A stretch of 64,000 bases of DNA, taken from positions 53,349-117,348 of the forward strand of contig CAVTUQ010000013.1 of NCBI GenBank assembly GCA_963737905.1, given 5' to 3'. The notes beneath the pieces are model-generated. The model searched no databases. It saw only the letters and a program-made list of their open reading frames with translations, and was not told where the DNA came from. Below, one piece after another: positions 1 to 64,000 of the stretch (positions are counted from its first letter, which is position 1; the number at the start of each line of letters is the position of its first letter). The DNA is from an uncultured delta proteobacterium (GTDB lineage Bacteria; Desulfobacterota; Binatia; UBA9968). The position numbers and the translations under genes are program-made.

Positions 1-894
1 ACAATCGCGCGCCATCTTGGCAAACATATTCCGGGAAACCCATCGATGGTCGTGGATAACATGGACGGAGCAGGGTCACTGATCGCTGCAATTACGTTAT
101 AACAAAGCTGAGCCAGATGGTCTGTCCATCGGCGTTTGGATCAGCGGACAGATTATACGTCAAGCCTTGGCGATAGAGGCCCCAGATTTGACGGCCGAAA
201 ATTCGGCTGGATCGGCGCGCCGAGCACGGGGGACCCGACCTGCGCAATCATGGGTTTCACCGGGTTCAAAACTTGGGATGACGTGCTCCATTCCAAGCGT
301 CCGATCAGAATGGGCGGTGTGCGAGCGGGGACCTCATATGACGATGTGCCGACCATTTTAAACAACGTGGCGGGAACAAAATTTGAAGTGATAACGGGCT
401 ATCGGGGCACCTCCCCCATCCGTCTGGCGATGCAGAAGCAGGAAGTCGAAGGGGCGTGCTTGGGGTGGGAATCGATGCGGGTTTCGAATCGAGCCATGCT
501 CGACGCGAAGGGTAATGACAAACTGATTCCCTTCATTACCTATAATAAGAAGTTTGAAGATCCCGAAGTTAAGGGTCTGCCGCTGTTTACCGAGGTCATA
601 AAGGGCGAAGACAATCTGGCGACGTTTACAACTTGGGCGGCCTCTTATGAGTTCCAGCGGCCTTTTTCAGTACCGCCGGGAACGCCCCCGGAGCGGCTTG
701 AGACCTTGCGCAAAGCCTTCGCCGCAACTTTGAGAGATCCGGAATTATTAACCGAAGCAAACAAGTCTAAGCTCTATATTGATCCCGTATCAGGGGAAGA
801 GGTCGACGGATATGTAAAGCAGATATATTCAATGTCGAAGAAAGTGAAGCAAAATCTAAGCTTTGGTGAAATCAACCAGAAGAAAAGTAACTGA
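1..894 (+). CDS. TctC/Bug-family tripartite tricarboxylate transporter substrate-binding protein (5' partial, frameshifted in first ~170 nt)
   Basis: Frame 1 reads TIARHLGKHIPGNPSMVVDNMDGAGSLIAA; ORF 136..894 continues with FGWIG, GYRGTSPIRLAM and RPFSVPPGTP. Paralogous to downstream TctCs; single-base losses fall in short homopolymers. Confidence 0.85.
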
Positions 895-928
895 TTCGAT
901 CTAAAACATCGCGCGCAAGGAGGATTAG

Positions 929-1981
929 ATGATGAAAAGACTTGGACTACTGGCCGTCACGACTGCGGCGTTTATTGCGACAGGTAACATGTCAAACGTG
1001 ACTGCCGAAGACTTTTACAAAGACAAGACGATTCGGGTCACCGTGGGCTTGGCCCCGGGCGGAGGCTACGACACGTACGCGAGAGCTGTTGCCCGCCATA
1101 TGGGGAAACATATCCCGGGCAACCCGAGTTTCGTTGTCGATAACATGGAGGGCGCGGGAAGCCTGATCGCGGCTAACTATACTTACAATAAAGCCGACCG
1201 CGACGGCACCTTTATCGGGGTATGGAACAGCGCGTATATTCTTTATCAAGCGCTTGGCGATAAGGCCGTCAGATTGGACGGCAAAAAGCTCAACTGGATC
1301 GGCGCGCCCGTCAAAGGCTCACCGAGCTGCAGCATCATGGGCTTTACCGGCCTCAAGACCATGGACGAAGTTGTCAAGTCCGGGAAGGCGTTAAAGATGG
1401 GATCCACCAGGGCGGGTTCTACATATAACGATTTGCCGATGATCTTGAATCAGACCGTGGGCACGAAGTTTAACGTGATCAATGGCTATAAGGGCACATC
1501 GCTAATCACGGTCGCTATGCGATCGAAGGAAATCGAAGGCGGCTGCTGGGGCTGGGAGTCGGCGCGCGTTACTGCCCGCGCCATGTTGGATGCGACTGGA
1601 GACCAGAAACTCATACCGATCCTTGTTCACCGGAAGTGGGAGGATCCGGAGCTTGCCAACGTACCCATCATACGCGACTACATTAAAGCAAAGGCTGGTG
1701 ATGATGGCGTGAAGCTTTACAACACCTGGGTCAATCAATATGAGTTCCAGCGTCCGTGGGTGATGCCTCCGGGAGTTCCCAAAGATCGCGTGGAAATTTT
1801 GCGTAAGGCGTTCAAGGCGACTTTCGAAGACCCCGAATTTCTTGACGAAGCTAAAAAGACCAAACTCGAACTCGTTTACGTTGGCTCCGACGAGATCAAC
1901 GGTCTCGTGAAAGAGATTCTCAATATTTCGCCGAAGGCAAAAGCGGGACTTCAGTTTCTAATTCGGAAGACAACGAACTAG
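929..1981 (+). CDS. TctC/Bug-family substrate-binding protein
   Basis: Signal peptide, FYKDKTIRVTVG.APGGGYD, IPGNP..VVDNMEGAG; AGGAGG RBS. Confidence 0.9.
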   Translation: MMKRLGLLAVTTAAFIATGNMSNVTAEDFYKDKTIRVTVGLAPGGGYDTYARAVARHMGKHIPGNPSFVVDNMEGAGSLIAANYTYNKADRDGTFIGVWNSAYILYQALGDKAVRLDGKKLNWIGAPVKGSPSCSIMGFTGLKTMDEVVKSGKALKMGSTRAGSTYNDLPMILNQTVGTKFNVINGYKGTSLITVAMRSKEIEGGCWGWESARVTARAMLDATGDQKLIPILVHRKWEDPELANVPIIRDYIKAKAGDDGVKLYNTWVNQYEFQRPWVMPPGVPKDRVEILRKAFKATFEDPEFLDEAKKTKLELVYVGSDEINGLVKEILNISPKAKAGLQFLIRKTTN

Positions 1982-2052
1982 CCGTAGTTTCAGCGCTCGG
2001 ATTTCAGCAGATACCGCCACGAGTCTGAAGAGAAAGCGTTCAAGGAGGAGTT

Positions 2053-3099
2053 ATGAGAAAAATCCTTTTGCTTAATAGTGCTGTCTCCTTTGTGTTCGTC
2101 TTCTTTTCGGCGCTTTTGAGTCCGGCTTTAGCCGCGGATTTCTACCAGGGAAAAAACATTCGCTTCATCGTCGGCTTCGCCGCTGGTGGCGGTTATGACG
2201 CCTACGCTCGCACGGTCGGCCGATATATCGGCAGGTATATTCCGGGGAATCCTTCGATCACGGTGGAAAACATGGACGGTGCCGGGAGCGCGATCGCCAC
2301 CAACTACATGTACAACAAGGCTGAAAAGGATGGTTTGAACGTAGGTATTTGGAATTCACAAAACATCTTCAACCAGATGATGGGAGATCCAAGCCTGCGC
2401 ATGGACGGCCGAAAATTCGGCTGGATCGGTTCGCCCAGCAAGGATTCCGTCGCCTGCGCTATCATGGGTTTCGCCGGTCCCAAGACCTTCGCTGAAATCG
2501 TCAAGTCGAATAAACCCTTACGCATGGGCGCCACCAGGGCCGGCAACACGACGCAACTGCCAGAAATGTTAAACCACTGGGCCGGCGCCAAATTTGAAAT
2601 CATCCGGGGCTATACGGGTACTTCAAAAATTCGTCTCGCGATGCGCTCCCATGAGGTGGATGGTGCTTGCTGGACGTGGGATTCCATGAGGTCCACGGCT
2701 CGGTCAATGCTCGATGCCAAGGGCGGCGACCAGCTGGTCCCCTTCATCATCAATGGTAAGTGGGAGGACCCCGAGGTTAAAAACATCGCCCAGTTTAATG
2801 AAGTGATTAAAGATAAGGACAATCTTAACGCGTTTAACACGTGGAACTCAGCTAACGAATTTGCTCGCCCTTTCTCGCTTCCTCCGGGCTCGCCGCCCGA
2901 GGCGCTCAGCATCCTGCGCAAAGCCTTCAAGGCGACGATCGAAGACAAAGACTATATCGCCGATGCCAATAAATCGAAGCTTCCAGTCGACTATATTTCC
3001 GGGGAACAAGCGGATCAGTACGTCAAACAAATTTATTCAATTTCCCCCGAAGTCAAGAAGCGGCTTGAATTTTTGGTGAAGAAACCGAAAACCTCCTAG
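2053..3099 (+). CDS. TctC/Bug-family substrate-binding protein
   Basis: FYQGKNIRFIVGFAAGGGYD, IPGNP, NMDGAG; AGGAGG RBS. Confidence 0.9.
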   Translation: MRKILLLNSAVSFVFVFFSALLSPALAADFYQGKNIRFIVGFAAGGGYDAYARTVGRYIGRYIPGNPSITVENMDGAGSAIATNYMYNKAEKDGLNVGIWNSQNIFNQMMGDPSLRMDGRKFGWIGSPSKDSVACAIMGFAGPKTFAEIVKSNKPLRMGATRAGNTTQLPEMLNHWAGAKFEIIRGYTGTSKIRLAMRSHEVDGACWTWDSMRSTARSMLDAKGGDQLVPFIINGKWEDPEVKNIAQFNEVIKDKDNLNAFNTWNSANEFARPFSLPPGSPPEALSILRKAFKATIEDKDYIADANKSKLPVDYISGEQADQYVKQIYSISPEVKKRLEFLVKKPKTS

Positions 3100-3108
3100 G
3101 AGATATCC

Positions 3109-5226
3109 ATGCTGGAATATCTGCAAGCATTCAATCACGGGCTCATCAATGTCTTGCCCTATTTCACGCCGCACGGCACCGAAACCTTTCTCTACATGAT
3201 GATCGGCATGGGGATCGGCTTCGTCGTCGGTATCCTCCCCGGTCTTGGCGGTGCGACGACCCTGGCCCTGATGCTGCCGTTTATCTACAACATGGATCCC
3301 ACCACAGCGTTCGCCTTTCTGTTGGGCTCCAATGCCGTCACTGCCACCACCGGCGATGTGACTTCGGTTCTTTTTGGAGTACCTGGGGAAGGGATCTGCG
3401 CCGCAACGATTGTCGATGGCCATCCGATGGCCAAGAACGGCGAAGCCGGGCGCGCTCTGGGGGCGGCGTTAATGAGCTCCCTTGTCGGGGCGGTTTTTGG
3501 CGCTTTCATGCTGGCGCTGGCGATTCCCATCGTTAGCCCCCTGGTTCTATCCATCGGTTCGGCGGAGTTTTTCATGCTGGCGGTGCTCGGGGTCACCTTT
3601 GTCGCCTCGCTCAGCGGAGCCAACGTTCCCAAGGGTCTCGTGGCCGGTGGGCTGGGGCTGGTGCTGGCGATGGTGGGGCTTGACCCCATTGAGAGCGTGC
3701 CGCGTTTCACCCTGGAAGGCTTTTTAGGTGAAGACAATGCGCTTTTTCTGTGGGACGGCATTTCCCTGATCAGCGTCACCATCGGGCTTTTTGCCATTCC
3801 CGAGATTATCGATCTTGCGGTTCAGGGAAGCAGCATCGCCCGCGAGGGCACCCCGACCAAGCTCGGCGGAGTGATGGAAGGGGTCAAAGACACTTTTAGA
3901 CACTGGAAGCTCGTGCTTCGCTGCAGCGGCATCGGCGCCTATATTGGACTCATTCCCGGGATGGGCGGCGGCCCGGCCCAGTGGCTCGCCTACGCCCATG
4001 CCGTGCAGAGCTCCCCCGACAAAGAGCGCTTCGGCAAGGGAGCGGTGGAAGGGGTGCTCGGCCCCGGCGCGGCGAATAACTCCAAAGAAGGCGGCTCGCT
4101 CATTCCCACGCTTGCCTTCGGCGTCCCGGGCAGCGTCTCCATGGCGATTCTTCTCGGCGCTTTTATCATCCAAGGGATCGTGCCCGGGCCCGATCTGTTG
4201 AATCCGGCCAAGTATTTAACCCTTACCTTCTCCTTTGTCTGGATCATCGTGATCACCAACATCCTGACCGTAGCGATCTGTTTTCTCTTCCTTAACCAGA
4301 TGGCCAAGATCACCTTTATCAAAGGGACCTACCTGATCCCGTTTCTTTTGTTTCTGGTTTATCTTGGTGGGTTTGCCACCAAGAATAGTTTTGGCGACAT
4401 GCTGTTGATCGTGATCTTCGGCGCCATCGGCTGGCTCATGGTGAAGTTTGACTGGCAGCGCCCGCCCTTACTGCTCGGCTTGGTCCTGGGGGGGATCGCG
4501 GAGAACAACCTGTTTATTGCCAGCCGCATCTATGGCTACAGCTGGCTCTGGCACCCCGGCGTTTTAGTCATTGCTTTCATCATCGTTGCCGGCACGGCTT
4601 TTCCTTATTTGCAGGCCTGGTTCAAGCGTCGACGCCAAAAACGCGATCCATCCGAGATGGCTCAGAAACCGGCCCCGGTCAGGATCGAGCGCCTGCCGAT
4701 TGCGACCCGCATCGGCCAATCTCTGTTCGCCCTTTTGATCTTGCTAGTCATGGCTTACGTCGTTTACGAGGCGAAGTGGGGATTCGGTTCCTGGGAACCG
4801 CGCGCCGCGCTGTTTCCCTGGACCATCGGGCTACCCTGTCTGGTGCTGGCGATCTATGTGTTCATGAAGGATAGCCTGCAATCGACTCGCAAAGTTAAAG
4901 CGGAGGGAGCGGCTTTGTGGAGTGAACCCGAGGTCGACCCCATAGTCGAGCGCCATCGGACCCTGGCCATCGGCTGCTGGATTGTGGGCTTTTTCGTGGC
5001 CATCTGGATATTTGGATTTGTCCCGGCCTCTGCGGTAGCGACTTTTCTTTATTTGAAATTCGGGGCCGGGGAGAAATGGCCGATATCGCTGGTCTTGACG
5101 GCGGTTTGCTGGCTGTTCTTTTTCGGTGTCTTCGACTACGCGCTGCAACTCCCCTTTCCCACCGGAAGCCTCTTCGAATGGGTCCACATCGATATTCCCG
5201 CCGTGCGCAGCGTGTTTTTCAGCTAA
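3109..5226 (+). CDS. tctA: TctA permease fused to a C-terminal TctB-like domain
   Basis: GILPGLG, LFGVPGE, DGHPMAKNGEAGRAL, AANNSKEGGSLIPTLAFGVPGS; an extra ~170 aa 4-5 TM tail ends FDYALQLPFP.G (TctB-like). Confidence 0.9.
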   Translation: MLEYLQAFNHGLINVLPYFTPHGTETFLYMMIGMGIGFVVGILPGLGGATTLALMLPFIYNMDPTTAFAFLLGSNAVTATTGDVTSVLFGVPGEGICAATIVDGHPMAKNGEAGRALGAALMSSLVGAVFGAFMLALAIPIVSPLVLSIGSAEFFMLAVLGVTFVASLSGANVPKGLVAGGLGLVLAMVGLDPIESVPRFTLEGFLGEDNALFLWDGISLISVTIGLFAIPEIIDLAVQGSSIAREGTPTKLGGVMEGVKDTFRHWKLVLRCSGIGAYIGLIPGMGGGPAQWLAYAHAVQSSPDKERFGKGAVEGVLGPGAANNSKEGGSLIPTLAFGVPGSVSMAILLGAFIIQGIVPGPDLLNPAKYLTLTFSFVWIIVITNILTVAICFLFLNQMAKITFIKGTYLIPFLLFLVYLGGFATKNSFGDMLLIVIFGAIGWLMVKFDWQRPPLLLGLVLGGIAENNLFIASRIYGYSWLWHPGVLVIAFIIVAGTAFPYLQAWFKRRRQKRDPSEMAQKPAPVRIERLPIATRIGQSLFALLILLVMAYVVYEAKWGFGSWEPRAALFPWTIGLPCLVLAIYVFMKDSLQSTRKVKAEGAALWSEPEVDPIVERHRTLAIGCWIVGFFVAIWIFGFVPASAVATFLYLKFGAGEKWPISLVLTAVCWLFFFGVFDYALQLPFPTGSLFEWVHIDIPAVRSVFFS

Positions 5227-5252
5227 CGGTTTAATGCAGATCGGAGGACGAC

Positions 5253-6296
5253 ATGCGGAAAATTAGCAACGTTTTTGTCTTTCTATTTATGGCTCTAGTT
5301 CTTGCACCTAGCGCGAACGTTAAGGCGGCGGAGTACTATCAGGACAAGTCGATCAGGATCGTCGTCGGTTTCACGTCCGGCGGTTTCTATGACCGTTGGG
5401 CCCGATTGCTGGCGCGCTTCATGCCAAAGTACATTCCCGGCAAACCGGAGATGATTGTGCAGAATATGCCGGGTGCCGGCGGCCTCATCGCCGCGAATTA
5501 CACCTTTAACGTGGCCCAACCCGACGGCCTGAGCGTGGCCTCGCTTTCCTATGGTCTGTATCTCGATCAAATGGTGGGACGCAACGAGGCCAAATATGAC
5601 ATTCGCAAGTTTGGCTGGATCGGCTCCCCGGAAAAAAGCGACGTGCTTCTCTACATGCGCTCTGATGCGCCGTACAAGAGTATCGAGGACATCCGCAAGG
5701 CCAGCACGCCTCCCAAATGCGGCTCCACCGGCACTTCGGGAACGGACTTTATCCTGGCGCGTTTGCTGGAAGACACCCTCGATCTGAAAATCAACACGGT
5801 CATGGGCTATCCCGGTGGTAGTGAAATCGATCTGGCGGTGGAAAAGGGCGAAGTGCAGTGCCGCGGCATGACCTCCGCGCCTTACTTCGGCCGCGAGCCC
5901 TTCATTTCTTGGGCCAAGAGAAACTTCGTCAACGTCTTGGTATTCGGCGGCGTCAAACGCGATCCGCGCATTGCGGATACGCCGACCCTCTATGAGATAT
6001 TCGACAAGGAGAACACCCCAGAAGAAAGCCGACAGGTCGCGGACGTGATCTTGCGCGGCGGCGACTTCGGCCGCCCATTGGTCACTCCTCCCGGGACCCC
6101 TGCTGATCTTATCAAGATATTGCGCGACGCCCATTCGAAAGCCATGAAGGACCCGGCCCTTTTAGACGAAGCCAAGAAAGGCAAAATGGAAGTCGAAGCG
6201 GTGAGCGGAGAAGACCTGGAGAAGCTCGCCAACAAGATGATGAGTATGCCACCGGCCGTAGTAAAACGAGTCAAAAATGTCCTGGCAGCGAAATAA
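5253..6296 (+). CDS. TctC/Bug-family substrate-binding protein
   Basis: YYQDKSIRIVVGFTSGGFYD, NMPGAGG, GYPGGSEIDLA. Confidence 0.9.
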   Translation: MRKISNVFVFLFMALVLAPSANVKAAEYYQDKSIRIVVGFTSGGFYDRWARLLARFMPKYIPGKPEMIVQNMPGAGGLIAANYTFNVAQPDGLSVASLSYGLYLDQMVGRNEAKYDIRKFGWIGSPEKSDVLLYMRSDAPYKSIEDIRKASTPPKCGSTGTSGTDFILARLLEDTLDLKINTVMGYPGGSEIDLAVEKGEVQCRGMTSAPYFGREPFISWAKRNFVNVLVFGGVKRDPRIADTPTLYEIFDKENTPEESRQVADVILRGGDFGRPLVTPPGTPADLIKILRDAHSKAMKDPALLDEAKKGKMEVEAVSGEDLEKLANKMMSMPPAVVKRVKNVLAAK

Positions 6297-6362
6297 CGCC
6301 GCGCCTGGAAACATCGACGGAAAGGTTCTACACAATTCTGAATTTCGATTGGAGGTTTCACC

Positions 6363-7403
6363 GTGAATAAACTTGCACTGATCCTAGCTGCGCTTATCTT
6401 CTACTCGATTCCCGGAGCAGCCCGGCTGTATGCTCAAACACCCTATTATCAAGGCAAAACGATTACCATCGTCGCAGGGACCAAAGCTGGCGATGTTTAC
6501 GATCTCTACGCCCGTATGTTCGCGCAGTTCATGCCCAAATATATCCCGGGAAACCCTAACATCATCGTGCAAAACATGGCAGGCGCAGGTTCTATGATCG
6601 CCGCCAACTACGTCTATAACGTCGCCAATCCCGACGGGCTAACGATCGGCGCGATCTTTCCCGCCCTTTATTTCGATCAAATCATTGGCCGGCAAGAAGT
6701 CAAGTTCGACTGGAGCAAATTCGCCTGGATCGGCAGCCCAGTCACCTCTAATCACCTCCTGTACATGCGTGCGGATACGCCGTACAAGTCGATCGCCGAC
6801 GTCGTCAAGACTTCGACTCCGCCAAAATGCGGCGCGACCGGGACCAGCTCGACCGCCTATTATGTACCGAAGCTGCTGGATGAAGTGATTGAAACGAAGT
6901 TCGACGTCGTCCTCGGTTACCAGTCCGGACAGGATATCGACCTGGCGGTTGAAAGGGGCGAGCTGGTGTGTCGAGCGTTCACCATCACGGCTTTTTTCGC
7001 CCGTGAGCCCTTTATTACGTGGCGCAAAAACAACTTTGTGCGGGTGCTCATGCAAAGCGGCCGCAAGCGGGATCAGAGACTCAAAGAAGTTCCGACCATC
7101 TACGAGCTCATGGATCAATACAAGGCCCCGCCGGCGGGTAGAAACCTGACAACCCTCGTCCTGGCGGCGGGTGACTTCGGCCGGCCCTACGTGCTGCCTC
7201 CCAGTACGCCGGCGGACCGCGTGAAAATTATTCGTGAAGCGTTCCAAAAAACCTTGAGCGACGAAGCGGCTTTGGCCGACGCAAAAAAGAAACGCCTGGA
7301 GATCGACCCCAGTTCCAGCGACGAGCTGGAGAAATTGGCTAAGGAAGTGGTCAGTCAGCCTCCCGATATCGTGGCAAAAATGAAAACGCTGTTGGAAAAG
7401 TAA
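6363..7403 (+). CDS. TctC/Bug-family substrate-binding protein
   Basis: YYQGKTITIV, IPGNPNIIVQNMAGAG, FGRPYVLPP. Confidence 0.9.
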   Translation: MNKLALILAALIFYSIPGAARLYAQTPYYQGKTITIVAGTKAGDVYDLYARMFAQFMPKYIPGNPNIIVQNMAGAGSMIAANYVYNVANPDGLTIGAIFPALYFDQIIGRQEVKFDWSKFAWIGSPVTSNHLLYMRADTPYKSIADVVKTSTPPKCGATGTSSTAYYVPKLLDEVIETKFDVVLGYQSGQDIDLAVERGELVCRAFTITAFFAREPFITWRKNNFVRVLMQSGRKRDQRLKEVPTIYELMDQYKAPPAGRNLTTLVLAAGDFGRPYVLPPSTPADRVKIIREAFQKTLSDEAALADAKKKRLEIDPSSSDELEKLAKEVVSQPPDIVAKMKTLLEK

Positions 7404-7484
7404 GTCAAATCACGAACGAACAACTAAACCTAGGCAGGATGGCACGGAGTTCAACCCTTGGCAGGAGAATAGGAGAGGTATCAG

Positions 7485-8522
7485 ATGCGACAAATTAAAG
7501 AGATAAATATCGGGTTACTGACGGTTCTGATGGTCCTTGGCTTCAGCGGCTTCGTGCAAGCCAATTCTTTGGAGGATTTGGTAGCCGGTGCCAAAAAAGA
7601 GGGGGCCTTAGAGCTCTATGGCCCGTCGACCCTCACGCCTCAAGGCGCCGACACGCTGGCGGCGGCCTTCAATAAAAAGTACGGCCTCAACACGAAGTTG
7701 ACACTTCACCCCTCATTGAACATGACGCGCGACGTGGGAAAACTTGTAGGAATGGCCGCCACCGGAGTGGCTCCCGAGTGGGACACGATGATCGTAACGG
7801 ATGCCCACTATGCGACGCTTTGGCTGAGAAAACTCGTCGAACCCTACGATTACAAAAGCGCGGGGGTTGATCCCCAGGTCATTCATTATGACAGCGGGTC
7901 AATTACCTTCGCCAACCAGATCGTTCTCCCGGCGTACAACAAGAAAACAATGCCCGCCAAAGATGTTCCGACGAAGTGGGAGGACCTGCTTGACCCCAAG
8001 TGGAAAGGCGGCAAGCTCGGAGTATCCACCGCAACCCATCACTTTGCCCGCCTGGCGGTGGGAGCCTGGGGCGAAGAAAAAACCGCAAAGTTCGTAAACG
8101 ACATAGCGAGTCAAGAACCTGTTCTGGGAAGGCTGGCAGAATTATACAACCGCCTGCTTTTGGGTGAGATATCCATTGCGGTAACGCTTACCGACAGCAA
8201 TATTAACGAAGCGAAAAAGACCGGCGCTCCCGTGGTATTTGCTGATGCAATCCAACCGGTGATTTCGCCCGCCTATCAATCAGGCGTCATTAAGGGAGCT
8301 ACACATCCGAGCACCGGCCATCTCTTCTCGATTTTTCTCACTTCGGACGAAGCGCAAGATATTTGGGAAAAGTATAACGGCCAGACCTCGGCATTCGTTC
8401 CCGGCACGACCGCTTATAAATTTCTAAAGGGCAAACAAGCACTCTTCATGAACCAGAATCAAGCCAAGACCGTGGATAAACTGGCGCGACAGTACGGCAA
8501 AATGCTCGGCTTTAACAGGTAA
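7485..8522 (+). CDS. ABC transporter extracellular solute-binding protein (Fe3+/thiamine-like class)
   Basis: Signal peptide, AKKEG, YNK...P.KWEDLLDPKWKG, A.HP...LF..FLTS.EAQ. Confidence 0.8.
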   Translation: MRQIKEINIGLLTVLMVLGFSGFVQANSLEDLVAGAKKEGALELYGPSTLTPQGADTLAAAFNKKYGLNTKLTLHPSLNMTRDVGKLVGMAATGVAPEWDTMIVTDAHYATLWLRKLVEPYDYKSAGVDPQVIHYDSGSITFANQIVLPAYNKKTMPAKDVPTKWEDLLDPKWKGGKLGVSTATHHFARLAVGAWGEEKTAKFVNDIASQEPVLGRLAELYNRLLLGEISIAVTLTDSNINEAKKTGAPVVFADAIQPVISPAYQSGVIKGATHPSTGHLFSIFLTSDEAQDIWEKYNGQTSAFVPGTTAYKFLKGKQALFMNQNQAKTVDKLARQYGKMLGFNR

Positions 8523-8645
8523 GCGAAAAGTAGTTTATCGCTGACTCTAGTCTCGCGAATGATGCGGGTAAAATGTTCGAGGACTATGATCATTTTCTCG
8601 GATTGCACATAGGATTGGCAGTAAGCAAACTATGAAGGAATTAAG

Positions 8646-10415
8646 ATGAAAACCGCTCCCGCGCGGGCGATGCGGCTCGATGTTTTCTCCAGATTCTCCA
8701 AGCCGTTCGAACTAGGACAGTACGGCGTTTCTTTTTTCACTGCAGGTTTGCTCGCACTCCTTATCTTGATCGTGGGCGTGCCCCTTTTGATGGTCGTGCT
8801 CATGAGCCTTCGGACGGGCTTTCCCGGTGAGGGGGGGCCACTCACCTTGCAAAACTTCGTCGACGTCTATGCGGATGTGAGCACTTATGAAGTCCTGGGC
8901 AATACGATGCTTTTCGCGCTGGGTTCTGTTGCAGTGGCGCTGCTTTTCGCCATCCCGCTGTCCTGGCTTCTCATGCGCACGGATATCCCCTTTAAAAAGA
9001 CCTTTTATGTGCTGCTCACCGTGGGAATCCTCATTCCGGTTTTCCTACGCACAATCGCCTGGATTCTTCTATTAAGTCCCCGCATCGGCTTGCTGAATCA
9101 ATGGCTCGTAAAGATTTTCAGTTTGGACGGGCCGCCCTTGAACCTCTACACCATTACCGGAATGGCTTTTATCCAGGGAGTCTCCTTCGTCCCGGGCGCG
9201 TTTTTCATGCTCTCTGCTGCGTATCGCGCGATGGATCCTTCGCTAGAGGAGGCAGCCTATACCTCGGGCGTCAGTAAACTCACGACATTCCTAAGAATCA
9301 ATGTCCCACTTACTTTGCCGGCCATTGCCGCGGTTATGGTTTATCTTTTCATGACTGGGATTGCCGTATTCGAAGTCCCCGCCATCATCGGACTCCCTGC
9401 GAGAATCCTGGTTTTGAGCGCGCTCATCTATACGGCAACCTCTCCACCGACGGGACTGCCCGAATATGGCATAGCGGGGGCCTACGGCGGCATCATGCTC
9501 GTAGCGGGTTTGGCTCTTGCCTATTTCTACGTGCGCCTGGTTAAACAAGGAAAGAAATTCACTGTAATAACAGGGCGGGGTTACCGTCCCCGCGAGATCG
9601 CCTTGCGCCGATGGAAGTGGGTGGCCGTATCTTTTGTCCTGCTTTACCTCTCGATCGAGGTTTTTGTTCCGTTTCTGGTTCTGCTCTGGACATCATTTAT
9701 GCCGTACCTTCAACTTCCTTCTGCAGCCGCTTTGAAATCGATGACGCTTAAGAACTATGTGACGATTCCCGACTACGCGGGTGCTCAGCCCTTTATCAAC
9801 ACTTTTATCCTCATGATCGGGGTGCCCACGATCGCTATGTTTCTCAGCGTTCTCGTTTCGTGGGCCGTGGTTCGAACCCAAGTACGCTTTCGCGGGATTT
9901 TGGATACGGTAGCGTTTTTACCTCACGCGATTCCAAGCATCTTGTTGGCCGTGGGGTTGGCTTATCTCGGTTTGGCCTATAGAGACTATTTTCCTATATA
10001 CGGGACTGTTCTTATCATCATGGTGGCCCATGTCATCAACTGGATCGCTTACGGTACCAGGACGACTAATAGTGTGATGATCCAAGTCCATCGAGAGTTG
10101 GAAGAAGCGGGGAAAGTCGCGGGAGCCTCTACACCACGTGTGGTTTGGAAGATCGTCTTGCCTTTGATCGCCGCGGGAGTGCTCAACAGTTGGGTTTGGA
10201 TCGGCATGCTGTCTTATAGAGAAGTCACCATGGCGCTGACCCTTTATACCAGGAATAGTGTTGTGATATCGACGGTGGTCTGGCAATTCTGGAGCAACGG
10301 TTGGATCCCGCAAGTATCCGCCCTCGGAGTCATCTTGATTCTTTTTGCGCTCATTGTAGTAGGCAGCGTGAGAGTCGCGCTCGCCAGGGTCGGCGAGATC
10401 GGCTCGGCAACATAA
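8646..10415 (+). CDS. ABC transporter permease, FbpB/ThiP-like (two BPD_transp_1 domains)
   Basis: Two EAA motifs (DPSLEEAA, HRELEEAG); many TM helices. Confidence 0.85.
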   Translation: MKTAPARAMRLDVFSRFSKPFELGQYGVSFFTAGLLALLILIVGVPLLMVVLMSLRTGFPGEGGPLTLQNFVDVYADVSTYEVLGNTMLFALGSVAVALLFAIPLSWLLMRTDIPFKKTFYVLLTVGILIPVFLRTIAWILLLSPRIGLLNQWLVKIFSLDGPPLNLYTITGMAFIQGVSFVPGAFFMLSAAYRAMDPSLEEAAYTSGVSKLTTFLRINVPLTLPAIAAVMVYLFMTGIAVFEVPAIIGLPARILVLSALIYTATSPPTGLPEYGIAGAYGGIMLVAGLALAYFYVRLVKQGKKFTVITGRGYRPREIALRRWKWVAVSFVLLYLSIEVFVPFLVLLWTSFMPYLQLPSAAALKSMTLKNYVTIPDYAGAQPFINTFILMIGVPTIAMFLSVLVSWAVVRTQVRFRGILDTVAFLPHAIPSILLAVGLAYLGLAYRDYFPIYGTVLIIMVAHVINWIAYGTRTTNSVMIQVHRELEEAGKVAGASTPRVVWKIVLPLIAAGVLNSWVWIGMLSYREVTMALTLYTRNSVVISTVVWQFWSNGWIPQVSALGVILILFALIVVGSVRVALARVGEIGSAT

Positions 10416-10493
10416 CGGGTATGGAAAACATTTGGCGACGGAGAGGCCGCGAAATAAGCGGGCGAATCTTTGTATCGCATATCAAGGAGGTCA

Positions 10494-11471
10494 ATGATGG
10501 ATCTCAAAAGACTCTTGCAGGTTATCGGTCTAATTTTGATTCTACCCGCGCTTGCTGCAGCGCAAGAAGAAATCAAGTTTCCTGTGGCGGCTTCGTCCAA
10601 GGTCCTTGGCTTTGCTCCCCTCTGGGCGGCCTCGGGAATGGGGTTTCTCAAACGGGAAGGTCTCGACTCCGAAGTGACTGCGATCCGTGGAACGGCGCCA
10701 ACGATGCAAGCGCTAATTTCCGATTCCATCTATGTCGCGCTCTCAGCCAACGACGGGCCTATTGGGCTGGTGGAGAAGGGAATGGACATCGCGATGATCG
10801 CCGGCGGAAGCAAAACCACGCACATGATCATGGGGGGCAAGGGATACAAGACGTATGAGGATTTGCGCGGCGCGACCATTGGCTCATCGACCCTGACTTC
10901 CGGAACCGCCTTTCTGCTTAGACGGGTGCTGAAAACCCAGGGCCTAGAATATCCAAGGGACTACAAGCTTGTAAACGTCGGAGGAAGCGGTCCGGCTTTC
11001 ACTGCTCTCAGCACGGGAAATGTTGCTGCAGCTATTCTCGCCGTTCCGATCAGTTTTCGCGCTCAGGAAATGGGCTTCAATTTGATCGGCAAGGTCACGG
11101 ATATCTTTCCCAATTATCTACTCTCAAGTTTTTCGGTTCGACGCGAATGGGCGGCGGCGCATCGCGAGGAAGTCGTCCGTTTTTTGAAAGCGGTGCTGCA
11201 GGCGCGCAAATGGCTTGAGGACAATCGAAAGGCGGGAGCGGAATTTTTAGCCAAAGAACTTGACATGAAGCCGAAGCTCGCGGAGCAGGGACTCGATTAT
11301 TATCTTGCGCAACGAGCTTGGGAGCCGGACCTGAGCATTGATCTAGATGGGCTAAAGACCGTGATTGAGATCTACGCGGAGCAGGCTGATTTGAAAGGTC
11401 CCGTTCCCAGTCCGGAGAAGTACGTCGACTTGAGTTACCTTAAGCAGGCCCGGAAAGAACTAGGTTGGTGA
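10494..11471 (+). CDS. NitT/TauT (SsuA/THI5-like) ABC substrate-binding protein
   Basis: PLWAA..GFLKREGLD, EDLRGATIG, VRFLKA, YVDLSYL; AGGAGG RBS before ATG 10494. Confidence 0.8.
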   Translation: MMDLKRLLQVIGLILILPALAAAQEEIKFPVAASSKVLGFAPLWAASGMGFLKREGLDSEVTAIRGTAPTMQALISDSIYVALSANDGPIGLVEKGMDIAMIAGGSKTTHMIMGGKGYKTYEDLRGATIGSSTLTSGTAFLLRRVLKTQGLEYPRDYKLVNVGGSGPAFTALSTGNVAAAILAVPISFRAQEMGFNLIGKVTDIFPNYLLSSFSVRREWAAAHREEVVRFLKAVLQARKWLEDNRKAGAEFLAKELDMKPKLAEQGLDYYLAQRAWEPDLSIDLDGLKTVIEIYAEQADLKGPVPSPEKYVDLSYLKQARKELGW

Positions 11472-11518
11472 TCATTCCAGGCTACAACTCGATTGAACGA
11501 CAACGCAAGACTATAAAG

Positions 11519-11767
11519 CTAACGACCGCAAAGTAAATTATAAAGCCACGCGAATATCGCACCGCCGATCAGCGCATCGACAAACCCCCAAATCAGGCCG
11601 ATCACACTGCCCGCGGGACTGATGCTGTAGCCGCGGTAAAGATGGCCGATAAAGGGAACGTAGCCGGTGCTTCCTTCAAAAGCCATAACCCACCAGGTAA
11701 GAACAAAAAGACCGATGCCCCAGATCAATGCGCATGTGAGTGCGAAAGCTTTTACATTCAATTTCAT
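11519..11767 (-). CDS. Small two-TM membrane protein (family often annotated 'bacteriophage holin')
   Basis: MKLNVKAFALTCALIWG...YRGYSISPAGSVIGLIWGFVDALIGGAIFAWLYN; GGAGG upstream of ATG 11767. Confidence 0.7.
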   Translation of the reverse strand: MKLNVKAFALTCALIWGIGLFVLTWWVMAFEGSTGYVPFIGHLYRGYSISPAGSVIGLIWGFVDALIGGAIFAWLYNLLCGR

Positions 11768-11899
11768 CCTCGGCCTCCGTTTTTGGCTGATAATGCCTTG
11801 TGCCTCATCCGTTCCACGCAACAGTCCCTGCAATTTCTGATGGATAAAACTCTTTCGATCTCCGCAGCTCATGAAGCCACGACACAAAGGCGCCTCGGA

Positions 11900-12802
11900 T
11901 CACGGCATTTCAAATTGAAATGCCTCCGGCCTGATGGTCAGGGCAGGACAGCGCGCTTTCCGGACGACCTTTTCGGCCACGCTCCCCAGGAGCATATACT
12001 CTAAGCCGGTTCTGCCGTGCGTTCCCATTACGATTAGATCGGCTTGTTTTTTCTCCGCCTTTTGCAAAATAGTTGTGGCTGCCTCACCCTCTTCAATGTA
12101 TTTTTCCCAGTCGGCTTTCTTCAGCGGCAACCCGGCAAGAAAAGACTGCCACTCGCTCTCCATGACCTCTGGCGGAGGCGGTGGAAGCGGAACGGACACA
12201 CCGAAGTCGTCCGCATACGCGACGGCATACAAGGGATACAAATCCACGACATGCAAGAAAATGATGCGGCCATGAAAGCTCTCTGCCAAGATGAGGGCTT
12301 CCAGGGCCGCTTTCTTAGCGCAATCCGAGAAATCCGTCGGGACTAAAAATGTTTTAGCTCCCTCACTGAGAGCCTTCTTCGCCACCATTACGGGCACCAT
12401 GGCCTTACGCACGACTCGCTCGCTGGTACTGCCGAGAAAGTGCGCCTCCGGTTGGGAGGCACCGCCAACCACGATCAGATCGGCCTGCCACGCGCGACGC
12501 GCGATGATCAACTCAACGAATGGTTTGCCGGTTCGCGCCTCGTACTCCACCTCAAGATGGGCAAGTTCTGGGCTCGCCGCCAACGCCTGAAGTTTTGCGC
12601 CGCTCTTCTGGGCGATCTCTTCTAAACTATATGGAGAAGTAAGAGGATGAGAGATTCTTTGATAGGTATGTTGCGGTTCTATGACATGCACCAGGCGAAG
12701 GGCGGCGCCACATCTTTTAGCAAGCACCGTTGCCGATCTTAGCGCTGTTTCTCCACCAGCTCTCAGGTCATGGCCTACAATAATCCTCTTGAGTTCAGTC
12801 AT
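11900..12802 (-). CDS. Universal stress protein (tandem USP domains)
   Basis: IIVGHD, ADLIVVG, FLGSTSERVVRKA, LVPTDFS, DLIVMGTHGRTG..LLGSVAEKVVRKA.CP. Confidence 0.92.
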   Translation of the reverse strand: MTELKRIIVGHDLRAGGETALRSATVLAKRCGAALRLVHVIEPQHTYQRISHPLTSPYSLEEIAQKSGAKLQALAASPELAHLEVEYEARTGKPFVELIIARRAWQADLIVVGGASQPEAHFLGSTSERVVRKAMVPVMVAKKALSEGAKTFLVPTDFSDCAKKAALEALILAESFHGRIIFLHVVDLYPLYAVAYADDFGVSVPLPPPPPEVMESEWQSFLAGLPLKKADWEKYIEEGEAATTILQKAEKKQADLIVMGTHGRTGLEYMLLGSVAEKVVRKARCPALTIRPEAFQFEMP

Positions 12803-12840
12803 ACAGAAGACATCTTTCAAACCCAAAGTCGCGTTCAGTG

Positions 12841-13473
12841 TCAGAACGTGTACTGTTCGGCCATGTTACTCCCTAAGCGGTCGTGGACCGTGTCCCAGTC
12901 GATGTTGGCGAAGAAGGCATCGACATACTTAGCGCGCTCGCTGGGTTTGTAGTCGAGCAGAAACGCATGTTCCCAGACGTCCATCACCAGTACCGGCCGA
13001 AATCCAGCGATGTTGCCGATTTCGTGCAGCGAGATCCAGTGATTCGTCAGACGGCCGCGGGATGGGTCTTGGTAGCAAATCACCCAACCCACGCCGCGCA
13101 TGTTGCCCTTGTTCACGAAGTCTCTTTTCCAATTTTCATAGCGACCAAAGTTTTCACCAGCCGTCTGATAAAAGCGTGAACTTTGTCGCGGGTCTCCGTC
13201 GCCGGCTCTTTTCAGGTTCCCGAAATAATATTCGTGCAAAAGCATCCCGTTGTATTCAAACCCTAACCGCCGGGTCAGCTCCGAATAAATTTCCATGTCA
13301 GATGGCTCGATACTTCCGTTCTTCGAGTAGTGTGACAGTTTATCCATCAAATGATTGGTTTCTTTGACGTATCCTTCATAAAGCTTGAAGTGCATCTCTA
13401 GCGTGCGGTCAGAGATGCCGTGGAGCCCGCTCAGGTTGAAATGTTTCGCCGCGTATAAGCCCGTCTCGTACAT
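12841..13473 (-). CDS. Fe/Mn superoxide dismutase family protein (ChrC-like)
   Basis: Metal ligands H in MHFKLYEGYV, H in LLHEYYF, and the DVWEHAF signature. Confidence 0.9.
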   Translation of the reverse strand: MYETGLYAAKHFNLSGLHGISDRTLEMHFKLYEGYVKETNHLMDKLSHYSKNGSIEPSDMEIYSELTRRLGFEYNGMLLHEYYFGNLKRAGDGDPRQSSRFYQTAGENFGRYENWKRDFVNKGNMRGVGWVICYQDPSRGRLTNHWISLHEIGNIAGFRPVLVMDVWEHAFLLDYKPSERAKYVDAFFANIDWDTVHDRLGSNMAEQYTF

Positions 13474-13581
13474 GGGTCACCTCCTGTCGTTACTTATCTG
13501 GGACTATCTTTGGCCTCACCACTGTTTTCCATCGAGCGATCCAGTCATAAGCGAAGGGGAACGCTCGTTGGCGAGGTACTT

Positions 13582-13938
13582 CTAGCTCAACCGGTGCGAA
13601 TCTTTCCAGTCCACATAGATCGCAAAGAGACAAACCACTCCACCGATCACCAAGTTATTCATCGTCGCCAATCTGATGCCGTAATAGTTGTATAAGAGCG
13701 GATTGATGAACGTGAGGATGGCCGCGACCGTGACGATCCAATCCGTAACTAAAATCTCCTCGCTGGTGTGAGAAAAAAGACGCCCGAATGAAATGAGCGC
13801 TATGACAAACCCTAGGATGAAATCCTCCCAGGTTGTTTTAAAAACTCCCCTATACAAAATTCGCAAAACAAAAGGCGATAGCATGAGCCAAATGCCCAGC
13901 ACGAGATTCGCCCACAAAAGCCGTCTCAACCCTGTCAC
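13582..13938 (-). CDS. SPW-repeat-like small membrane protein
   Basis: WANLVLGIWLMLSPFVL; four TM helices; GGAGG overlapping region upstream. Confidence 0.65.
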   Translation of the reverse strand: MTGLRRLLWANLVLGIWLMLSPFVLRILYRGVFKTTWEDFILGFVIALISFGRLFSHTSEEILVTDWIVTVAAILTFINPLLYNYYGIRLATMNNLVIGGVVCLFAIYVDWKDSHRLS

Positions 13939-14072
13939 CTCCTTGGACTAAAATTTCCAGCGTCGCTTTTTCTCATCTTCGTGCAATGGTTTCGCTGGAC
14001 GTTATTTTTAGATGCGCAAGTCATGTGCATGTTCCGAGGGCTAATCAGATGTTTTGTCCAACTTTTCTAATC

Positions 14073-14087
14073 GCAAATAGCATGCCT
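14073..14087 (-). promoter_or_regulatory. Sigma-54 -24/-12 promoter candidate for the SPW-SOD-USP operon
   Basis: Minus strand AGGCATGCTATTTGC = GG-N10-GC. Confidence 0.55.
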
Positions 14088-14222
14088 CGAAAAATCCCAT
14101 GGGCTCTTGTTTTAAATTAATCGCGAGCCACAAAAACGTCACACATGTGTCTATTCTGCAGCCATCTGGACACATGGTTCTTGCACGCCGCTAACAATGT
14201 CGGGGAATTACGCAAGTCGCCA

Positions 14223-14237
14223 TGGCATGCTTGTTGC
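14223..14237 (+). promoter_or_regulatory. Sigma-54 -24/-12 promoter candidate
   Basis: TGGCATGCTTGTTGC matches TGGCA-N6-TTGC. Confidence 0.65.
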
Positions 14238-14296
14238 CGTGTATAAAACTGGACATTTTGCGAAGTGTACGAATCGAGAAGGGAGGTCATCGAACA

Positions 14297-14480
14297 ATGA
14301 TAACGCAACTAAAATTTCTCCTGCTGTTCGTTGTTCTGATTTTGATGAGTGTGGATGGCTTCTTACGGCCGGATGGCCGCGGTGGGGTTGGTCATATCGT
14401 TGATCAGTATCATCCTAATCATCCCTAGCGCAGAGATTTTCTCGCTGGGAGATGGGCTAAGAGCGAATGCTTTCGAATGA
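14297..14480 (+). CDS. Small hydrophobic protein (43 aa as read; ~60 aa two-TM if one indel near 14363 is corrected)
   Basis: GGGAGG RBS, ATG 14297, MITQLKFLLLFVVLILM; a second hydrophobic stretch MAAVGLVISLISIILII lies in the shifted frame. Confidence 0.4.
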
Positions 14481-14517
14481 AGTTCTGTTTTCGAGGAGTC
14501 CTCGACTGGGATTTGCA

Positions 14518-14967
14518 TCAACCCATTTTTTCGACATGATTCGAATTGCCGCAGGACGTCGGCTTGCGAGTTCGACCTCTTACCGATCGGAATTGAATTC
14601 GCCTGCGCGAGGTTGTGCCACGCAGGCGATTTGCCGTCCATTGCATTAACCCACGCCGCAAAAATCCCGGATTGAGACCGGAGACATCACAAATACTCCG
14701 AAACGAGAAGATACCATCGGCTTCCTCACGCCAGAACCATGCTTTCACCTCACGAAAAAGCGCTTGCCCTCGCGGTGATTCGGAGAATGCGAATTTTTGA
14801 TAGGTCTCCACAGCTTGCGCCAGGACAGCGAACATGAGCGCCTTTTCCGGCTCCCCCGGCCTAGCCCGCCGGTAGTTTTTCAAATACTGCTGGGAAGCGA
14901 GAATATCCGGCTCGTATGGAAGCAGGGATGGTCCGTTCCAATTAAATCTAATGATCTCTTTCGTCAT
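14518..14967 (-). CDS. Conserved hypothetical protein
   Basis: 149 aa ORF (EPDILASQQY, PEKALMFAVL, WF...IFSF..IC..SGLNP.FLRRGL) directly downstream of a sigma-54 motif. Confidence 0.65.
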   Translation of the reverse strand: MTKEIIRFNWNGPSLLPYEPDILASQQYLKNYRRARPGEPEKALMFAVLAQAVETYQKFAFSESPRGQALFREVKAWFWREEADGIFSFRSICDVSGLNPGFLRRGLMQWTANRLRGTTSRRRIQFRSVRGRTRKPTSCGNSNHVEKMG

Positions 14968-14982
14968 GCGTTCTAGCGAAGG

Positions 14983-14997
14983 GCAATAGCGAGGCCA
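14983..14997 (-). promoter_or_regulatory. Sigma-54 -24/-12 promoter candidate (near-leaderless transcript)
   Basis: Minus strand TGGCCTCGCTATTGC, 15 nt upstream of ATG 14967. Confidence 0.6.
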
Positions 14998-15262
14998 AAA
15001 CCAAATTATTTCGTAGAGACAGACGCTTATGAATTTGGGAAAGAAAAGAGCGAGCGCCGAAGAGGTTCAACTGTGCGGGATTTGCACACTCTAAAGAGGT
15101 CGACGAACTTTGATGTAAAGTATGTAAAGTTTGTTAGCAGAACGAAAATAGTGACGAGTTAAGCGGTCAAACTCATAAGGCGGATTATTTAAAAAGAATT
15201 GTAATTGGACAATTTAGCTTGTTATTGGTATTCCTAGATCCTCGTTTGTAAACAAGGGCATC

Positions 15263-16276
15263 ATGGTAAAACCGTCTTCGGCCGCAAGGAACGACGTCTT
15301 TTCTCCTCAACCCTACCTGCCAAACCAATTCGAGGGGATGCTTGGAGTCAGCCTGCCGATGCTGGAAGTATTCCAACGCATCATCGAAAGCGCCTCAGCT
15401 GACATCCCGGTCTTGATCACCGGTGAGACCGGAACCGGAAAAGATCTCGTCGCCGGTGCAATCCACAATCGAAGTAGAAGAAAAGACAAACCATTTATCG
15501 CGGTAAACACAGGAGCGATGGCTGCCGAGCTGATAGCGACTGAACTGTTCGGCCATGAAAAAGGCGCATACACCGGTGCCATCGGTATGCGTAAGGGCAG
15601 TTTCGAACAAGCCAACGGCGGCACGATTTTCCTGGATGAGATCAGCACGATGGATGATAAATGTCAGATCTCCCTGCTTCGCGTATTGGAGACAAAAATG
15701 TTTCGTCGTGTGGGTGGCGAGAAAAACATTCGAGCCGACGTGCGGGTCATCGCTGCGACTAACGAGGACCTAGAGGCGGCGATCAAGAAGAATAAATTTC
15801 GTGAAGATCTCTACTATAGATTCGACGTCTTCCGCATTAATCTACCTCCATTGAGGGAAAGACCCGGCGGGCTTACCGTTCTCACCCATTATTTCTTAGC
15901 TCAGTTTGGCGGGGTCTATAATAAACCCCTACGGACCGTCTCCAACGAGACGCTCCGATGCCTTGAGAGTTATTCCTGGCCGGGTAACGTGCGGGAGCTC
16001 AAGAACGTGATCCAGCGAGCCGTCCTTATTGCGAAAGGTGAAGAACTAACAACCGATCTTCTCCCGGCGAGAATTAGAACCGCCGGGAAGTCCGATAGGG
16101 AGTCTCTCCTGGCAAGCTTTCCGATCCATGTAGGAATGAGCCTTGAAGCTGCGGAACGGGAATTTATCGCGATGACACTCGCCTCTACTGCAGGGAACAA
16201 AAAGAGAGCCGCCTCTATCCTCGGCATTAGCCGCCGGGCTCTTTACGACAAGCTTAAAAGACACGGCTTGTTATAG
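15263..16276 (+). CDS. Sigma-54-dependent transcriptional activator (AAA+ plus Fis HTH, no N-terminal sensory domain)
   Basis: [35 protein letters not shown]-terminal [15 protein letters not shown]. Confidence 0.95.
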
Positions 16277-16372
16277 AAGGATAAGAAATATTTGATCTCG
16301 CTCAAAAAACTCGCTGCCCGCCGCTCCTCGTGTAAGTTATTTGCACACGACTCACGAAATTTCCTTAAATGT

Positions 16373-16387
16373 GTGCAAAATTTGCAC
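16373..16387. promoter_or_regulatory. Palindromic operator/enhancer candidate GTGCAAAATTTGCAC
   Basis: Perfect inverted repeat with 1-nt spacer; related copies at 15073-15087, 16332-16346 and 16388-16403. Confidence 0.55.
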
Positions 16388-16464
16388 GCAGGAAACCTTG
16401 CACGCAGTACCCCACCCTCGCTTTCATATCATAACTTGCCGGATTGGCGGCAATAAGACCGACT

Positions 16465-16479
16465 TGGCATCTTGGTTGC
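16465..16479 (+). promoter_or_regulatory. Sigma-54 -24/-12 promoter candidate
   Basis: TGGCATCTTGGTTGC, ~80 nt downstream of the palindrome. Confidence 0.7.
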
Positions 16480-16642
16480 TCTAAGTTGGTAGGGGGTTGG
16501 ACTGGAAATCAACAGCAGCCCTAACACCGTGGCGTGATACATCTTTCGCTGTGACGTCAACAGATCGGGTTCTGACTCGTTAGTTAAAGACTTGGCAGCA
16601 CAGCATCTTGCTCCGTTGGCATCTCGGGGTGAGCGGTCTTCA

Positions 16643-17014
16643 ATGAGGATAGAGAAAATCATGCTCGTAGGCTCGGAAATCCCCCACGCGCTGATGGAGC
16701 TACTCCTTGATACGGGGTCGAGGGTAACGAAACTTCCGAGCGGGAAAACAGCCGTGTCTCACGCCCACCGAGAAACGTTCGATGCCGCGATCTTAGTCTC
16801 AACCGGGGAGGAAATGGACCTCGCGGAAACCGTATTCAATTTGAGAGACATCAATCGCTCGATGGAGATGATCATCGTGTCCGACGGTGGGGATACTGAC
16901 GAAGGGGCGATTCCCAAGGAAGCTCTCGCGAGTTTCGTTCCCAACGCAAAGGTCATGACGACACAAGAACTAAAGAAGCATTTCGACTTAGTCATAAAGG
17001 TTTCCACAATGTAA
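16643..17014 (+). CDS. Degenerate single-domain receiver (CheY-like) protein
   Basis: KIMLVG...G..V...SGKTAV.....FDAAIL pattern of a receiver fold; canonical acidic pocket residues absent. Confidence 0.5.
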   Translation: MRIEKIMLVGSEIPHALMELLLDTGSRVTKLPSGKTAVSHAHRETFDAAILVSTGEEMDLAETVFNLRDINRSMEMIIVSDGGDTDEGAIPKEALASFVPNAKVMTTQELKKHFDLVIKVSTM

Positions 17015-17045
17015 TTTCAAAAAGCGACGTTCGGAGGAATCAACT

Positions 17046-17921
17046 ATGGCGAATGAAAAAATAGCCGCGGAAGAAGTGCTCTTGGATGTTAGCGTTGCCG
17101 AAGCATCGAAGCTCTATAAGTTCTACCTCAACCAAGAGAGCAAAATCCTAGGAACCAGTGCGGTCATCATATTTTTGCTCGTATGGGAGTTTATGGGTGG
17201 CGCCCTGAGCGTTTACAATCCGATCCCCGTTTTGCGAATCAATCCTATGTTCATGAGCGCCCCATCGTTGATCTTCAAGGCGGCGGTTACCATGTTCTCT
17301 TCGGGAGAGATCTATCATGATCTCAAAATCAGCAGCATCGAGTTTTTCTGGGGATACGTGCTCGCGGTCATATTCGCCATTCCGTTCGGCATTATCACGG
17401 GCTGGTATAAGAGAGCGAGCTACCTCTTTGATCCCTTCGTTAACGCCATGAATGCGACGCCCCGGGTGGCCCTTTTGCCACTGGTTATCATTTGGTTGGG
17501 AATCGGCATTCTTTCCAAGGTCGGCATCATTTTTCTCGGCGCGGTTTTCCCGATGTTGATTAATGCACGGGACGGAGTGAAAACCACGCCACTGAGTCTC
17601 ATCAATGCTGCGAGGAGTTTCGGCGCCTCGGAATGGCAAGTGTTTAAGAGCGTCGTTTTCCCTTCCACTCTTCCCTTCGTTTTAACCGGCTTGAGAATCG
17701 CTGTAGGGCGGGCACTTGTCGGCGTTCTGGTCGGGGAACTGTATGCGGCCACGGCGGGAATCGGTTTCATGATCACCGTGGCGGGCGCAACTTTCCAGAC
17801 GGACAAAGTTTTCGTCGGCGTTTTGATTTTTGCCATCGCTGGAATTATTCTCACCGATATCCTTGATAGGATCGAACACCGGTTTGATAAATGGCGGCCC
17901 CAAGTGGGGGCAGCTGAATAA
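17046..17921 (+). CDS. NitT/TauT ABC transporter permease (SsuC/TauC-like)
   Basis: PRVALLPLVIIWLGIG, AARSFGAS..Q.F..VVFP, GLRIAVGRALVGVLVGE. Confidence 0.9.
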   Translation: MANEKIAAEEVLLDVSVAEASKLYKFYLNQESKILGTSAVIIFLLVWEFMGGALSVYNPIPVLRINPMFMSAPSLIFKAAVTMFSSGEIYHDLKISSIEFFWGYVLAVIFAIPFGIITGWYKRASYLFDPFVNAMNATPRVALLPLVIIWLGIGILSKVGIIFLGAVFPMLINARDGVKTTPLSLINAARSFGASEWQVFKSVVFPSTLPFVLTGLRIAVGRALVGVLVGELYAATAGIGFMITVAGATFQTDKVFVGVLIFAIAGIILTDILDRIEHRFDKWRPQVGAAE

Positions 17922-17974
17922 ATGACCGCTTGTCACTGAGCCGTTTTCCCGCGACAATACTCAAAATCCTTTTG

Positions 17975-19717
17975 ATGGAAGACGGCAACTCTCACTCACC
18001 AATGGTCCGCGAGGCAATCGAAAGTCGCTTCGCGTGGAAGGAATATCGCCTTCTTTTTTACTCGGTTCTGGTCGGAGTCGCAGGCGGATTAGGAGCACAG
18101 TTATTTGTTGGGCTCCTTAACATTGCGACACGCTTACTTTTGGTGGGTATTGCGGGCTACCAACCACCCGAGCCGGGAACTTTGAATCCGGAGCCTATTA
18201 TTGGTCCATGGGGCCTTTGGCTGATTCCCGTAGCAACCACTTTGGGCGGGTTAATTTCTGGAGTCTTGGTTTATACCTTTGCTCCCGAGGCGGAAGGTCA
18301 CGGCACCGACGCTGCCGTGGAAGCCTTTCACTTCAAGGGCGGTAAAATCAGACCGATTGTGCCCCTGATAAAGGCTATTGCTTCCGCGATTACTATTGGC
18401 TCCGGCGGCGCAGCCGGACGCGAGGGGCCGACGGCGCAAATCAGCGTCGGCGTTGGTTCCATTCTGGCAGATTTCTTAGGGCTGCCAGACGAAGAGAGAC
18501 GGATTTTGGTCCTTGCAGGCATGGCTGCGGGGCTAGCCGCCATTTTCAGATCGCCGCTTGGAATGGCGATCTTTGCCGTTGAGATTCTCTATTCAGGCAT
18601 GGCCTTTGAAACCGAAGCGCTGATTTATACGGTCATCGCGTCGGTCGTAGCATACGCGGTAAACGGTTTGTTCGTCGGTTGGTCGCCGATCTTTCTTTTC
18701 CCCGAAACGGTCCACTTTACCCGGCCCATAGAGCTAGTGGGCTACGCCGCGCTTGGGATCCTAGCTGGAGTCATCGGTGCCATCGAACCGCCGATCTTCT
18801 ACGGGATTCGCGATCTATTTCGATCCCTCAGAGTTCCCAACCATGTAAAGCCCGCCATCGGCGGCCTTTTGCTGGGGTTGTTGGCTCTCGTGGTTCCCGA
18901 AGCGATATCCACTGGATACGGTTGGATTCAAAAAGCGATGACCGGGAATTACGTCGGCTGGTCTCTGATCCTTCTGGCTCTCGTCAAAATCCTGGCAATG
19001 TCCTTAACGATCTCGTCCGGCGGTTCAGGTGGTGTTTTTGGACCCAATGTTTACATAGGCGGAATGCTGGGCGCTTGGGTCGCGTATGCCACGGATCAAT
19101 TCTTCCCCGAGATGGCCCTCAACACCGCTGCTTTCGCCGTAGTGGGCATGGCCGCCGTATTTGCGGGCACCGCGCGAGTGCCCATCGCCACGCTGGTCAT
19201 GGTGGCGGAGATGACCGGCGGCTACGGTCTCATCGTTCCCTCCATGCTCGCCACGATCATTGCTTTTGTTGTCGAGCGGACGGTCTCCGCGCGTTTCCGA
19301 TACCCGCGTCTCTATGAAGCGCAAGTCGAGCTAAGATCGGATTCACCGACCCATCATGAGAGCATGCTTCGAGCGGCTTTCGCGGTCCTCGAGCGAGGTC
19401 CCCTGGTCGACCTTCGCAACGTCACTTTCCCGCATCTCGCTTCGCTCCTCCGTCATGGCACGCCTATACCTATCCACGGGGGTCAAGGGAGGTTGTTGAC
19501 AGTGAACGTTGGGGAGCATTCGCAATTAGCGGACCGTGTGATCGCGGACATCTTCGAGCAATTTCCTGATTTGCTGGCCGTCGCGATTATCCGTGATCAG
19601 CACGTGCAACTCCCCCGGGGTGCCACCCGCCTTGCAGGGGGAGATCAACTGCTCATTGTAGCAAGCGAGACTACGAGCGTGGAAGCTTTCAGGCGCTTGG
19701 CACGCAGCCGGGCTTAG
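17975..19717 (+). CDS. ClC chloride channel / H+/Cl- antiporter with C-terminal TrkA-C (RCK_C) domain
   Basis: GHGTD, GGAAGREGP, SGGSGGVFGP, EMTGGY; tail VAIIRD....PRGATRL..GDQL. Confidence 0.9.
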   Translation: MEDGNSHSPMVREAIESRFAWKEYRLLFYSVLVGVAGGLGAQLFVGLLNIATRLLLVGIAGYQPPEPGTLNPEPIIGPWGLWLIPVATTLGGLISGVLVYTFAPEAEGHGTDAAVEAFHFKGGKIRPIVPLIKAIASAITIGSGGAAGREGPTAQISVGVGSILADFLGLPDEERRILVLAGMAAGLAAIFRSPLGMAIFAVEILYSGMAFETEALIYTVIASVVAYAVNGLFVGWSPIFLFPETVHFTRPIELVGYAALGILAGVIGAIEPPIFYGIRDLFRSLRVPNHVKPAIGGLLLGLLALVVPEAISTGYGWIQKAMTGNYVGWSLILLALVKILAMSLTISSGGSGGVFGPNVYIGGMLGAWVAYATDQFFPEMALNTAAFAVVGMAAVFAGTARVPIATLVMVAEMTGGYGLIVPSMLATIIAFVVERTVSARFRYPRLYEAQVELRSDSPTHHESMLRAAFAVLERGPLVDLRNVTFPHLASLLRHGTPIPIHGGQGRLLTVNVGEHSQLADRVIADIFEQFPDLLAVAIIRDQHVQLPRGATRLAGGDQLLIVASETTSVEAFRRLARSRA

Positions 19718-19948
19718 ATACCAGCCCCGGCGGTGACCCCTAACGATCCTGAATCTCGTCATAAAGCCCACTGAAATCGGGGTTGATTTTCGCAAGCATC
19801 TGGTTGACACTGGATGCAAACGGAAAGCGATTATCAATTCGAAGGGCCTTAAATATCCGTGAAGGTTCACGGTCAGTCTATATTAATGTCGGAAAATCTC
19901 TCCGGCGGTAGAACTAAAAAACAATAATGCCGAGGATATAATAGGACC

Positions 19949-21199
19949 ATGGTAGACTACGATACTGCGTTTCGGCCCTACCTGGCGAAACGCATCGAGC
20001 AGATTGAATCGGCGGAAATCGTCATTGGCATTCCCTGTTACAACAACGAATCTACGATCGTCAACGTGCTTAAACAAGTCAGCCGTGGGTTGGCCAAGCA
20101 TTACAAGTCCGCACGCTCGGTGATTTTGATTTCCGACGGAGGTTCTACGGACGACACCCGGGAAATTGTCCGGGTAGAAGAGATCATGCCATGGCAAGAA
20201 AAAGTGGTCTTCATTTATCGCGGCATCGCCGGTAAGGGCACTGCGCTGCGTGCTATTTTCGAAGCCGCGGACAAACTCAACGTAAAAGCCTGCGCGGTGG
20301 TGGACGCGGATCTGAGGAGCATTACACCCGACTGGATAGGCTACCTCTTGCAACCGGTGTTGGAGAAGGATTATGACTACGTCGCTCCCATCTATTCGCG
20401 CTACAAATGGGACGGCACGATTACGAATAATGTCGCTTACAACCTAACCCGCTCACTCTACGGCAAGCGAATACGCCAGCCGATCGGCGGTGACTTTGGG
20501 CTTTCGATAGACACCATTCGGGCGTATCTCACCCATAACGTTTGGATGACGGATGTCGCCCGCTTTGGCATCGATATCTGGATGACGACGCAAGCCATCG
20601 CCAGCGGCTGCCGGGTGTGCCAAGCCAATCTTGGCGTGAAGGTTCATGACCCGAAAGATCCCGGCGTGGCTCTGGGTCCAATGTTCCGTCAGGTGGTCTG
20701 GACGCTTTTGACCCTCATGGAACAGCAGGCTCACGTGTGGAAGCAAGTTCATGGCAGCGAATCCATCGAGACCTTCGGTTCGACGGAATTTCCCGAGCCT
20801 GAAGCGATCAAGGTCGATCAGGAGTTGTTGATCCAGAACTTCAAGCTGGCCTTCCAGCACTTCGGCGCTCTGTGGAAGGATCTGCTTAGCCCGTCCTGTT
20901 ATGCCACGGTGCAAAAGCTGGTGGCTTCCGAGCGAAGGAACTTTGTCCTCGACGCTGTCTCTTGGGCGCACATTCTTTACGAAATTGCTGCTACCTTTCA
21001 TCACTGGTCCAAGGACCGCGCCAAGCTGGTCGATCTCACGAGCCCGCTCTACGAGGCGCGCGTCGCGTCGTTTATCAATGAGACCGCAGACATGACCACG
21101 GCGGAGTCCGAGCAGGTCGTCGAACGGCTGGCGGAGGTTTTTGAGCAAGAGAAACCCTACCTGCTGAAACGCTGGGAGGCCGGCGAGGGCGAGACCTAA
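19949..21199 (+). CDS. GT-A glycosyltransferase, single-step glucosylglycerate/mannosylglycerate synthase (Ggs/Mgs)-like
   Basis: GIPCYNNE, SDGGSTDDT, GKGTAL, VDADLRSITP, RYKWDGTITN, RQPIGGDFG, FGIDIWMT; adjacent to gpgS. Confidence 0.75.
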   Translation: MVDYDTAFRPYLAKRIEQIESAEIVIGIPCYNNESTIVNVLKQVSRGLAKHYKSARSVILISDGGSTDDTREIVRVEEIMPWQEKVVFIYRGIAGKGTALRAIFEAADKLNVKACAVVDADLRSITPDWIGYLLQPVLEKDYDYVAPIYSRYKWDGTITNNVAYNLTRSLYGKRIRQPIGGDFGLSIDTIRAYLTHNVWMTDVARFGIDIWMTTQAIASGCRVCQANLGVKVHDPKDPGVALGPMFRQVVWTLLTLMEQQAHVWKQVHGSESIETFGSTEFPEPEAIKVDQELLIQNFKLAFQHFGALWKDLLSPSCYATVQKLVASERRNFVLDAVSWAHILYEIAATFHHWSKDRAKLVDLTSPLYEARVASFINETADMTTAESEQVVERLAEVFEQEKPYLLKRWEAGEGET

Positions 21200-21268
21200 A
21201 GCCAAGGACTCTTGCAAAAGCTTTTCGGCGGTTGATATCGGTAAAACTGATCCGGAGCGCTCTCTTTC

Positions 21269-23119
21269 ATGCAATGCTCGAAAATTCTTCTTCCGCTCGT
21301 CCACCCTTCGGAGGCCGGCGACCACTTGGAGTTGGCAGCACGGCTCTTGCATCCGAAGGGGAAACTCGTTGCCCTGAAAGTCGTTCGCGTGCCCGAAGAG
21401 AGTTCTCTGAGCGAAGGCGCCGGAGCAGCCGTCGACTCGCGGGCAGCCCTGGATGAAGTCCACGCGATACTCCCGGACCCGCGGTTCGAGCTCAAGACCT
21501 TAGTGCGGGTTTCCCATCGCCTTTCCGAAGGCCTCATTGAAACCGCCGCTCTGGAAAGTGCCGACTTGCTGCTGTTACCGTGGAAAGGCAGCGCGAGCTC
21601 CGAAGCGGTTCTGTTCGGTCGCACCATCGACCGCCTCATTGAGACCCCTCCATGCAACTTGCTGGTCGCCCGAGTGGGCGGCCTTTCAAAGTGCAAAAAA
21701 ATTCTCCTGGCGGTGCGCGGCGGCCCCTACGCGGAATTTGCTCTGCAGATCGCGGATCAACTCGCGTTTTCCTTTTCCGGTGAAATCACGGTGCTGCATT
21801 CTGAGCAACGTTTTGTGTCGCCCGAACTTGGCGAAGAGCTTTACGGGAGCTTTATCCGCAGATTGCGCTTTCAACCGAGAGTGAGACGGCTCGTGACGGT
21901 GCAGGGCCCTCCGCATGAAGTCATACTGCAGGAAGCGCAAAGACATGATCTCGTAATCATCGGCGCGGGCGCAGGGGCAGAACCGCACTCGTTTGTTCTC
22001 GGTCCGGTCGTCGAACAAATCGCCCGCTCCACCGACAAGCCGCTGCTGGTCGTTAAGACGCCGGAGCCGTTCGCGGCCTGGGGCCAAAACCTCCGATGGG
22101 TTCAACCGAAGGCATTGTCCGAGCGGGTCGACCAGTGGTTTGCCGAGAATACGTTTCACCGTCAGGAATTCGAAGATCTGGCAAAGCTCGTCGAGTTAAA
22201 GCAAAAACAAAATCTCACTATCAGCCTCGGTCTCCCCGCCCTCAACGAAGCGGAAACCGTCGGCAAAATTATCCAAACTATCAAGCACAAACTCTTCGAC
22301 GAAATCCCGCTGCTGGATGAAATCGTGCTGATCGATTCAGGCTCGACGGACGACACGGTCAAAATCGCGGAGGATATCGGCATTCCGATCTACGTGCACC
22401 AGGACATCCTACCCGAACACGGCGGGTTTCGCGGCAAAGGCGAGGCCTTGTGGAAAAGTCTTTTCGTCCTCAAGGGCGATATCATCGCCTGGGTCGACAC
22501 CGACATCCATAATTTCTATCCTGGATTCGTCTACGGCCTGTTGGGTCCATTGTTGCGCGAGCCGGAGATTCAGTACGTCAAAGGTTTCTATCGCCGTCCA
22601 ATCAAGATGGAGGGAGAGCTGGTCTCCGAAGGCGGTGGCCGGGTGACCGAGTTGACGATCCGGCCACTGTTCAATCTTTTCTATCCGGAGCTGTCGGGCA
22701 TGATTCAACCGCTGGCCGGCGAATACGCCGGCCGGCGAACCGCGCTGGAGCGCGTACCTTTTTTTACCGGTTATGGCGTGGAGACGGGGTTGCTCATCGA
22801 TCTGTTCAACGAAATCGGCCTGAGCGCGATTGCGCAGGTGGATCTCGAAGAACGCATTCATCGCAATCAATCGCTCGCATCCCTCAGTCAAATGGCCTTC
22901 GCCATTCTCCAGGTGGTGATGCAGCGGCTGCAGGAAAAAAACCGGATTCAAATCATGGACGAAGTCAATCGTTCGATGAAGCTCATCAAGCCCCAACAAA
23001 AAAGCTACGCACTGGAGCTCAAGCCGATCCAGGATCGGGAGCGTCCGCCGATGATGACCATCCCAGAGTATCGAGCCCAACAAGCCGCACGCCGCGGTGG
23101 GAAATGCACTGCCGATTGA
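21269..23119 (+). CDS. gpgS: Glucosyl-3-phosphoglycerate synthase with N-terminal tandem USP domains
   Basis: N-term USP motifs (ADLLLLPW, LFGRTID, DLVIIGA, VLGPVVEQIA); C-term LPALNE, DSGSTD, GKGEALW, GGRVTEL, QPLAGEYAGRR, GYGVE.GLLID. Confidence 0.85.
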   Translation: MQCSKILLPLVHPSEAGDHLELAARLLHPKGKLVALKVVRVPEESSLSEGAGAAVDSRAALDEVHAILPDPRFELKTLVRVSHRLSEGLIETAALESADLLLLPWKGSASSEAVLFGRTIDRLIETPPCNLLVARVGGLSKCKKILLAVRGGPYAEFALQIADQLAFSFSGEITVLHSEQRFVSPELGEELYGSFIRRLRFQPRVRRLVTVQGPPHEVILQEAQRHDLVIIGAGAGAEPHSFVLGPVVEQIARSTDKPLLVVKTPEPFAAWGQNLRWVQPKALSERVDQWFAENTFHRQEFEDLAKLVELKQKQNLTISLGLPALNEAETVGKIIQTIKHKLFDEIPLLDEIVLIDSGSTDDTVKIAEDIGIPIYVHQDILPEHGGFRGKGEALWKSLFVLKGDIIAWVDTDIHNFYPGFVYGLLGPLLREPEIQYVKGFYRRPIKMEGELVSEGGGRVTELTIRPLFNLFYPELSGMIQPLAGEYAGRRTALERVPFFTGYGVETGLLIDLFNEIGLSAIAQVDLEERIHRNQSLASLSQMAFAILQVVMQRLQEKNRIQIMDEVNRSMKLIKPQQKSYALELKPIQDRERPPMMTIPEYRAQQAARRGGKCTAD

Positions 23120-23940
23120 AAACCAGCCAGCTCATCGTCATCACCGATCTTGACGGTACCCTGCTCGACCAAAGGACCTACAGCTATGAGCTCAGTTTAC
23201 CGGCCCTGCGCCGGCTTCAGGCTGGCCGGATTCCAATTGTCTTGTGCTCGACCAAGACAAGCGCCGAAATGCTGCCGCTCTGGCGCGAGCTCGGGCTCAA
23301 AGATCCGTTCATATGCGAAAGCGGCGGTGCGATCTATTTCCCGCGCGATTATTTGAAAACCTGGGTGAGCGACCTCAAAACCGCGGGGACTTTCGAAGTG
23401 CTCGAATTGGGCACCGACGTCCTGCGTTTACGCGTCGCGCTGGGGGCTGCGGCGGCCGAGTGCCGGGTTAGGTTGCGGTCTTTCGGTCAGATGAATGTCG
23501 ACGAGATTGCTGCCCTCACAGGACTTCGGCCGGACGAAGCCTTTCGCGCCGCGAAGCGCCAATACGACGAACCGTTTCTGGTGCAGTCCGGTGACGTTGA
23601 GAAATTGTCAGCCGTCCTGCGAGCGCGAGGACTGACCGTCACGCGCGGCGACCGCTTCTACCACCTGACTGGCAGCCATAGCAAGCGCGATGCGGTGGTT
23701 AAACTGCTTCATCATCACCGCCGCCAATATGGCACCACCGTTGCGGTCGGTCTGGGGAATTCAGCCAACGATTGGCCCATGTTGTCCGCAGTGGAGCGGC
23801 CCCTCTTAGTCAAAAACCCCGACGGAGGCTGGGACCCGACCGTCCTGGAACGCCTGCCCAATATCGAACGCACCGAAGGGGTGGGGCCTCAGGGCTGGAA
23901 AGAAATCATCGACAGGATCTTGGACGAAGCCGCGCCCTAG
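23116..23940 (+). CDS. Mannosyl/glucosyl-3-phosphoglycerate phosphatase (HAD IIB, YedP/MpgP family)
   Basis: TDLDGTLLD, C(S)TKT.AE, PFICESGG, RQYDEPF, GLGNSAND; TTG start overlaps the gpgS stop. Confidence 0.85.
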   Translation: MKTSQLIVITDLDGTLLDQRTYSYELSLPALRRLQAGRIPIVLCSTKTSAEMLPLWRELGLKDPFICESGGAIYFPRDYLKTWVSDLKTAGTFEVLELGTDVLRLRVALGAAAAECRVRLRSFGQMNVDEIAALTGLRPDEAFRAAKRQYDEPFLVQSGDVEKLSAVLRARGLTVTRGDRFYHLTGSHSKRDAVVKLLHHHRRQYGTTVAVGLGNSANDWPMLSAVERPLLVKNPDGGWDPTVLERLPNIERTEGVGPQGWKEIIDRILDEAAP

Positions 23941-24013
23941 CCCGGCATGGTCCGAGGAAAAACCGCGACACAGTGTCGATATAGGGGATAAGCCTCCGTT
24001 GAGTTTGGGCAAA

Positions 24014-24069
24014 ACGTTCAAGCTGTTCAAAACGTTTGTAACGATTTGAACTATTTGAACGGATGGAAC
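24014..24069. repeat. GTTCAA/TTGAAC 9-bp-periodic inverted repeat
   Basis: gttcaa-gct-gttcaa-aacgtt ... aacgat-ttgaac-tat-ttgaac-gga-tggaac. Confidence 0.6.
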
Positions 24070-24159
24070 TCTGATGAGCATAGGCTATATTGCCTTCGAT
24101 CCGGAGAGTTCGTCCCTTGATTGCTGTTTGCCAGCGAATAGGCCTAGGCTAGGAGCGCT

Positions 24160-25434
24160 TTGCCGATGAAAATAGTATTCGCGGTTTTGGTCTTATTGTG
24201 GCTCGCAACCCAGCCCGCGGCGCCGGCCGAACTCCGCTTTGTCACCTGGCAGCCGAGCACGGCTTGGGTGTGGGACCAAGCCATCGCCGATTTCGAAGCG
24301 AGCCATCCCGGCCTCAAAGTCGTTCGCGAAGTCGGCCCGCATTCGTCAACCGAATTTCACGACCTCGTCACCCAGAAGCTGCGGAACCGCGACACGCAAA
24401 TGGACGTGTTTTTTATGGACGTCATCTGGCCTGCCGAATTTGCGGCCGCGGGCTGGGCGCTGCCGCTGGATGCATTTTTCCCGGCCGCGGAGCGAAAATT
24501 ATTTTTAGAAGCCCCGATCCAGGCCGACAGCTACGATGGGCGGATATACGGGGTGCCGGTGTTTGTCGACGCCGGCATGCTCTATTACCGCAAAGATCTC
24601 CTTGAAAAATACGACTTACGGCCACCCCGCACTTGGCCCGAGCTGGTCCGCCAAGCCAGGCTGGTTCTGGCTCGGGAGCGCGATCCCTACTTGACCGGTT
24701 ACTCGGCGCAGTTCAAGCAATACGAAGGACTGGTGTGCAACATGATGGAATTTATCATGAGCAACGGCGCCACCTTGTGGAACGAACAGACGCTCCAAAG
24801 CACGCTCAACGATGCCAGGGCAAAAGAGGCGGTGCGCTTCGTGCGCGACCAGATTATCGGCGCTATCTCACATCGCGGCGTGCTCGCCTATCAAGAACCC
24901 GAATCGCTGGCGCTGTTCACCCAGGGAAAGGCGATCTTCCATCGCAATTGGCCCTACGCGTGGGAATTAGCCAACGATCCGCAGCGCTCAAAAGTTACCG
25001 GAAAAGTCGGCCTCCTGCCGTTGCCGGCTTTCCCGGGCCAAAAGAGCGTCGCCGCCTTGGGCGGATGGCAACTCGGCATCAGCCGCTTCTCACGCAATCC
25101 CCAATTAGCTTGGCAATTTGTCGAGTACATGACCAGTAGCGAGATACAGAAGCGCATTGCGCTCTACACGGGACGGGGACCGGCACGCAAAGCGCTGTAC
25201 CGGGATCCGGAAATTCTAAAGAAAAACCCTCAGTTCGAGTCGCAGTATGAGACGTTCGTTCTGGCCGCTCCCCGGCCGCGGACGCCGGTGTACCTGCCGC
25301 TTTCAAACATCATGCAGCGCTATTTCAGCTCGGCCATCGCCATCGCCGACTCGGACATCGACCGGCTCGCCCGTTCGGCGTCGCGCGACATGGATCGCGT
25401 CTTGGACTTGCTGCGCGGGCGGAGGCAGCCGTGA
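24160..25434 (+). CDS. Sugar ABC transporter substrate-binding protein (trehalose/maltose-like)
   Basis: MDVIWPAEFA, LYYRKDLLEKY, QYEGLVCN, FHRNWPY, LGGWQLGI. Confidence 0.9.
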   Translation: MPMKIVFAVLVLLWLATQPAAPAELRFVTWQPSTAWVWDQAIADFEASHPGLKVVREVGPHSSTEFHDLVTQKLRNRDTQMDVFFMDVIWPAEFAAAGWALPLDAFFPAAERKLFLEAPIQADSYDGRIYGVPVFVDAGMLYYRKDLLEKYDLRPPRTWPELVRQARLVLARERDPYLTGYSAQFKQYEGLVCNMMEFIMSNGATLWNEQTLQSTLNDARAKEAVRFVRDQIIGAISHRGVLAYQEPESLALFTQGKAIFHRNWPYAWELANDPQRSKVTGKVGLLPLPAFPGQKSVAALGGWQLGISRFSRNPQLAWQFVEYMTSSEIQKRIALYTGRGPARKALYRDPEILKKNPQFESQYETFVLAAPRPRTPVYLPLSNIMQRYFSSAIAIADSDIDRLARSASRDMDRVLDLLRGRRQP

Positions 25435-26321
25435 TAAAGTCTCAAGACCCGGTCTGGCGCTTTCTGTTGCCGAGTTTTGTCTTTGTCGGTCTCTTCTCTC
25501 TCTATCCGATTCTGGATTCCTTTCACCTGAGTCTCTACCGGATGATTTTGACCTTGCCCTGGCTTGGGCAAAAGTTCGTCGGCTGGGAAAACTACCGCGA
25601 TCTCGCCACCGATCCGGTGGCGCTCGGCTCGCTCGCCACATCGATGATTTTTGTCGCCGTCACGACTCCCATCGAAGTGCTGTTCGGCCTCGCGATGGCC
25701 CTGGTCCTAAACGAATCTTTTCGCGGCCGGGGCTGGCTCCGCGCCATCGTCCTCGTGCCCTGGGCCGTCCCGACGGTGGTCTCCTCCCAGATGTGGCGCT
25801 TCATCTTCAACGACCGCTACGGGCTTTTCAATTACCTTCTGTTCGGCGACGCCACCCATCGGTACTGGGCGCCGCTGGCGGAACCGGGTCTAGCATTGAT
25901 GTCGATCATGGTGGCAGACATTTGGAAGACCAGTTCCTTTGCCGCGTTGATTATTTTGGCCGGGCTGCAGGTGATTCCGCGGGAGCTTTACGAAGCGGCC
26001 AGCATCGACGGTGCCACCGCCTGGCAAAAGTTTCGCCATATTACCCTGCCGCTGGTCAAGCCCGCTTTACTCTTGGCGCTGCTGTTTCGCACCATCGACG
26101 CTCTCAAGGTTTTTGATCTGGTCTTCGTCATGACCCAGGGAGGCCCGGCGGACACAACCAATGTCTTGCAATTTTACGGCTACAAAAAGAGTTTCGCCGA
26201 AGGGATGCTCGGCTACGGCTCGGCCATCGCGGTCGTGGTGTTCTTACTTTCCCTGGTATTGTCGATTCTTTACATTCGTTTGCTTGGGACTCGCTTGCTC
26301 GGCAAGGAAGGCCGGATATGA
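25431..26321 (+). CDS. Sugar ABC transporter permease (MalF/UgpA-like)
   Basis: FVGWENY, PWAVP.VV, AGLQ.IP.ELYEAA.IDGA. Confidence 0.9.
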   Translation: MIKSQDPVWRFLLPSFVFVGLFSLYPILDSFHLSLYRMILTLPWLGQKFVGWENYRDLATDPVALGSLATSMIFVAVTTPIEVLFGLAMALVLNESFRGRGWLRAIVLVPWAVPTVVSSQMWRFIFNDRYGLFNYLLFGDATHRYWAPLAEPGLALMSIMVADIWKTSSFAALIILAGLQVIPRELYEAASIDGATAWQKFRHITLPLVKPALLLALLFRTIDALKVFDLVFVMTQGGPADTTNVLQFYGYKKSFAEGMLGYGSAIAVVVFLLSLVLSILYIRLLGTRLLGKEGRI

Positions 26322-27133
26322 GAAAGATCGCTTTGGCCGGCTGCGTCGTCGCCATCGCCGCGTTGAGCCTGGTGCCGTTTTTGTGGTTTGTTTTAACGTC
26401 TGTGAAAAACGCCACTGAGATCAGCGCCATACCGCCGGTCATCCTCCCGAAAAGTTTTCACTGGGACAACTACCGCTCGGCCATCGACCAATACGGGTTG
26501 CTCCACTACATCGCCAACAGCGCCATCGTCGCGTCGGCGACGACATTGATCAGCGTTGTGATCGCGGCATTGGCGGCTTTTGCGCTGGCCCGTTTCAAGG
26601 TACCCTGGGGGCGCTTCTATTTGATGTTGCTCCTGGCGCTTTCGATGTTTCCGCAGATCGCCATCGCCGGTCCGGTGTGGCGGCTTCTGAGCTGGCTCGG
26701 CTGGCTCAACAGTTATCACGGCATCGTTGCCGCTTATATATCGCTCTCCCTGCCCTTCGCCGTCTGGATCCTGACAACGTTTTTCCAGCAACTACCGTAC
26801 GATATCGAAGAAGCGGCGCTGATCGATGGCTGCACGCGCTGGCAAGCCCTTCGCCTCGTGGTGTTGCCTCTCGCCGCACCGGGCCTTTTCACCGCGGCGA
26901 TTCTTATCTTCATCCATGCCTGGAACGAGTTTTTTTTCGCTCTGATCATTCTGACATACCCGGCGCGGCAAACGCTTCCAGTGGGGATCGCGCTTTTCCC
27001 CGGTGAATACACCATGCCCTGGGGCGAGATTGCGGCGGCGTCCACGATTGCGACCCTGCCGCTGGTCGCTTTGACCCTCCTTTTTCAACGACGCATCGTC
27101 CAGGGCCTATCGGCGGGAGCGGTAAAAGGCTGA
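26318..27133 (+). CDS. Sugar ABC transporter permease (MalG/UgpE-like)
   Basis: LPYDIEEAALIDGC, WNEFFFAL, QRRIVQGLSAGAVKG. Confidence 0.9.
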   Translation: MRKIALAGCVVAIAALSLVPFLWFVLTSVKNATEISAIPPVILPKSFHWDNYRSAIDQYGLLHYIANSAIVASATTLISVVIAALAAFALARFKVPWGRFYLMLLLALSMFPQIAIAGPVWRLLSWLGWLNSYHGIVAAYISLSLPFAVWILTTFFQQLPYDIEEAALIDGCTRWQALRLVVLPLAAPGLFTAAILIFIHAWNEFFFALIILTYPARQTLPVGIALFPGEYTMPWGEIAAASTIATLPLVALTLLFQRRIVQGLSAGAVKG

Positions 27134-27167
27134 GTCTTGACTTGGCGCGAGGATACTGGAGGAAACC

Positions 27168-28268
27168 ATTGCTTCTCTAACCATCAACACACTTTCCAAA
27201 ACCTTCGGCGATAGGCAGATCTTGAATGAGATTTCTTTTCAAGTCGCCGACGGTGAGTTTTGTGTTCTGCTCGGACCTTCCGGATGCGGCAAGACGACCC
27301 TCCTGCGCATTGTCGCCGGATTGGAAAGCGCCTCCAGTGGCGGCATCGATATCGGGAGCCAACGCGTCGACTCCCAGCCGCCACGCGACCGCAATGTGGC
27401 TTTCGTATTTCAAAACTATGCCCTCTATCCTCACATGACGGTAGCCGAAAACCTTGGATTTTCTCTTCGCCTGCACGGGATGGCGAAAAATGAAATTCAG
27501 GCGCGGGTCAGCGAAGTGGCCAGGCTCCTGGAGATCCAGGAGCAACTGCAACACAAGCCTCAACAACTGAGCGGCGGCCAAAGGCAACGAGTAGCGCTCG
27601 GACGGGCGATTGTGCGGCGCCCGCAGCTTTTTCTTTTCGACGAGCCGCTCTCCAATCTCGATGCCACGTTAAGAGCCAATATGCGCGTCGAGCTGGCCAA
27701 GCTGCACGAGCGTTTGGGCGCCACGATGCTTTATGTCACTCATGACCAGGCCGAAGCCCTGACCCTGGGCGAAAAGATCGTCGTTCTTCATCGCGGCGCG
27801 CTCCAGCAAATCGGCACTCCCGCCGATATCTATCACCGGCCGAGCAACCCCTTTGTTGCCGCTTTCGTTGGCCATCCGCAAATGAATCTGTTCGAGGGCC
27901 AGCTGGACGAAAGTGGCACGTCCCTGAAAATAGGAAAAATTAGCCTCGATTTGTCGAACATGCGTTTGAATAATCGCTCCGCTTATAGCGGCGCACGGGT
28001 CACCCTCGGTATCCGCCCGGAAGATTTCCATCTCTCTAGCGCAACGGATCAGTGGATTTCCGGCAGCGCCGAGTTTGTCGAAGACTTGGGTTCGGACTGC
28101 TTCGTTCATCTATCTTGTGGGGATCTGGAGCTGGTTGCGCGTTTGCCTGCGCAGCACCCAATCAAGCGCGGCGATCGGTTAACCTTGAAAATCGATCCCC
28201 AGCGCGCGCATCTTTTTCATGAAGGGCGGCGGGTCGAAGGCGTGAGCAAGGCCAGCGGGAAACTCTGA
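27168..28268 (+). CDS. Sugar ABC transporter ATP-binding protein (MalK/UgpC-like); apparent ATT start
   Basis: GPSGCGKT, FQNYALYPHM, LSGGQRQR, DEPLSNLDA; open frame extends to ATT 27168 after GGAGG. Confidence 0.9.
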   Translation: MASLTINTLSKTFGDRQILNEISFQVADGEFCVLLGPSGCGKTTLLRIVAGLESASSGGIDIGSQRVDSQPPRDRNVAFVFQNYALYPHMTVAENLGFSLRLHGMAKNEIQARVSEVARLLEIQEQLQHKPQQLSGGQRQRVALGRAIVRRPQLFLFDEPLSNLDATLRANMRVELAKLHERLGATMLYVTHDQAEALTLGEKIVVLHRGALQQIGTPADIYHRPSNPFVAAFVGHPQMNLFEGQLDESGTSLKIGKISLDLSNMRLNNRSAYSGARVTLGIRPEDFHLSSATDQWISGSAEFVEDLGSDCFVHLSCGDLELVARLPAQHPIKRGDRLTLKIDPQRAHLFHEGRRVEGVSKASGKL

Positions 28269-31143
28269 AAAACCTTTGCGAGAGGTAAGAGGTTTCTTCC
28301 TTCCGAAAGAATGACGCTTAGCTCTTCGCCCGTAAAGATATTCAGCCAACATTCGGGAACGCCCTCGGGCAGCACAAGGGCACTGAAACCCCACGTTTCT
28401 TCCCCTAAGGGTGGGCGTTCTGGTTTGAGGATTGGCGTGATCAGCCGGGGCACCGCCACCAAAGCCCCGATCTCGCCCCTCTGCCGCGCAAAGGCACAGA
28501 TATGATCTCTGGCACCGTCAGAAGTATCGATCGGGAGATAACTTCCTTCTTCAAACAGCGGCCTTTGGGAGCGGCGAAAACTCAAACCCTTGTAAGTCAC
28601 GTAGAGCTTGATCCTGCCGTCCACCCAACGCGTAAGCAGATCTTGAATAAGCGAAGCACGGTCTTCTTTCTCTCGCTGCTTTAGCTCTTCGAGGAGCTTT
28701 ATCCGTTTGTCGAAATCCACTGGCCGGCGGTTGTCGGGATCCACCAGGCTAAAATCCCAGAATTCTGTCCCTTGGTAGAAATCCGGGACCCCAGGCGAAG
28801 CGATCTTTAGAAGCGTTTGCGAGAGAGAGTTCAACATGCCCGGGTAAGCGACCCTTCGATGAAAGGACATGAAGTCGCTCATAAAGCTATTCTCCGGGTC
28901 GGCAACCAGGACTTCCTTGACGAACTTGCTCACCGCGCGATCGTAGGCCTCGTTCGGGTTGACCCAGCTGGTGTGGACTTTGGCTTCCTTGATGGCTTTC
29001 TGCATATACGCGCCCATGCGCTCGCGAAAATCGGCAAACTCCTCGGGGCCATACGATGCAGCCGGCCATGCACCTACCAGGGTCTGATAAAACAGGTATT
29101 CATCGTTATTGTCGGGTGCAAGGTCGGCACCTACTTGAGATTTTTTGTCGGCGTTGAGCCTGCTCCAACGTTCCAGGGCTGCGCCCCATTCCGCAGGGAT
29201 CTCAGACAGCACGTTAATACGTGCCCGCACGTCTTCGCTGCGCTTGGTATCGTGGGTGGAGGTCGTGAGCATCGAGTGCGGCCAATGCCGTTGGCGGTTG
29301 GCGTTCTCGCGATGAAACGCTTCCACCGACAGCCCGAACTGCTCGGGATCACCCCCCACTTCGTTCAACGAGGTCAAGCGATTAAATGCGTAGAATGCCG
29401 TGTCCTCCACAGCCTTGGCCATCACCGGTCCCGTAAGTTGTTGAAGCTCTAATACAAAGTCGATCACCTGCGGCCGGTCCTCGGCGCGGAAATGTCGCAG
29501 GTTTCTAAGCAGCAGCGTGTCCTGAATGAAAGTCGAAGAGCGCCCGTGCCGTCCGAGGGTTCCGCCTCTTGGCCTCTTCCACAGCGGCCTCGATATATTT
29601 CTGGTCTCTTTCTAACACCGTGGCCGTGGTCGCATTATTGTAAGTCCGATAAACGGAAAGACAGGCGATGACCTCGCGAATAGCAAACGTGAGGCTATTG
29701 AGAGTGAAGTCTCGATAGTGACGGTTCCTCTCGGAGATGCGATCGAGTTGATGGCTCAGGGAGTTGATCTCGCTGGCCAGAGAAATCAACATGATCATTT
29801 TTTTTGTCGAGTTGATCAGATTTCCAAAATCGATTTTTCTTCCGATGAACTCTCTATAGATTTTGTCAACGATATCGCAGTTGGCAGGCTCGGCGAAGAT
29901 GCCGTTGACGTTATTCAAGAAGTCATAGCCGGTGGTGCCATAAACTGCCCAGTCTTCTGGCAAGGATTCTCCTTTTGAAAGAATCTTCTCGGCTACCACA
30001 TATAACGGCCACGGAGGTGCCTGTACGTGGTCTGGATTCAGAGTGGCATCATGAAGCGCCTGGGGCCGCTCAGAGCCATAGCTTTGCTGGAGCTGTTGGA
30101 AATAGGCCGCCGGGTCCCACAAACCATCCGGGTGATCCACACGCAGGCCGGTGGCTTTTCCCTCCCGAAGAAGCCGCAAGATGAGCTGGTGCGTCGCTTG
30201 GAAAACCTCGGGCAACTCCATGCGGATCGCCGCCAGTTCATTGATGTCGAAAAACCGCCGGTAGTTGATCTCCTCACCGGCGACCCGCCAGAAAGCCAGC
30301 CGATAGGGCTGCGCTTCGATTAGTCTATCCAACCGATCAAAGCTCTGGGGCTCGCCCGCCGTGCCATTGAACTCCCGCAGGGTGGTGTCAATGGCGCTTC
30401 TCACTAAAGGGCTGGCTTGGACGAGCGAGGCGATGCGCCGTTTGATAACCTCTTTTTCCCGGTTACGTTCTTCGCGCTTTTCCGGGTCCGACTCGGTGCG
30501 CTCCGGAAGGTAGCTTATGGCAGTCAGGATGCTCTGGAGCTCCTGCAGCGACTCATTGTCCTTTCCCAGGGTTTCCGCCAAGCGGTCGAGCCGATATTCA
30601 AGGATGCTGCTATAGCTGCCGGGCGCCAACGGGAGCTTAGTGTCGTAATAGTAGATGAAAAAGGCTCCGTCCTCGTAAGCAAGCCTTAGTTTGCCATCTT
30701 CCAACACGTTGCCGTATTGGTCCTCCAGGATAGGGAGCAATACCTTGTTCTCCAGCTGCGGATTCACCGGGTGCCAGTCGATGTCGAAATAGGACGCGTA
30801 ACTCGAGCTGGGGCCGTTCTCGAGCACATCCATCCACCAGGCATTGCAGGTTTGGCCGATGACCATGTGATTGGGCACTATGTCGAGAATAAGCCCCAGG
30901 CCGTGCTTGCTTAAGGTTGAGGTGAAGGCCTCGAAGTCTTCCTCACTGCCGAGCACAGGGTTCAACTGGCTGTGATCGCAGACGTCATAGCCGCTATCGC
31001 TATTGGCTGGCGTCTTGAGCAAGGGCGACGCATAGCAGTCGCTGACTCCCAAGATCATGGAGGTAGGGCACGATGGCCGTGGCATCGGGGAACCTGAAAG
31101 CGCGGTTGAACTGAAGCCGGTACGTGGCCGTCGGGATGCGCAT
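28217..31143 (-). CDS. treY: Malto-oligosyltrehalose synthase (frameshifted near 31050 and 29470-29530)
   Basis: [13 protein letters not shown] from ATG 31143, [79 protein letters not shown]. Confidence 0.92.
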
Positions 31144-31233
31144 AGGATTTTTTCTATCAGGTTGAAAGCCTGCTCGCCAGCATCGGGAGGGCCGACTAGC
31201 AACTCGAGGTCCAAAACGCTAAACTGCTTTTAC

Positions 31234-31583
31234 GGGGGCGATGTGGTTTCGACGGGGGTGGGAAGTCAAAGTGGCATGCCGGGGTTCTGTTATCCCGTTA
31301 AACAAACAGATCTGCAATTTAAACGCAGATAATTTTGAATACGCCCTAGCTGCCTAATCGCAGTTAGCGTCTTACCGGCTTTCTCCCACGGGGTTGGATA
31401 AGACGTCATTTAGTGGGATTGGCTGATTCCTCTGCCGGAGGGGATGAGGCTGAAATCCAAACCGGCTGGCTCCGAGAGACCTTGCCGCTGGGGGCTCAAG
31501 GAGCGAGATCAAAGCATCGGCTAAGCATGTAGTCATATTTGGCGGAAGACCTTCGGACGGGGGTTCGATTCCCCCCGCCTCCA
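31234..31583 (+). ncRNA. ssrA: tmRNA
   Basis: 5' GGGGGCG...TTCGAC; 3' GGTTCGATTCCCCCCGCCTCCA T-arm/acceptor stem; tag ORF 31325-31357 = ADNFEYALAA*. Confidence 0.96.
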
Positions 31584-31994
31584 GTTATCCTAAACCATTT
31601 ATTTTACTAAAGATTTTCGTCCAGTGGCGAGACCACTCTTCTCTTCACTAGAAAAGTCTTCGTCCAGCGTCGGACGATCAAAGGACTATCCTCTAGGTTG
31701 GAGTTTGCCAAAGAATTTTGGCTCGCTCCAAACGAGGCAAGAAAGACTAAGTGCTAGACTGGCTTCCTCGCCGGGATCGCTTTTATTAAGTCTAAAGCGT
31801 AGCATCTCCGCGGGACCAGAATTCTCAGTTAAAGACTAGAGCGGCAGCGCCGAATCGGAATTGCCGGGGAAGTCAGCACTTCAATCTATGCGCTGACTAC
31901 CAGTCGTAAGATGAGTTCCAAGGTGCTAAAATAATTTTTTTTTCGGCGAAACACTTAAGAATGAAAGAACGCTACTCCTCGACAGGAGGCCAGC

Positions 31995-32246
31995 ATGCCG
32001 AGAGTGACATTAGAGTTACCCGAAGAGGTCTTTTCAGCCTTGCGGCGCTCGCCGGAGGAGTTTGCGCGCGATCTACGACTCGCGGCCGCTATCCACTGGT
32101 ACGAGCGAGGAGAGGTCTCCCAGGAAAGGGCTGCCCGTATCGCAGGTATGGACCGGACTGACTTTCTCGCTGCGTTGGCCCGTGAGGGGGCGAACGCCTT
32201 TGTCGTGGACTTCGACGATTTGAAACGGGAGCTTGAGCGTGGCTGA
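31995..32246 (+). CDS. UPF0175-family putative antitoxin
   Basis: LRLAAAIHWYERGEVSQERAARIAGMDR.DFL; overlaps downstream PIN gene. Confidence 0.85.
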   Translation: MPRVTLELPEEVFSALRRSPEEFARDLRLAAAIHWYERGEVSQERAARIAGMDRTDFLAALAREGANAFVVDFDDLKRELERG

Positions 32247-32724
32247 GCGGCCCGCTGTGAACGCCTCTCCTCTGATCTTTTTATCCCGAGCCAGCCTGCT
32301 TAATCTGCTCAGATTGGAAGCGAACGAGATCGTTGTTCCCGAAACCGTTGCGGAAGAGATTCGACGGAGAGGGAGTGACGATCCTGCTGCTCAGGCACTT
32401 GAAAAGACCGCGTGGCTCAAAGTTATCCAAGCGCCCCAGATCCCGGACATCATACGGGCATGGGATCTCGGTGAGGGTGAGGCATCGGTTCTAGCGTGGG
32501 GATACGCTAATGCGGGAACAGTGGTCATCGTAGACGATCTCGCTGCTCGCCGATGTGGCGCGACGCTTGGAATTCCTGTTCGAGGGACACTCGGTCTCAT
32601 CTTGACTGCAAAGAAAAGAGGTGTGATTCCTCAAGCCCGACCTGTGCTTGAAAACCTGCGGCGGTCCGGCATATATCTGTCCGACCGTATCCTCGACAAA
32701 GCCATTAAGTTGGTTGACGAGTGA
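32233..32724 (+). CDS. DUF3368-family PIN-domain toxin
   Basis: VNASPLI.L, VP.TV..E, LGEGEA, VDD.AARR, GTLGLIL.AK..G.I. Confidence 0.85.
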   Translation: MSVAERPAVNASPLIFLSRASLLNLLRLEANEIVVPETVAEEIRRRGSDDPAAQALEKTAWLKVIQAPQIPDIIRAWDLGEGEASVLAWGYANAGTVVIVDDLAARRCGATLGIPVRGTLGLILTAKKRGVIPQARPVLENLRRSGIYLSDRILDKAIKLVDE

Positions 32725-33036
32725 AAAACGCCTGGAAGCTTCTCTGCGTCACCGACAACAGACTCGTCCGCTAAACAACCTGCTAACAAAACCAACGGGG
32801 CTCGTATGAGGCGGCTTCTGCATCCAGTCCAGCGGAACGACGGGGGAGCACACTCACCGCTGGCGCTCCCACCCTTAATCTTGGCCGCAGCAACTTCTAT
32901 CACTAATAGTTTCCTTGATCCCGCTTCGAGTGGGGTAAGGGGGGTTTAGGCATGTTGCGTCAAGGCTTACAGCGCAATAGGATCAATGTCGCTCTCTAAG
33001 CAAACCTGCGGATCGCCTTCGCGTGGCTGTCGTGGA

Positions 33037-35528
33037 ATGGACTTGCCGGAAAAAAAGATGATGCGCGAGTTAGAGAAAGCTATCGAAGAGATAGAGAGAC
33101 TGCGTCAGGAGAATAGCCAGCTTAGAAAAAAGCTAGGAATAGAAGTCTCTGAAGCGAAGGGCGGATTACAATCAATCAGCGGCTAAGCTTCTCTCAGCGC
33201 CCGACGCTAGAGTTGAGAGAAACTCAGGAAGCCAGGAGCTACGGAGGAACACGGGCTCTCGACTTTTGCAGGAACTCGCCGAATCGATTCCAATGTTTCG
33301 GCTCAAGAAAAGATAAAGTTGTTTCGGGCGCTCTTCAGGGGCAGAGAGGATAACTATGCAGTATTCTGGTTTAATGAACGAACTGGAAAGAAGGGATACT
33401 CGCCAGCTTGCGAGGATCCATGGAGTTCAAGGAAAGGAAAGCCAAAGAAATATCTTCCTTTGACGGATGAAGTTATTCTTAGCCATCTGACGTGGAGAGA
33501 AAATCATCGGTGTTTATCCGTTGCTTAAAGATGATACCTGCTGGTTCTTAGCTTGTGATTTCGACAAGGAAGGTTGGACACTTGATGCTTTGGCCTTTCT
33601 GAATATCTGCAAAGAGTACGGAGTGCCAGCCTATCTGGAACGATCGCGGTCCGGAAATGGCGGTCACGTTTGGATCTTTTTTTCCGTGCCTGTGCCTGCC
33701 ACCTCAGCCAGGCAGCTCGGGATACGCCTTCTTAAGGAAACCATGGTGCTTCGCGCGGAGATGGATCTCGCCAGCTACGACCGTTTTTTTCCCAGCCAAG
33801 ATTTTTTGCCACGAGCGGGGTTTGGTAATCTCATCGCCTTGCCATTGCAGAAGAAATCTCGTGCTTTGGGAAATACAGAGTTCTTAAATCCTGGTGGGCC
33901 TGAACTCCGTCCCTGGCCGGACCAGTGGGCCTTCTTAAGTCAGATCAAGCGGCTTGGACCCTCCCAGGTAGAAGCGCTGCTTAAAAGAGTCCCGCCAGTG
34001 TCAGTTGGACCGGGTAAACTGGGAAGCGTATCCCCGGCCATACGCGAAAGATACCCAGCCCCCAAGCAGATCCGCTGCAGCTCTTGGGTCCACATTGAGC
34101 ATAGAAAAATCTGGGATTCCGCCATGGCTGCTCGCTCAAATTAAGCAACTCGCGTTGCTCCACAATCCGCAGTTCTATGAACGCGAGAAACTGCGTCTAT
34201 CCACGTGGCGAATTCCACGATTCATTAAGTGTTACGAAGAGGACGTTAGCCATATCCATCTGCCAAGAGGTACGGCTGGAACAGATAAAGGAAATCGTAA
34301 AGAGAGCGGGCAGTAAGGTTTCTCTGTATCGACCAGCGGCTGGCACCTGAAGAAGTTAGCCTTAAAGTTTCTAGGCTCACTGATGCCCTCACAAAGGAAG
34401 GCCATGGAGGCCATTCTTAGCCGTATGACATGGGAGTCCTGGTCGCGCCACCCGGAGCGGGCAAGACCGTCATGGGCTGCTATGCGGTTGCAGAGAGAAA
34501 CGTGCCTACACTAATTCTGGCGCATCGAAAACCCATCCTGGATCAATGGCGTACTCCAGATCGGGGAACTTTTGAGTCTTTCCTTCCCGCATTGTCGGCC
34601 AAGTGGGAGGCGGAAGAAACCGGCAAACAGGTGTCATCGATTTGGGCATGATGCAGAGTCTCAAACGCTTTGATGACCTGGAAACCTTTTTCTCCAAATA
34701 CGGATTTATCGTGGTAGATGAATGTCACCATTTACCTGCTTTCACGTTTGAAGCTTGCGTCAAGAAAGCGCCTGTCCGGTACATCTTGGGTCTCACGGCA
34801 ACACCTTACCGTCGTGACGGCCTGCAGGAGATTATTACCTTGCAGTGCGGATCAATTCGCCACACAATGGAGCCCATCGAGAACAGTTTCTCCCGAACAC
34901 TTTTCGTTCGCGAAACTTCGTTTACCTATTCGAATGATGGCGACCCTCCGATACAAGAGATTTTTCGCAGCCTGGTCAAGGACGACGCACGGAATGAGTT
35001 GATTCGGGAGGATGTCCGCCAGGCGCTCACTGAGGGAAGGCGCTGTTTGATCCTGAGCCACTGGAAAGAACACTGTGAGCTCCTTGCAGACGGATTGCGG
35101 CAGCGCGGCAAGACTCCGTTGGTTCTGACCGGAAGCCTGGGCAAGAAAACACGCTCTGCCATTTTAGGGTCGATTCAGGAAATGCCTTCTGACAGCGAAC
35201 TCCTCGCCATAGCAACCGGCCAGTACTTGGGCGAAGGCTTTGACTGTCCCAAGTGGACACGCTCTTTCTCGCCTTCCCTCTGTCTTTCAAAGGGAAGCTT
35301 GTTCAATATGTGGGCCGAGTTTTGAGAAGCCACGAGGGCAAGAGTAGCGTGAGAGTCTACGACTATGTGGACACACAAGTGCCAATTCTGAGAAAGATGT
35401 ACGCGAAACGCCAAAAGACCTACAGATCCCTTGGATTTGCTTCCGAGAAGGACCAAGCAAAGGAGTCTTTCAAAAAGACCTCCGACACCACAGGGATTCC
35501 CACAGAACTTTTTAGCTCAGGTTCGTAA
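33037..35528 (+). CDS. Archaeo-eukaryotic primase (TOTE-type) fused to SF2 DExH helicase; multiple frameshifts
   Basis: LFRGRED.YA, YLPLTD, WFLACDFD, LERSRSGNGGHVWIFF, YDRFFPSQD, GNLIALPLQ; helicase APPGAGKT, VVDECHH, LTATP, GEGFDCP, QYVGRVLR, spread over successive frames. Confidence 0.8.
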
Positions 35529-35689
35529 GCGAAGCCTTCTGTGAATTCAAAGAGATCTTTTTCGGTACTTCTTGCCAGGCTTTCGTCCGTCTCCCCTGGT
35601 GGCTTCAAATCAAGACGCTTGGCCTAAATAGCAACCTGAAGCAACTCTGAACGCAATACTACGCCTCCCGGCTTGTTCCCCGCTTTGTT

Positions 35690-35870
35690 GTATTGGCGCC
35701 ACGATGCGCTGAATTTTGTCGCTTAACCGCTGAATCGTGACGGCATCTTTATCTCTGCCGGCGAAAAACGCTAGCCATCGAGTTTCACTTCGTGGAGCCA
35801 CTCTCGCCCACGGGGATATTCTGCGCGGCGAGCGCAGGCATCCGGAATGAAAATCGTATCCGGTTTTATC
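35690..35870 (-). pseudogene. Remnant of ATP-dependent DNA ligase (LigD/LigC-like) N-terminus
   Basis: P.GREWLHEVKLDG motif I followed by TAG where Y(R) is expected. Confidence 0.5.
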
Positions 35871-35976
35871 TGTTTCTTTGCCAATTCTAGCGCTAAACAT
35901 CCGTTGTTCACGAGGCCGATGGTTGTGTTATGGATAGCGTAAAAGTCGCTGCTTTGCTCGCAAGGAGGAAGCACAC

Positions 35977-37137
35977 ATGCGCCAACGTTTTAAGATTTTT
36001 GATTCGGATACGCACCTCAGTCCAAATGCGGAAACCCTGGAGCCCTATTTCGATGCCAATATGCGCAAGCGGCTGCCAGAGTGGGAGAACTGTAAAGTTC
36101 CGTTTCGTGTAGGCTGGGCCGGCGAGACTTTGGAACCGCCATATCGTCACCGCTATCAGTTTACGAAAAGATCCGGCTGGCGTGAGAAACTGCGGATTTT
36201 AGGCGAAGCGGGTCCGAGGGAACAGGTTGAGCGGCCTCACCCGAAATTTATGGGTAGCCGCTTTCCGACACCGGGCGGCTCCGATGACAATGTCGAAGCG
36301 CGCATTCGAGATATGGATGAAGAAGGAGTAGATGTTCAGCTCATGCTTCCTGGAACGCCTCCGGCTTCGGACGACGTTGAGATTGAGATTGGATTTATTC
36401 GCGCGAATCACCGCTTTACGAACGACTTTTGCAGTAAGTATCCACATCGGCTCAAATCTCTCATCGTGGTGAGCAATAAAGCGATTGACGTATCAGTGGA
36501 AGAAATCAAAACATGGGCGAGCGCGCCATGGGCCGCCGGGATCTATCCTCACTTGGATGAAGGAGTTCCCATCGATCACCCCGATCTGGAGCCGATCTGG
36601 GCCGCGGCGAACGAAGCAGGACTCTGTGTCGCGCATCACAGTTTTACCCAAGGTTATCCTGGCCACCGCGACCTCTGGGACAACCCGTTCATTGGCCGGA
36701 CTGCCTCGCACCCGTGGGGTGCGATGAGAGCCATGACAGCATTCTTCGGCGCCGGTATCATGGATCGATACCCGAATATTCGCTACTGCATCCTCGAGTC
36801 CGGCTTTGGCTGGCTGCCGTTTTGGGGAGCGCGTATGGACGATCAAAGCGACTACATCTCTTACGCACTGCCGCAGAATCTGGCTCACAAACCTAGCGAG
36901 TACATGACCAGCGGGCGCTTTTTCGCCAGCCTGGTGATCCATGAAGGGGAGAAGATGGCCAAAATGGTCACCGACTTTCTCGGCGACGGCTTGCTAATGT
37001 ATTCGTCCGATTACCCCCACGCTGAATCCCGCTTTCCCGAGTCCACCGACAAGGTACTGGCGTGGAAATCTCTGGGCGATGACGTCATGCGAAAAATGCT
37101 CTGGGACAACGCGACGAGATGCTTCGGAGAGCCCTAG
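35977..37137 (+). CDS. Amidohydrolase_2 family protein
   Basis: DSDTH, DMDEEGVDVQ, LESGFGWLP, YSSDYPHAES, LWDNA. Confidence 0.9.
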   Translation: MRQRFKIFDSDTHLSPNAETLEPYFDANMRKRLPEWENCKVPFRVGWAGETLEPPYRHRYQFTKRSGWREKLRILGEAGPREQVERPHPKFMGSRFPTPGGSDDNVEARIRDMDEEGVDVQLMLPGTPPASDDVEIEIGFIRANHRFTNDFCSKYPHRLKSLIVVSNKAIDVSVEEIKTWASAPWAAGIYPHLDEGVPIDHPDLEPIWAAANEAGLCVAHHSFTQGYPGHRDLWDNPFIGRTASHPWGAMRAMTAFFGAGIMDRYPNIRYCILESGFGWLPFWGARMDDQSDYISYALPQNLAHKPSEYMTSGRFFASLVIHEGEKMAKMVTDFLGDGLLMYSSDYPHAESRFPESTDKVLAWKSLGDDVMRKMLWDNATRCFGEP

Positions 37138-37159
37138 AAGGGTTTCGGAACGAAACCGC

Positions 37160-37190
37160 CGTTCCAGGTTCAATGTTCAAGGGTTCAAGT
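37160..37190 (+). repeat. Short GTTCAA tandem repeat
   Basis: gttccag-gttcaat-gttcaagg-gttcaag, intergenic. Confidence 0.45.
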
Positions 37191-37251
37191 AGGAGAGCGC
37201 ATTTCAGTTATCAGATTTTGGTTCATCGTTCAGTTCGAACCGGGGGATGTT

Positions 37252-38289
37252 ATGGGAGAGATTCTTGGTATTGGTTGTAGTCACGGGCCGGGAATTACGG
37301 GGCCGCTGACGCGTCTAACGGATATTTACTTGCGCCGCAATTTGCAAAGCGAACTTACCCCGGTTCATATGAAGGATCCAAAGAATTGGCCGAGAAAGAT
37401 GCAGGAGGAGTGGGACGGCGATGAAGGGTTAGCTTTCGCTGCGGAGTACCAACGCATACTACAGCCGGCCTATCGAAAGGCCCGTGAGTGCATCGATGAA
37501 TTCAAGCCAGATTTTGTTCTCATTTTTGGTGACGACCAGTATGAGGTTTTCAAAGAAGACTGTATTCCACCCTTCGCTGTCTTTGCTATCGATAACATTC
37601 CAATGAAAGATTCGCCTGACTATAAAGACGAGAGTGCGAGCATCAAGGGAAGTAAGCAGATCGGTAATTATTTGGTCCATGGGTTGGTGACAAAGGGATT
37701 CGACGTGGCTTGCTGCTGGCGTCTGCGCAATCAAGAGAAATACGGGCATGCCTTCACGACAACGATTCAGTACTTGGACCTGGAGAAGAGAGGCTTTGAC
37801 TACCCAATTATTCCGCTGACTGTAAATTGTTATGGACGCGATCTGCGTGTCCCCAATGATCAGTATCCAGTCACGAAGTTGATGGGTCGGCGTTTAGAAA
37901 ACGTTTCTGTGCCGCCACCTCCCTCGCCACCACCCTGGCGTTGCTATGATCTTGGTAAGGCCGTCACGGAAATTATCAAACAAAGTCCCTGGCGCGCGGT
38001 TGTTATCGGCTCGTCCAGCTGGTCACATGCGTCGCTCACAACGAAGAACTATTATTTATGGCCAGACGTAGAAACAGACCGCCAGCGATTTGCAGAACTG
38101 AAAAGCGGTGAGCACCGGAAGTGGCGGGGGTTGGACGCAGAGTTGATCCGAGACGCCGGTCAACACGAGTTCTTAAATTGGATTTGCTTGGCTGGTGCCA
38201 TGGATGACCGCAAGGCCGAAATCCTGGCTTGGGCAGAGTGCTACATCTTCAACTCGAGCAAATGCGTGTGCCTTTTTCGCCCTACCTGA
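37252..38289 (+). CDS. LigB/MhpB-like extradiol ring-cleavage dioxygenase subunit
   Basis: GIGCSHGP, IFGDDQYE.F, HAF, SSSWSHA, GQHEFLNW..LAGAM. Confidence 0.75.
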   Translation: MGEILGIGCSHGPGITGPLTRLTDIYLRRNLQSELTPVHMKDPKNWPRKMQEEWDGDEGLAFAAEYQRILQPAYRKARECIDEFKPDFVLIFGDDQYEVFKEDCIPPFAVFAIDNIPMKDSPDYKDESASIKGSKQIGNYLVHGLVTKGFDVACCWRLRNQEKYGHAFTTTIQYLDLEKRGFDYPIIPLTVNCYGRDLRVPNDQYPVTKLMGRRLENVSVPPPPSPPPWRCYDLGKAVTEIIKQSPWRAVVIGSSSWSHASLTTKNYYLWPDVETDRQRFAELKSGEHRKWRGLDAELIRDAGQHEFLNWICLAGAMDDRKAEILAWAECYIFNSSKCVCLFRPT

Positions 38290-38704
38290 TGTGAACACTG
38301 AGCGATGGTGTTCGGCGGCTTAGTGGGTTGCCGTGAGGCGTGTACGAGAGGTCGAACTTCTCGGCGAGCGCGGCAAGTCGAGGATCCGCGGTCCAGAGCC
38401 GGTATCGACCGACGATAGCCGAGGCCAGCAAGTGGACATCAATCCATCCGGCCCCTTGACCATGCAGACGGCGCTCCCGTACGAAGGCGACGACATCTCC
38501 ATGCGGAACCGGGGTTGCCTGGTGCATCTGCTCGTAAGCATCGAGCAGCTTTCTACGACCGCCTTTGTCACCGATAAGTAGTTCACCAAAAACGAGTTCG
38601 TGGCCAGCTACTTCGTCCCTCTCCAGCAGAGAATCGAGTTCGGTGGCGTAGGGTTCACGACCCCTGAGGAAGCGAATCCACACCGACGTGTCGACAAGCA
38701 CCAT
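38282..38704 (-). CDS. VapC-like PIN-domain toxin
   Basis: LVDTSVWI, ELLIG, GWIDVHLLAS, LWTAD. Confidence 0.9.
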   Translation of the reverse strand: MVLVDTSVWIRFLRGREPYATELDSLLERDEVAGHELVFGELLIGDKGGRRKLLDAYEQMHQATPVPHGDVVAFVRERRLHGQGAGWIDVHLLASAIVGRYRLWTADPRLAALAEKFDLSYTPHGNPLSRRTPSLSVHIR

Positions 38705-38919
38705 CAGGCAGCGCGGCGCTTGCGGGCGGCGGATTCACGGCGTCTCGGAATGTCCTTGGCCTTCGGCTCCGAGCCCCTCAGGGCACGTAGGCGCTCATAC
38801 GCAGCATGACGGACCAGAGCCTCGAGGCCGAGGCGGACCGTGTCCGTGTCTGTCCCTGCGCCAGACGCGAGCTTCGCCTCGCTAAGAAGCTTTTCATCGA
38901 TGTGCAGGGTCTTTTTCAT
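38704..38919 (-). CDS. VapB-like antitoxin
   Basis: MKKTLHIDEKLL.EA...G..T.T.TV..GLEALV; translationally coupled to the toxin. Confidence 0.85.
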   Translation of the reverse strand: MKKTLHIDEKLLSEAKLASGAGTDTDTVRLGLEALVRHAAYERLRALRGSEPKAKDIPRRRESAARKRRAA

Positions 38920-39029
38920 ACAGATGATAATGCCATACTTGTATGGTAGAAACAACCAGCACGGATTCAACGGCGTATCGCGCGCTTTACACAACCGCTA
39001 TCTCGAGGGGGCGTTCAATACACAATTCC

Positions 39030-39427
39030 GACTGCCCCAACTGCGGCGGCGCCTTGAAGATCATCGCCTGTCCTTCGAGCACTGCGTCGAAGAGCCGCCA
39101 TCGAAGATCCGCCGGTGATCGTCAAGATCCTCAGCCAGCTGGGCCTGCCATCCGCGCCCCGCCGCGTGCCCGGCGCGTCGAGTCGATCTATTCCAGACGA
39201 TCTGAGGAGCCGAAAACCGCTTGCCAACGCAAGCCGACGGCGCCGCTCGCTCTGAGTTCGAGCGAGCGGCTGCCATAAAGGAACCTTTCGCGCGCCTCCC
39301 GACCGCTCTCCGCCGAGCCGCCCGGCACAACAGTGGGTTTTTCATCAAGCAGAAAAGGAATTGACAACTCTCCCGGTCCTGCGATATGGCTCCGGTCATA
39401 GAAAAAGGTGGTTTAAAATTCCTATCC
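39030..39427 (+). mobile_element. ISCR/IS91-family 3' remnant, copy 1 (transposase C-terminus plus oriIS)
   Basis: CPNCGGALKIIA...IEDP.VIVKIL; terminus GTGGTTTAAAATTCCTATCC (39408-39427). Confidence 0.8.
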
Positions 39428-40003
39428 ATCTTGCGTTCAATTTTTTCGAGCGTACAATCCTTTCAATATTTTCACTTCAAAGGAATGTGTTTTGGTCTGC
39501 GACCGTAAAAGAGAGTTGGAAGCAGCGAAAGCCAAAGCTGACTTGAGAAAAGTGTATTCCCTCTCTTTGGGTCTGTTGCGTTCGGACGCTGCGCACGAAA
39601 GTTTCCAGAAAGAAATGTCAGCCCTGAAATCGAGTGGGCAAACTTTAGATCCAGCCTCGATGATTTCAGCCGTCGAGCAAGTCCAAAGCAACACTCTTAC
39701 CCGTTCTAGAGATCTACTCGATTTTTATCTTGCTGCTTGTATGCCGTTGTGGAAAACTGGACCGAGTGGAAGTTTACCGATCCAGACGTGGACAAACTTT
39801 TAAGTAGCCCTAACTTAAACATTCTCGAAAAGTATCGTCACACAGTATTCCACATTGAAAAGTTCAACGCGAAGGGAACATTGAATATGCTCAATCAACC
39901 CGAAGTTCTCTCGTGGGCGCAAGAACACTCTCAGAAGCCATACGGCAGTCCCTTTGTAAGAAGTTCCCAAACTCCGGGTGAGAGCGGCCCGAATTACCAT
40001 TGA
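39428..40003 (+). CDS. Putative HEPN-like protein (5' truncated, frameshifted)
   Basis: Joined frames give ...FYLAA/YAVVENW.EWKFTDPDVDKLLSSPN...KYRHTVFH (Rx4H). Confidence 0.45.
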
Positions 40004-40075
40004 CACAAAAATACTCTCTGGGTCGCTTATGAGAGGTAAAATTAGAGGCAACCTCTGTCACCCGATTTCTGAAAC

Positions 40076-40636
40076 ATGGACATTAGTAACTACGTAGAAG
40101 AACTCCGCCTGACTATGATTGGCGCAGGTTTGAACTATGATATTTGGCGGGTTTACACGAACCCCGATACCCGAAAAGAATACCTCCGAACAATGAACAG
40201 GTATCCGCTCTTTTTTACCAATTCTATACACGCTCACTTCGTAGCGATGCTCGTCGCTCTATATCGGGTCTATGAGACACGTCCGGACACTTACAATATT
40301 CCGGCTCTGCTGAAACACGTTCAGACAGAAAAGATCTTGCCTGAGCATGTAGTAGCTAAGCTTCAAAAGAAGTATGAAGAAGCACAACCACTTTGGAAAA
40401 AAGTTAGCATTCTACGAAACAACGCATTCGCCCACAAAACTGTGAAACGCACATATGACGAAATCTTCAAGCGAGCCAGCGTGACGCCAGATGAACTTCG
40501 GGACCTTATCAAAGATACTAAGGCACTCTTAAACGAGTTCACCCATGCGTGGAAAAAAGACTTTCATGCCTTCAATCTCAACGCTACGGATGACACAAAA
40601 GCGTTATTAGAGGATCTCAAATCGATCAAGTTCTGA
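40076..40636 (+). CDS. HEPN-domain protein, AbiU2-like
   Basis: All-helical 186 aa ORF, lower GC; FF...IHAHF...VALYRVYE and LRNNAFAH (Rx5H). Confidence 0.7.
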   Translation: MDISNYVEELRLTMIGAGLNYDIWRVYTNPDTRKEYLRTMNRYPLFFTNSIHAHFVAMLVALYRVYETRPDTYNIPALLKHVQTEKILPEHVVAKLQKKYEEAQPLWKKVSILRNNAFAHKTVKRTYDEIFKRASVTPDELRDLIKDTKALLNEFTHAWKKDFHAFNLNATDDTKALLEDLKSIKF

Positions 40637-40657
40637 ACAATCCCTAGGTTGTCTCCA

Positions 40658-40870
40658 TCATCGTCTATTGAGCCATGCTTCACTTAACGTTTTAAATCGC
40701 TGGGCGATCTCATCATCATCATGCTCATCAACCTTCATCGTGCATCGGTACCATAGCTGACCGGCCTCCATTATAGTCGCAATATTTTTGCCGCTTAACG
40801 TCACCGATATATCATTCAGAAACGCCATCAGTTCCTTTGCTTCAATTGATTGATCGGCAAAAAGGTTTAC
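40658..40870 (-). pseudogene. 3' fragment of a hypothetical gene truncated at the ISCR remnant
   Basis: Frame VNLFADQ...WLNRR* abuts the start of ISCR homology. Confidence 0.35.
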
Positions 40871-41420
40871 CCATGGCGTGCTAGCACCCAACGCGAAGTT
40901 GCGCAATAAAATCGTTCCCGCTCCGGCAGAGCGTGCCACCGAGCCCCCGAGCGATCACGCCTGTGCCCAAGGGGAAACACCGCGCATGAGCTGGGCCCGA
41001 CTGCTCAAACGGGTCTTCAACATCGAACACTGCCCGAACTGCGGCGGCGCTTTGAAGATCATCGCCTGTCCTGAGCCTCGTCGAAGGGCCGCCATCGAAG
41101 ATTCGCCGGTGATCGTCAAGATCCTCAGCCATCTGGGCCTATCGACCCGCACCCCGCCGCGTGCGCCGGCGCGTGAGTCGATCTATTCCAAACGATCTGA
41201 GCAGCCGAAACCCCCCTGCCAACGCAAGCCGACGGCGCTGCTCGCTCTGAGTTCGAACGAGCAGCTGGATAAAGGAGTTTTCGCGCGCCTCCCGACCGCT
41301 CTCCGCCCGAGCCGCCCGAAGCAAAACCGCAAATTTCAGTTAAGTCTCCGACAATTGACACGCTCGCTGGTCAAGCGATATATGTCTGGTCAGAAAAAAC
41401 GTGGTTTAAAGTTCCTATAC
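40871..41420 (+). mobile_element. ISCR/IS91-family 3' remnant, copy 2
   Basis: HGVLAPNAKLR, MSWARLLKRVF, CPNCGGALKIIA, IED..VIVKILSHLGL..R.PPRAPAR; oriIS GTGGTTTAAAGTTCCTATAC (41401-41420). Confidence 0.88.
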
Positions 41421-41556
41421 ATAGTACGAGGTGACCGGCCGGGGCGGAAAGGGCCGTGAGATCATGCAGCGGGGCCAGTTCACCCGTGTGGTTCCCCCCC
41501 TCCCAAAACGCCCGCACCGCTCTCGGCATAGAGTAGAAGCTCGAAAGGAAGTTCAT

Positions 41557-43059
41557 TTGCCTCATCAGGACCGTCTCAACATCGCCGTGTTCATCGACTT
41601 CGACAACATCGAGATTGGCGTCAAATCGACGCTCGGTGAGAATTTCGACGTCGGGGCCATCCTCGACGCCTTGAAGGAGCGCGGCGAGGTGGTCACCAAG
41701 ATCGCCTACGCCGACTGGACGCGCGCGGGCGAGTACAGCCGCCACCTCACCCAGCACGCCATCCGCCTGGTGCAGCGCAACTTGACGCCCGGCGGCGACA
41801 AGAACGGCGCCGACATCAACCTGGCGCTCGATGCCCTCGAAATGGCCTTCACGCACCCGCACATCAACGCGTACGTGATCGTCGGCGGCGACAGCGACTT
41901 CCTCTCGCTGGTCGAGAAGCTCAAGCAATACGACAAGAAGGTGTTCGTCGTTGGTGGCCGGGCGTTCACGAGCATCATCCTCCAGCGCAACTGCCACGAG
42001 TTCATCGCCTACGAGAACCTGACGGGTGGCCGCCGCTCGGTCGCCAAGGGCGGCCGCCCGTTGGCGCCCGCCACCTCCGCGCCCATCGCGCAGGCGTTCC
42101 CCATCGTGCGGCGCGCGCTGAAGATCCTGTCCGACCGGGAAGTCTCGCCGCAGACCGGCCTGCTCAAGAGCACGCTGCTCCAGCTCGACTCGACCTTCTC
42201 CGAGCGGACCTATGGTGCGTCGTCGTTCCTCGATTTCGTCGAGAAGCTCGCGCAATCGGGTCTCGCCCAGCTCAAGCACACAGGTCGAAGCGTCATGGTC
42301 GAGCTGAACGAGAAGTTCGACGAGAGCGAGTCTTCGACCGCTGCTGCCGTCGCCGCGAGCCGGCCCGTCGCCGTCGCGGTTCGCGCGGCTCCGCCCGAGG
42401 CCGAAACCGAGCCGCGGGTGGTGATGGCCGAGGCCGTGCAGGCGTCCCGGCCCGCCCCGATCGAGGCACCAGTCGTGCCGGCGGGTGATCAGGCCGACGG
42501 GGTCCGCCTGGTGCGCCAGATCCTGACCACTGCCACGGCGGCACGGTGGCCGATGTACCTGCGCAACGTCAAGCAGCTCTTACGGGCCGCCGAGGGCGGC
42601 TTCGACGAGCGCCGATACGGTTTCATGGGGCTGATCGATCTGCTGCGAGCATGTCAGCGCGAGGGCCTCATGCGACTCGAGCGGGATCGTCGAGGAGGCC
42701 TGCGCGTGTTCAAGGGGCCCGCGTTGCAGCAGACCATCCCGTCGCCCGCGATCGCCCCGTCCCAAGAAATGGTGGAAGCCGAGCTCCTGGATACGCAACC
42801 CCTCGATGCCGTGGACCGATTCGACCTGGAAGAGCAGGTCGAGGAAGATCGGTTCAATGTCGAGCCCATGCCGACCGACACGACGGCCGAGCTCCTCGGT
42901 CGCGCCAAGCCGAGACGTCCGCGCACCCGCGTCGCGGCCGCCGCGCCCGTGGCAGCGCGTGTCCCGCGAAAGGCGGCCACGAAGAAGGCCGCGCCGCGCG
43001 CGTCCACGCGGTCGAGGAAGCCGGCCCGATCCGAGGACCCCGGCAAGAATGAGAACTGA
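41557..43059 (+). CDS. NYN-domain (LabA/DUF88) protein with OST-HTH/LOTUS domains
   Basis: IAVFIDFDN, AYADW, KNGADI.LALDA, GGDSDF, FSERTYG.SSF, FDERRYGF; AAAGGA RBS plus TTG; visibly higher GC. Confidence 0.9.
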   Translation: MPHQDRLNIAVFIDFDNIEIGVKSTLGENFDVGAILDALKERGEVVTKIAYADWTRAGEYSRHLTQHAIRLVQRNLTPGGDKNGADINLALDALEMAFTHPHINAYVIVGGDSDFLSLVEKLKQYDKKVFVVGGRAFTSIILQRNCHEFIAYENLTGGRRSVAKGGRPLAPATSAPIAQAFPIVRRALKILSDREVSPQTGLLKSTLLQLDSTFSERTYGASSFLDFVEKLAQSGLAQLKHTGRSVMVELNEKFDESESSTAAAVAASRPVAVAVRAAPPEAETEPRVVMAEAVQASRPAPIEAPVVPAGDQADGVRLVRQILTTATAARWPMYLRNVKQLLRAAEGGFDERRYGFMGLIDLLRACQREGLMRLERDRRGGLRVFKGPALQQTIPSPAIAPSQEMVEAELLDTQPLDAVDRFDLEEQVEEDRFNVEPMPTDTTAELLGRAKPRRPRTRVAAAAPVAARVPRKAATKKAAPRASTRSRKPARSEDPGKNEN

Positions 43060-43328
43060 CGCATCCGGTCTCGGTCCGACGATCCGTCCTGTCTCCATGG
43101 CAGCAGCCACCTAATCAGGCATCGGTGTCAGGCATTCGTATTGCGTTTTTCTAGATCGATTTCGGCGGCGTAATTGACTTTGCCGTTCAGTCGCAACGCC
43201 GGATCTCATGACCGCCATGGCGCAGAAGCTCGCGGACGAGCTGATCTATCCAAAGCCGCCGGGGCATGACCATGTCGTTCTTGAAACTGCCAGAGCACGT
43301 GGAATTCAAGATTCAATCATAGGTTCAA

Positions 43329-44453
43329 TTACTTTTTTTGTTTTTCCGCATTCGCGAGCGCCTCTTCGAAAATTGCCAGCACCGGCTTCATCTCCGTCCA
43401 TTCGACCCGGCTGTCGATGTCGAGATAGCTGACTCCCGCGGCGCGGCGGTTCTCCGGCTTTACGTCGTCTTTCGGAATATCGATGCGCAGTGAATCGGCC
43501 GTCTCGGCGCCGCTCCTGGCTATAGATTTTTGCAGCGCGATCTGGCCGTCGCGCGAGAGAAACCAGTTGATGAAAACCTTCGCCGCATTCGCATGGGGCG
43601 CGCGGTTCAAGAGCGCGAGCGTGCCGTATTGCGTGACGAGCGGCGCGCCTTCCTTGAAATTCACGAACTCGTCTACCGGCAGTCCCTGGAGTTTCGCCTT
43701 GTCGGTGTCCGAGCAGAAAAAGCACAGGCTCGCTTTGCCGCTCGCGAGCCAGTCGATACTCTGGCGGAAATCGCGGAAGAGCGTCACGTCCATCTCACCG
43801 AACAGCTTCTTGATGAAAGTCGGGCCGATCGCCGGGTGGAGGTAGAAAAAACGCATCGGAGCGCTCCCCGGCCCGGGGACGCGCACGTCGCGCGCGATGA
43901 TTTTGCCTTTCCACCTGGCGTCGACGAGGTCCCAGACCGAAGAAATCTCCTTCGGGTTGACGAGCTTGGTGTTGTAAGCGATGTTTCCTTGCTGCTGCGT
44001 GCCGACGTAACGGAAGACGAACTGCCCTTCGGGGTCGACGTAGCGGTGCTTGCCCTGATACCAGAGCGATTCATCCGTCACCTCCGGCAGCAAGAGCGCG
44101 GGTTTGATCGGATCGAAGCTCTTGGCCAAGTGCAGCACCCGGTAGTTCGAGCCGATGCCTTCGCTGCTCACATCGGCGAGGAACTTTCCTGCGCGGCGCT
44201 CGGCGAGAATACGCTTGGCGATCTCGCCGGCGCGGCCGCCGACCCACGTCACCTTGATTTCGGGATAGGCTTTTTGAAACGCGCCCGATTCGATGACGGC
44301 TTCCCAGCCGCCGATGTAGACGTTCACCTGGCCTTCCTTCTTCGCCGCTTCGATGGTTTTTTCCCATTCCTTCTTCCAGTCCGATTGAGCGCGCGCCTCC
44401 GCCAGCAACAGCAATACGGCACAAGCCGCCAACACAACTCTCGACATTGGCAA
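43329..44453 (-). CDS. ABC transporter extracellular solute-binding protein
   Basis: WEKTIEAAKKEG, I.AERRAGK, YNTKLV, APHANAAKVFINWFLSRDGQ. Confidence 0.85.
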   Translation of the reverse strand: MPMSRVVLAACAVLLLLAEARAQSDWKKEWEKTIEAAKKEGQVNVYIGGWEAVIESGAFQKAYPEIKVTWVGGRAGEIAKRILAERRAGKFLADVSSEGIGSNYRVLHLAKSFDPIKPALLLPEVTDESLWYQGKHRYVDPEGQFVFRYVGTQQQGNIAYNTKLVNPKEISSVWDLVDARWKGKIIARDVRVPGPGSAPMRFFYLHPAIGPTFIKKLFGEMDVTLFRDFRQSIDWLASGKASLCFFCSDTDKAKLQGLPVDEFVNFKEGAPLVTQYGTLALLNRAPHANAAKVFINWFLSRDGQIALQKSIARSGAETADSLRIDIPKDDVKPENRRAAGVSYLDIDSRVEWTEMKPVLAIFEEALANAEKQKK

Positions 44454-44515
44454 TTTTCCTCCCGGGCAATTCTATCTGCTTTGACCGACTTCCCGCTTGC
44501 TGTCGGCACCGCCGT

Positions 44516-45379
44516 CTAAACAGGAGCGAGCCGGTGCGCCCGGAGGAAGGAACGTACCTGGCGCACCGCCAGGGGAACCCGTTCCTTCGGCTCCTTCCAG
44601 GGGAACATGCTCACTTCTGCCTTCGGCGCGAGCATCGCCGACTCCATGGCGACAGCGTACGGATGCGGCGGGATATCATCCGGCAGGATCAGTACGGGCG
44701 TCCGGCAATCGCGCACGAAATCGCGTGTCACTGCCCAGACGAAGTCTGGGTTGGCGCGGTACATCTTGGTGAGAAATTTGTCGACCATCTCCATCGTGAT
44801 GTCGGGCCGGCGCTTGACCAGCTCGGGGCCCCAGTCCTTCATGTTGTGGTCGTAGGAGAGGTTGGGCATCTCCGGCCGGAATCCACTGGGCTGCGCCAGC
44901 ACGGCAGCAACGATACGGTCGGGTGCCCGCTTCAGAAGGTTCCAAACCAAAGGACCCCCAATGCAGAAGCCCATCACCACGAACTTGTCGATCCCCAAAT
45001 GATCCATCAGACCGATTTGATCATCGCTATAGGCATCCCACGGCCGATCGATCTCGAGCGGGCCGGAAGACTCCCCGCCATTGGCGTTGCGCAGGTCCGA
45101 GAAGATGCAGTGATATTCTCCCTTGAACTCCTCGATTGAATTAAAAGGTCTGCCGCGTTTCAAGCCGGAGATCGTCGAGTTCAATCCCCCGCCGGGGATA
45201 AGCAACAACGGGAAGCCGGAGCCGGCCTCCTCGTATTGGATGCGAACGGGGCCTTTTTCGTAGAACGCCATGGCAGCTTCTCCTTGTTCAGTTTGCTCCA
45301 AACACTCGCCGCGCTGCGGCCATCACCGTTGCGGCGGCCCCCCTGTTTTCAGTACTTTGCGTTTGATCGGATCCACCAT
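44516..45379 (-). CDS. Alpha/beta hydrolase fold protein (Cys at nucleophile elbow, GFCIGG); probable leader peptide frameshifted
   Basis: GSGFPLLLIPGGG, DLRNA, MGFCIGG; upstream GGAGG plus ATG 45379 encodes MVDPIKRKVLKTG. Confidence 0.8.
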
Positions 45380-45401
45380 CGGCGTCCTCCTGACTTCGGC
45401 T

Positions 45402-45486
45402 GTCTAACGCTATACCGCTGAGCCGCTAACAAAAAATAGAATCATCTATCACCGAATCGCGCCGTCGGCTCAGCGGCAGGTTAAAC
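45402..45486 (-). other. attC-like integron recombination site
   Basis: Ends GTTTAAC...GTTAGAC (RYYYAAC/GTTRRRY) with inner inverted repeat CCGCTGAGCCG/CGGCTCAGCGG; 85 bp. Confidence 0.55.
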
Positions 45487-45534
45487 GAGGATATATTTGA
45501 TTTACTTCCATAGGCTCGTCAGGAGGGCACCCCC

Positions 45535-45895
45535 ATGCTGCTCGATGAAGCAACCGTAGCCAACGTATCGCGTGCGATACGCGAGATCAATGGGTTTGAA
45601 TGGGAGGGAGACTTTAAGCCGATGACCCGCCGAACTCTTAAGGAACTTTTGGAGAAGCGGTTGGAAGAAGAGATGGCGGAGTATCTAGGAGTGGCTCGCT
45701 ATGAACATGCGGCGGATCGCCACACTACAGAGACGGTCACTACGTACGGCATCTATTGACCGAGATGGGAGATATCGAGCTTTTAGTACCGCGCAGTCGC
45801 AAAGGAAAGTTTCCCACTAAGCTCTTGGAGAGCTACGCGCGGCGCTGCCACTCGGTGGATCAGGTGCTGTTGGCGTGCTTTTGCTTGGGGCTCGA
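45535..45895 (+). mobile_element. IS256-family transposase 5' fragment
   Basis: LEEEM.EYLG..RYE, (RNG)HY.RHLLTEMGDIEL.VPRSR.G.F; frameshifted and truncated. Confidence 0.75.
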
Positions 45896-46338
45896 TCAGC
45901 AGTTTTGCGAGCGCACCCGCCGACACCAACGGCTAGATCTAGCTAGCCTCCAGCTTGTTTAGCATGCACAGGAGTATAATTGCGCCTGCAGTGACGGAGA
46001 TCTCGACGATTGGCTAGGTAAATGCATCCGATTTTTTGGTGGAGGCAGTGCAACAGTGTAAAGAACCGATATTCACCCTCTCCTTCCGATTGCCTTAAAT
46101 GCGGTTGAGCCATACGATCGCTATTCCGTTTTCGGTAAGCTACTGATCACGAAAAACAATAACTTCAGCTCTCCCGACACTACCATCGGATGCGAGGATT
46201 ATACCGTCGAACCCAACAACCTGACTGGGCTGGAACTGACCGTTGTTCCAGACATTAGTGGGCTATCTGCCTGTCGCTAACAACTGATTGACATGATCAA
46301 TAGGGTTCAAGTAGTATTTCGAGATGCCGTCTTAGTAT

Positions 46339-46698
46339 ATGAGACAAGTAACAAGGCCCATCACGGTGGGCGAAAGCGTAGCGCTTCAACGCACCTCCAA
46401 TGCTCCGGCTGAGCGGTACCGGATTCAAGTGATCGACCGGGCCGCGCAGATTTTGGACTGTTTCGGATTTGATCATCAAGAATTGAGCGTCAGTGAAATC
46501 GGCGCTGAGACCTGCGTCGGCGCCCCTATCAGAGATCACACCGGTGCCATGGTGGGAGCCATCAGTGCCGCCGCTCCTTCGGCTCGCTTAGCTGAGAAGA
46601 AAAATTCCGCCTGTCGGACGGCTGGTGATGGCAGTGGCAGAAGAGATCTCCGAACAGTTGGGCTACGAAAAAACCGTTAAAGTCAAAGCGCAATGAGA
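46339..46698 (+). pseudogene. IclR-family regulator with large internal deletion
   Basis: N-term IQVIDRA.QILDCF...ELSVSEIG joined directly to C-term CVGAPIRDHTG.MVGAIS. Confidence 0.75.
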
Positions 46699-46712
46699 TT
46701 GGAGAGCCGAAC

Positions 46713-47504
46713 GTGGAAGGACTAAGTCAGGAGCAAATTCTCAAGGACGCCAAAGAGCTTTACAGGGCTGAAAAAGACAAGAGCGTGCTCCGTCCCTTTA
46801 CGGAGAAATATCCGCAGATCGTTCCCGAAGAGTCATACCGGATTCAACTCGCGCTGATCGAAATGAAAAAAGCTGATGGCGCAAAGGTGGTGGGGAAAAA
46901 AATCGGCCTGACCAGCAAGGCGATGCAGAAAATGCTCAACGTCGATCAGCCGGACTACGGTCACATCCTTGATAACATGGTGCTGCAGGACGCCGCGGTT
47001 TTCCCGCTCGGCGAGTTGATTCAACCTAAGATCGAACCGGAGATCGCCTTCATTCTCGATCGCGAGCTGAAGGGACCAGGAGTTACTCCCATGGCGGTTC
47101 TGGCCGCGACCCGGTTTGTCGTGCCCGCATTGGAGATCATCGACAGCCGAATCGAAGGTTGGAAAATCAAGCTCTGCGACACCATCGCCGATAATGCGTC
47201 TTCTGCGCGTGTAGTGCTCGGCAACTCGCCGAAGCGCGTTGATGAGTTTGATCTCAAGCTCGTTGGCATGGTGCTGGAAAAAAACGGCGACATCGTTCAG
47301 ACCGGCGCTGGGGGCGCCGTGTTGGGTCATCCCGCGGTTGCGGTTGCATGGCTAGCCAATGCGGTGGGGCAGTTCGGCGTGAGTCTCGGCGCGGGAGAAA
47401 TTGTCATGCCGGGAGCTCTGTGTGCGGCAACAGACGTAAGCCCTGGCGATTTGCTGCAAGCATCTTTCGCGGGTTTAGGATCCGTATCTGTTAGATTTGT
47501 CTAG
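46713..47504 (+). CDS. mhpD: 2-keto-4-pentenoate hydratase
   Basis: VGKKIGLTSKAMQ, PDYG, IEPEIAF, EIIDSRI, DTIADNAS, VLGHP..AVAWLAN. Confidence 0.88.
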   Translation: MEGLSQEQILKDAKELYRAEKDKSVLRPFTEKYPQIVPEESYRIQLALIEMKKADGAKVVGKKIGLTSKAMQKMLNVDQPDYGHILDNMVLQDAAVFPLGELIQPKIEPEIAFILDRELKGPGVTPMAVLAATRFVVPALEIIDSRIEGWKIKLCDTIADNASSARVVLGNSPKRVDEFDLKLVGMVLEKNGDIVQTGAGGAVLGHPAVAVAWLANAVGQFGVSLGAGEIVMPGALCAATDVSPGDLLQASFAGLGSVSVRFV

Positions 47505-47528
47505 GAATTAGAGCTGCTGAAAAAGGCT

Positions 47529-47556
47529 CAGATCCTTCGTAGCGCTCAGGATCGAC
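47529..47556. repeat. REP-like element (GATCCTTCG..GCGCTCAGGAT type)
   Basis: cagatccttcgtagcgctcaggatcgac, intergenic short hairpin. Confidence 0.5.
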
Positions 47557-47753
47557 GATGCGAATGAAGGATTCAGAACATGCGTGGTTTCATAAATATG
47601 ACTCCATGCTCGTCGATCTTTTCGCGCGTGCTCACCGTGGGCTCGAGCGCAGCTGCAGGTCAACAGAAGAGGAACATCGCGCTGCAAACAGCGGTTATAA
47701 AAGGCCTTGGGCAAATACAATTTTCAGAACCTGGTAGAATAGGAGTCGACTCT

Positions 47754-48781
47754 GTGGGATCTTTAGTTGCCGCCATAGCTTCTTCCCATGCTTTCGCGGT
47801 CACGCCACTGGAAAAGTGGGACGAGTTGCGGGAGCGAAATCGCAACGTCTATGCGCAGCGGCAACACATCGCGGTGCAGCCGCCCCATCCGCGAATGAGC
47901 ACAGAAAGCGCGGAAGACGTCCAGACGCGCTACGCTCATGTGCGCAACGGGTTGTTCGAGCTCAAGCGAATCATCGAGGAATCGAAGCCCGACGCATTGA
48001 TCGTGATCGGCGACGACCAAAACGAAAACTTCACGTCCCAGAATGTTCCCCAGTTTGCGATCTACACCGGCGTAGAAGCTGTTTTTTTCGACCGGCTCTT
48101 CAAAGAAGAAAAGACCTACCGCTGCGATGCTGAGTCCGCACGTGTCATTCTCAATAGCGCGGTGGAAGGTAGTTTCGACCTGTCGTTCGCGGAGAATTTC
48201 CCGGACAAGCGTTTGATCTCTCACGCCCACGTTGAACCGCTGATGCGCATACTACTGCCCAATGCTGACGTGCCGATCGTGCCGATTATGTGAACGCAAT
48301 CCACCCGCCCGGTCCGGCGCCGGCCCGTTGTTATGCCTTCGGCCAGATGCTTGGAGATATTATCCGTCACCACCTCGCTGACAAGCGCATTGCCATTTAT
48401 GCATCCGGTGGGCTGTCTCACTTTACCGCGGGTTATCCGTGGCGTTACTATCGCGGGCCGTTCGGTTACGGCTGCATAAGCGAAGACTTTGACCGTAAAG
48501 TTCTCCAATGGATCGACGACCAAAACGAAAACTTCACGTCCCAGAATGTTCCCCAGTTTGCGATCTACACCGGCGCAGATGGACAGGCAAGTAAGCTCGC
48601 CGAGCTTTCATCGGCGGAGCTTTTGGAACACGGCGAAATCGAACTCAGGAGCTGGATTATTTTGGCCGGCGTCGTCGGCGCAGTGCCTGCCCGGGTGCTC
48701 GCGTACGAGCCGCTCTACCGTGGTCTCATGGGCATGGCCGTGGCAGAGTGGCCGCTAAGTGCCACGGACACAATAACATAA
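47754..48781 (+). CDS. MhpB/LigB-like extradiol dioxygenase (frameshift ~48290; 60-bp internal duplication)
   Basis: AIASSHA, IGDDQNENF, HAH, P.VPI..N, ASGGLSHF, GEIELRSW..LAG; AGGAG plus GTG start. Confidence 0.75.
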
Positions 48782-48870
48782 CTTTTATGGATGCTCTAAA
48801 GTTAAGCGAAAACCCGGAAAACGTTTTCGGGCGCAGCCGACGATAAGCTGATGTCAGAGCGAGGAGAAGC

Positions 48871-49773
48871 ATGGAGAAAACAGCGGTAGCTATTCTGGGG
48901 TCCGGCAATATCGGCACGGATCTCATGTACAAGCTCAAGCGCAGCAGTCTCCTCCGTCCCGTGCTCATGGCCGGCATCGTTCCTGACTCGGAAGGCCTGG
49001 CGCGGGCGCGTCAAGAGGGCCTGGCAACGACGACCGAAGGTATCGACGGTTTACTCAAACAAAAAGAAACTTTTGAAATCGTGTTCGATGCCACCACGGC
49101 AAGCGCGCACAAAAAACACGCCCCGCTGTTGCGCAACGCAAAGAAAATCGCCATAGACTTGACCCCTGCCGCCGTCGGGCCATACGTCATCCCGCTAGTC
49201 AATCTCGATGAGCATGTCGGCGCGAGCAACGTCAACCTCGTGAGTTGCGGCGGCCAGGCGACCGTGCCGCTGGTAAGCGCCCTCGATGAGGTCGCGCCGG
49301 TGGAGTACGCCGAGATCGTCGCCACCATCGCGAGCAAAAGCGCCGGTCCGGGCACCAGACAAAATATCGACGAGTTCACGGACACTACCGCTCGAGGATT
49401 GGAAAAGATCGGCCACGCTGCGCGCGGCAAGGCGATCATCGTTCTCAATCCAGCCGAGCCGCCGATCCTGATGCGCAACACGGTGCACGGCGTCCTGGCA
49501 GAGGCCGATGAGGCAAAGATTCTTCGCTCCATCGAATCGATGGTGGAGCGCATCCAGCAGTATGTGCCCGGCTATCGCCTGCGCGCCAAACCGCTGATCC
49601 AGGATCTGTCGAACGGCGAGCGCAAGAAGAAAGTAACTCTCTTCGTCGAAGTCGAAGGCGCGGGAGATTTTCTGCCAAAGTATGCGGGGAATCTTGATAT
49701 CATGACTTCAGCCGCGGTAAAGGTCGGCGAGGAAATTGGCCGGCACTTCCAAGCCGGCACCTGGACAAGGTAA
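48871..49773 (+). CDS. mhpF: Acetaldehyde dehydrogenase (acylating)
   Basis: [50 protein letters not shown]. Confidence 0.95.
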
Positions 49774-49790
49774 CCACCGGAGGCGATACA

Positions 49791-50819
49791 GTGAGCGACA
49801 AAACCTTCGTCCATATTTTGGACAGTTCGCTGAGAGATGGCAGTCATGCGTTAAGTCACCAGTACACCGCGGCACAGGTCAGCAGCGTGGCGCGCGCTTT
49901 GGATGACGCCGGCGTCGAGATGATCGAAGTTTCCCACGGCGACGGCTTGGGCGGATCGACGATCACCTATGGCTTCTCGAAGCAATCCGAGATGGAACTG
50001 CTGCAAGCGGCCTCAGAGGTTATCAAGAAAGGCAAGCTCGCGGTGCTACTCCTGCCGGGGATCGGCACCAAAGACGATCTCAAGATGGCCGCGGATTACG
50101 GCGCGAAAGTAGCGCAAATCGCCACTCACGTCACCGAGGCGGACATCGCTGAGCAACACATCGACGTAGCAAAAAAACTGGGCATGGAAGTGATCGGCAT
50201 GCTTATGCTGTCGCACATGGGATCGCCCGAGAAGATCGCCGAACAGGGAAAGCTCATGGAAAGCTACGGCGCCGACGTCGTTTTGGTCACCGACTCTGCG
50301 GGCGCGCTAATGCCCGACACGGTGAAGCAACGGGTGGCGGCGCTGCGCGCGGCGTTGCAGATTGGCGTCGGCTTTCACGGTCATAATAATCTCTCTCTTG
50401 CGGTTGCCAACAGCGTCGCAGCGATCGAAGAAGGCGCACGTTGGATTGATGCCTGCACTTGCGGCCTCGGCGCCGGCTCGGGCAACACGCCGACCGAAGT
50501 GCTGGCGGCGGTGCTGGACAAAATGGGCTACGAAACCGGAATCAACCTGTGGAAAATCATGGATGTCGCCGAGAACATCGTCCGCCCAATCATGCCGAAA
50601 CCTGTAAGAATAGGCAAAGTCAGTCTGACCATGGGCTACGCCGGAGTCTACTCGAGTTTTTTGCTCCACGCCGACAAAGCCGCGGAGCAGTTCGGCGTCG
50701 ATGCCCGCGATATTCTCGTCGAACTCGGCAAGCGCAAAGTCGTCGGCGGACAAGAGGACATGATCACAGAGGTGGCGATGATGCTGGCGGAAAAGCAAAA
50801 GCAACCTCCGACAGCTTAA
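49791..50819 (+). CDS. dmpG: 4-hydroxy-2-oxovalerate aldolase
   Basis: LRDGSH, EVSHGDGLGGS, HGHNNL, GLGAGSGN, GYAGVYSSFL, VGGQEDMI. Confidence 0.95.
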   Translation: MSDKTFVHILDSSLRDGSHALSHQYTAAQVSSVARALDDAGVEMIEVSHGDGLGGSTITYGFSKQSEMELLQAASEVIKKGKLAVLLLPGIGTKDDLKMAADYGAKVAQIATHVTEADIAEQHIDVAKKLGMEVIGMLMLSHMGSPEKIAEQGKLMESYGADVVLVTDSAGALMPDTVKQRVAALRAALQIGVGFHGHNNLSLAVANSVAAIEEGARWIDACTCGLGAGSGNTPTEVLAAVLDKMGYETGINLWKIMDVAENIVRPIMPKPVRIGKVSLTMGYAGVYSSFLLHADKAAEQFGVDARDILVELGKRKVVGGQEDMITEVAMMLAEKQKQPPTA

Positions 50820-50886
50820 GGCACGTCGGCAGGAATTCTATCTCCACCAACACACCAGGGAACAAACTTAAGGAGGAAAATTAACC

Positions 50887-51741
50887 ATGCCGGATTTTCG
50901 TTCTCGCGACGTGATGACTAGGCGATTTCGCACCCATTATACCGAGTGCGGTGACAACGGGCCTGCGCTCGTGTTGTGCGACGGTGGCGGGCCGGGCTCT
51001 TCCGGCGAAGCTGGCTTTGCGCAGTTGATGCCGGCTCTGGCAACAAAGTTTCAGGTCTACGCTCTCGACAGTGTCGGCGGCTTCGGCGAAACGGACCCCT
51101 ATTATCCGGCCAGCGAAGGAGTGCAAAGCCGCGTCGATCAGCTCGAAGCCTTTATGGATGTGCTCTGTATACACAAAGCTGTGGTGGGGGGAAACTCTCA
51201 AGGCGCCTGGGTTGCGGCGAAGTACGCGCTGCAGTATCCCGATCGGGTCGACAAGCTCGTGCTGGTAGCGAGCAATACCATCTCCGCAGCGATGGGACTG
51301 GAAAGCCCCGTAACCGAGGGCATGAAAGCGATCCGTGCTTATAACGGCAGCGAAGAGTCCATGCGCGCGTTCTTGAAAACCATCGTTTGGAACAAAAACC
51401 TAATCACCGATGACTTGGTTAAGCTGCGCAACGACTGCGCCAACCGTCCCGGCGCGGAAGCGGCCAGAAAGATTTTTCAGGAGGGCCAGCAAAGACTGAC
51501 CAAGGATCCTAATCTGCGCCTAAAGTTCGACATGCGTCACACCCTGCCCAAGCTTACTATTCCGGCCATTTGCGTTTGGGGCGAGGATGACGGCTTCGCC
51601 CCGGTGGCGCTCGGCAAACAGTTGGAAACAATGTTGCCCAACATCAAGTTTCACTATGTTTCCAATGCCGGCCACCAAGTGCAGAACGATCAGCCGCAAC
51701 TAGTTGCCAAGCTGATGATGGATTTCCTCGCCGCTACGTAA
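50887..51741 (+). CDS. Meta-cleavage product hydrolase (MhpC/BphD-like)
   Basis: GGGPG, GNSQG nucleophile, WGEDD, AGHQVQ; located in the meta-cleavage operon. Confidence 0.75.
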   Translation: MPDFRSRDVMTRRFRTHYTECGDNGPALVLCDGGGPGSSGEAGFAQLMPALATKFQVYALDSVGGFGETDPYYPASEGVQSRVDQLEAFMDVLCIHKAVVGGNSQGAWVAAKYALQYPDRVDKLVLVASNTISAAMGLESPVTEGMKAIRAYNGSEESMRAFLKTIVWNKNLITDDLVKLRNDCANRPGAEAARKIFQEGQQRLTKDPNLRLKFDMRHTLPKLTIPAICVWGEDDGFAPVALGKQLETMLPNIKFHYVSNAGHQVQNDQPQLVAKLMMDFLAAT

Positions 51742-51764
51742 TTCCCCCGTTCATCCCGCCCGAA

Positions 51765-51869
51765 AATCTCCCCTTCCCCTCCCTTCGACTTCGCTGCTTT
51801 TCCAAAGAGGGGTTAGAGATCCCACGGAGAAAATTTCCCCTTTGAAAAAGGCGGACGAAAGGGGGATTT
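51765..51869. repeat. REP-like composite inverted repeat between convergent genes
   Basis: aaatctcccct...ccaaagagggg...cccctttgaaaaagg...gggggattt. Confidence 0.55.
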
Positions 51870-51915
51870 GAGTTCGGCTTCAACTGTTGGGACACTAGGT
51901 CGGTTACCCAGCGTC

Positions 51916-52785
51916 TCACCAATAACGTCTTCTATAAGTATCGATGAGGACCTCGTCCTGACTATCGTCGAGAAATTCAAGCAAGGTTCGATTGAACTCT
52001 TCGGCGCGTTCAAATTGCGGCCAATGCCCCGACTTGTCGACAAGGACGAATCTTGAACCGGGCACGCTCTGATGCACTTTATCGGCCACCGGCCAAGGAC
52101 AAGTGGGATTATGGGTGGTCCAGAAAAAAAGGATCGGCGCCTGGAGTTTGGGAATCTTTTCGATGAGGTTATAAACGCTGCGATCCCGAGTGTGTAAAAC
52201 GTATTGCATCGCTGGATCACTGTAGATTTTCAGCCGGATGTCGACCAACTCATCCGGCAAAATTTTGGGATCGTGAAATAGCCATTCCATGCGCTTGCGG
52301 ATGGTCTCCTTCGTCGGTGTCCCGGTCGCGTCGCGGGTCAATTCTTGAAGTCGGCTTTGACCGGATACGTAACCATGCTCGCTGGACGGAATGCCGCCGA
52401 CGATCAGACCTAGCTTGTCGACACGCCCGGGATGTTCATAGGCGGTCAAAACGCTAATTTGCCCTCCCTGGGATTCTCCGACCAGGTGCGCTTTCTTGAT
52501 CTGCGCCGCATCCATGAAATCCAGTAAATGTTTTGAGAAAGCATCAAGATTGTAGTCGATCTTCGGTTTGTCCGTGTATCCATGCCCAAGATAGTCGATG
52601 GCGAGCACGCGAAACTTTGCCGACAGCGGGATAAGGTTTCTTACCCAGGTCTCGGCGTGGCCGCCACCACCATGTAGTAAGATTACCGGTTTGCCTTCGC
52701 CTTTTTCGAAGCAGCGAGTACGAATGCCCCCAGCGTCGTAGTACCGTTCGTATTGCGCGAAGGTTTCTAGTTCTTTCGATGCCAT
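51916..52785 (-). CDS. Alpha/beta hydrolase (MhpC-like)
   Basis: LLHGGGGHAETW, GHGYTDKP, GESQGG, SGHWPQFE. Confidence 0.85.
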   Translation of the reverse strand: MASKELETFAQYERYYDAGGIRTRCFEKGEGKPVILLHGGGGHAETWVRNLIPLSAKFRVLAIDYLGHGYTDKPKIDYNLDAFSKHLLDFMDAAQIKKAHLVGESQGGQISVLTAYEHPGRVDKLGLIVGGIPSSEHGYVSGQSRLQELTRDATGTPTKETIRKRMEWLFHDPKILPDELVDIRLKIYSDPAMQYVLHTRDRSVYNLIEKIPKLQAPILFFWTTHNPTCPWPVADKVHQSVPGSRFVLVDKSGHWPQFERAEEFNRTLLEFLDDSQDEVLIDTYRRRYW

Positions 52786-52838
52786 TTTCCAACTCCTTTC
52801 GTGAACCAAAACAATTGCTTTTCTCTGCCGTAACTTGA

Positions 52839-53237
52839 TTAGCCCTGATGAATGCCGAATTGGTATCCCGATTTTCGCACCACAAGAGCGAGGATAACAG
52901 CGACCCCGACCAGAATGCTTCCCACTACCGACGCGGCGGAATAATCCTCCGCCATAAGGTATCCAAGTTGCATAATGGAAAGCGGTTCAGTGTCGCTGGT
53001 TGTGAGTAACACAATGCTGCCCACCTGTCGGCTCACCGCCCCGAATACCATAACTGCGACAGCCGCCATGGTTGGCAGCATCAACGGCACCAGAATATGT
53101 CTCATGGTGTAACCCAACGAGCCGCCGTTGACTCTGCCGGCCTCTTCCAAATCGGCGCCCAGTTGGAGAAAGCTGCTCTTCAACATCTGCACCGAAAATG
53201 TCATTACCGTAAGCGCGAGAATCAGCACCAATAACGT
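52839..53237 (-). pseudogene. C-terminal fragment of an FbpB-like ABC permease
   Basis: QLGADLEEAGRVNGG...ILVPLMLP; no N-terminus. Confidence 0.7.
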
Positions 53238-54050
53238 GCGCCTGGTCGTCGGGATTATCGACCAGGGAGCCGGCGTACACGTAATGCAAAAGCAAGTCGT
53301 CGCCGAGATCCTCGGCATCAAGCCCGAGCGTATCACTGTCGAAGTGCCAGACACGAATCATGCGCCGTTTCATGACGGCATCAAAGGACAGGGCGCGACC
53401 CATGTCACCGGCCAGGCGGCGTCACGCGCCACCCACGCGCTGATCGAATCGATGAAAGCGCGCGCGGCATTCATTGGCAAGCGGACCCGGCTGGAATCGA
53501 CTGGCGCGATGGGCGAGTGTGGCTGCGGGACGGGAAAAAGAGCCTGGACTTGAAGCAATTCGCCTCCCTCGCCCCCAGGAGACCCCGGGCGTGGCTTTGC
53601 TTATTACGATGGACGGATCCGGCCGCGCGAGCATATCTTTCAATCCGTGATCGCCGACGTGGAGGTCGACAAGGAGAGCGGTCAAGTTCAAGTCAGGCGG
53701 CTGACCACCTTCCATGATGTCTCGGTCGTGATCAATTCGTTGACCCATCAGGGCCAAATCGAAGGCGGCATGCTGCAGGGTTTGGGCATGGCCGTTTGCG
53801 AAGAGATGCTCGTCGAAGACGGTCGCGTAACCACGCTCAGCCTGGGCGATTACAAGATCCCTACAATGCGCGATTTACCGGCGCACAAGACCACACTGGT
53901 CAGCGGCGCGACCCAGGGACGGCCCCTTCAACGCCAAGCCGGCCGCGGAGCATGCGATCACGCCGATCCCGCCGGCCATCGGCAACGCGGTCTTCAATGC
54001 CACCGGCGTGCGCCTGACGAGTCTGCCGCTTTCGGCGGAAAAAGTTTATG
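53236..54050 (+). pseudogene. C-terminal fragment of a xanthine dehydrogenase/CoxL-family molybdopterin subunit (frameshifted)
   Basis: DQGAG, ADVEVD.ESGQV, HDV...IN...GQIEGG..QGLG, DYKIPT, PAIGNAV..ATGVR. Confidence 0.8.
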
Positions 54051-54261
54051 ACGCGATGCGTGAGAAACAACAAGGATCCAACGGTAGATGAGATTGTCTT
54101 TTTTCCAAATTCTTCTAGTCATCGGCGATTTCCCACTGACCCAATGAGAGTACGCGATTGCGCCCGCAGAGCGCCAGGATGTTGGCTGGTAAAGGGGTTG
54201 CAAAAGAGGTAAAGAAATCGCGCCCATTATTACCGGCAAAGCGAAATAAGCCTACCATGCG

Positions 54262-54864
54262 CTACGCAGCTTTTCCCCGCAACCGTTTTACCAGCGCTTC
54301 GTAAGAGGAGCTGGAGATCACTCGATCGAACTGCGACCGGTAATTGTTGACGATACTGATGTTCTCCACGATGGCATCGTAGACTTTCCATTGACCATTC
54401 ACTTGCCGCAACTTGTAAACCACGGCGATCTCCTCACCCTTGGGCTGAATGATCGTTGATTCAACCTGCGCAAATTCGTTATCCACGACCTCGCGGCCAA
54501 AGCGCACTTGTTCGCCGCCATAGAGACCGATCTTGTCCGAGTAGACTCTTTGCAAGAATTCTCGGAACAGTTTGACGAACTCCTCCTGCTCTGCCGGGGT
54601 CCTTTGCCGCCAATGGTAACCAAGCGCTCGCTTGGCCATCTCCTCGTAATCAAAAATTGCATCGAGCGCCTCTGTCAAGCGATCCACTCGTTCCTTCTTT
54701 TTATCCGGGGAACTTAGTTTGGGGTCTTTCAGAATTTGAATCGCTCTATCGACAGTCGTGCGCACGAGATCCAGCGGCGCGCCTGCTTGAGCGCGTGTCA
54801 GAGAGGCAAGAGACAACATAAAAGTGAAAATGCAAATCTCAAACTGTCGCATCTTCCGATTCAT
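54262..54864 (-). CDS. mlaC: MlaC/Ttg2D-family phospholipid-binding protein
   Basis: FDYEEMAKRALG.HW, EFVKLF, WKVYD.IVENISIV.NYRSQF. Confidence 0.85.
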   Translation of the reverse strand: MNRKMRQFEICIFTFMLSLASLTRAQAGAPLDLVRTTVDRAIQILKDPKLSSPDKKKERVDRLTEALDAIFDYEEMAKRALGYHWRQRTPAEQEEFVKLFREFLQRVYSDKIGLYGGEQVRFGREVVDNEFAQVESTIIQPKGEEIAVVYKLRQVNGQWKVYDAIVENISIVNNYRSQFDRVISSSSYEALVKRLRGKAA

Positions 54865-55317
54865 TGGACTCATACTTTTGGAGATAAAGTCAGTGGGAAA
54901 AGCGAATATAAAAACCAGTCGGAAGCGTTCCTGGCTGATTTGATCCACCGCTTCTTCGATCCGGTAATACTCAGTTTAGATCTCAAAGTCAACATCCAAG
55001 ACGCAAAGCGCGTTCCGCAGCTTCTCATGCAAAATTCAGGCAGCAGAAACAATCAAAAACAACGCTAGCATTTTATATTTTGGATGAAACCGCCCGCCAA
55101 CTGTGGCGAGATCGATTCCGGATCCGAAGCCGAATCGTGGTGGCGAGTGCCAACTGGCTGCCACGTGGTAACCCGTAGCACCACGATGTTGGTACGTTGG
55201 ATTCGATTGAGCCTCCTACTTTCCGCATTTTCCTTCCCGTTCAACGATTTGCAACGCGACGGAGCGTCGCTCGCCAGCGCATTAAAGGCGCTAAACCGGG
55301 AGATTATTCTACGAGCG

Positions 55318-56139
55318 TCAGACCGGGAAGTGAACGCCCCAGAAGAGACGTACCTCGAGGTCGTCCGCCATGTTGCTGCCGTGCGTCCCACGCCCCGTCG
55401 ATGGATCAATGTGCGTGCCGTGATCTGACACGAATGCAATCGCATATGACGTGGTTGCCCACCGGTCGCGCGCCGCGCGAGCAACGCGATCGAAGTTGCG
55501 TACGTGGTTGGCCATCGCGCGCAGAGCCTCTGGACTCCGTGGTACCGTGGCGTGCATCTTGTCATCGTACTCCTGCTGGTACGCCAGAATGAAGTCATGC
55601 TGGTCCGCTGCGACGAGATTGAGCGTCCGCTCAACAACCTCCTCGTCGTAGGTCTCGGTGAAGTAGTCAATCCTCCGATTCCGGAAGATCAGATCGATTG
55701 AGGAGTTCTCCACGGCCACGATTGCGACACGGCGGCCGGCCCGCGAGAGCGCGTCGAAGAGGGTGTCGCAGGTCAGCGTCGGCCTTTCGGATTTGCGGAT
55801 GCCATGGGTGTCCGGAGGGGCGCCCGTGAACATCGATGCGAAGCAGACGGGTGTGACCGAGGGCATCACGGCGCATGCTTCAACCGATGTTGGTGCGTGG
55901 CGCGCGACCGGCTCAAAGGCCTTAGCGTTTGAGCGGACCAGGTGCGCACCGATCGCGTCGGCTGCGAACACGAGTGCCTTCGTCACGGTTCGACGCGCCG
56001 CGAACGCAGCGACCTCGCTGAATGGGGGCGCGACGCAATCGGCCGGTCTGGGAATCCCGAAGAGGTCACATACAGTGCTCGTCACCGACGCCACGTCAAG
56101 CATGCCTCGCATCATCTCGGATTCCGGCGGACGGAGCAA
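55318..56139 (-). CDS. Alkaline phosphatase superfamily (phosphodiesterase/metalloenzyme) protein
   Basis: ADA.G, PSVTPVCFASMFTG..P..HGI, YDD.MH, SDHG, GTHG. Confidence 0.8.
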   Translation of the reverse strand: MLRPPESEMMRGMLDVASVTSTVCDLFGIPRPADCVAPPFSEVAAFAARRTVTKALVFAADAIGAHLVRSNAKAFEPVARHAPTSVEACAVMPSVTPVCFASMFTGAPPDTHGIRKSERPTLTCDTLFDALSRAGRRVAIVAVENSSIDLIFRNRRIDYFTETYDEEVVERTLNLVAADQHDFILAYQQEYDDKMHATVPRSPEALRAMANHVRNFDRVARAARDRWATTSYAIAFVSDHGTHIDPSTGRGTHGSNMADDLEVRLFWGVHFPV

Positions 56140-56554
56140 GGGGTCCCCGCACCCGGGTCGACGTCGCCCGTCGCTCCGAAGCGCGCTAACCCATTCACAC
56201 GAGGCATGCCGGGCGCCTGTGGCAAGCTAACGTGGAATATACATCTTGCTACAGCCGACGATCAGGCTACCTTGTGAGACCAGGCGACCACGCTGTTACC
56301 CCAATGGAGGGGCCGATGTCCAGCCTTGTCCGCAGTTCGGTGCCGAAGTTGACATAAGACCCCATGTCGGATACGCCTGCCCAAAAATGCAGCTGTGAGG
56401 TTGGTTCGCTCTTTGCGGCGGCGCGTTTCGGCTCTTAAGGTCGGGTTGGCGGGCGATCGTCGGCGGAATTTTTAAATTCTCGGTGACGGACCTTCAAAAG
56501 CAAATTCCTATCAGTAATTTCTATAAGTTTGAATCGTCTAATCGAAAGGTTGGT

Positions 56555-57370
56555 ATGAGAGCGCGATTGTTAACAATCACGGGACTGGTGATATTATCTT
56601 TACTCAGCGCGAATTCCGAGGCGGATCAACCGTCAAGCAAAGCTTCAAACGTAGTTCCGGTTTATCAACCCAAGCATTATCCTTTTGACGGGGGCGAGAG
56701 ATTGGTTTATCACGCCAGTTGGAATGGGCTGTTCTCCGTGGCAACCGCCACGGTTCATACAACGTCGGAATGGGTCGATGGCCAAAAATTTTACAACGTT
56801 CGCGTCGAAGCGAGTTCATCAAAGCTCTTGGACTTCATCTGGAAAATGCGGGACAAGATCACATCAAAAATAAATGCAAATGGCCTTACGCCGACGCATT
56901 TCACGTTCAGCCAAAGAGAAAATCGCAAAGTCATTGATACCGTCGCGAGTTTTGACCGGACGACGAAAACATGGTCGGTGCATCGAGATGAGCGAGAGAA
57001 GGTTAAACGCTATCAGTTCGATGAACCGAACAATACGCTCGACGTGATCACGGCCGTTTACCTTGCCAGAAGCCTAGACTTCAAAGTGGGCGACCATCTT
57101 TATTTTCATATCTTCGGCGGAAAGTACCGCTATCTGTTGGATTTACAAGTGGAATGTAAGGAAACTATCCGACTCAAGTCCGGCAATATCGAAGCGTTTA
57201 AGTTCGTTCCGAGGATTGAGGATGTTCTGCAAGAGGGATACGCAACAAGATTGAATGAAGCGGCGGTTTGGATATCCGCCGATGAGCGTCGCCTGCCGGT
57301 CATGCTCAAAGGTAAGATTATTTTCGGCAGCGTCTACATTGAAATCTCGGATGATAGCGCTCCGATCTAG
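56555..57370 (+). CDS. DUF3108-domain exported protein
   Basis: Signal peptide, PF..GERL.Y..SW, D.ITA.Y.AR, WISADERRLPV....I.FGSV. Confidence 0.75.
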   Translation: MRARLLTITGLVILSLLSANSEADQPSSKASNVVPVYQPKHYPFDGGERLVYHASWNGLFSVATATVHTTSEWVDGQKFYNVRVEASSSKLLDFIWKMRDKITSKINANGLTPTHFTFSQRENRKVIDTVASFDRTTKTWSVHRDEREKVKRYQFDEPNNTLDVITAVYLARSLDFKVGDHLYFHIFGGKYRYLLDLQVECKETIRLKSGNIEAFKFVPRIEDVLQEGYATRLNEAAVWISADERRLPVMLKGKIIFGSVYIEISDDSAPI

Positions 57371-57556
57371 ACATTTTCGGAAAAGAACTCCCGATCTTCA
57401 TAACTCTGCCCGTTTCAACACTATTCCCGCCCTTCGCGCTATTAAAATGAACCCGGTCCTAAAGAAAAAATTCGCGGTCTTCCCTGTCCTGGATTGGATG
57501 ACAGAATATCTACTGGGCACCTCGTGTTTCAGCCCACACGCTGTACTTTTCCCCTT

Positions 57557-58522
57557 TTAGCTCGCCGGTATCTCTGGTTGCCGTGAATCATAGCGAACCC
57601 AACGACTAAATGCGCTGATTTCTTTGTCAAAGATAAATTTGAGCACGAGTCGCGTATAGGACTGGTAGGCAAATAAGGTCCGGTAAAATTCAGGAGCCAT
57701 GCGGTAAAGCTGCGGCAGTCTGCTCCACGCGACCATGGGAAAGTCATGATGCTCATTATGAAATCCCATATTGAACATCACCCAATTGAGCGGGCCATAA
57801 TACGAATAGGTCTCTTGCTGTTTGCCCATAACATCATAGTGCTCTTGAATCCAGCGGCCGCCTAACGGATGCAACCCCAAAGCAAAGAATGTCGAGAGGA
57901 GCAAATACATCAGTCCACCCCACCCTACATACAACCAGAGCCAGTAACTCACCCCTAACTGCAAGGCGATATTGGTAACCGCCCACGGGTCGACAAACGA
58001 TTGGCCCGGAACCTTTAGTGGCCGCAAGGCCTGCGAAACAGACAACAAAGCGAGCCACAGCGACTTCCGCAGAGGACCATGACCAATCAGCCGGCCTTCA
58101 AATTGGCTCACCACGTCCGGATCCATCGTTATTTTATTTAGGTGTTGGTGATGCAAAAGATGATACTTTCTGAAACTCATAGCGCTGGGGACAATTAAGG
58201 CAAAATCACAACTGAGGCCGGCAAGCTTGTTTAACACTGGTATTGCGAAAATTAAGTTGTGCGTTGCCTCATGCATTAACACATACAACCCATGATTGAG
58301 AACCGCGCCAGCAAGATAAGCCACAGGCAAAATCACGTACCACGGCTGATCGCAAAGCAGCCAGGCCACTGTCCATTGCAGAGCGACCAGCCCGACAATG
58401 AGGAGGGCTGACAGAGGATAGGGGCCAAACAATACCTTCACCTCGGGATAATGTTTAATGATATCTTTACGGCGTTGGGTGTGAACCTGCTCAGACTGCC
58501 CGTTGATAGTGAAGGAATCCAT
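57557..58522 (-). CDS. Sphingolipid delta-4 desaturase/C4-hydroxylase (DEGS/DES-like) membrane desaturase
   Basis: N-term H..RRKDIIKHYPEVKVL; His boxes HEATH, HLLHH, HNEHH; LGLHP, ETYSYYGPLN..FN.G.HNEHHDFP. Confidence 0.85.
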   Translation of the reverse strand: MDSFTINGQSEQVHTQRRKDIIKHYPEVKVLFGPYPLSALLIVGLVALQWTVAWLLCDQPWYVILPVAYLAGAVLNHGLYVLMHEATHNLIFAIPVLNKLAGLSCDFALIVPSAMSFRKYHLLHHQHLNKITMDPDVVSQFEGRLIGHGPLRKSLWLALLSVSQALRPLKVPGQSFVDPWAVTNIALQLGVSYWLWLYVGWGGLMYLLLSTFFALGLHPLGGRWIQEHYDVMGKQQETYSYYGPLNWVMFNMGFHNEHHDFPMVAWSRLPQLYRMAPEFYRTLFAYQSYTRLVLKFIFDKEISAFSRWVRYDSRQPEIPAS

Positions 58523-58668
58523 AGGAATAGGAATTTTATACCCCTTTTTTCTAAGCGGAGATATAGCGCCGGTGCGCCGAGCCCGTCAAGCACAGCCGAG
58601 AACGCTATAGAAAAGGTTAAAAAGTAGCGTATTTTATCGAGGATCTTCAGGCAGGTAAACGGAACGCT

Positions 58669-59664
58669 TCATGATCGGCGTTCTTTAACCTCTTTTAGCT
58701 TGAGTCCCGGCTGCACAAAATCAGGGAAAATCGGGCGGACATCTTGCGCGCCGGTTCCTTGCGGTGAAAGCCGGCACCACTGATCGGGATAGCGCCGCAC
58801 CATGTCTTCCAAACGACGAGTAAACAGGGCCAGATTTGTAGCAACGTCCTCCTGCAGGTCTCCTGTTCTGACGAGATCGATTTCAGGGCTGACACGAAGG
58901 GTCAGACGATCCTCAGCGTCCCGCGTGACACACATAGGAACAACTGCCGCGCCGGCGCGTAAAGCCAGGGTCACAGGACCACGGCGAACATAGACAGCGG
59001 AACCCAAAAACTCTGTGTTTACCTTCCCGGATTTAAACACATCCGGGAGGACAACAACCGCTTCGTTCCGCCTTAATGCGCCAAGGATTTGTCGAGCCGC
59101 CTGCCTGCGCGGCTTAGCCGATATCGTTTTAACTCCAGCCTTCGCTCTGTAGCTGTCCAGTAAACGGGCCAATCTTTGGTCTGGCGGGTGCTTGACTACA
59201 ATGCTGAAGGGGTGTCCCGCCGCGGCAAGACGGGGAGCAATCATAGTAAAATTTCCTAAATGAGCGCCGAGCGCAATCACCCCCTTGCCCTTTTCCAAAG
59301 CCCGCTGCAAATACTCCTCGCCCTCAACAGCAACGCTGGCACATATTGCGTCCCTGGAGGTATAAAGCGTGGAGGCAGTCTCATAAAGTCCCTGGACAAA
59401 ATTCCTCCAGGCCAAACGAGCCACAGTCTTTCTCTTCTCCACCGATAAGAATTGGTCGCTCAAAGCCATGGAGACATTCTTTTCCATCAGTTTTCGGTAT
59501 GGCCATAAAATAGCGAAAGTCAGATGGACGGTCGCCGAGGTCATGAGAACGAGCAGGCGGTGAGGAATTCTCGGAACGAGGAAGATAATTGCCCTCAGCG
59601 AATATTCCGCTGCGCGGTACAGTAACCAATCGAGAAATTTCTTGGAGGAAAAACGGTCCTTCAT
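58669..59664 (-). CDS. LpxL/HtrB-like lysophospholipid acyltransferase family protein
   Basis: VEGEEYL..AL.KGKGVI.L.AHLGNF, EFLG, GP..LALRAGA.VVP, VRRYPDQW. Confidence 0.85.
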   Translation of the reverse strand: MKDRFSSKKFLDWLLYRAAEYSLRAIIFLVPRIPHRLLVLMTSATVHLTFAILWPYRKLMEKNVSMALSDQFLSVEKRKTVARLAWRNFVQGLYETASTLYTSRDAICASVAVEGEEYLQRALEKGKGVIALGAHLGNFTMIAPRLAAAGHPFSIVVKHPPDQRLARLLDSYRAKAGVKTISAKPRRQAARQILGALRRNEAVVVLPDVFKSGKVNTEFLGSAVYVRRGPVTLALRAGAAVVPMCVTRDAEDRLTLRVSPEIDLVRTGDLQEDVATNLALFTRRLEDMVRRYPDQWCRLSPQGTGAQDVRPIFPDFVQPGLKLKEVKERRS

Positions 59665-60310
59665 CCCAGCCGGACTATCTGTGAGCCTTTCGACACTTTT
59701 GACACATTTGACGATTGTTCGTCAACGGCACGACGCGTGATTTCTAAACAAATGGATCGAATTATCGATGGGGCGAGACATTGTGTGCCTGGTGAGCGCG
59801 AGGATATCTGACGCAAATCTTTTATGACCACCGAATGGAATTGGGATGCGTCTGTCTCAATATTTCCAGCGCCGCCCAAAATTGGGGCCTTACTTGGGTC
59901 TATCGTTTACCAGGTTTACTTGAACTCGGATTCCGCAGTTGAAGGTGAAGCAAAGAGCAAGGCGCAAGCCTTCCGCAGCGACGCAATAGGCCTGTGCCTC
60001 TGAGCCAAGTTGCGAGCAGCGGTGCAGTGAGCGGGGTCCTCAACCGTTGCGAACGGAGTGACGGGTAACAAAAATGACTTTGAAACACTACGGTTCTGTG
60101 CGTTCGCTGCTCCAGGCTCACGCCCCGCTCAGCGTAGATCATAACGTTAACTGCGGAATCCGGGTTGAATGAAGATGAAGACGATGTTACAAGGGAAAAA
60201 TTTAGAGGATGTGGAGGTTGTAATTTCGCTCATCGGCAGGAGCTGTGGGTTGTAATCCCGGTTGCGTCTCAGCGCTTCCCGGCTTCGGTTTCCCCGAGTA
60301 AGCTCCTGCC

Positions 60311-61453
60311 GTGCGTACCACTGCCGAATCCGTAAGAATCGTCCCGGTAAGTGACTCGCGGGACCTGCGCCGGTTCATTCGCGTGCCTTGGTCGGTCTAT
60401 GCCGACGACCCAACATGGGTCCCGCATTTGTTGCTAGAGCGACGCGAGCAGTTTTCTCCCCGCAACCCATACTTCGCGCACGCGCGCTGCTGTTTTTGGC
60501 TTGCCTATCGCGGGACCAGGCCAGTCGGTCGGATCAGCGCCCAGATTGATGAATTACACGAAGAGCGGTATCGGGATGCCACCGGATTTTTCGGCTTCCT
60601 CGAGGCCGAGAATGAGGCGGGGACGTTTCACGGACTGTTGAGTACGGCTGAAGTCTGGCTGCGTGACCAGGGCATGTTGCGGATCCGCGGGCCGTTCAAC
60701 TTTTCCATCAACCAGGAGTGCGGGCTTCTTGTGGACGGTTACGACACGCCCCCAATGATTATGATGGGCCACTCCCGCCCGTACTATGCCGCTCGGCTAA
60801 CAGCCGAGGGATACCAGGGCGTAAAGGACTTGTTGGCCTATCGTCTCTCCACCCATTTCACTCCCCCCGAGTTCATGAAGGCCGTTTTGAACAAAGCCGC
60901 TGGCCATGCGCGGGTCAGGCCGCTGCGCAAATCACAGTTGAATGAGGACCTCGAAATTATCAAGGACATTTTCGAGGATGCCTGGTCCACGAACTGGGGA
61001 TTCATTCCATTCAGCAAGGACGAGGTTCGGCATCTAGGCTACAATTTGCGACTGCTAGTTGATGACGATGCCGTGCAAATTGCGGAGGTGGACGGGGTGC
61101 CGGCCGCGATGATCGTAGCCTTGCCGAACTTAAATGAAGTGATACGAGACCTTCAGGGACGTTTGCTTCCATTTGGCTGGCTCAAGCTCTTGTGGCGGCT
61201 GAAAGTGAAATCTCCGAAAACGGCTCGCGTTGTGCTGATGGGAGTGCGCAAACGTTTTCAACGAAGCCCGCTTGGAGCCGCGCTGGCTTTCCTCCTTATC
61301 GATGCCGTGCGCGGCTATGGAATCAGGCGCGGAGTTCAGGAAGTTGAGCTGTCCTGGATTCTGGAAGATAACATGCCGATGCGGAATATGCTCACGATGG
61401 TCGGAGGCGTCCCGTACAAACGCTACCGTATTTATGAAAAGGCATTCAGATGA
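60311..61453 (+). CDS. YghO-like double-GNAT N-acyltransferase; candidate bacterial ceramide synthase (bCerS-like)
   Basis: FIRVPW.VY.DDP.WVP.L, GRISAQID, GFFGF.E, GPFNFSINQECGLLVDG.DTPP..MM.H..PYY, AWS.NWGF.P, ELSWILEDN..M, YKRYRIYEK. Confidence 0.75.
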   Translation: MRTTAESVRIVPVSDSRDLRRFIRVPWSVYADDPTWVPHLLLERREQFSPRNPYFAHARCCFWLAYRGTRPVGRISAQIDELHEERYRDATGFFGFLEAENEAGTFHGLLSTAEVWLRDQGMLRIRGPFNFSINQECGLLVDGYDTPPMIMMGHSRPYYAARLTAEGYQGVKDLLAYRLSTHFTPPEFMKAVLNKAAGHARVRPLRKSQLNEDLEIIKDIFEDAWSTNWGFIPFSKDEVRHLGYNLRLLVDDDAVQIAEVDGVPAAMIVALPNLNEVIRDLQGRLLPFGWLKLLWRLKVKSPKTARVVLMGVRKRFQRSPLGAALAFLLIDAVRGYGIRRGVQEVELSWILEDNMPMRNMLTMVGGVPYKRYRIYEKAFR

Positions 61454-61524
61454 GTAGCGGACTGCCGTTGTAAGAAAAAAGAGGCTCAACGAGTTACTCA
61501 ATTTGTGAATAAAAGAGAACGCAG

Positions 61525-62265
61525 ATGGATGCTTCCAAGACAGCTGACGTACGTGTCAACGATACTTTTTTAGCACCGCTGGAACGACCGGCGCTGCAAT
61601 GGCTATGCAAACACATGCCTGCCTGGATGACTCCCGACATACTCACTGTGATTGGCTTGATTGGCGGGGTGGTCATGGCGATTGCGTACTGGTTGTGCAA
61701 CGTGAATAAAAATTTTTTATGGATCGTGGATCTTGGCCTTGTGATCAACTGGTTCGGCGATAGTCTCGATGGCTCTTTGGCACGATACCGCGGAATCGAA
61801 CGATTCAAGTACGGCTATTTTGTCGATCATACTGTCGATATCACGACGCAAACCATCGTCCTCCTCGGCCTAGGAGTGTCTCCGTTTGTCCACTTCAATT
61901 TCGCGCTGCTAGCGCTCGTCGGTTATTTGCACCTTGGGATTTTAACGTATATAGACACCGCCGTATCCGGAGTGTACAAAATTTCTTACGGCAAAATCGG
62001 CCCCACAGAAGTTCGCGTGTTCGTCATCGGCCTGAATGCCATATTCTATTTCGCCAGTAATCCGATGATTCATATGGGGAGGGTGAGTATTTTCTCTTTT
62101 GATGCTATCGTGTTGTGTGTTGCCATAGTCTTTTTTCTCCATTTCCTGGGCTTTACCTTGCGGAGGATGATGGAACTTAATGTTCAAGATCCTCCCAAAG
62201 GGAACCCCTTGCAGTCGCAATCTTATCAAGCTGGCATCTCAAGAGAAAGAAGTAGTGTGACATGA
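61525..62265 (+). CDS. CDP-alcohol phosphatidyltransferase family protein
   Basis: TPD.LT..G, DSLDGSLAR...YGYFVDHTVD (DxxDGxxAR...GxxxDxxxD), GPTEVR. Confidence 0.92.
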   Translation: MDASKTADVRVNDTFLAPLERPALQWLCKHMPAWMTPDILTVIGLIGGVVMAIAYWLCNVNKNFLWIVDLGLVINWFGDSLDGSLARYRGIERFKYGYFVDHTVDITTQTIVLLGLGVSPFVHFNFALLALVGYLHLGILTYIDTAVSGVYKISYGKIGPTEVRVFVIGLNAIFYFASNPMIHMGRVSIFSFDAIVLCVAIVFFLHFLGFTLRRMMELNVQDPPKGNPLQSQSYQAGISRERSSVT

Positions 62266-63758
62266 GCGTTTCTAAGATGGGAGTGGCAGGTATCACAAGG
62301 GCCGTTCTTTTGACCGCGAATACGGCCCCTACCAAGGCAACGTATGATGCTGTGTACGGCGGGGAACCCCTGTTGACCCGCGCTCTGGTTGCTCTGTCGA
62401 AGGCAGGGATACGGTCCGTATGGATAATTTGTCATGAGGGAGACCGTGAAAAGATTGCTGCGCTAATCGGGAAGGCACGAACCCGCCTTGCGCTGGATTA
62501 TGATATTTGTCCGATCCGTACCGGTGAGACACTTTCTGAGGTCGTGTCCCGTATCGTCGAACAGTGGGATACGTCTTTTTTGCTGTTCGAAACCAATAAA
62601 GTTGTCCATCCTACATTTTTTGCGCAGATGGCCCAATTTGCCGCATCACCAAAGCCGGTGCTCGTTGTCTATAAACATGTATGGTTGAATGGAGGGAAGG
62701 TCGCTTTCGAGAGTGCATTCCCGGACAAATTCAAAGTGATATTTGCCCACCCGGAGTCCTTTACCAAGATTGCGCTCGATAACAGCGTTTTCCAGAGCAA
62801 CACCTTCGATGTCGGACCTACTCATCCGGTAGAAGTCTCTCCCACCCTCTCCAATGGCATCTTCAGTACCGATGTGGTTGTTTGTCATCGCGTTCATTTG
62901 CAACGCCTTTCATGCAGCAATGTTGCTGATCTGATCCACCACTGGCACAAGCAGCAACTCCTCAGGCTGGGGTTCGTCGAAAATGCTTGGTGGCTGCCGG
63001 TTACTGGAAGAGAATCGCAAGAGGATCGGACTGAATTTTTTTGGCGTATTGCCTTCAAAGAAATTAGTGGGGAATTTTCCAAACTGGTCAACTCCCACCT
63101 CTCCAAACCCTTGACGTTCTTGTTTGTGCGTTTTGGCTTCAGCCCAAACGCCATTAGCATCCTGGAACTCAGCTTATTCCTCGTCTCCTCTGCTTTTCTG
63201 CTCATACCGCAGTACTGGGCAATGTTGGTGTTTGCCGTTGTGTGGCAGTTTTCTGCCGGGGTGTTAGACCGGTGTGATGGTGAGGTCGCACGCATCCGCA
63301 ATTATGAATCGGAAGCCGGAGCACGGTTCGATATGCTCATTGACGACCTCCGCTTTGCGCTTCCGTTTGTATTTTTGACCATCGCGTGTTATCGCGAATC
63401 GCATCGCGATCTGGGGTATCTTGTCGTCGCGGTGGCAACGGCCGCGTGGTATAGCACTGCCGTCGTTTATCACAATCGCTTTTTGCGGCGAGCCGGATAC
63501 GTGAGCGTCCAAACTATGGGCGTCGACTTTTTAAAAACGCAGGCGGAGACCCGTTGGTTCGCTGTGTTTCGGAGAATTCAGCCGTTTACGAAAGGCGACA
63601 TTCGTACGTTTTATATCTTTCTGGCAACCTTCCTGGGCAACAAATCGGTCCTCTTCTGGATGCTGGTTGCCTATGCGTGGCCGTTGGGCGCGTCGTATTT
63701 TTTTACCGTTATAAAATTTCGTCAGCCGTCCGCCAGCGCGCCAGCCAGCATCGCCTGA
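62262..63758 (+). CDS. Fusion of a degenerate nucleotidyltransferase-like domain and a CDP-alcohol phosphotransferase
   Basis: N-term YGGEPLLTRAL.AL.KAGIRSVWII; C-term SPN.IS, LDRCDGEVAR...GARFDMLID. Confidence 0.8.
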   Translation: MSVSKMGVAGITRAVLLTANTAPTKATYDAVYGGEPLLTRALVALSKAGIRSVWIICHEGDREKIAALIGKARTRLALDYDICPIRTGETLSEVVSRIVEQWDTSFLLFETNKVVHPTFFAQMAQFAASPKPVLVVYKHVWLNGGKVAFESAFPDKFKVIFAHPESFTKIALDNSVFQSNTFDVGPTHPVEVSPTLSNGIFSTDVVVCHRVHLQRLSCSNVADLIHHWHKQQLLRLGFVENAWWLPVTGRESQEDRTEFFWRIAFKEISGEFSKLVNSHLSKPLTFLFVRFGFSPNAISILELSLFLVSSAFLLIPQYWAMLVFAVVWQFSAGVLDRCDGEVARIRNYESEAGARFDMLIDDLRFALPFVFLTIACYRESHRDLGYLVVAVATAAWYSTAVVYHNRFLRRAGYVSVQTMGVDFLKTQAETRWFAVFRRIQPFTKGDIRTFYIFLATFLGNKSVLFWMLVAYAWPLGASYFFTVIKFRQPSASAPASIA

Positions 63759-63791
63759 AGCGGCTCTTGTCTGACCGCGACCGTACACACT

Positions 63792-64000
63792 ATGGCCTTG
63801 CTAGACAGACATCGTAGACTGGCACGCCTTCTCCCGCTTGTGGGCAACGTCCCTCCACCGGGCACACGTGCACAGCCTGAGTGTGTTGTGCTAGGCGTAC
63901 GGAAGGGTGTCCCCCCGAGTCCAAAACCGCCGGTCCGTATCTTTGTCGGTACCGAACCCGCCCAGTATCGCGCCGAGCGGGTCTTCTTCTGGTCGATCGA
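63792..64000 (+). CDS. Probable GT-A fold glycosyltransferase, 5' part only (runs off window)
   Basis: Open frame from ATG 63792: ...KPPVRIFVGTEPAQYRAERVFFWSI. Confidence 0.5.
   Translation, partial: MALLDRHRRLARLLPLVGNVPPPGTRAQPECVVLGVRKGVPPSPKPPVRIFVGTEPAQYRAERVFFWSI

Follow-up and report, generated by a model that had tools for sequence, protein, structure and literature searches.

Known ceramide loci and the window

The sphingolipid and ceramide diphosphoglycerate locus of Caulobacter crescentus (CC_1152-CC_1168) is described, in the excerpted text of PMC11324152, PMC9393093 and PMC12275187, as carrying cerS/bcerS, spt, acpR, cerR, aasR, cpgA-D and LptF2/G2. CpgA is the CDP-alcohol phosphotransferase for the ceramide head group and sets a precedent for such a transferase in a sphingolipid pathway (PMC9393093, PMC12275187), and the excerpt of PMC9393093 gives CpgC no family model. 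E. coli (BL21, and strain R10 in RefSeq) has a yghO-spt cluster, and the excerpted Fig. 9 legend of PMC9386255 pairs YghO with Caulobacter CC_1154 as its counterpart. The R10 gene is transcribed away from a set encoding an acyl-AMP ligase, an epimerase, ACP and Spt, after which come lptG and lptF; within 9 kb on each side of yghO there was neither a desaturase gene nor one for an LpxL-like protein or a CDP-alcohol transferase. In K-12, IS5 abuts yghO, and yghQ follows IS5 where R10 has the spt arm. A putative alternative inositol-lipid cluster of Bacteroides vulgatus and Prevotella combines an NTP transferase, a CDP-alcohol phosphatidyltransferase and a HAD hydrolase; a cytidylyltransferase would yield a CDP-alcohol, which a CDP-alcohol transferase would pass to lipid, ending in phospho-dihydroceramide (PMC9246714, excerpted text). 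That cluster follows the same logic as the window but is tied to MIPS and, as excerpted, includes no bCerS, DES or LpxL-like gene.

The window (the whole stretch of DNA analysed, 64,000 nucleotides) holds a piece of a bacterial cluster for ceramide-based membrane lipids. Open reading frames and Pfam profile matches recovered every gene named in an earlier note, intact and with the same coordinates (Table 1), with DUF3108 convergent with the desaturase gene as it had described. The sphingolipid reading proposed there was supported: of the three computational tests that it had named as able to refute it (Spt in the genome, grouping of the GNAT, synteny), none spoke against it. The locus is a new variant within a known kind of system. 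Unusually, a bacterial ceramide synthase is accompanied by a further acyltransferase, a pair of head-group transferases and a sphingolipid desaturase of eukaryotic type, so that the expected product is more complex than the saturated ceramides that bacteria are known to make. On balance, the whole region is best explained as one of two separate halves of a sphingolipid locus.

Table 1. Features of the window
Feature	Position	Strand	Match or property
MlaC/HpnM-like periplasmic lipid-binding protein	54262..54948	-	PF05494, 166.9 bits
PDE, alkaline-phosphatase-superfamily phosphodiesterase/phosphatase	55318..56139	-	PF01663, 44.8 bits
DUF3108 protein, N-terminal signal-like hydrophobic stretch	56483..57370	+	PF11306, 115.6 bits
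DES, DEGS-type sphingolipid C4 desaturase/hydroxylase homologue	57557..58522	-	PF00487, 99.7 bits; PF08557
LpxL/PatA-like (Lip_A_acyltrans) membrane acyltransferase	58669..59664	-	PF03279, 99.3 bits
Divergent intergenic region between arms	59665..60310		~245-base segment with inverted ends, ~59920-60165
bCerS / CC_1154 / YghO family tandem-GNAT N-acyltransferase	60311..61453	+	PF00583, 25.5 bits; 380 aa
CDP1, small CDP-alcohol phosphotransferase	61525..62265	+	PF01066, 31.4 bits
CDP2, nucleotidyltransferase-like fold and C-terminal DIPPS-like CDP-alcohol phosphotransferase	62262..63758	+	PF01066, 40.4 bits; 498 aa
Protein truncated by the contig end (first 69 codons)	63792..64000	+	810 aa in relative L130

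This genome has in common with Caulobacter a bCerS-family GNAT, Spt/ACP/CerR/AasR and CDP-alcohol phosphotransferases, and relatives of the window likewise carry a COG1213-type cytidylyltransferase and LptF/LptG paralogues beside bCerS. Unlike Caulobacter, the window locus is without the ceramide kinase CpgB; a single DAGK_cat gene occurs in the genome, on contig C11. The locus also differs in having a pair of CDP-alcohol transferases, of which one is an IPCT-DIPPS-like fusion, an LpxL-like acyltransferase and a DEGS-type desaturase, the latter lacking in Caulobacter (PF08557 in 0/14 control genomes), and its spt arm is at another place in the genome.

Probable ceramide synthase and backbone genes

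The GNAT is very probably a bCerS-family enzyme in a sphingolipid locus. It was 47% identical to E. coli K-12 YghO over 364 aa, in line with its earlier description as YghO-like, and the predicted fold (pLDDT 94.8) agreed with a double GNAT, the top PDB matches being the tandem-GNAT proteins 5kf1, 7q3a and 2wpw. In the tree its clade (32 rows, support 100) falls within Spt-linked homologues, in keeping with the proposed grouping with bCerS. Among 80 loci from contigs of 80 species genomes, all with GNAT homologues of 47-70% identity, AasR was found within 10 kb in 36, CerR in 34 and Spt in 33, while LptF was present in 55 and LptG in 53. The link to the validated Caulobacter bCerS is carried by published orthology and gene context.

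Spt and CerR, which the earlier note had stated to be absent from the window, were located together with an ACP on contig C2 of the same genome (G000). Spt (C2:1865-3046, minus strand) matched NF047599, 'serine palmitoyltransferase', with 627.6 bits against a cut-off of 500. Its neighbours are a DSM-motif ACP, a CerR-like reductase of the epimerase/dehydratase family and an AasR-like acyl-AMP ligase, which complete an aasR-cerR-acp-spt block. bCerS and spt are therefore on two different contigs of a metagenome-assembled genome (87.5% complete, 6.7% contamination), and their co-residence in one cell rests on binning. The same aasR-cerR-spt block in the same-genus genome G002 (92-97% aa identity) helps the case for co-residence; the GNAT was found neither in G002 nor in G001, also of the same genus. 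Neither a cytidylyltransferase gene of the relatives' type nor a second LptF/LptG pair was found in this assembly.

Candidate decoration genes, proposed pathway and alternatives

The desaturase call was upheld by two Pfam domains above cut-off, FA_desaturase and Lipid_DES (35.4 bits vs 23), and the translation shows three His boxes (HEATH, HLLHH, HNEHH). DES shares the two-domain architecture and the His boxes with the eukaryotic dihydroceramide desaturases DEGS1 and DEGS2; the host, by contrast, is bacterial, and the activity and regiochemistry are predicted from this likeness. Of 401 genomes sampled from the phylum, the present Spt-bearing one alone had Lipid_DES, and DES was found in only one of the ten named bCerS-bearing genomes tested, there on another contig. 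The enzyme is likely to act on the ceramide backbone.

The LpxL-like gene, as the earlier note had called it by family, matched PF03279 and is one of four such paralogues in the genome, with a best NCBIfam score of 101 bits against 248, under all equivalog cut-offs. It lies 146 bases upstream of DES on the same strand. LpxL carries an H-x4-D/E motif; the acidic residue is replaced here by Thr, and the position is also non-acidic in two of the three other paralogues (on C4 and C2). PF03279 enzymes such as LpxL, LpxM and PatA acylate hydroxyl groups. A sphingolipid is a credible acceptor, but we put this slightly below an even chance.

Both CDP-alcohol phosphotransferases carry PF01066 and overlap by 4 bases, as claimed, but the second has a two-domain IPCT-DIPPS architecture. 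CDP1 has an intact motif (DSLDGSLAR...GYFVDHTVD) and is closest in the PDB to choline/ethanolamine phosphotransferases, with CEPT1 8gyw the best sequence match (E 2.4e-8). The motif of CDP2 (DRCDGEVAR...GARFDMLIDD) is also intact and follows DxxDGxxAR...GxxxDxxxD, as given in the excerpted text of PMC9246714 and kept in the Archaeoglobus fulgidus proteins IPCT-DIPPS (4mnd) and AF2299 (4o6m), which likewise join a nucleotidyltransferase-like N-domain to a six-helix CDP-alcohol phosphotransferase. Both proteins were profile matches of CDP2, and the bifunctional 4mnd was the best Foldseek match to the whole model (pLDDT 83.2), although the two are 16% identical in structural alignment. Residues 1-250 adopt a nucleotidyltransferase-like fold in the model and match 4jd0, which the excerpted text of PMC12275187 reports as the top structural match of Caulobacter CpgD. 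The canonical cytidylyltransferase G-x-G-x-R loop was not recognisable in this domain, in columns that vary across the family, and the domain may be non-catalytic. It is fairly probable that CDP1 and CDP2 build ceramide head groups. The open frame behind CDP2 runs past the window end, which is the contig end, and the remainder of the gene is absent from the assembly. What had been called a glycosyltransferase start is the start of a protein that, in a 97-99% identical relative, is 810 aa long with an ELM1 domain (PF06258, 188.7 bits); its N-terminal part gave a GT8 match below cut-off (E 0.0028, 17.7 bits vs 24.3).

The backbone steps would be those of the known pathway, here supported by homology: AasR, ACP and Spt from contig C2 would make 3-ketosphinganine, the window GNAT would N-acylate it, and CerR would then reduce the product to dihydroceramide. 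We infer that the genes around bCerS decorate it, and that ceramide is what the LpxL-like and CDP enzymes act on. The DEGS-type di-iron enzyme would desaturate or hydroxylate the long-chain base at C4, and the LpxL-like enzyme, co-oriented with DES, could add another ester-linked acyl chain, as do secondary lipid A acyltransferases and PatA. CEPT-like CDP1 would, as in the Kennedy pathway, move a phospho-alcohol from a soluble CDP-alcohol onto the 1-OH of ceramide, IPCT-DIPPS-like CDP2 would add or extend a second phosphodiester, and a sugar might be added by the ELM1-domain protein and, in relatives, GT2. The COG1213-type cytidylyltransferase next in the relatives' locus would supply the CDP-alcohol, and the LptF/LptG paralogues there would serve in export of the lipid to the outer membrane. 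The scheme parallels the Caulobacter ceramide diphosphoglycerate system. The product chemistry, including C4 desaturation versus hydroxylation, the head group and the LpxL-like role, is likewise what we infer.

It is unlikely that only the GNAT is sphingolipid-related, with DES, the LpxL-like enzyme, CDP1, CDP2 and the ELM1 protein modifying glycerophospholipids, lipid A or hopanoid-associated lipids and the adjacency to bCerS a lineage-specific rearrangement. The restriction of linkage to one shallow clade (below), the genome's further genes with PF03279 (three paralogues) and PF01066 (five), the nearby MlaC/HpnM-like gene and the upstream gene fragments speak for it. Against it, Pfam defines Lipid_DES as specific to sphingolipid C4 desaturases, and the domain was confined, among the controls and phylum genomes, to this Spt-bearing one; L153 again has CDP1 and CDP2 together with bCerS and LptF/G, in another arrangement, and weak LpxL-like matches lie beside LptF/G in L064, L089, L187 and L192 (27-33 bits in the genome set, 90-98 bits in L187 and L192). 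Suggestive only, the DES relative P0275 (82%) and the CDP2 relative P0461 (64%) each have a longest contig of 71,464 bases.

Somewhat less improbable is that DES is a C4-hydroxylase yielding phytoceramide, with the co-transcribed LpxL-like enzyme esterifying the new hydroxyl or a 3-hydroxy-acyl group; the product would be a three-chain, lipid-A-like sphingolipid instead of a sphingosine-type ceramide. DES relatives are named 'sphingolipid 4-desaturase/C4-monooxygenase' by JGI, the deposited name of a Halobacteriovorax relative (52%) is 'putative hydroxylase', PF03279 enzymes act on hydroxyls, and LpxL and DES are close neighbours covered by a single RNA-library contig, but no sequence feature tested here separated hydroxylase from desaturase. 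It is very improbable that CDP2, with CDP1, makes a soluble phosphodiester like di-myo-inositol phosphate, the role of IPCT-DIPPS, its nearest relative of solved structure, instead of a lipid head group. The A. fulgidus proteins are the top structural and profile matches of CDP2 and IPCT/DIPPS (NF041135) its best NCBIfam match, but at 56.4 bits this is far under the cut-off of 580, the nucleotidyltransferase signature is not conserved, and no myo-inositol-phosphate synthase was found in the genome (87.5% complete). CDP2 lies in a lipid locus and keeps its place between bCerS and genes resembling envelope glycosyltransferases in 24/80 loci.

Gene order in relatives and flanking genes

The conserved synteny that the earlier note had looked to was found in close relatives from soil metagenomes, which keep the order DES<-LpxL<- and, divergently, ->bCerS->CDP1->CDP2->810-aa protein, and, like the Caulobacter sphingolipid locus, run on into the cytidylyltransferase and LptF/LptG paralogues. 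Across 80 metagenome loci, LpxL and CDP1 were each linked to the GNAT in 31, DES in 26, CDP2 in 24 and the 810-aa protein in 17; these counts are lower bounds, since many contigs are only 1.5-8 kb. Where the GNAT was at least 84% identical, the accessory genes were invariably in the window's order. DES/LpxL linkage was limited to this one shallow clade, so these many loci are not independent of one another; DES was found in 0/80 genome-contig loci and a weak LpxL match in only 1-2. L153 (GNAT 78%) is an independent arrangement of CDP1 and CDP2 with bCerS, having CDP2 (65%) and CDP1 (63%) on the opposite strand next to LptF/LptG and GT2 genes. Three soil RNA libraries, each of a different study, gave contigs that covered DES, LpxL, GNAT, CDP1 and CDP2 and bridged GNAT-CDP1, CDP1-CDP2 and CDP2 to the next gene; this is weak evidence because DNA carry-over is possible.

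Neither a sigma-70-like site nor an Rfam match was found in the intergenic region between the arms. Contigs of some relatives skip 59919-60165 or 59796-60165 and thus are without the ~245-base segment, of which one 67%-identical copy is on contig C1.

On the left flank, PDE adjoins the cluster in 13/80 metagenome loci and is a candidate for trimming a phosphorylated head-group intermediate; DUF3108 does not intervene in L148 and L200, where PDE immediately follows DES and shares its strand. DUF3108 is variable at this position, present in 8/80 metagenome loci and missing in L126, L133, L143, L148, L183 and L200, and its homologues in G001 and G002 (63% identical) sit in other contexts. The MlaC/HpnM-like gene, a possible accessory to the cluster, was syntenic in 1/80 metagenome loci (L161, 95% identity), most contigs being too short to reach it. 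Gene fragments at 52.8-54.1 kb, upstream, are a sign of rearrangement.

Gene layout and surrounding sequence

The source genome was assembled into 46 contigs totalling 6.7 Mb (completeness 87.5%, contamination 6.7%), and the window corresponds to positions 53349-117348 of its contig C13, ending at the final base of that contig. The earlier note had described a divergent cluster, with an LpxL-like acyltransferase and a DEGS-type desaturase (DES) on one arm, a GNAT gene, two CDP-alcohol phosphotransferase genes (CDP1 and CDP2) and the start of a glycosyltransferase on the other, and DUF3108 at the left. All of these elements were found, intact, by ORF calls and family matches between 54.2 and 64.0 kb.

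Features of the lipid gene cluster and its left flank (window positions)
Feature	Position	Strand	Basis
MlaC/HpnM-like	54262-54948	-	ORF + family match
PDE, type I phosphodiesterase, alkaline-phosphatase superfamily	55318-56139	-	ORF + family match
DUF3108	56483-57370	+	ORF + family match
DES, FA_desaturase + Lipid_DES domains	57557-58522	-	ORF + family match
LpxL-like, Lip_A_acyltrans	58669-59664	-	ORF + family match
Divergent spacer, 646 bases	between LpxL-like and GNAT		
GNAT, 380 aa	60311-61453	+	ORF
CDP1	61525-62265	+	ORF + family match
CDP2, 498 aa	62262-63758	+	ORF + family match
Open frame, exits window end	from 63792	+	ORF

Immediately upstream of the lipid genes lies a decayed or rearranged stretch (52839-54051). 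It retains the C-terminal 171 aa of an ABC permease (BPD_transp_1) and, in different frames, two separate remnants of a molybdopterin-binding subunit that match MoCoBD_2 at profile positions 57-137 and 206-283. Further left, at 48871-52809, a DmpF-type acetaldehyde dehydrogenase and a DmpG-type 4-hydroxy-2-oxovalerate aldolase of a meta-cleavage pathway, together with two alpha/beta hydrolases, are unrelated to the lipid cluster. Between the two hydrolase genes, a stretch of about 150 bases (51733-51890) showed 71-87% identity to dozens of contigs of two same-genus genomes (G001 and G002) and a single other match within the source genome; it resembles a short dispersed repeat, perhaps one that was collapsed when the source genome was assembled. 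Against the same-genus genomes, the flank gave matches that were short and scattered only, and no island boundary could be drawn.

Neither Rfam nor a promoter scan returned a match in the divergent spacer. A segment of about 245 bases within it (59920-60165) has inverted ends, the left reading GGATTCCGCAGTT and the right its reverse complement, AACTGCGGAATCC. This segment was skipped exactly by some metagenome and RNA-library contigs, DNA depth peaked there, and one copy at 67% identity was located on contig C1. The segment may represent a small mobile element inserted into the shared promoter region.

The GNAT gene and the ceramide backbone genes

The GNAT protein aligned with E. coli K-12 YghO at 47% identity over 364 of its 380 aa (E 2e-124), and the legend of Figure 9 in PMC9386255 lists yghO (ECD_02850) together with CC_1154, the Caulobacter bacterial ceramide synthase (bCerS) gene; the link to Caulobacter runs via the YghO alignment, this published orthology and gene context. 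An AlphaFold model (pLDDT 94.8, pTM 0.91) displayed a tandem GNAT fold with 5kf1, 7q3a, 2wpw and MshD as the top PDB matches, and a PDB search by sequence gave chance-level matches only. The family proved large and well conserved, comprising 6,946 clusters at 50% identity with E <= 0.001 and 1,201 with E <= 1e-30. Its closest named members were from Nitrospiraceae/Nitrospirales and NC10 MAGs, relatives at 60-79% identity came from NC10, Desulfobacterales and Nitrospirales MAGs, and the protein atlas offered automatic names only, for example "putative DNA-binding protein" or "dATP pyrophosphohydrolase family protein". A tree of 151 rows was built with FastTree after 11 of 162 candidates, shorter than 340 aa or containing X, had been left out. 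The window protein fell within a clade of 32 rows (support 100), and the next enclosing supported clades brought in rows linked to the backbone genes Spt, CerR and AasR.

The same linkage was observed in gene neighborhoods. Among 80 loci of species genomes from the genome_contigs set (47-70% identity to GNAT), an AasR-like acyl-AMP ligase lay within 10 kb of the GNAT homologue in 36, a CerR-like reductase in 34, Spt in 33 and an MsbA-like ABC transporter in 22; LptF and LptG paralogues were present in 55 and 53, and a small nucleotidyltransferase in 33. Of 80 metagenome loci, 15-27 likewise showed linkage to spt, cerR and aasR. RefSeq annotates the genes divergent from yghO in E. coli R10 as a fatty acyl-AMP ligase, an NAD-dependent epimerase/dehydratase, an ACP and Spt, with lptG and lptF after them.

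In the source genome, the bCerS gene is on C13 and the spt arm is on contig C2 (1865-6257). One of 11 PF00155 matches was Spt (C2:1865-3046, minus strand), which scored 627.6 bits on NF047599, "serine palmitoyltransferase" (cut-off 500). Upstream on the same strand are an ACP of 80-odd aa with a DLGLDSM motif, a CerR-like protein of the epimerase/dehydratase family and a 640-aa AasR-like ligase, and downstream an ABC transporter ends at the first bases of the contig. Among 41 relatives, the source genome counted and two unpublished genomes (G006 and G012, both negative) included, Spt exceeded the cut-off only in the source genome and the same-genus G002, in which contig C170 carries aasR-cerR-spt at 92-97% aa identity to the source block. 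GNAT was not found in G001 (93% complete) or G002 (89% complete), and a junction between the end of C13 and the start of C2 was not seen in any relative locus. By homology and context, the window GNAT is a bCerS-family gene, and the genome that carries it has the complete set of ceramide backbone genes. Its predicted activity, that of the bCerS family, would be N-acylation of 3-ketosphinganine or sphinganine.

Several other observations were made on these families. In E. coli K-12 (L206, 3129043-3131340), yghO has an IS5 directly at its 5' end, and yghQ comes after the IS5, at the position where R10 (L207) carries the acyl-AMP ligase, epimerase, ACP, spt, lptG and lptF. Matches to yghO were obtained in 4,549 of 5,426 complete E. 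coli genomes. Four GNAT/bCerS representatives (P0123, P0255, P0137 and P0219) were fused forms of 630-940 aa, with two matched stretches within the 784 aa of P0123. On contig C5 of the source genome (59883-60855), a second alpha-oxoamine synthase (BioF-like) was present as two overlapping pieces in different frames, reflecting a frameshift or an assembly error.

Accessory enzymes of the cluster

DES matched Lipid_DES (PF08557) at 35.4 bits against a cut-off of 23, and at 38.6 bits in the genome scan, and matched FA_desaturase (PF00487) at 99.7 bits. Its translation contains the three His boxes of a desaturase (HEATH, HLLHH and HNEHH), and its relatives carry the JGI name "sphingolipid 4-desaturase/C4-monooxygenase". 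PF08557 had no match in any of 14 control genomes, Caulobacter and Bacteroides thetaiotaomicron among them. When 401 sampled genomes of the phylum were scanned with this short model, with at most 18 candidates scored per genome, only the source genome exceeded the cut-off. One of 10 named genomes with a GNAT homologue, a Kiloniellales MAG (G446), also carried a DES homologue, at 52% identity and on a separate contig; no Pfam family was matched by the six flanking ORFs, the calls there being crude and perhaps wrong. Bacterial sphingolipids are described, in the review PMC10191378, as dihydroceramides, unlike eukaryotic ceramides. A non-exhaustive literature search returned no paper naming a bacterial enzyme that desaturates or hydroxylates C4, a result that does not prove that none exists.

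The acyltransferase matched Lip_A_acyltrans (PF03279) at 99.3 bits and was classed as LpxL-like only, because no NCBIfam LpxL, LpxM or PatA cut-off was reached: it stayed under every equivalog threshold, with a best score of 101 bits against 248 (NF006270) and 77.5 against 209 for the PatA model. It ranked third by score (99.1 bits, vs 138, 134.8 and 38.4) among four PF03279 paralogues in the genome. H-x4-D/E is the catalytic motif of LpxL/LpxM-type acyltransferases; here the His is kept (AHLGNFT), with Thr at the acidic position. The acidic residue is also absent from the paralogues on C4 and C2; the paralogue on C22 has Asp (HLGNLD), and relatives in the loci L187 and L192 have the canonical WE.

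The top solved relatives of CDP1 were CEPT1 and CHPT1, which move a phospho-alcohol from a soluble CDP-alcohol onto a lipid alcohol. The CDP-alcohol phosphotransferase motif DxxDGxxAR...GxxxDxxxD, as given in a passage of PMC9246714, was present in the translations of both CDP1 and CDP2. The CDP2 family was narrow, with 157 matches and an architecture of about 490 aa retained down to 42% identity. Its profile matches were AF2299 and IPCT-DIPPS, and the top Foldseek match of its model (pLDDT 83.2) was 4mnd over the full length (E 3.7e-13). By this model, CDP2 has a nucleotidyltransferase-like domain fused to a CDP-alcohol transferase, as in bifunctional IPCT-DIPPS. The N-domain matched nucleotidyltransferases that included the T. 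maritima inositol-phosphate cytidylyltransferase 4jd0 (target-normalised TM 0.66), a structure reported in a passage of PMC12275187 as the top structural match of Caulobacter CpgD; the catalytic cytidylyltransferase residues of IMPCT are given there as R16, K26 and D112. In CDP2, no G-x-G-x-R loop is readable at residues 17-26, where the columns vary across the family (alignment A3), and E35, R40, R75 and H116 are invariant. The match to Pfam NTP_transferase had an E value of 0.16, and that to NCBIfam IPCT/DIPPS reached 56.4 bits, below the cut-off of 580. An inositol-phosphate synthase (PF01658) was not found in the 87.5% complete source genome.

Conservation of the accessory set and the lipid proposed

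The window gene order was kept in metagenome loci with a GNAT of at least 84% identity. Among 80 metagenome loci, LpxL and CDP1 were each present in 31, DES in 26, CDP2 in 24, the protein starting at 63792 in 17, PDE in 13 and DUF3108 in 8, all of which are lower bounds because many contigs are only 1.5-8 kb long. In L148 and L200, PDE came right after DES and shared its strand, and in L126 and L133 it was inverted; DUF3108 was variably present between PDE and DES and is therefore no fixed member of the cluster. At 57-79% GNAT identity, the metagenome loci carried aasR-cerR-acp-spt in place of LpxL-DES. The DES, LpxL and CDP genes of the window occupy the place of the spt arm in other lineages. 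In the 80 genome_contigs loci, DES and CDP1 were each found in none, CDP2 in 2-3 and LpxL in 1-2. The accessory genes are a conserved set confined to one shallow lineage.

Soil metatranscriptome contigs (three libraries, three studies) covered DES, LpxL, GNAT, CDP1 and CDP2 at 90-99% identity and bridged GNAT-CDP1, CDP1-CDP2 and CDP2 with the next gene. These contigs, which do not reveal transcript ends and may include DNA carry-over, are a hint that the cluster is expressed.

The gene cut at the window end was complete in L130 (97-99% aa identity), where it encodes 810 aa; residues 429-691 form an ELM1 domain (PF06258), GT8 is matched only weakly within the first 420 aa, and the next gene is a GT2. 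Downstream of this gene, L148 and L171 carry a LicC/IMPCT-like nucleotidyltransferase, encoded on the opposite strand, and beyond it an LptF paralogue, after which the L171 contig stops and L148 continues with LptG and a PMT_2 glycosyltransferase. The remainder of the 810-aa gene, the cytidylyltransferase of the relatives and a second LptF/G pair were not found in the source assembly and presumably lie past the end of C13.

The core, made up of bCerS, Spt, ACP, CerR, AasR, the cytidylyltransferase and the LptF/G paralogues, is that of the sphingolipid system already known from Caulobacter and E. coli. The components new to it are a DEGS-type enzyme, an LpxL-like acyltransferase and a pair of CEPT-like and IPCT-DIPPS-like proteins; neither this combination nor a bacterial DEGS enzyme was described in the papers returned by a non-exhaustive literature search. 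In the proposed pathway, DES would modify C4 of the long-chain base, the LpxL-like enzyme would add an ester-linked acyl chain, and CDP1 and CDP2 would transfer one or two phosphodiester head groups onto the ceramide from CDP-alcohols supplied by the cytidylyltransferase encoded in relatives; the ELM1 protein and GT2 may add sugar, and the Lpt paralogues may export the product. As a whole, we hold it possible, and rather doubtful, that this soil lineage has remodelled its sphingolipid locus and makes a lipid-A-like sphingolipid, that is, a C4-unsaturated or hydroxylated ceramide with a third, LpxL-type ester acyl chain, head groups from a kinase-free, Kennedy-type CDP-alcohol route, sugar and dedicated Lpt export. 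If this is true, DES would be the first bacterial enzyme shown to yield a true (4-unsaturated) ceramide or phytoceramide, and CDP1 the first bacterial CDP-alcohol:ceramide phosphotransferase. The locus provides a concrete candidate for a bacterial C4-modifying enzyme physically tied to bCerS, and also candidates for attaching head groups to ceramide directly from CDP-alcohols, for a third acylation and for glycosylation. It bears on whether eukaryote-type ceramide chemistry exists among soil bacteria and, with the Lpt paralogues of relatives, on outer-membrane lipids able to accompany or replace LPS.

The locus L153 (GNAT 78%) is an independent arrangement of CDP1/CDP2 with bCerS, in which CDP2 (65%) and CDP1 (63%) lie on the opposite strand, with two GT2 genes, one GT4 gene and LptF/LptG next to them. 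A TagF-like CDP-glycerol glycerophosphotransferase, two MobA-like nucleotidyltransferases and an FkbM methyltransferase were observed in L154 (6242-9379) and L153 (814-2327), both at 78% GNAT identity, which suggests teichoic-acid-like poly(phospho-alcohol) head groups on ceramide in these lineages.

What the first reader, a model, noticed from the sequence alone, without database searches (positions are those of the whole stretch)
57557..58522. Eukaryote-like DEGS sphingolipid desaturase in a bacterial operon
Seen: besides three His boxes, the protein has the DEGS-specific N-terminal motif (H..RR..I...YPE.K.L) and the C-terminal ETYSYYGPLN..FN.G.HNEHHDFP block, which I recognise from animal and fungal dihydroceramide desaturases rather than generic bacterial fatty acid desaturases. 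Inference: it may inform the origin or transfer of eukaryotic DEGS, and could act as a desaturase or a C4-hydroxylase.
Basis: partly seen in the sequence, partly recalled or inferred. Interest (0 to 1): 0.7.

Follow-up and report, generated by a model that had tools for sequence, protein, structure and literature searches.

The report
Bacterial DEGS-type sphingolipid desaturase gene
An uncultured soil bacterium carries an intact relative of the animal enzyme that puts the double bond (or a 4-hydroxyl) into ceramide. It sits beside the bacterium's likely ceramide synthase, but such genes are common in other bacteria, so this is a good test case, not a surprise.

Summary
The ORF at 57557-58522 (minus strand, 321 aa) scores above Pfam's cut-offs for both Lipid_DES and FA_desaturase. 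It has all three His boxes and is 37-39% identical, end to end, to animal DES1/DES2.

"Eukaryote-like rather than bacterial" is misleading. Thousands of bacterial and metagenomic proteins share this architecture. In trees, this protein sits inside a bacterial clade, apart from the clade that holds the animal enzymes.

Several results support a sphingolipid substrate:
- The genome has an Spt-ACP-reductase-acyl-ACP-synthetase cluster on another contig.
- The 380-aa GNAT gene 1.8 kb away is the probable bacterial ceramide synthase. Its homologues lie next to Spt and/or the reductase in 9 of 20 loci examined.
- In 7 of 76 unrelated metagenome loci, the DEGS-like gene lies beside Spt, reductase or GNAT genes; chance predicts about 0.4.

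The gene is under purifying selection (dN/dS 0.12-0.23). It was the only match among 401 sampled genomes of its phylum. One close relative has replaced it with a P450 plus a sulfotransferase.

The sequence does not show whether it desaturates or hydroxylates. Ten literature searches found no characterised bacterial member. The scan had already noted the same gene type in five other genomes.

Verdict: a new member of a known, annotated but biochemically untested bacterial family.

The parts
57557..58522 (-). DEGS-type membrane di-iron sphingolipid C4 desaturase/hydroxylase candidate, 321 aa (P0001)
   Evidence: Pfam Lipid_DES and FA_desaturase, both over cut-off. His boxes at 84, 121 and 255. 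37-39% identity to animal DES1/DES2. AF2 model pLDDT 88.7, pTM 0.86; the best-scoring folds include FtAlkB, a membrane alkane monooxygenase. dN/dS 0.12-0.23 against 7 relatives.
58523..58668 (-). 146-nt spacer between the acyltransferase and DEGS genes
   Evidence: No terminator-like site. One 9-of-12 promoter-like match, with such matches at chance level over the scanned stretch. In one RNA-library contig from a relative, 132 nt of this spacer are absent and the two genes nearly abut (record 11).
58669..59664 (-). Lip_A_acyltrans / lysophospholipid-acyltransferase-family gene, 331 aa, directly upstream on the same strand
   Evidence: Pfam PF03279 E 3.1e-28. No NCBIfam equivalog reaches its cut-off (best: lauroyl acyltransferase 101 bits vs 248). 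The pair is conserved in L010, L011, L045, L046 and L047. A 33% homologue lies 5 kb from the GNAT gene in L026.
59920..60164 (.). Polymorphic insertion of about 240 bp in the divergent intergenic region
   Evidence: Absent from L010, L011 and L014 and skipped in contigs of runs X16 and X18. A 78% copy lies elsewhere in G431 and a 67% copy on C1 of the own genome.
60311..61453 (+). GNAT-type N-acyltransferase, 380 aa: probable bacterial ceramide synthase (bCerS), divergent from the acyltransferase-DEGS pair
   Evidence: Pfam Acetyltransf_1 25.5 bits (cut-off 20.7). Single copy in the genome; homologues in 128 of 401 phylum genomes. Homologues lie within 10 kb of Spt and/or the CerR-like reductase in 9 of 20 loci fetched and in L121.
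61525..62265 (+). CDP-alcohol phosphotransferase, 246 aa
   Evidence: Pfam PF01066 E 3e-7. Closest solved relative is choline/ethanolamine phosphotransferase 1, 8gyw, E 2.4e-8. Weak PIP-synthase-type NCBIfam hits, below cut-off.
62262..63758 (+). 498-aa protein with a C-terminal CDP-alcohol phosphotransferase domain and an unassigned N-terminal half
   Evidence: PF01066 E 5.1e-10. In the 547-aa form in L010, NTP_transferase scores only E 0.021. PDB relatives are AF2299 and IPCT-DIPPS. In L010, L014 and L048 the next gene is a 775-850-aa Mito_fiss_Elm1-family protein; the window ends at the contig end.

Best explanation
The gene encodes a membrane-bound, O2-dependent di-iron oxidase of the DEGS (dihydroceramide desaturase) family. 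It most likely acts at C4(-C5) of the sphingoid base of a dihydroceramide-type lipid that the bacterium makes itself. The predicted route starts with the Spt-ACP-acyl-ACP-synthetase-reductase cluster on contig C2 together with the GNAT-type ceramide synthase candidate next door, which would build the dihydroceramide. The DEGS-type enzyme would then introduce a 4,5 double bond (ceramide proper) and/or a 4-hydroxyl (phytoceramide). The neighbouring CDP-alcohol phosphotransferases, ELM1-family proteins and LPLAT-family acyltransferase probably decorate the same lipid. Shown here: family membership, catalytic residues, purifying selection, the genome's Spt cluster, and gene-neighbourhood links. 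Inferred: the substrate, the regiochemistry, the desaturase-versus-hydroxylase outcome, the electron donor, and co-transcription.
For: Family: both Pfam domains are over cut-off. There are three His boxes, plus conserved H218 and H228; the alignment of the eukaryote-containing set likewise has two conserved His between boxes 2 and 3. The protein aligns collinearly at 37-39% with animal DES1/DES2. In the tree it is split (100) from ordinary FA desaturases of the same bacterial family. The confident model (pLDDT 88.7) has the membrane alkane monooxygenase FtAlkB (8sbb, 8f6t) among its four best fold matches.

Substrate supply: Spt scores 627.6 bits on NF047599 (cut-off 500) and is flanked by ACP, an NAD-epimerase-family reductase and an AMP-binding enzyme.

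Linkage: the single-copy GNAT-380 gene 1.8 kb away has homologues adjacent to Spt and/or the reductase in 9 of 20 loci. Outside the window's lineage, 7 of 76 metagenome DEGS loci have Spt, reductase or GNAT in view, against about 0.43 expected by chance. Examples are the same-strand run AMP-binding-reductase-ACP-Spt-DEGS in L054 and DEGS-Spt-GNAT-reductase in L121. In L048 (81% identical) the DEGS start overlaps the stop of the preceding ELM1-family gene, inside an operon with both CDP-alcohol transferases, glycosyltransferases and an ABC exporter 54% identical to the one next to Spt.

Function retained: dN/dS is 0.12-0.23. The genome has two COX1 genes, so the organism meets O2. Contigs from 4 of 4 soil metatranscriptome libraries laid (3 studies) cover the gene at up to 98-100% identity.
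Against: Ten full-text searches found no characterised bacterial member of the family. The key bacterial ceramide paper (PMC8891067) is not held. Most DEGS-like loci show no sphingolipid gene in view: 69 of 76, and 24 of the 27 with at least 8 kb of flank. No cytochrome b5, recalled as the eukaryotic electron donor, was found in this 87.5%-complete MAG, so electron supply is unexplained. The gene is dispensable: it is cut after 66 codons in L014 and was not found in the two same-genus genomes G401 and G423 (93% and 89% complete). The identity of GNAT-380 with the experimentally defined bCerS rests on neighbourhood only. Presence in RNA libraries does not prove transcription, because DNA can be present in them. 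The MAG has 6.7% contamination, although both loci also occur in the 7-contig genome G431.
Confidence: 0.7

Rival explanations
1. The substrate is the same, but the enzyme is mainly a C4-hydroxylase. It would make phytoceramide-type (trihydroxy) bases rather than the 4,5 double bond, as the bifunctional animal DEGS2 can.
For: The protein is no closer to DES1 than to DES2 (37% vs 39%). A 52%-identical homologue in Halobacteriovorax marinus SJ is named 'putative hydroxylase' by its source, and JGI names many homologues '4-desaturase/C4-monooxygenase'. From recall, not from a call: Bacteriovorax sphingophosphonolipids contain trihydroxy bases.
Against: Source names are automatic annotations. Nothing in the sequence was shown here to discriminate the two outcomes. 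Both animal types sit together in a clade remote from the bacterial clade, so the DES1/DES2 split cannot be projected onto bacteria.
Confidence: 0.3
2. The enzyme does not act on a sphingoid base. It would desaturate or hydroxylate another chain, such as an acyl chain of the phospho- or glycolipid made by the neighbouring CDP-alcohol transferase, ELM1 and LPLAT genes, or of lipid A.
For: Its immediate upstream partner belongs to the lipid A secondary acyltransferase / LPLAT family. The genome makes lipid A, since LpxC is present. ELM1-family genes recur beside DEGS in L013, L048 and L057. 69 of 76 other DEGS loci show no sphingolipid gene.
Against: The Lipid_DES N-terminal domain and full-length collinearity with dihydroceramide desaturases. 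Direct operon linkage to Spt in L054, L076 and L121. The ceramide synthase candidate belongs to the same divergent gene pair here.
Confidence: 0.12
3. The gene is a recently acquired passenger that is decaying or unexpressed in this lineage.
For: It was the only DEGS-type match among 401 phylum genomes (PF08557 over cut-off in G000 only). Within the family sample of 51, only G000 and G431 carry it, and the same-genus genomes lack it. It is truncated in L014. The flank downstream of it varies between relatives.
Against: The frame is intact and all catalytic His residues are present. dN/dS is 0.12-0.23, including against the 81%-identical L048 and L012. The gene is present in contigs of 4 of 4 RNA libraries laid.
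Confidence: 0.04

Closest known systems
Eukaryotic dihydroceramide delta4-desaturase DES1/DEGS1 (for example Drosophila ifc)
   Same: Lipid_DES plus FA_desaturase architecture, about 320 aa, the same three His boxes and the same extra conserved His pair, and the ETYSYYGPLN...HNEHHDFP block. 37% identity over 303 residues to Drosophila busckii ifc.
   Different: It lies in a separate, bacterial clade. The host genome shows no cytochrome b5. The ceramide it would act on is made by the non-homologous bacterial route (GNAT-type synthase, epimerase-family reductase). Activity is untested.
Vertebrate DEGS2/DES2, the bifunctional delta4-desaturase / C4-monooxygenase
   Same: Same architecture; 39% identity over 308 residues to Amia calva DEGS2.
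   Different: The DES1/DES2 split occurred within animals and does not predict which reaction the bacterial enzyme performs.
Uncharacterised bacterial DEGS-like proteins (Halobacteriovorax marinus, Oligoflexia, Kiloniellales, Geminicoccaceae, Roseibium, Steroidobacteraceae and many MAGs)
   Same: 50-56% identity, both Pfam domains, and the same 18-row clade. Some are linked to Spt clusters (L054 groups with the Kiloniellales protein).
   Different: This copy sits beside the ceramide synthase candidate and a CDP-alcohol transferase / ELM1 locus rather than beside Spt. It is an isolated occurrence in its phylum sample.
Solved membrane proteins with the closest folds: subunits of the chloroplast Ycf2/Orf2971-FtsHi motor complex (8xks_K, 8xqw_M) and the alkane monooxygenase FtAlkB (8sbb, 8f6t)
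   Same: Best Foldseek matches (TMq 0.61, 0.57, 0.48, 0.43).
   Different: Only 15-18% identity. No DEGS structure was found by sequence (0 hits at E <= 0.01). Substrates differ.

Membership tests
DEGS / sphingolipid delta4-desaturase family (Pfam Lipid_DES + FA_desaturase) | N-terminal Lipid_DES domain | tested here: met
   PF08557, 35.4 bits vs cut-off 23, residues 10-36. The same hit appears in the genome-wide scan, with none in the 14 control genomes.
DEGS / sphingolipid delta4-desaturase family (Pfam Lipid_DES + FA_desaturase) | Membrane FA_desaturase domain with three His boxes HX3H, HX2HH, HX2HH | tested here: met
   PF00487, 99.7 bits. HEATH 84, HLLHH 121, HNEHH 255. All are invariant in 20 bacterial homologues, and the corresponding box His are invariant in the 28-row eukaryote-containing alignment.
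DEGS / sphingolipid delta4-desaturase family (Pfam Lipid_DES + FA_desaturase) | Full-length collinear similarity to characterised animal enzymes, and separation from other FA desaturases | tested here: met
   37% / 39% identity to ifc / DEGS2 over more than 300 residues. A 100-supported split from the outgroup FA desaturases L018 and L019.
DEGS / sphingolipid delta4-desaturase family (Pfam Lipid_DES + FA_desaturase) | Acts on the C4-C5 of the sphingoid base of dihydroceramide | not testable with these tools
   Only indirect evidence: the Spt cluster in the genome, the bCerS candidate next door, and Spt linkage in 7 of 76 other loci.
DEGS / sphingolipid delta4-desaturase family (Pfam Lipid_DES + FA_desaturase) | Electrons from cytochrome b5 (the eukaryotic system; this feature is recalled, not from a call) | tested here: inconclusive
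   PF00173 was not found in the 87.5%-complete MAG. A different donor is likely but was not identified.
Bacterial ceramide synthase bCerS (for the neighbour at 60311-61453) | GNAT-type N-acyltransferase domain | tested here: met
   Acetyltransf_1, 25.5 bits vs cut-off 20.7. Atlas neighbours are Acetyltransf_1 / Acetyltransf_6 clusters.
Bacterial ceramide synthase bCerS (for the neighbour at 60311-61453) | Genomic clustering with Spt and the ceramide reductase CerR (clustering as described in passages of PMC11334938) | tested here: met
   Homologues lie within 10 kb of Spt and/or the CerR-like gene in 9 of 20 loci; 11 of 20 show neither. The same holds in L121.
Bacterial ceramide synthase bCerS (for the neighbour at 60311-61453) | Sequence homology to the experimentally characterised Caulobacter enzyme | not testable with these tools
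No NCBIfam model matched.
Bacterial serine palmitoyltransferase (for L007 1865-3046) | Equivalog-level HMM score | tested here: met
   NF047599, 627.6 bits vs cut-off 500. The BioF, Kbl and HemA models all score below their cut-offs.

The most novel reading that the evidence does not exclude
The stretch from 57.5 kb to the contig end (continued in L010 and L048) may be a sphingolipid-tailoring island that builds a eukaryote-style complex sphingolipid by a route not yet described in bacteria. The ceramide synthase candidate would supply ceramide. A Kennedy-type pair of CDP-alcohol phosphotransferases would add a phospho-alcohol head group directly to ceramide; one resembles CEPT1, and the other has a possible cytidylyltransferase-like N-terminal half. 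ELM1-family proteins and glycosyltransferases would extend the head group, the LPLAT would add an acyl chain, and the DEGS-type enzyme would create a true sphingosine (or phytosphingosine) backbone. The position behind the LPLAT gene would then be an exchangeable 'oxidative tailoring slot', because one relative (L014) carries a P450 plus a sulfotransferase there instead of DEGS.
Probability: 0.2. Interest if true: 0.65.

Novelty: new member of a known kind. Interest (0 to 1): 0.35.

Why it matters
Textbook accounts treat the 4,5 double bond of ceramide as a eukaryotic trait. The two bacterial sphingolipid models among the 14 control genomes, Caulobacter and Bacteroides, lack this gene (0 of 14 control genomes matched), and my ten literature searches found no enzymatic study of any bacterial member. 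A tested bacterial DEGS would show whether bacteria make sphingosine-type or phytosphingosine-type ceramides. It would also show which electron donor replaces cytochrome b5, and it would give an anchor for rooting the eukaryotic family. This locus is a convenient candidate because the gene sits beside the probable ceramide synthase and head-group genes. It is one of thousands of such genes, however, and the scan has already reported the same kind in five other genomes. It adds context, not a new kind of thing.

Tried and rejected
- PDB sequence search with the protein: 0 hits at E <= 0.01.
- NCBIfam: only far-below-cut-off hits to CrtW, GntB and CrtR.
- Inositol-lipid reading of the CDP-alcohol transferases: no myo-inositol-phosphate synthase (PF01658) in the MAG, which is 87.5% complete, so this is not proof of absence. 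I dropped the inositol reading as unsupported.
- Promoter/terminator scan of 57200-60400: counts were at or below the shuffle means, so it is uninformative.
- Recent transfer from a eukaryote: rejected, because the nearest relatives are all bacterial or metagenomic at 50-82% identity, versus 37-39% to animals.
- Mis-binned contig: considered because of the 6.7% contamination. I rejected it as the main explanation, because both the DEGS locus and the Spt cluster recur in the 7-contig genome G431 at 93-97% DNA identity and contig GC content matches.
- Conserved synteny beyond the close lineage: L012 (82% identical) has an unrelated neighbourhood.
- 'dATP pyrophosphohydrolase' + ceramide literature search, to tie GNAT-380 to the published bCerS: 0 papers.
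- RNA-library contigs: they cannot give strand, ends or level. Parts of the acyltransferase gene had no cover in some runs, which is not evidence of anything.
- Fungal, plant and most protist DEGS sequences were not obtained. The named hits of the profile search were animals plus one oomycete, so the deep eukaryote-bacteria relationship was not resolved.
- Supplements of papers were not available.

Full report
WHAT IS THERE. The finding's coordinates delimit one ORF exactly: 57557-58522, minus strand, ATG start, 321 aa. Pfam gives FA_desaturase (99.7 bits, cut-off 29.7, residues 61-288) and Lipid_DES (35.4 bits, cut-off 23, residues 10-36). The three histidine boxes of membrane di-iron desaturases are present: HEATH 84, HLLHH 121 and HNEHH 255. 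Its C-terminal motif is off by one residue as written, and matches at 237-262 once corrected. NCBIfam has no model that reaches its cut-off, and no solved structure is detectable by sequence. An AlphaFold2 model built on 20 homologues is confident (pLDDT 88.7, pTM 0.86). Its best fold matches are two subunits of chloroplast Ycf2/Orf2971-FtsHi complexes and the alkane monooxygenase AlkB (TMq 0.43-0.61). The protein aligns end to end with Drosophila busckii ifc/DES1 (37%) and Amia calva DEGS2 (39%).

HOW COMMON IT IS. The two-domain architecture is not rare in bacteria.
- Of 8000 scored candidates, 7033 were homologues. Of the 120 listed, 117 carry both domains. Source names include 'sphingolipid delta-4 desaturase' (JGI) and 'fatty acid desaturase' from Halobacteriovorax marinus, Oligoflexia, Geminicoccaceae, Steroidobacteraceae, Roseibium and Kiloniellales.
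- A full HMMER pass over 1.84 billion cluster representatives gave 2525 hits at E <= 1e-3 and 341 at E <= 1e-30.
- The scan's own notes record the same kind of gene in five other genomes.

PHYLOGENY. A FastTree of 145 rows split at the base (support 99) into two sets. A 70-row set holds the window protein and every bacterium-named row. A 75-row set holds the two rows that could be named, both animals. A profile of that second set retrieved, among its named hits, only eukaryotes: animal DES1/DES2 and one oomycete. An IQ-TREE (quick search, LG+G4) of 71 rows, rooted on two ordinary FA desaturases from the same bacterial family, put all 9 named eukaryote rows in one 33-row clade (SH-aLRT 98). The window protein fell in an 18-row clade (96) with the named Bdellovibrionota-type, alpha- and gammaproteobacterial proteins. 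The remaining first-set lineages form an unresolved base. This gene is therefore a bacterial-clade member, not a eukaryote-derived one, and the direction of the ancient bacteria-eukaryote relationship is unresolved here.

THE GENOME AND ITS SPHINGOLIPID GENES. The window is the last 64 kb of contig C13 of a 6.7-Mb MAG with 46 contigs, 87.5% complete and 6.7% contaminated. Contig C2 carries a run of five same-strand genes:
- an AMP-binding enzyme;
- an NAD-epimerase-family reductase;
- an acyl carrier protein;
- a serine palmitoyltransferase that passes the NCBIfam equivalog cut-off (627.6 vs 500);
- an MsbA-like ABC exporter.

The genome also has LpxC and two haem-copper oxidase genes. It shows no cytochrome b5 and no inositol-phosphate synthase.

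THE NEIGHBOURHOOD. Upstream on the same strand, 146 nt away, lies a Lip_A_acyltrans/LPLAT-family gene (58669-59664). Three genes run divergently from it: a 380-aa GNAT protein (60311-61453), a 246-aa CDP-alcohol phosphotransferase, and a 498-aa protein with a C-terminal CDP-alcohol phosphotransferase domain. The contig ends there. In the near-identical locus L010, the next gene is a 775-aa Mito_fiss_Elm1-family protein.

The GNAT protein is single-copy here and has homologues in 128 of 401 sampled genomes of the phylum. I fetched 20 of those loci. In 9 of them the homologue lies within 10 kb of Spt and/or the reductase, in four cases also with the ACP and the AMP-binding enzyme; 11 show neither. 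This fits the published description of Spt, bCerS and CerR as frequently clustered (passages of PMC11334938). I therefore read the GNAT protein as the bacterial ceramide synthase. The caveat is that I could not compare it with the characterised Caulobacter protein. On this reading the DEGS-type gene lies 1.8 kb from the organism's only ceramide synthase candidate.

LINKAGE ELSEWHERE. Of the 80 metagenome loci, four belong to the window's own lineage: three keep the LPLAT-DEGS order, and the fourth holds only a truncated DEGS. Among the other 76, seven have sphingolipid genes in view:
- L054: AMP-binding-reductase-ACP-Spt-DEGS on one strand.
- L121: DEGS-Spt-GNAT-reductase.
- L076 and L058: Spt adjacent or 1.5 kb away.
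- L055 and L059: ACP-Spt 8 kb away.
- L117: reductase adjacent.

For 572 kb of total flank, chance predicts about 0.43 such loci. Most loci (69 of 76, and 24 of the 27 with at least 8 kb of flank) show none. That matches the situation here, where Spt is on another contig.

A second recurrent neighbour is the ELM1 family, seen in three places:
- L048 (81% identical): the DEGS start overlaps the stop of a 377-aa ELM1-family gene. The operon also holds both CDP-alcohol transferases, an 850-aa ELM1-family gene, glycosyltransferases and an ABC exporter 54% identical to the Spt-linked one.
- L013 (76%): immediately upstream.
- L057 (55%): divergent.

L012 (82%) has an unrelated neighbourhood.

DISTRIBUTION AND HISTORY. 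In a 401-genome sample of the phylum (255 genera), only the window's genome has the gene: PF08557 over cut-off in 1 of 401, and protein match at E <= 1e-10 in 1 of 401. In a 51-genome sample of the family, only G000 and G431 have it (98% identity). Three further hits at 28-31% identity are ordinary FA desaturases in the two cases I checked. The two same-genus genomes lack it at protein and DNA level, although one of them shares the Spt cluster at 95% DNA identity. These genomes are incomplete samples, so 'not found' is the proper wording.

Close relatives L010, L011 and L014 share the GNAT-to-LPLAT segment at 88-97% DNA identity, and synteny breaks just behind the DEGS gene. In L014 the gene is cut after codon 66, and a cytochrome P450 and a sulfotransferase occupy the site. 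Against seven relatives, dN/dS is 0.12-0.23. Together this looks like a horizontally acquired, selectively maintained, but exchangeable tailoring gene.

EXPRESSION. Four soil metatranscriptome libraries from three studies all hold contigs covering the gene, some with 0-6 differences per 120-375 nt. One contig from a relative bridges the acyltransferase and DEGS genes with 132 nt of the spacer missing. Contigs from RNA libraries prove neither transcription nor a single transcript, so this is a weak positive.

MECHANISM. The most likely reading (0.7) is an O2-dependent di-iron enzyme acting at C4 of the sphingoid base of the cell's own dihydroceramide. The choice between desaturation and hydroxylation is open; I give about 0.3 to a mainly hydroxylating enzyme. 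The electron donor is unknown. A non-sphingolipid substrate (0.12) and a decaying passenger gene (0.04) are the other rivals.

LITERATURE. Ten full-text searches, plus passages read in PMC11334938, PMC9246714, PMC6148460, PMC11765627, PMC11087976, PMC12872458, PMC8237579, PMC9278070 and a 2026 bioRxiv preprint, turned up no experimental study of a bacterial DEGS. Subscription journals, the unheld PMC8891067 and all supplements were out of reach, so this is not proof that none exists.

One of the five handles (G440) was flagged unpublished.

VERDICT. This is a real gene, correctly recognised, with a probably correct general function. It is a new member of a large, already annotated but untested bacterial branch of the DEGS family. 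Its neighbourhood is its main added value.

Noticed in passing
L014:10001-13507: In one close relative the DEGS gene stops after 66 codons. A cytochrome P450 (466 aa, opposite strand) and a sulfotransferase (348 aa) occupy the site, while all other genes of the locus are intact. This may be an exchangeable oxidative-tailoring slot.
   Followed up: partly
window 61525-63758; L010:2641-6645; L048:651-6837: Two CDP-alcohol phosphotransferases are followed by one or two Mito_fiss_Elm1-family genes. The closest solved relative of one is CEPT1; of the other, AF2299 / IPCT-DIPPS. They travel with the ceramide synthase candidate and DEGS, and could form a ceramide head-group pathway. The genome shows no inositol-phosphate synthase.
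   Followed up: partly
window 59920-60164: An insertion of about 240 bp lies in the divergent promoter region between the acyltransferase-DEGS pair and the GNAT gene. It is absent from three relatives and from contigs of two runs. A 78% copy lies elsewhere in G431 and a 67% copy on contig C1 of the own genome. It may be a small mobile repeat.
   Followed up: partly
window 929-8522: Five tandem ORFs of 345-350 aa surround a fused TctA-TctB gene (3109-5226). One of the two I scanned is a TctC-type tripartite tricarboxylate receptor; the other gave no Pfam hit at E <= 1e-5.
   Followed up: partly
window 51733-51890: A stretch of about 150 nt matches dozens of places in the same-genus genomes G401 and G423 at 70-87% identity, but is single-copy in the window's own genome. 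This suggests a dispersed repeat family in relatives.
   Followed up: partly
window 31234-31586 (+): A full-length tmRNA gene (Rfam RF00023, 196.6 bits).
   Followed up: no
window 41431-43059 (+): A 542-aa protein combines a NYN ribonuclease domain with an OST-HTH/LOTUS domain.
   Followed up: no
L024:2211-3391; L010:11254-12178; G000 C9:12372-13449 and C5:59883-60855: Several genes are split by frameshifts or an in-frame stop: Spt in G431, DUF3108 in L010, and two aminotransferase-family genes in the own genome. These are probably assembly indels in MAGs rather than biology.
   Followed up: no
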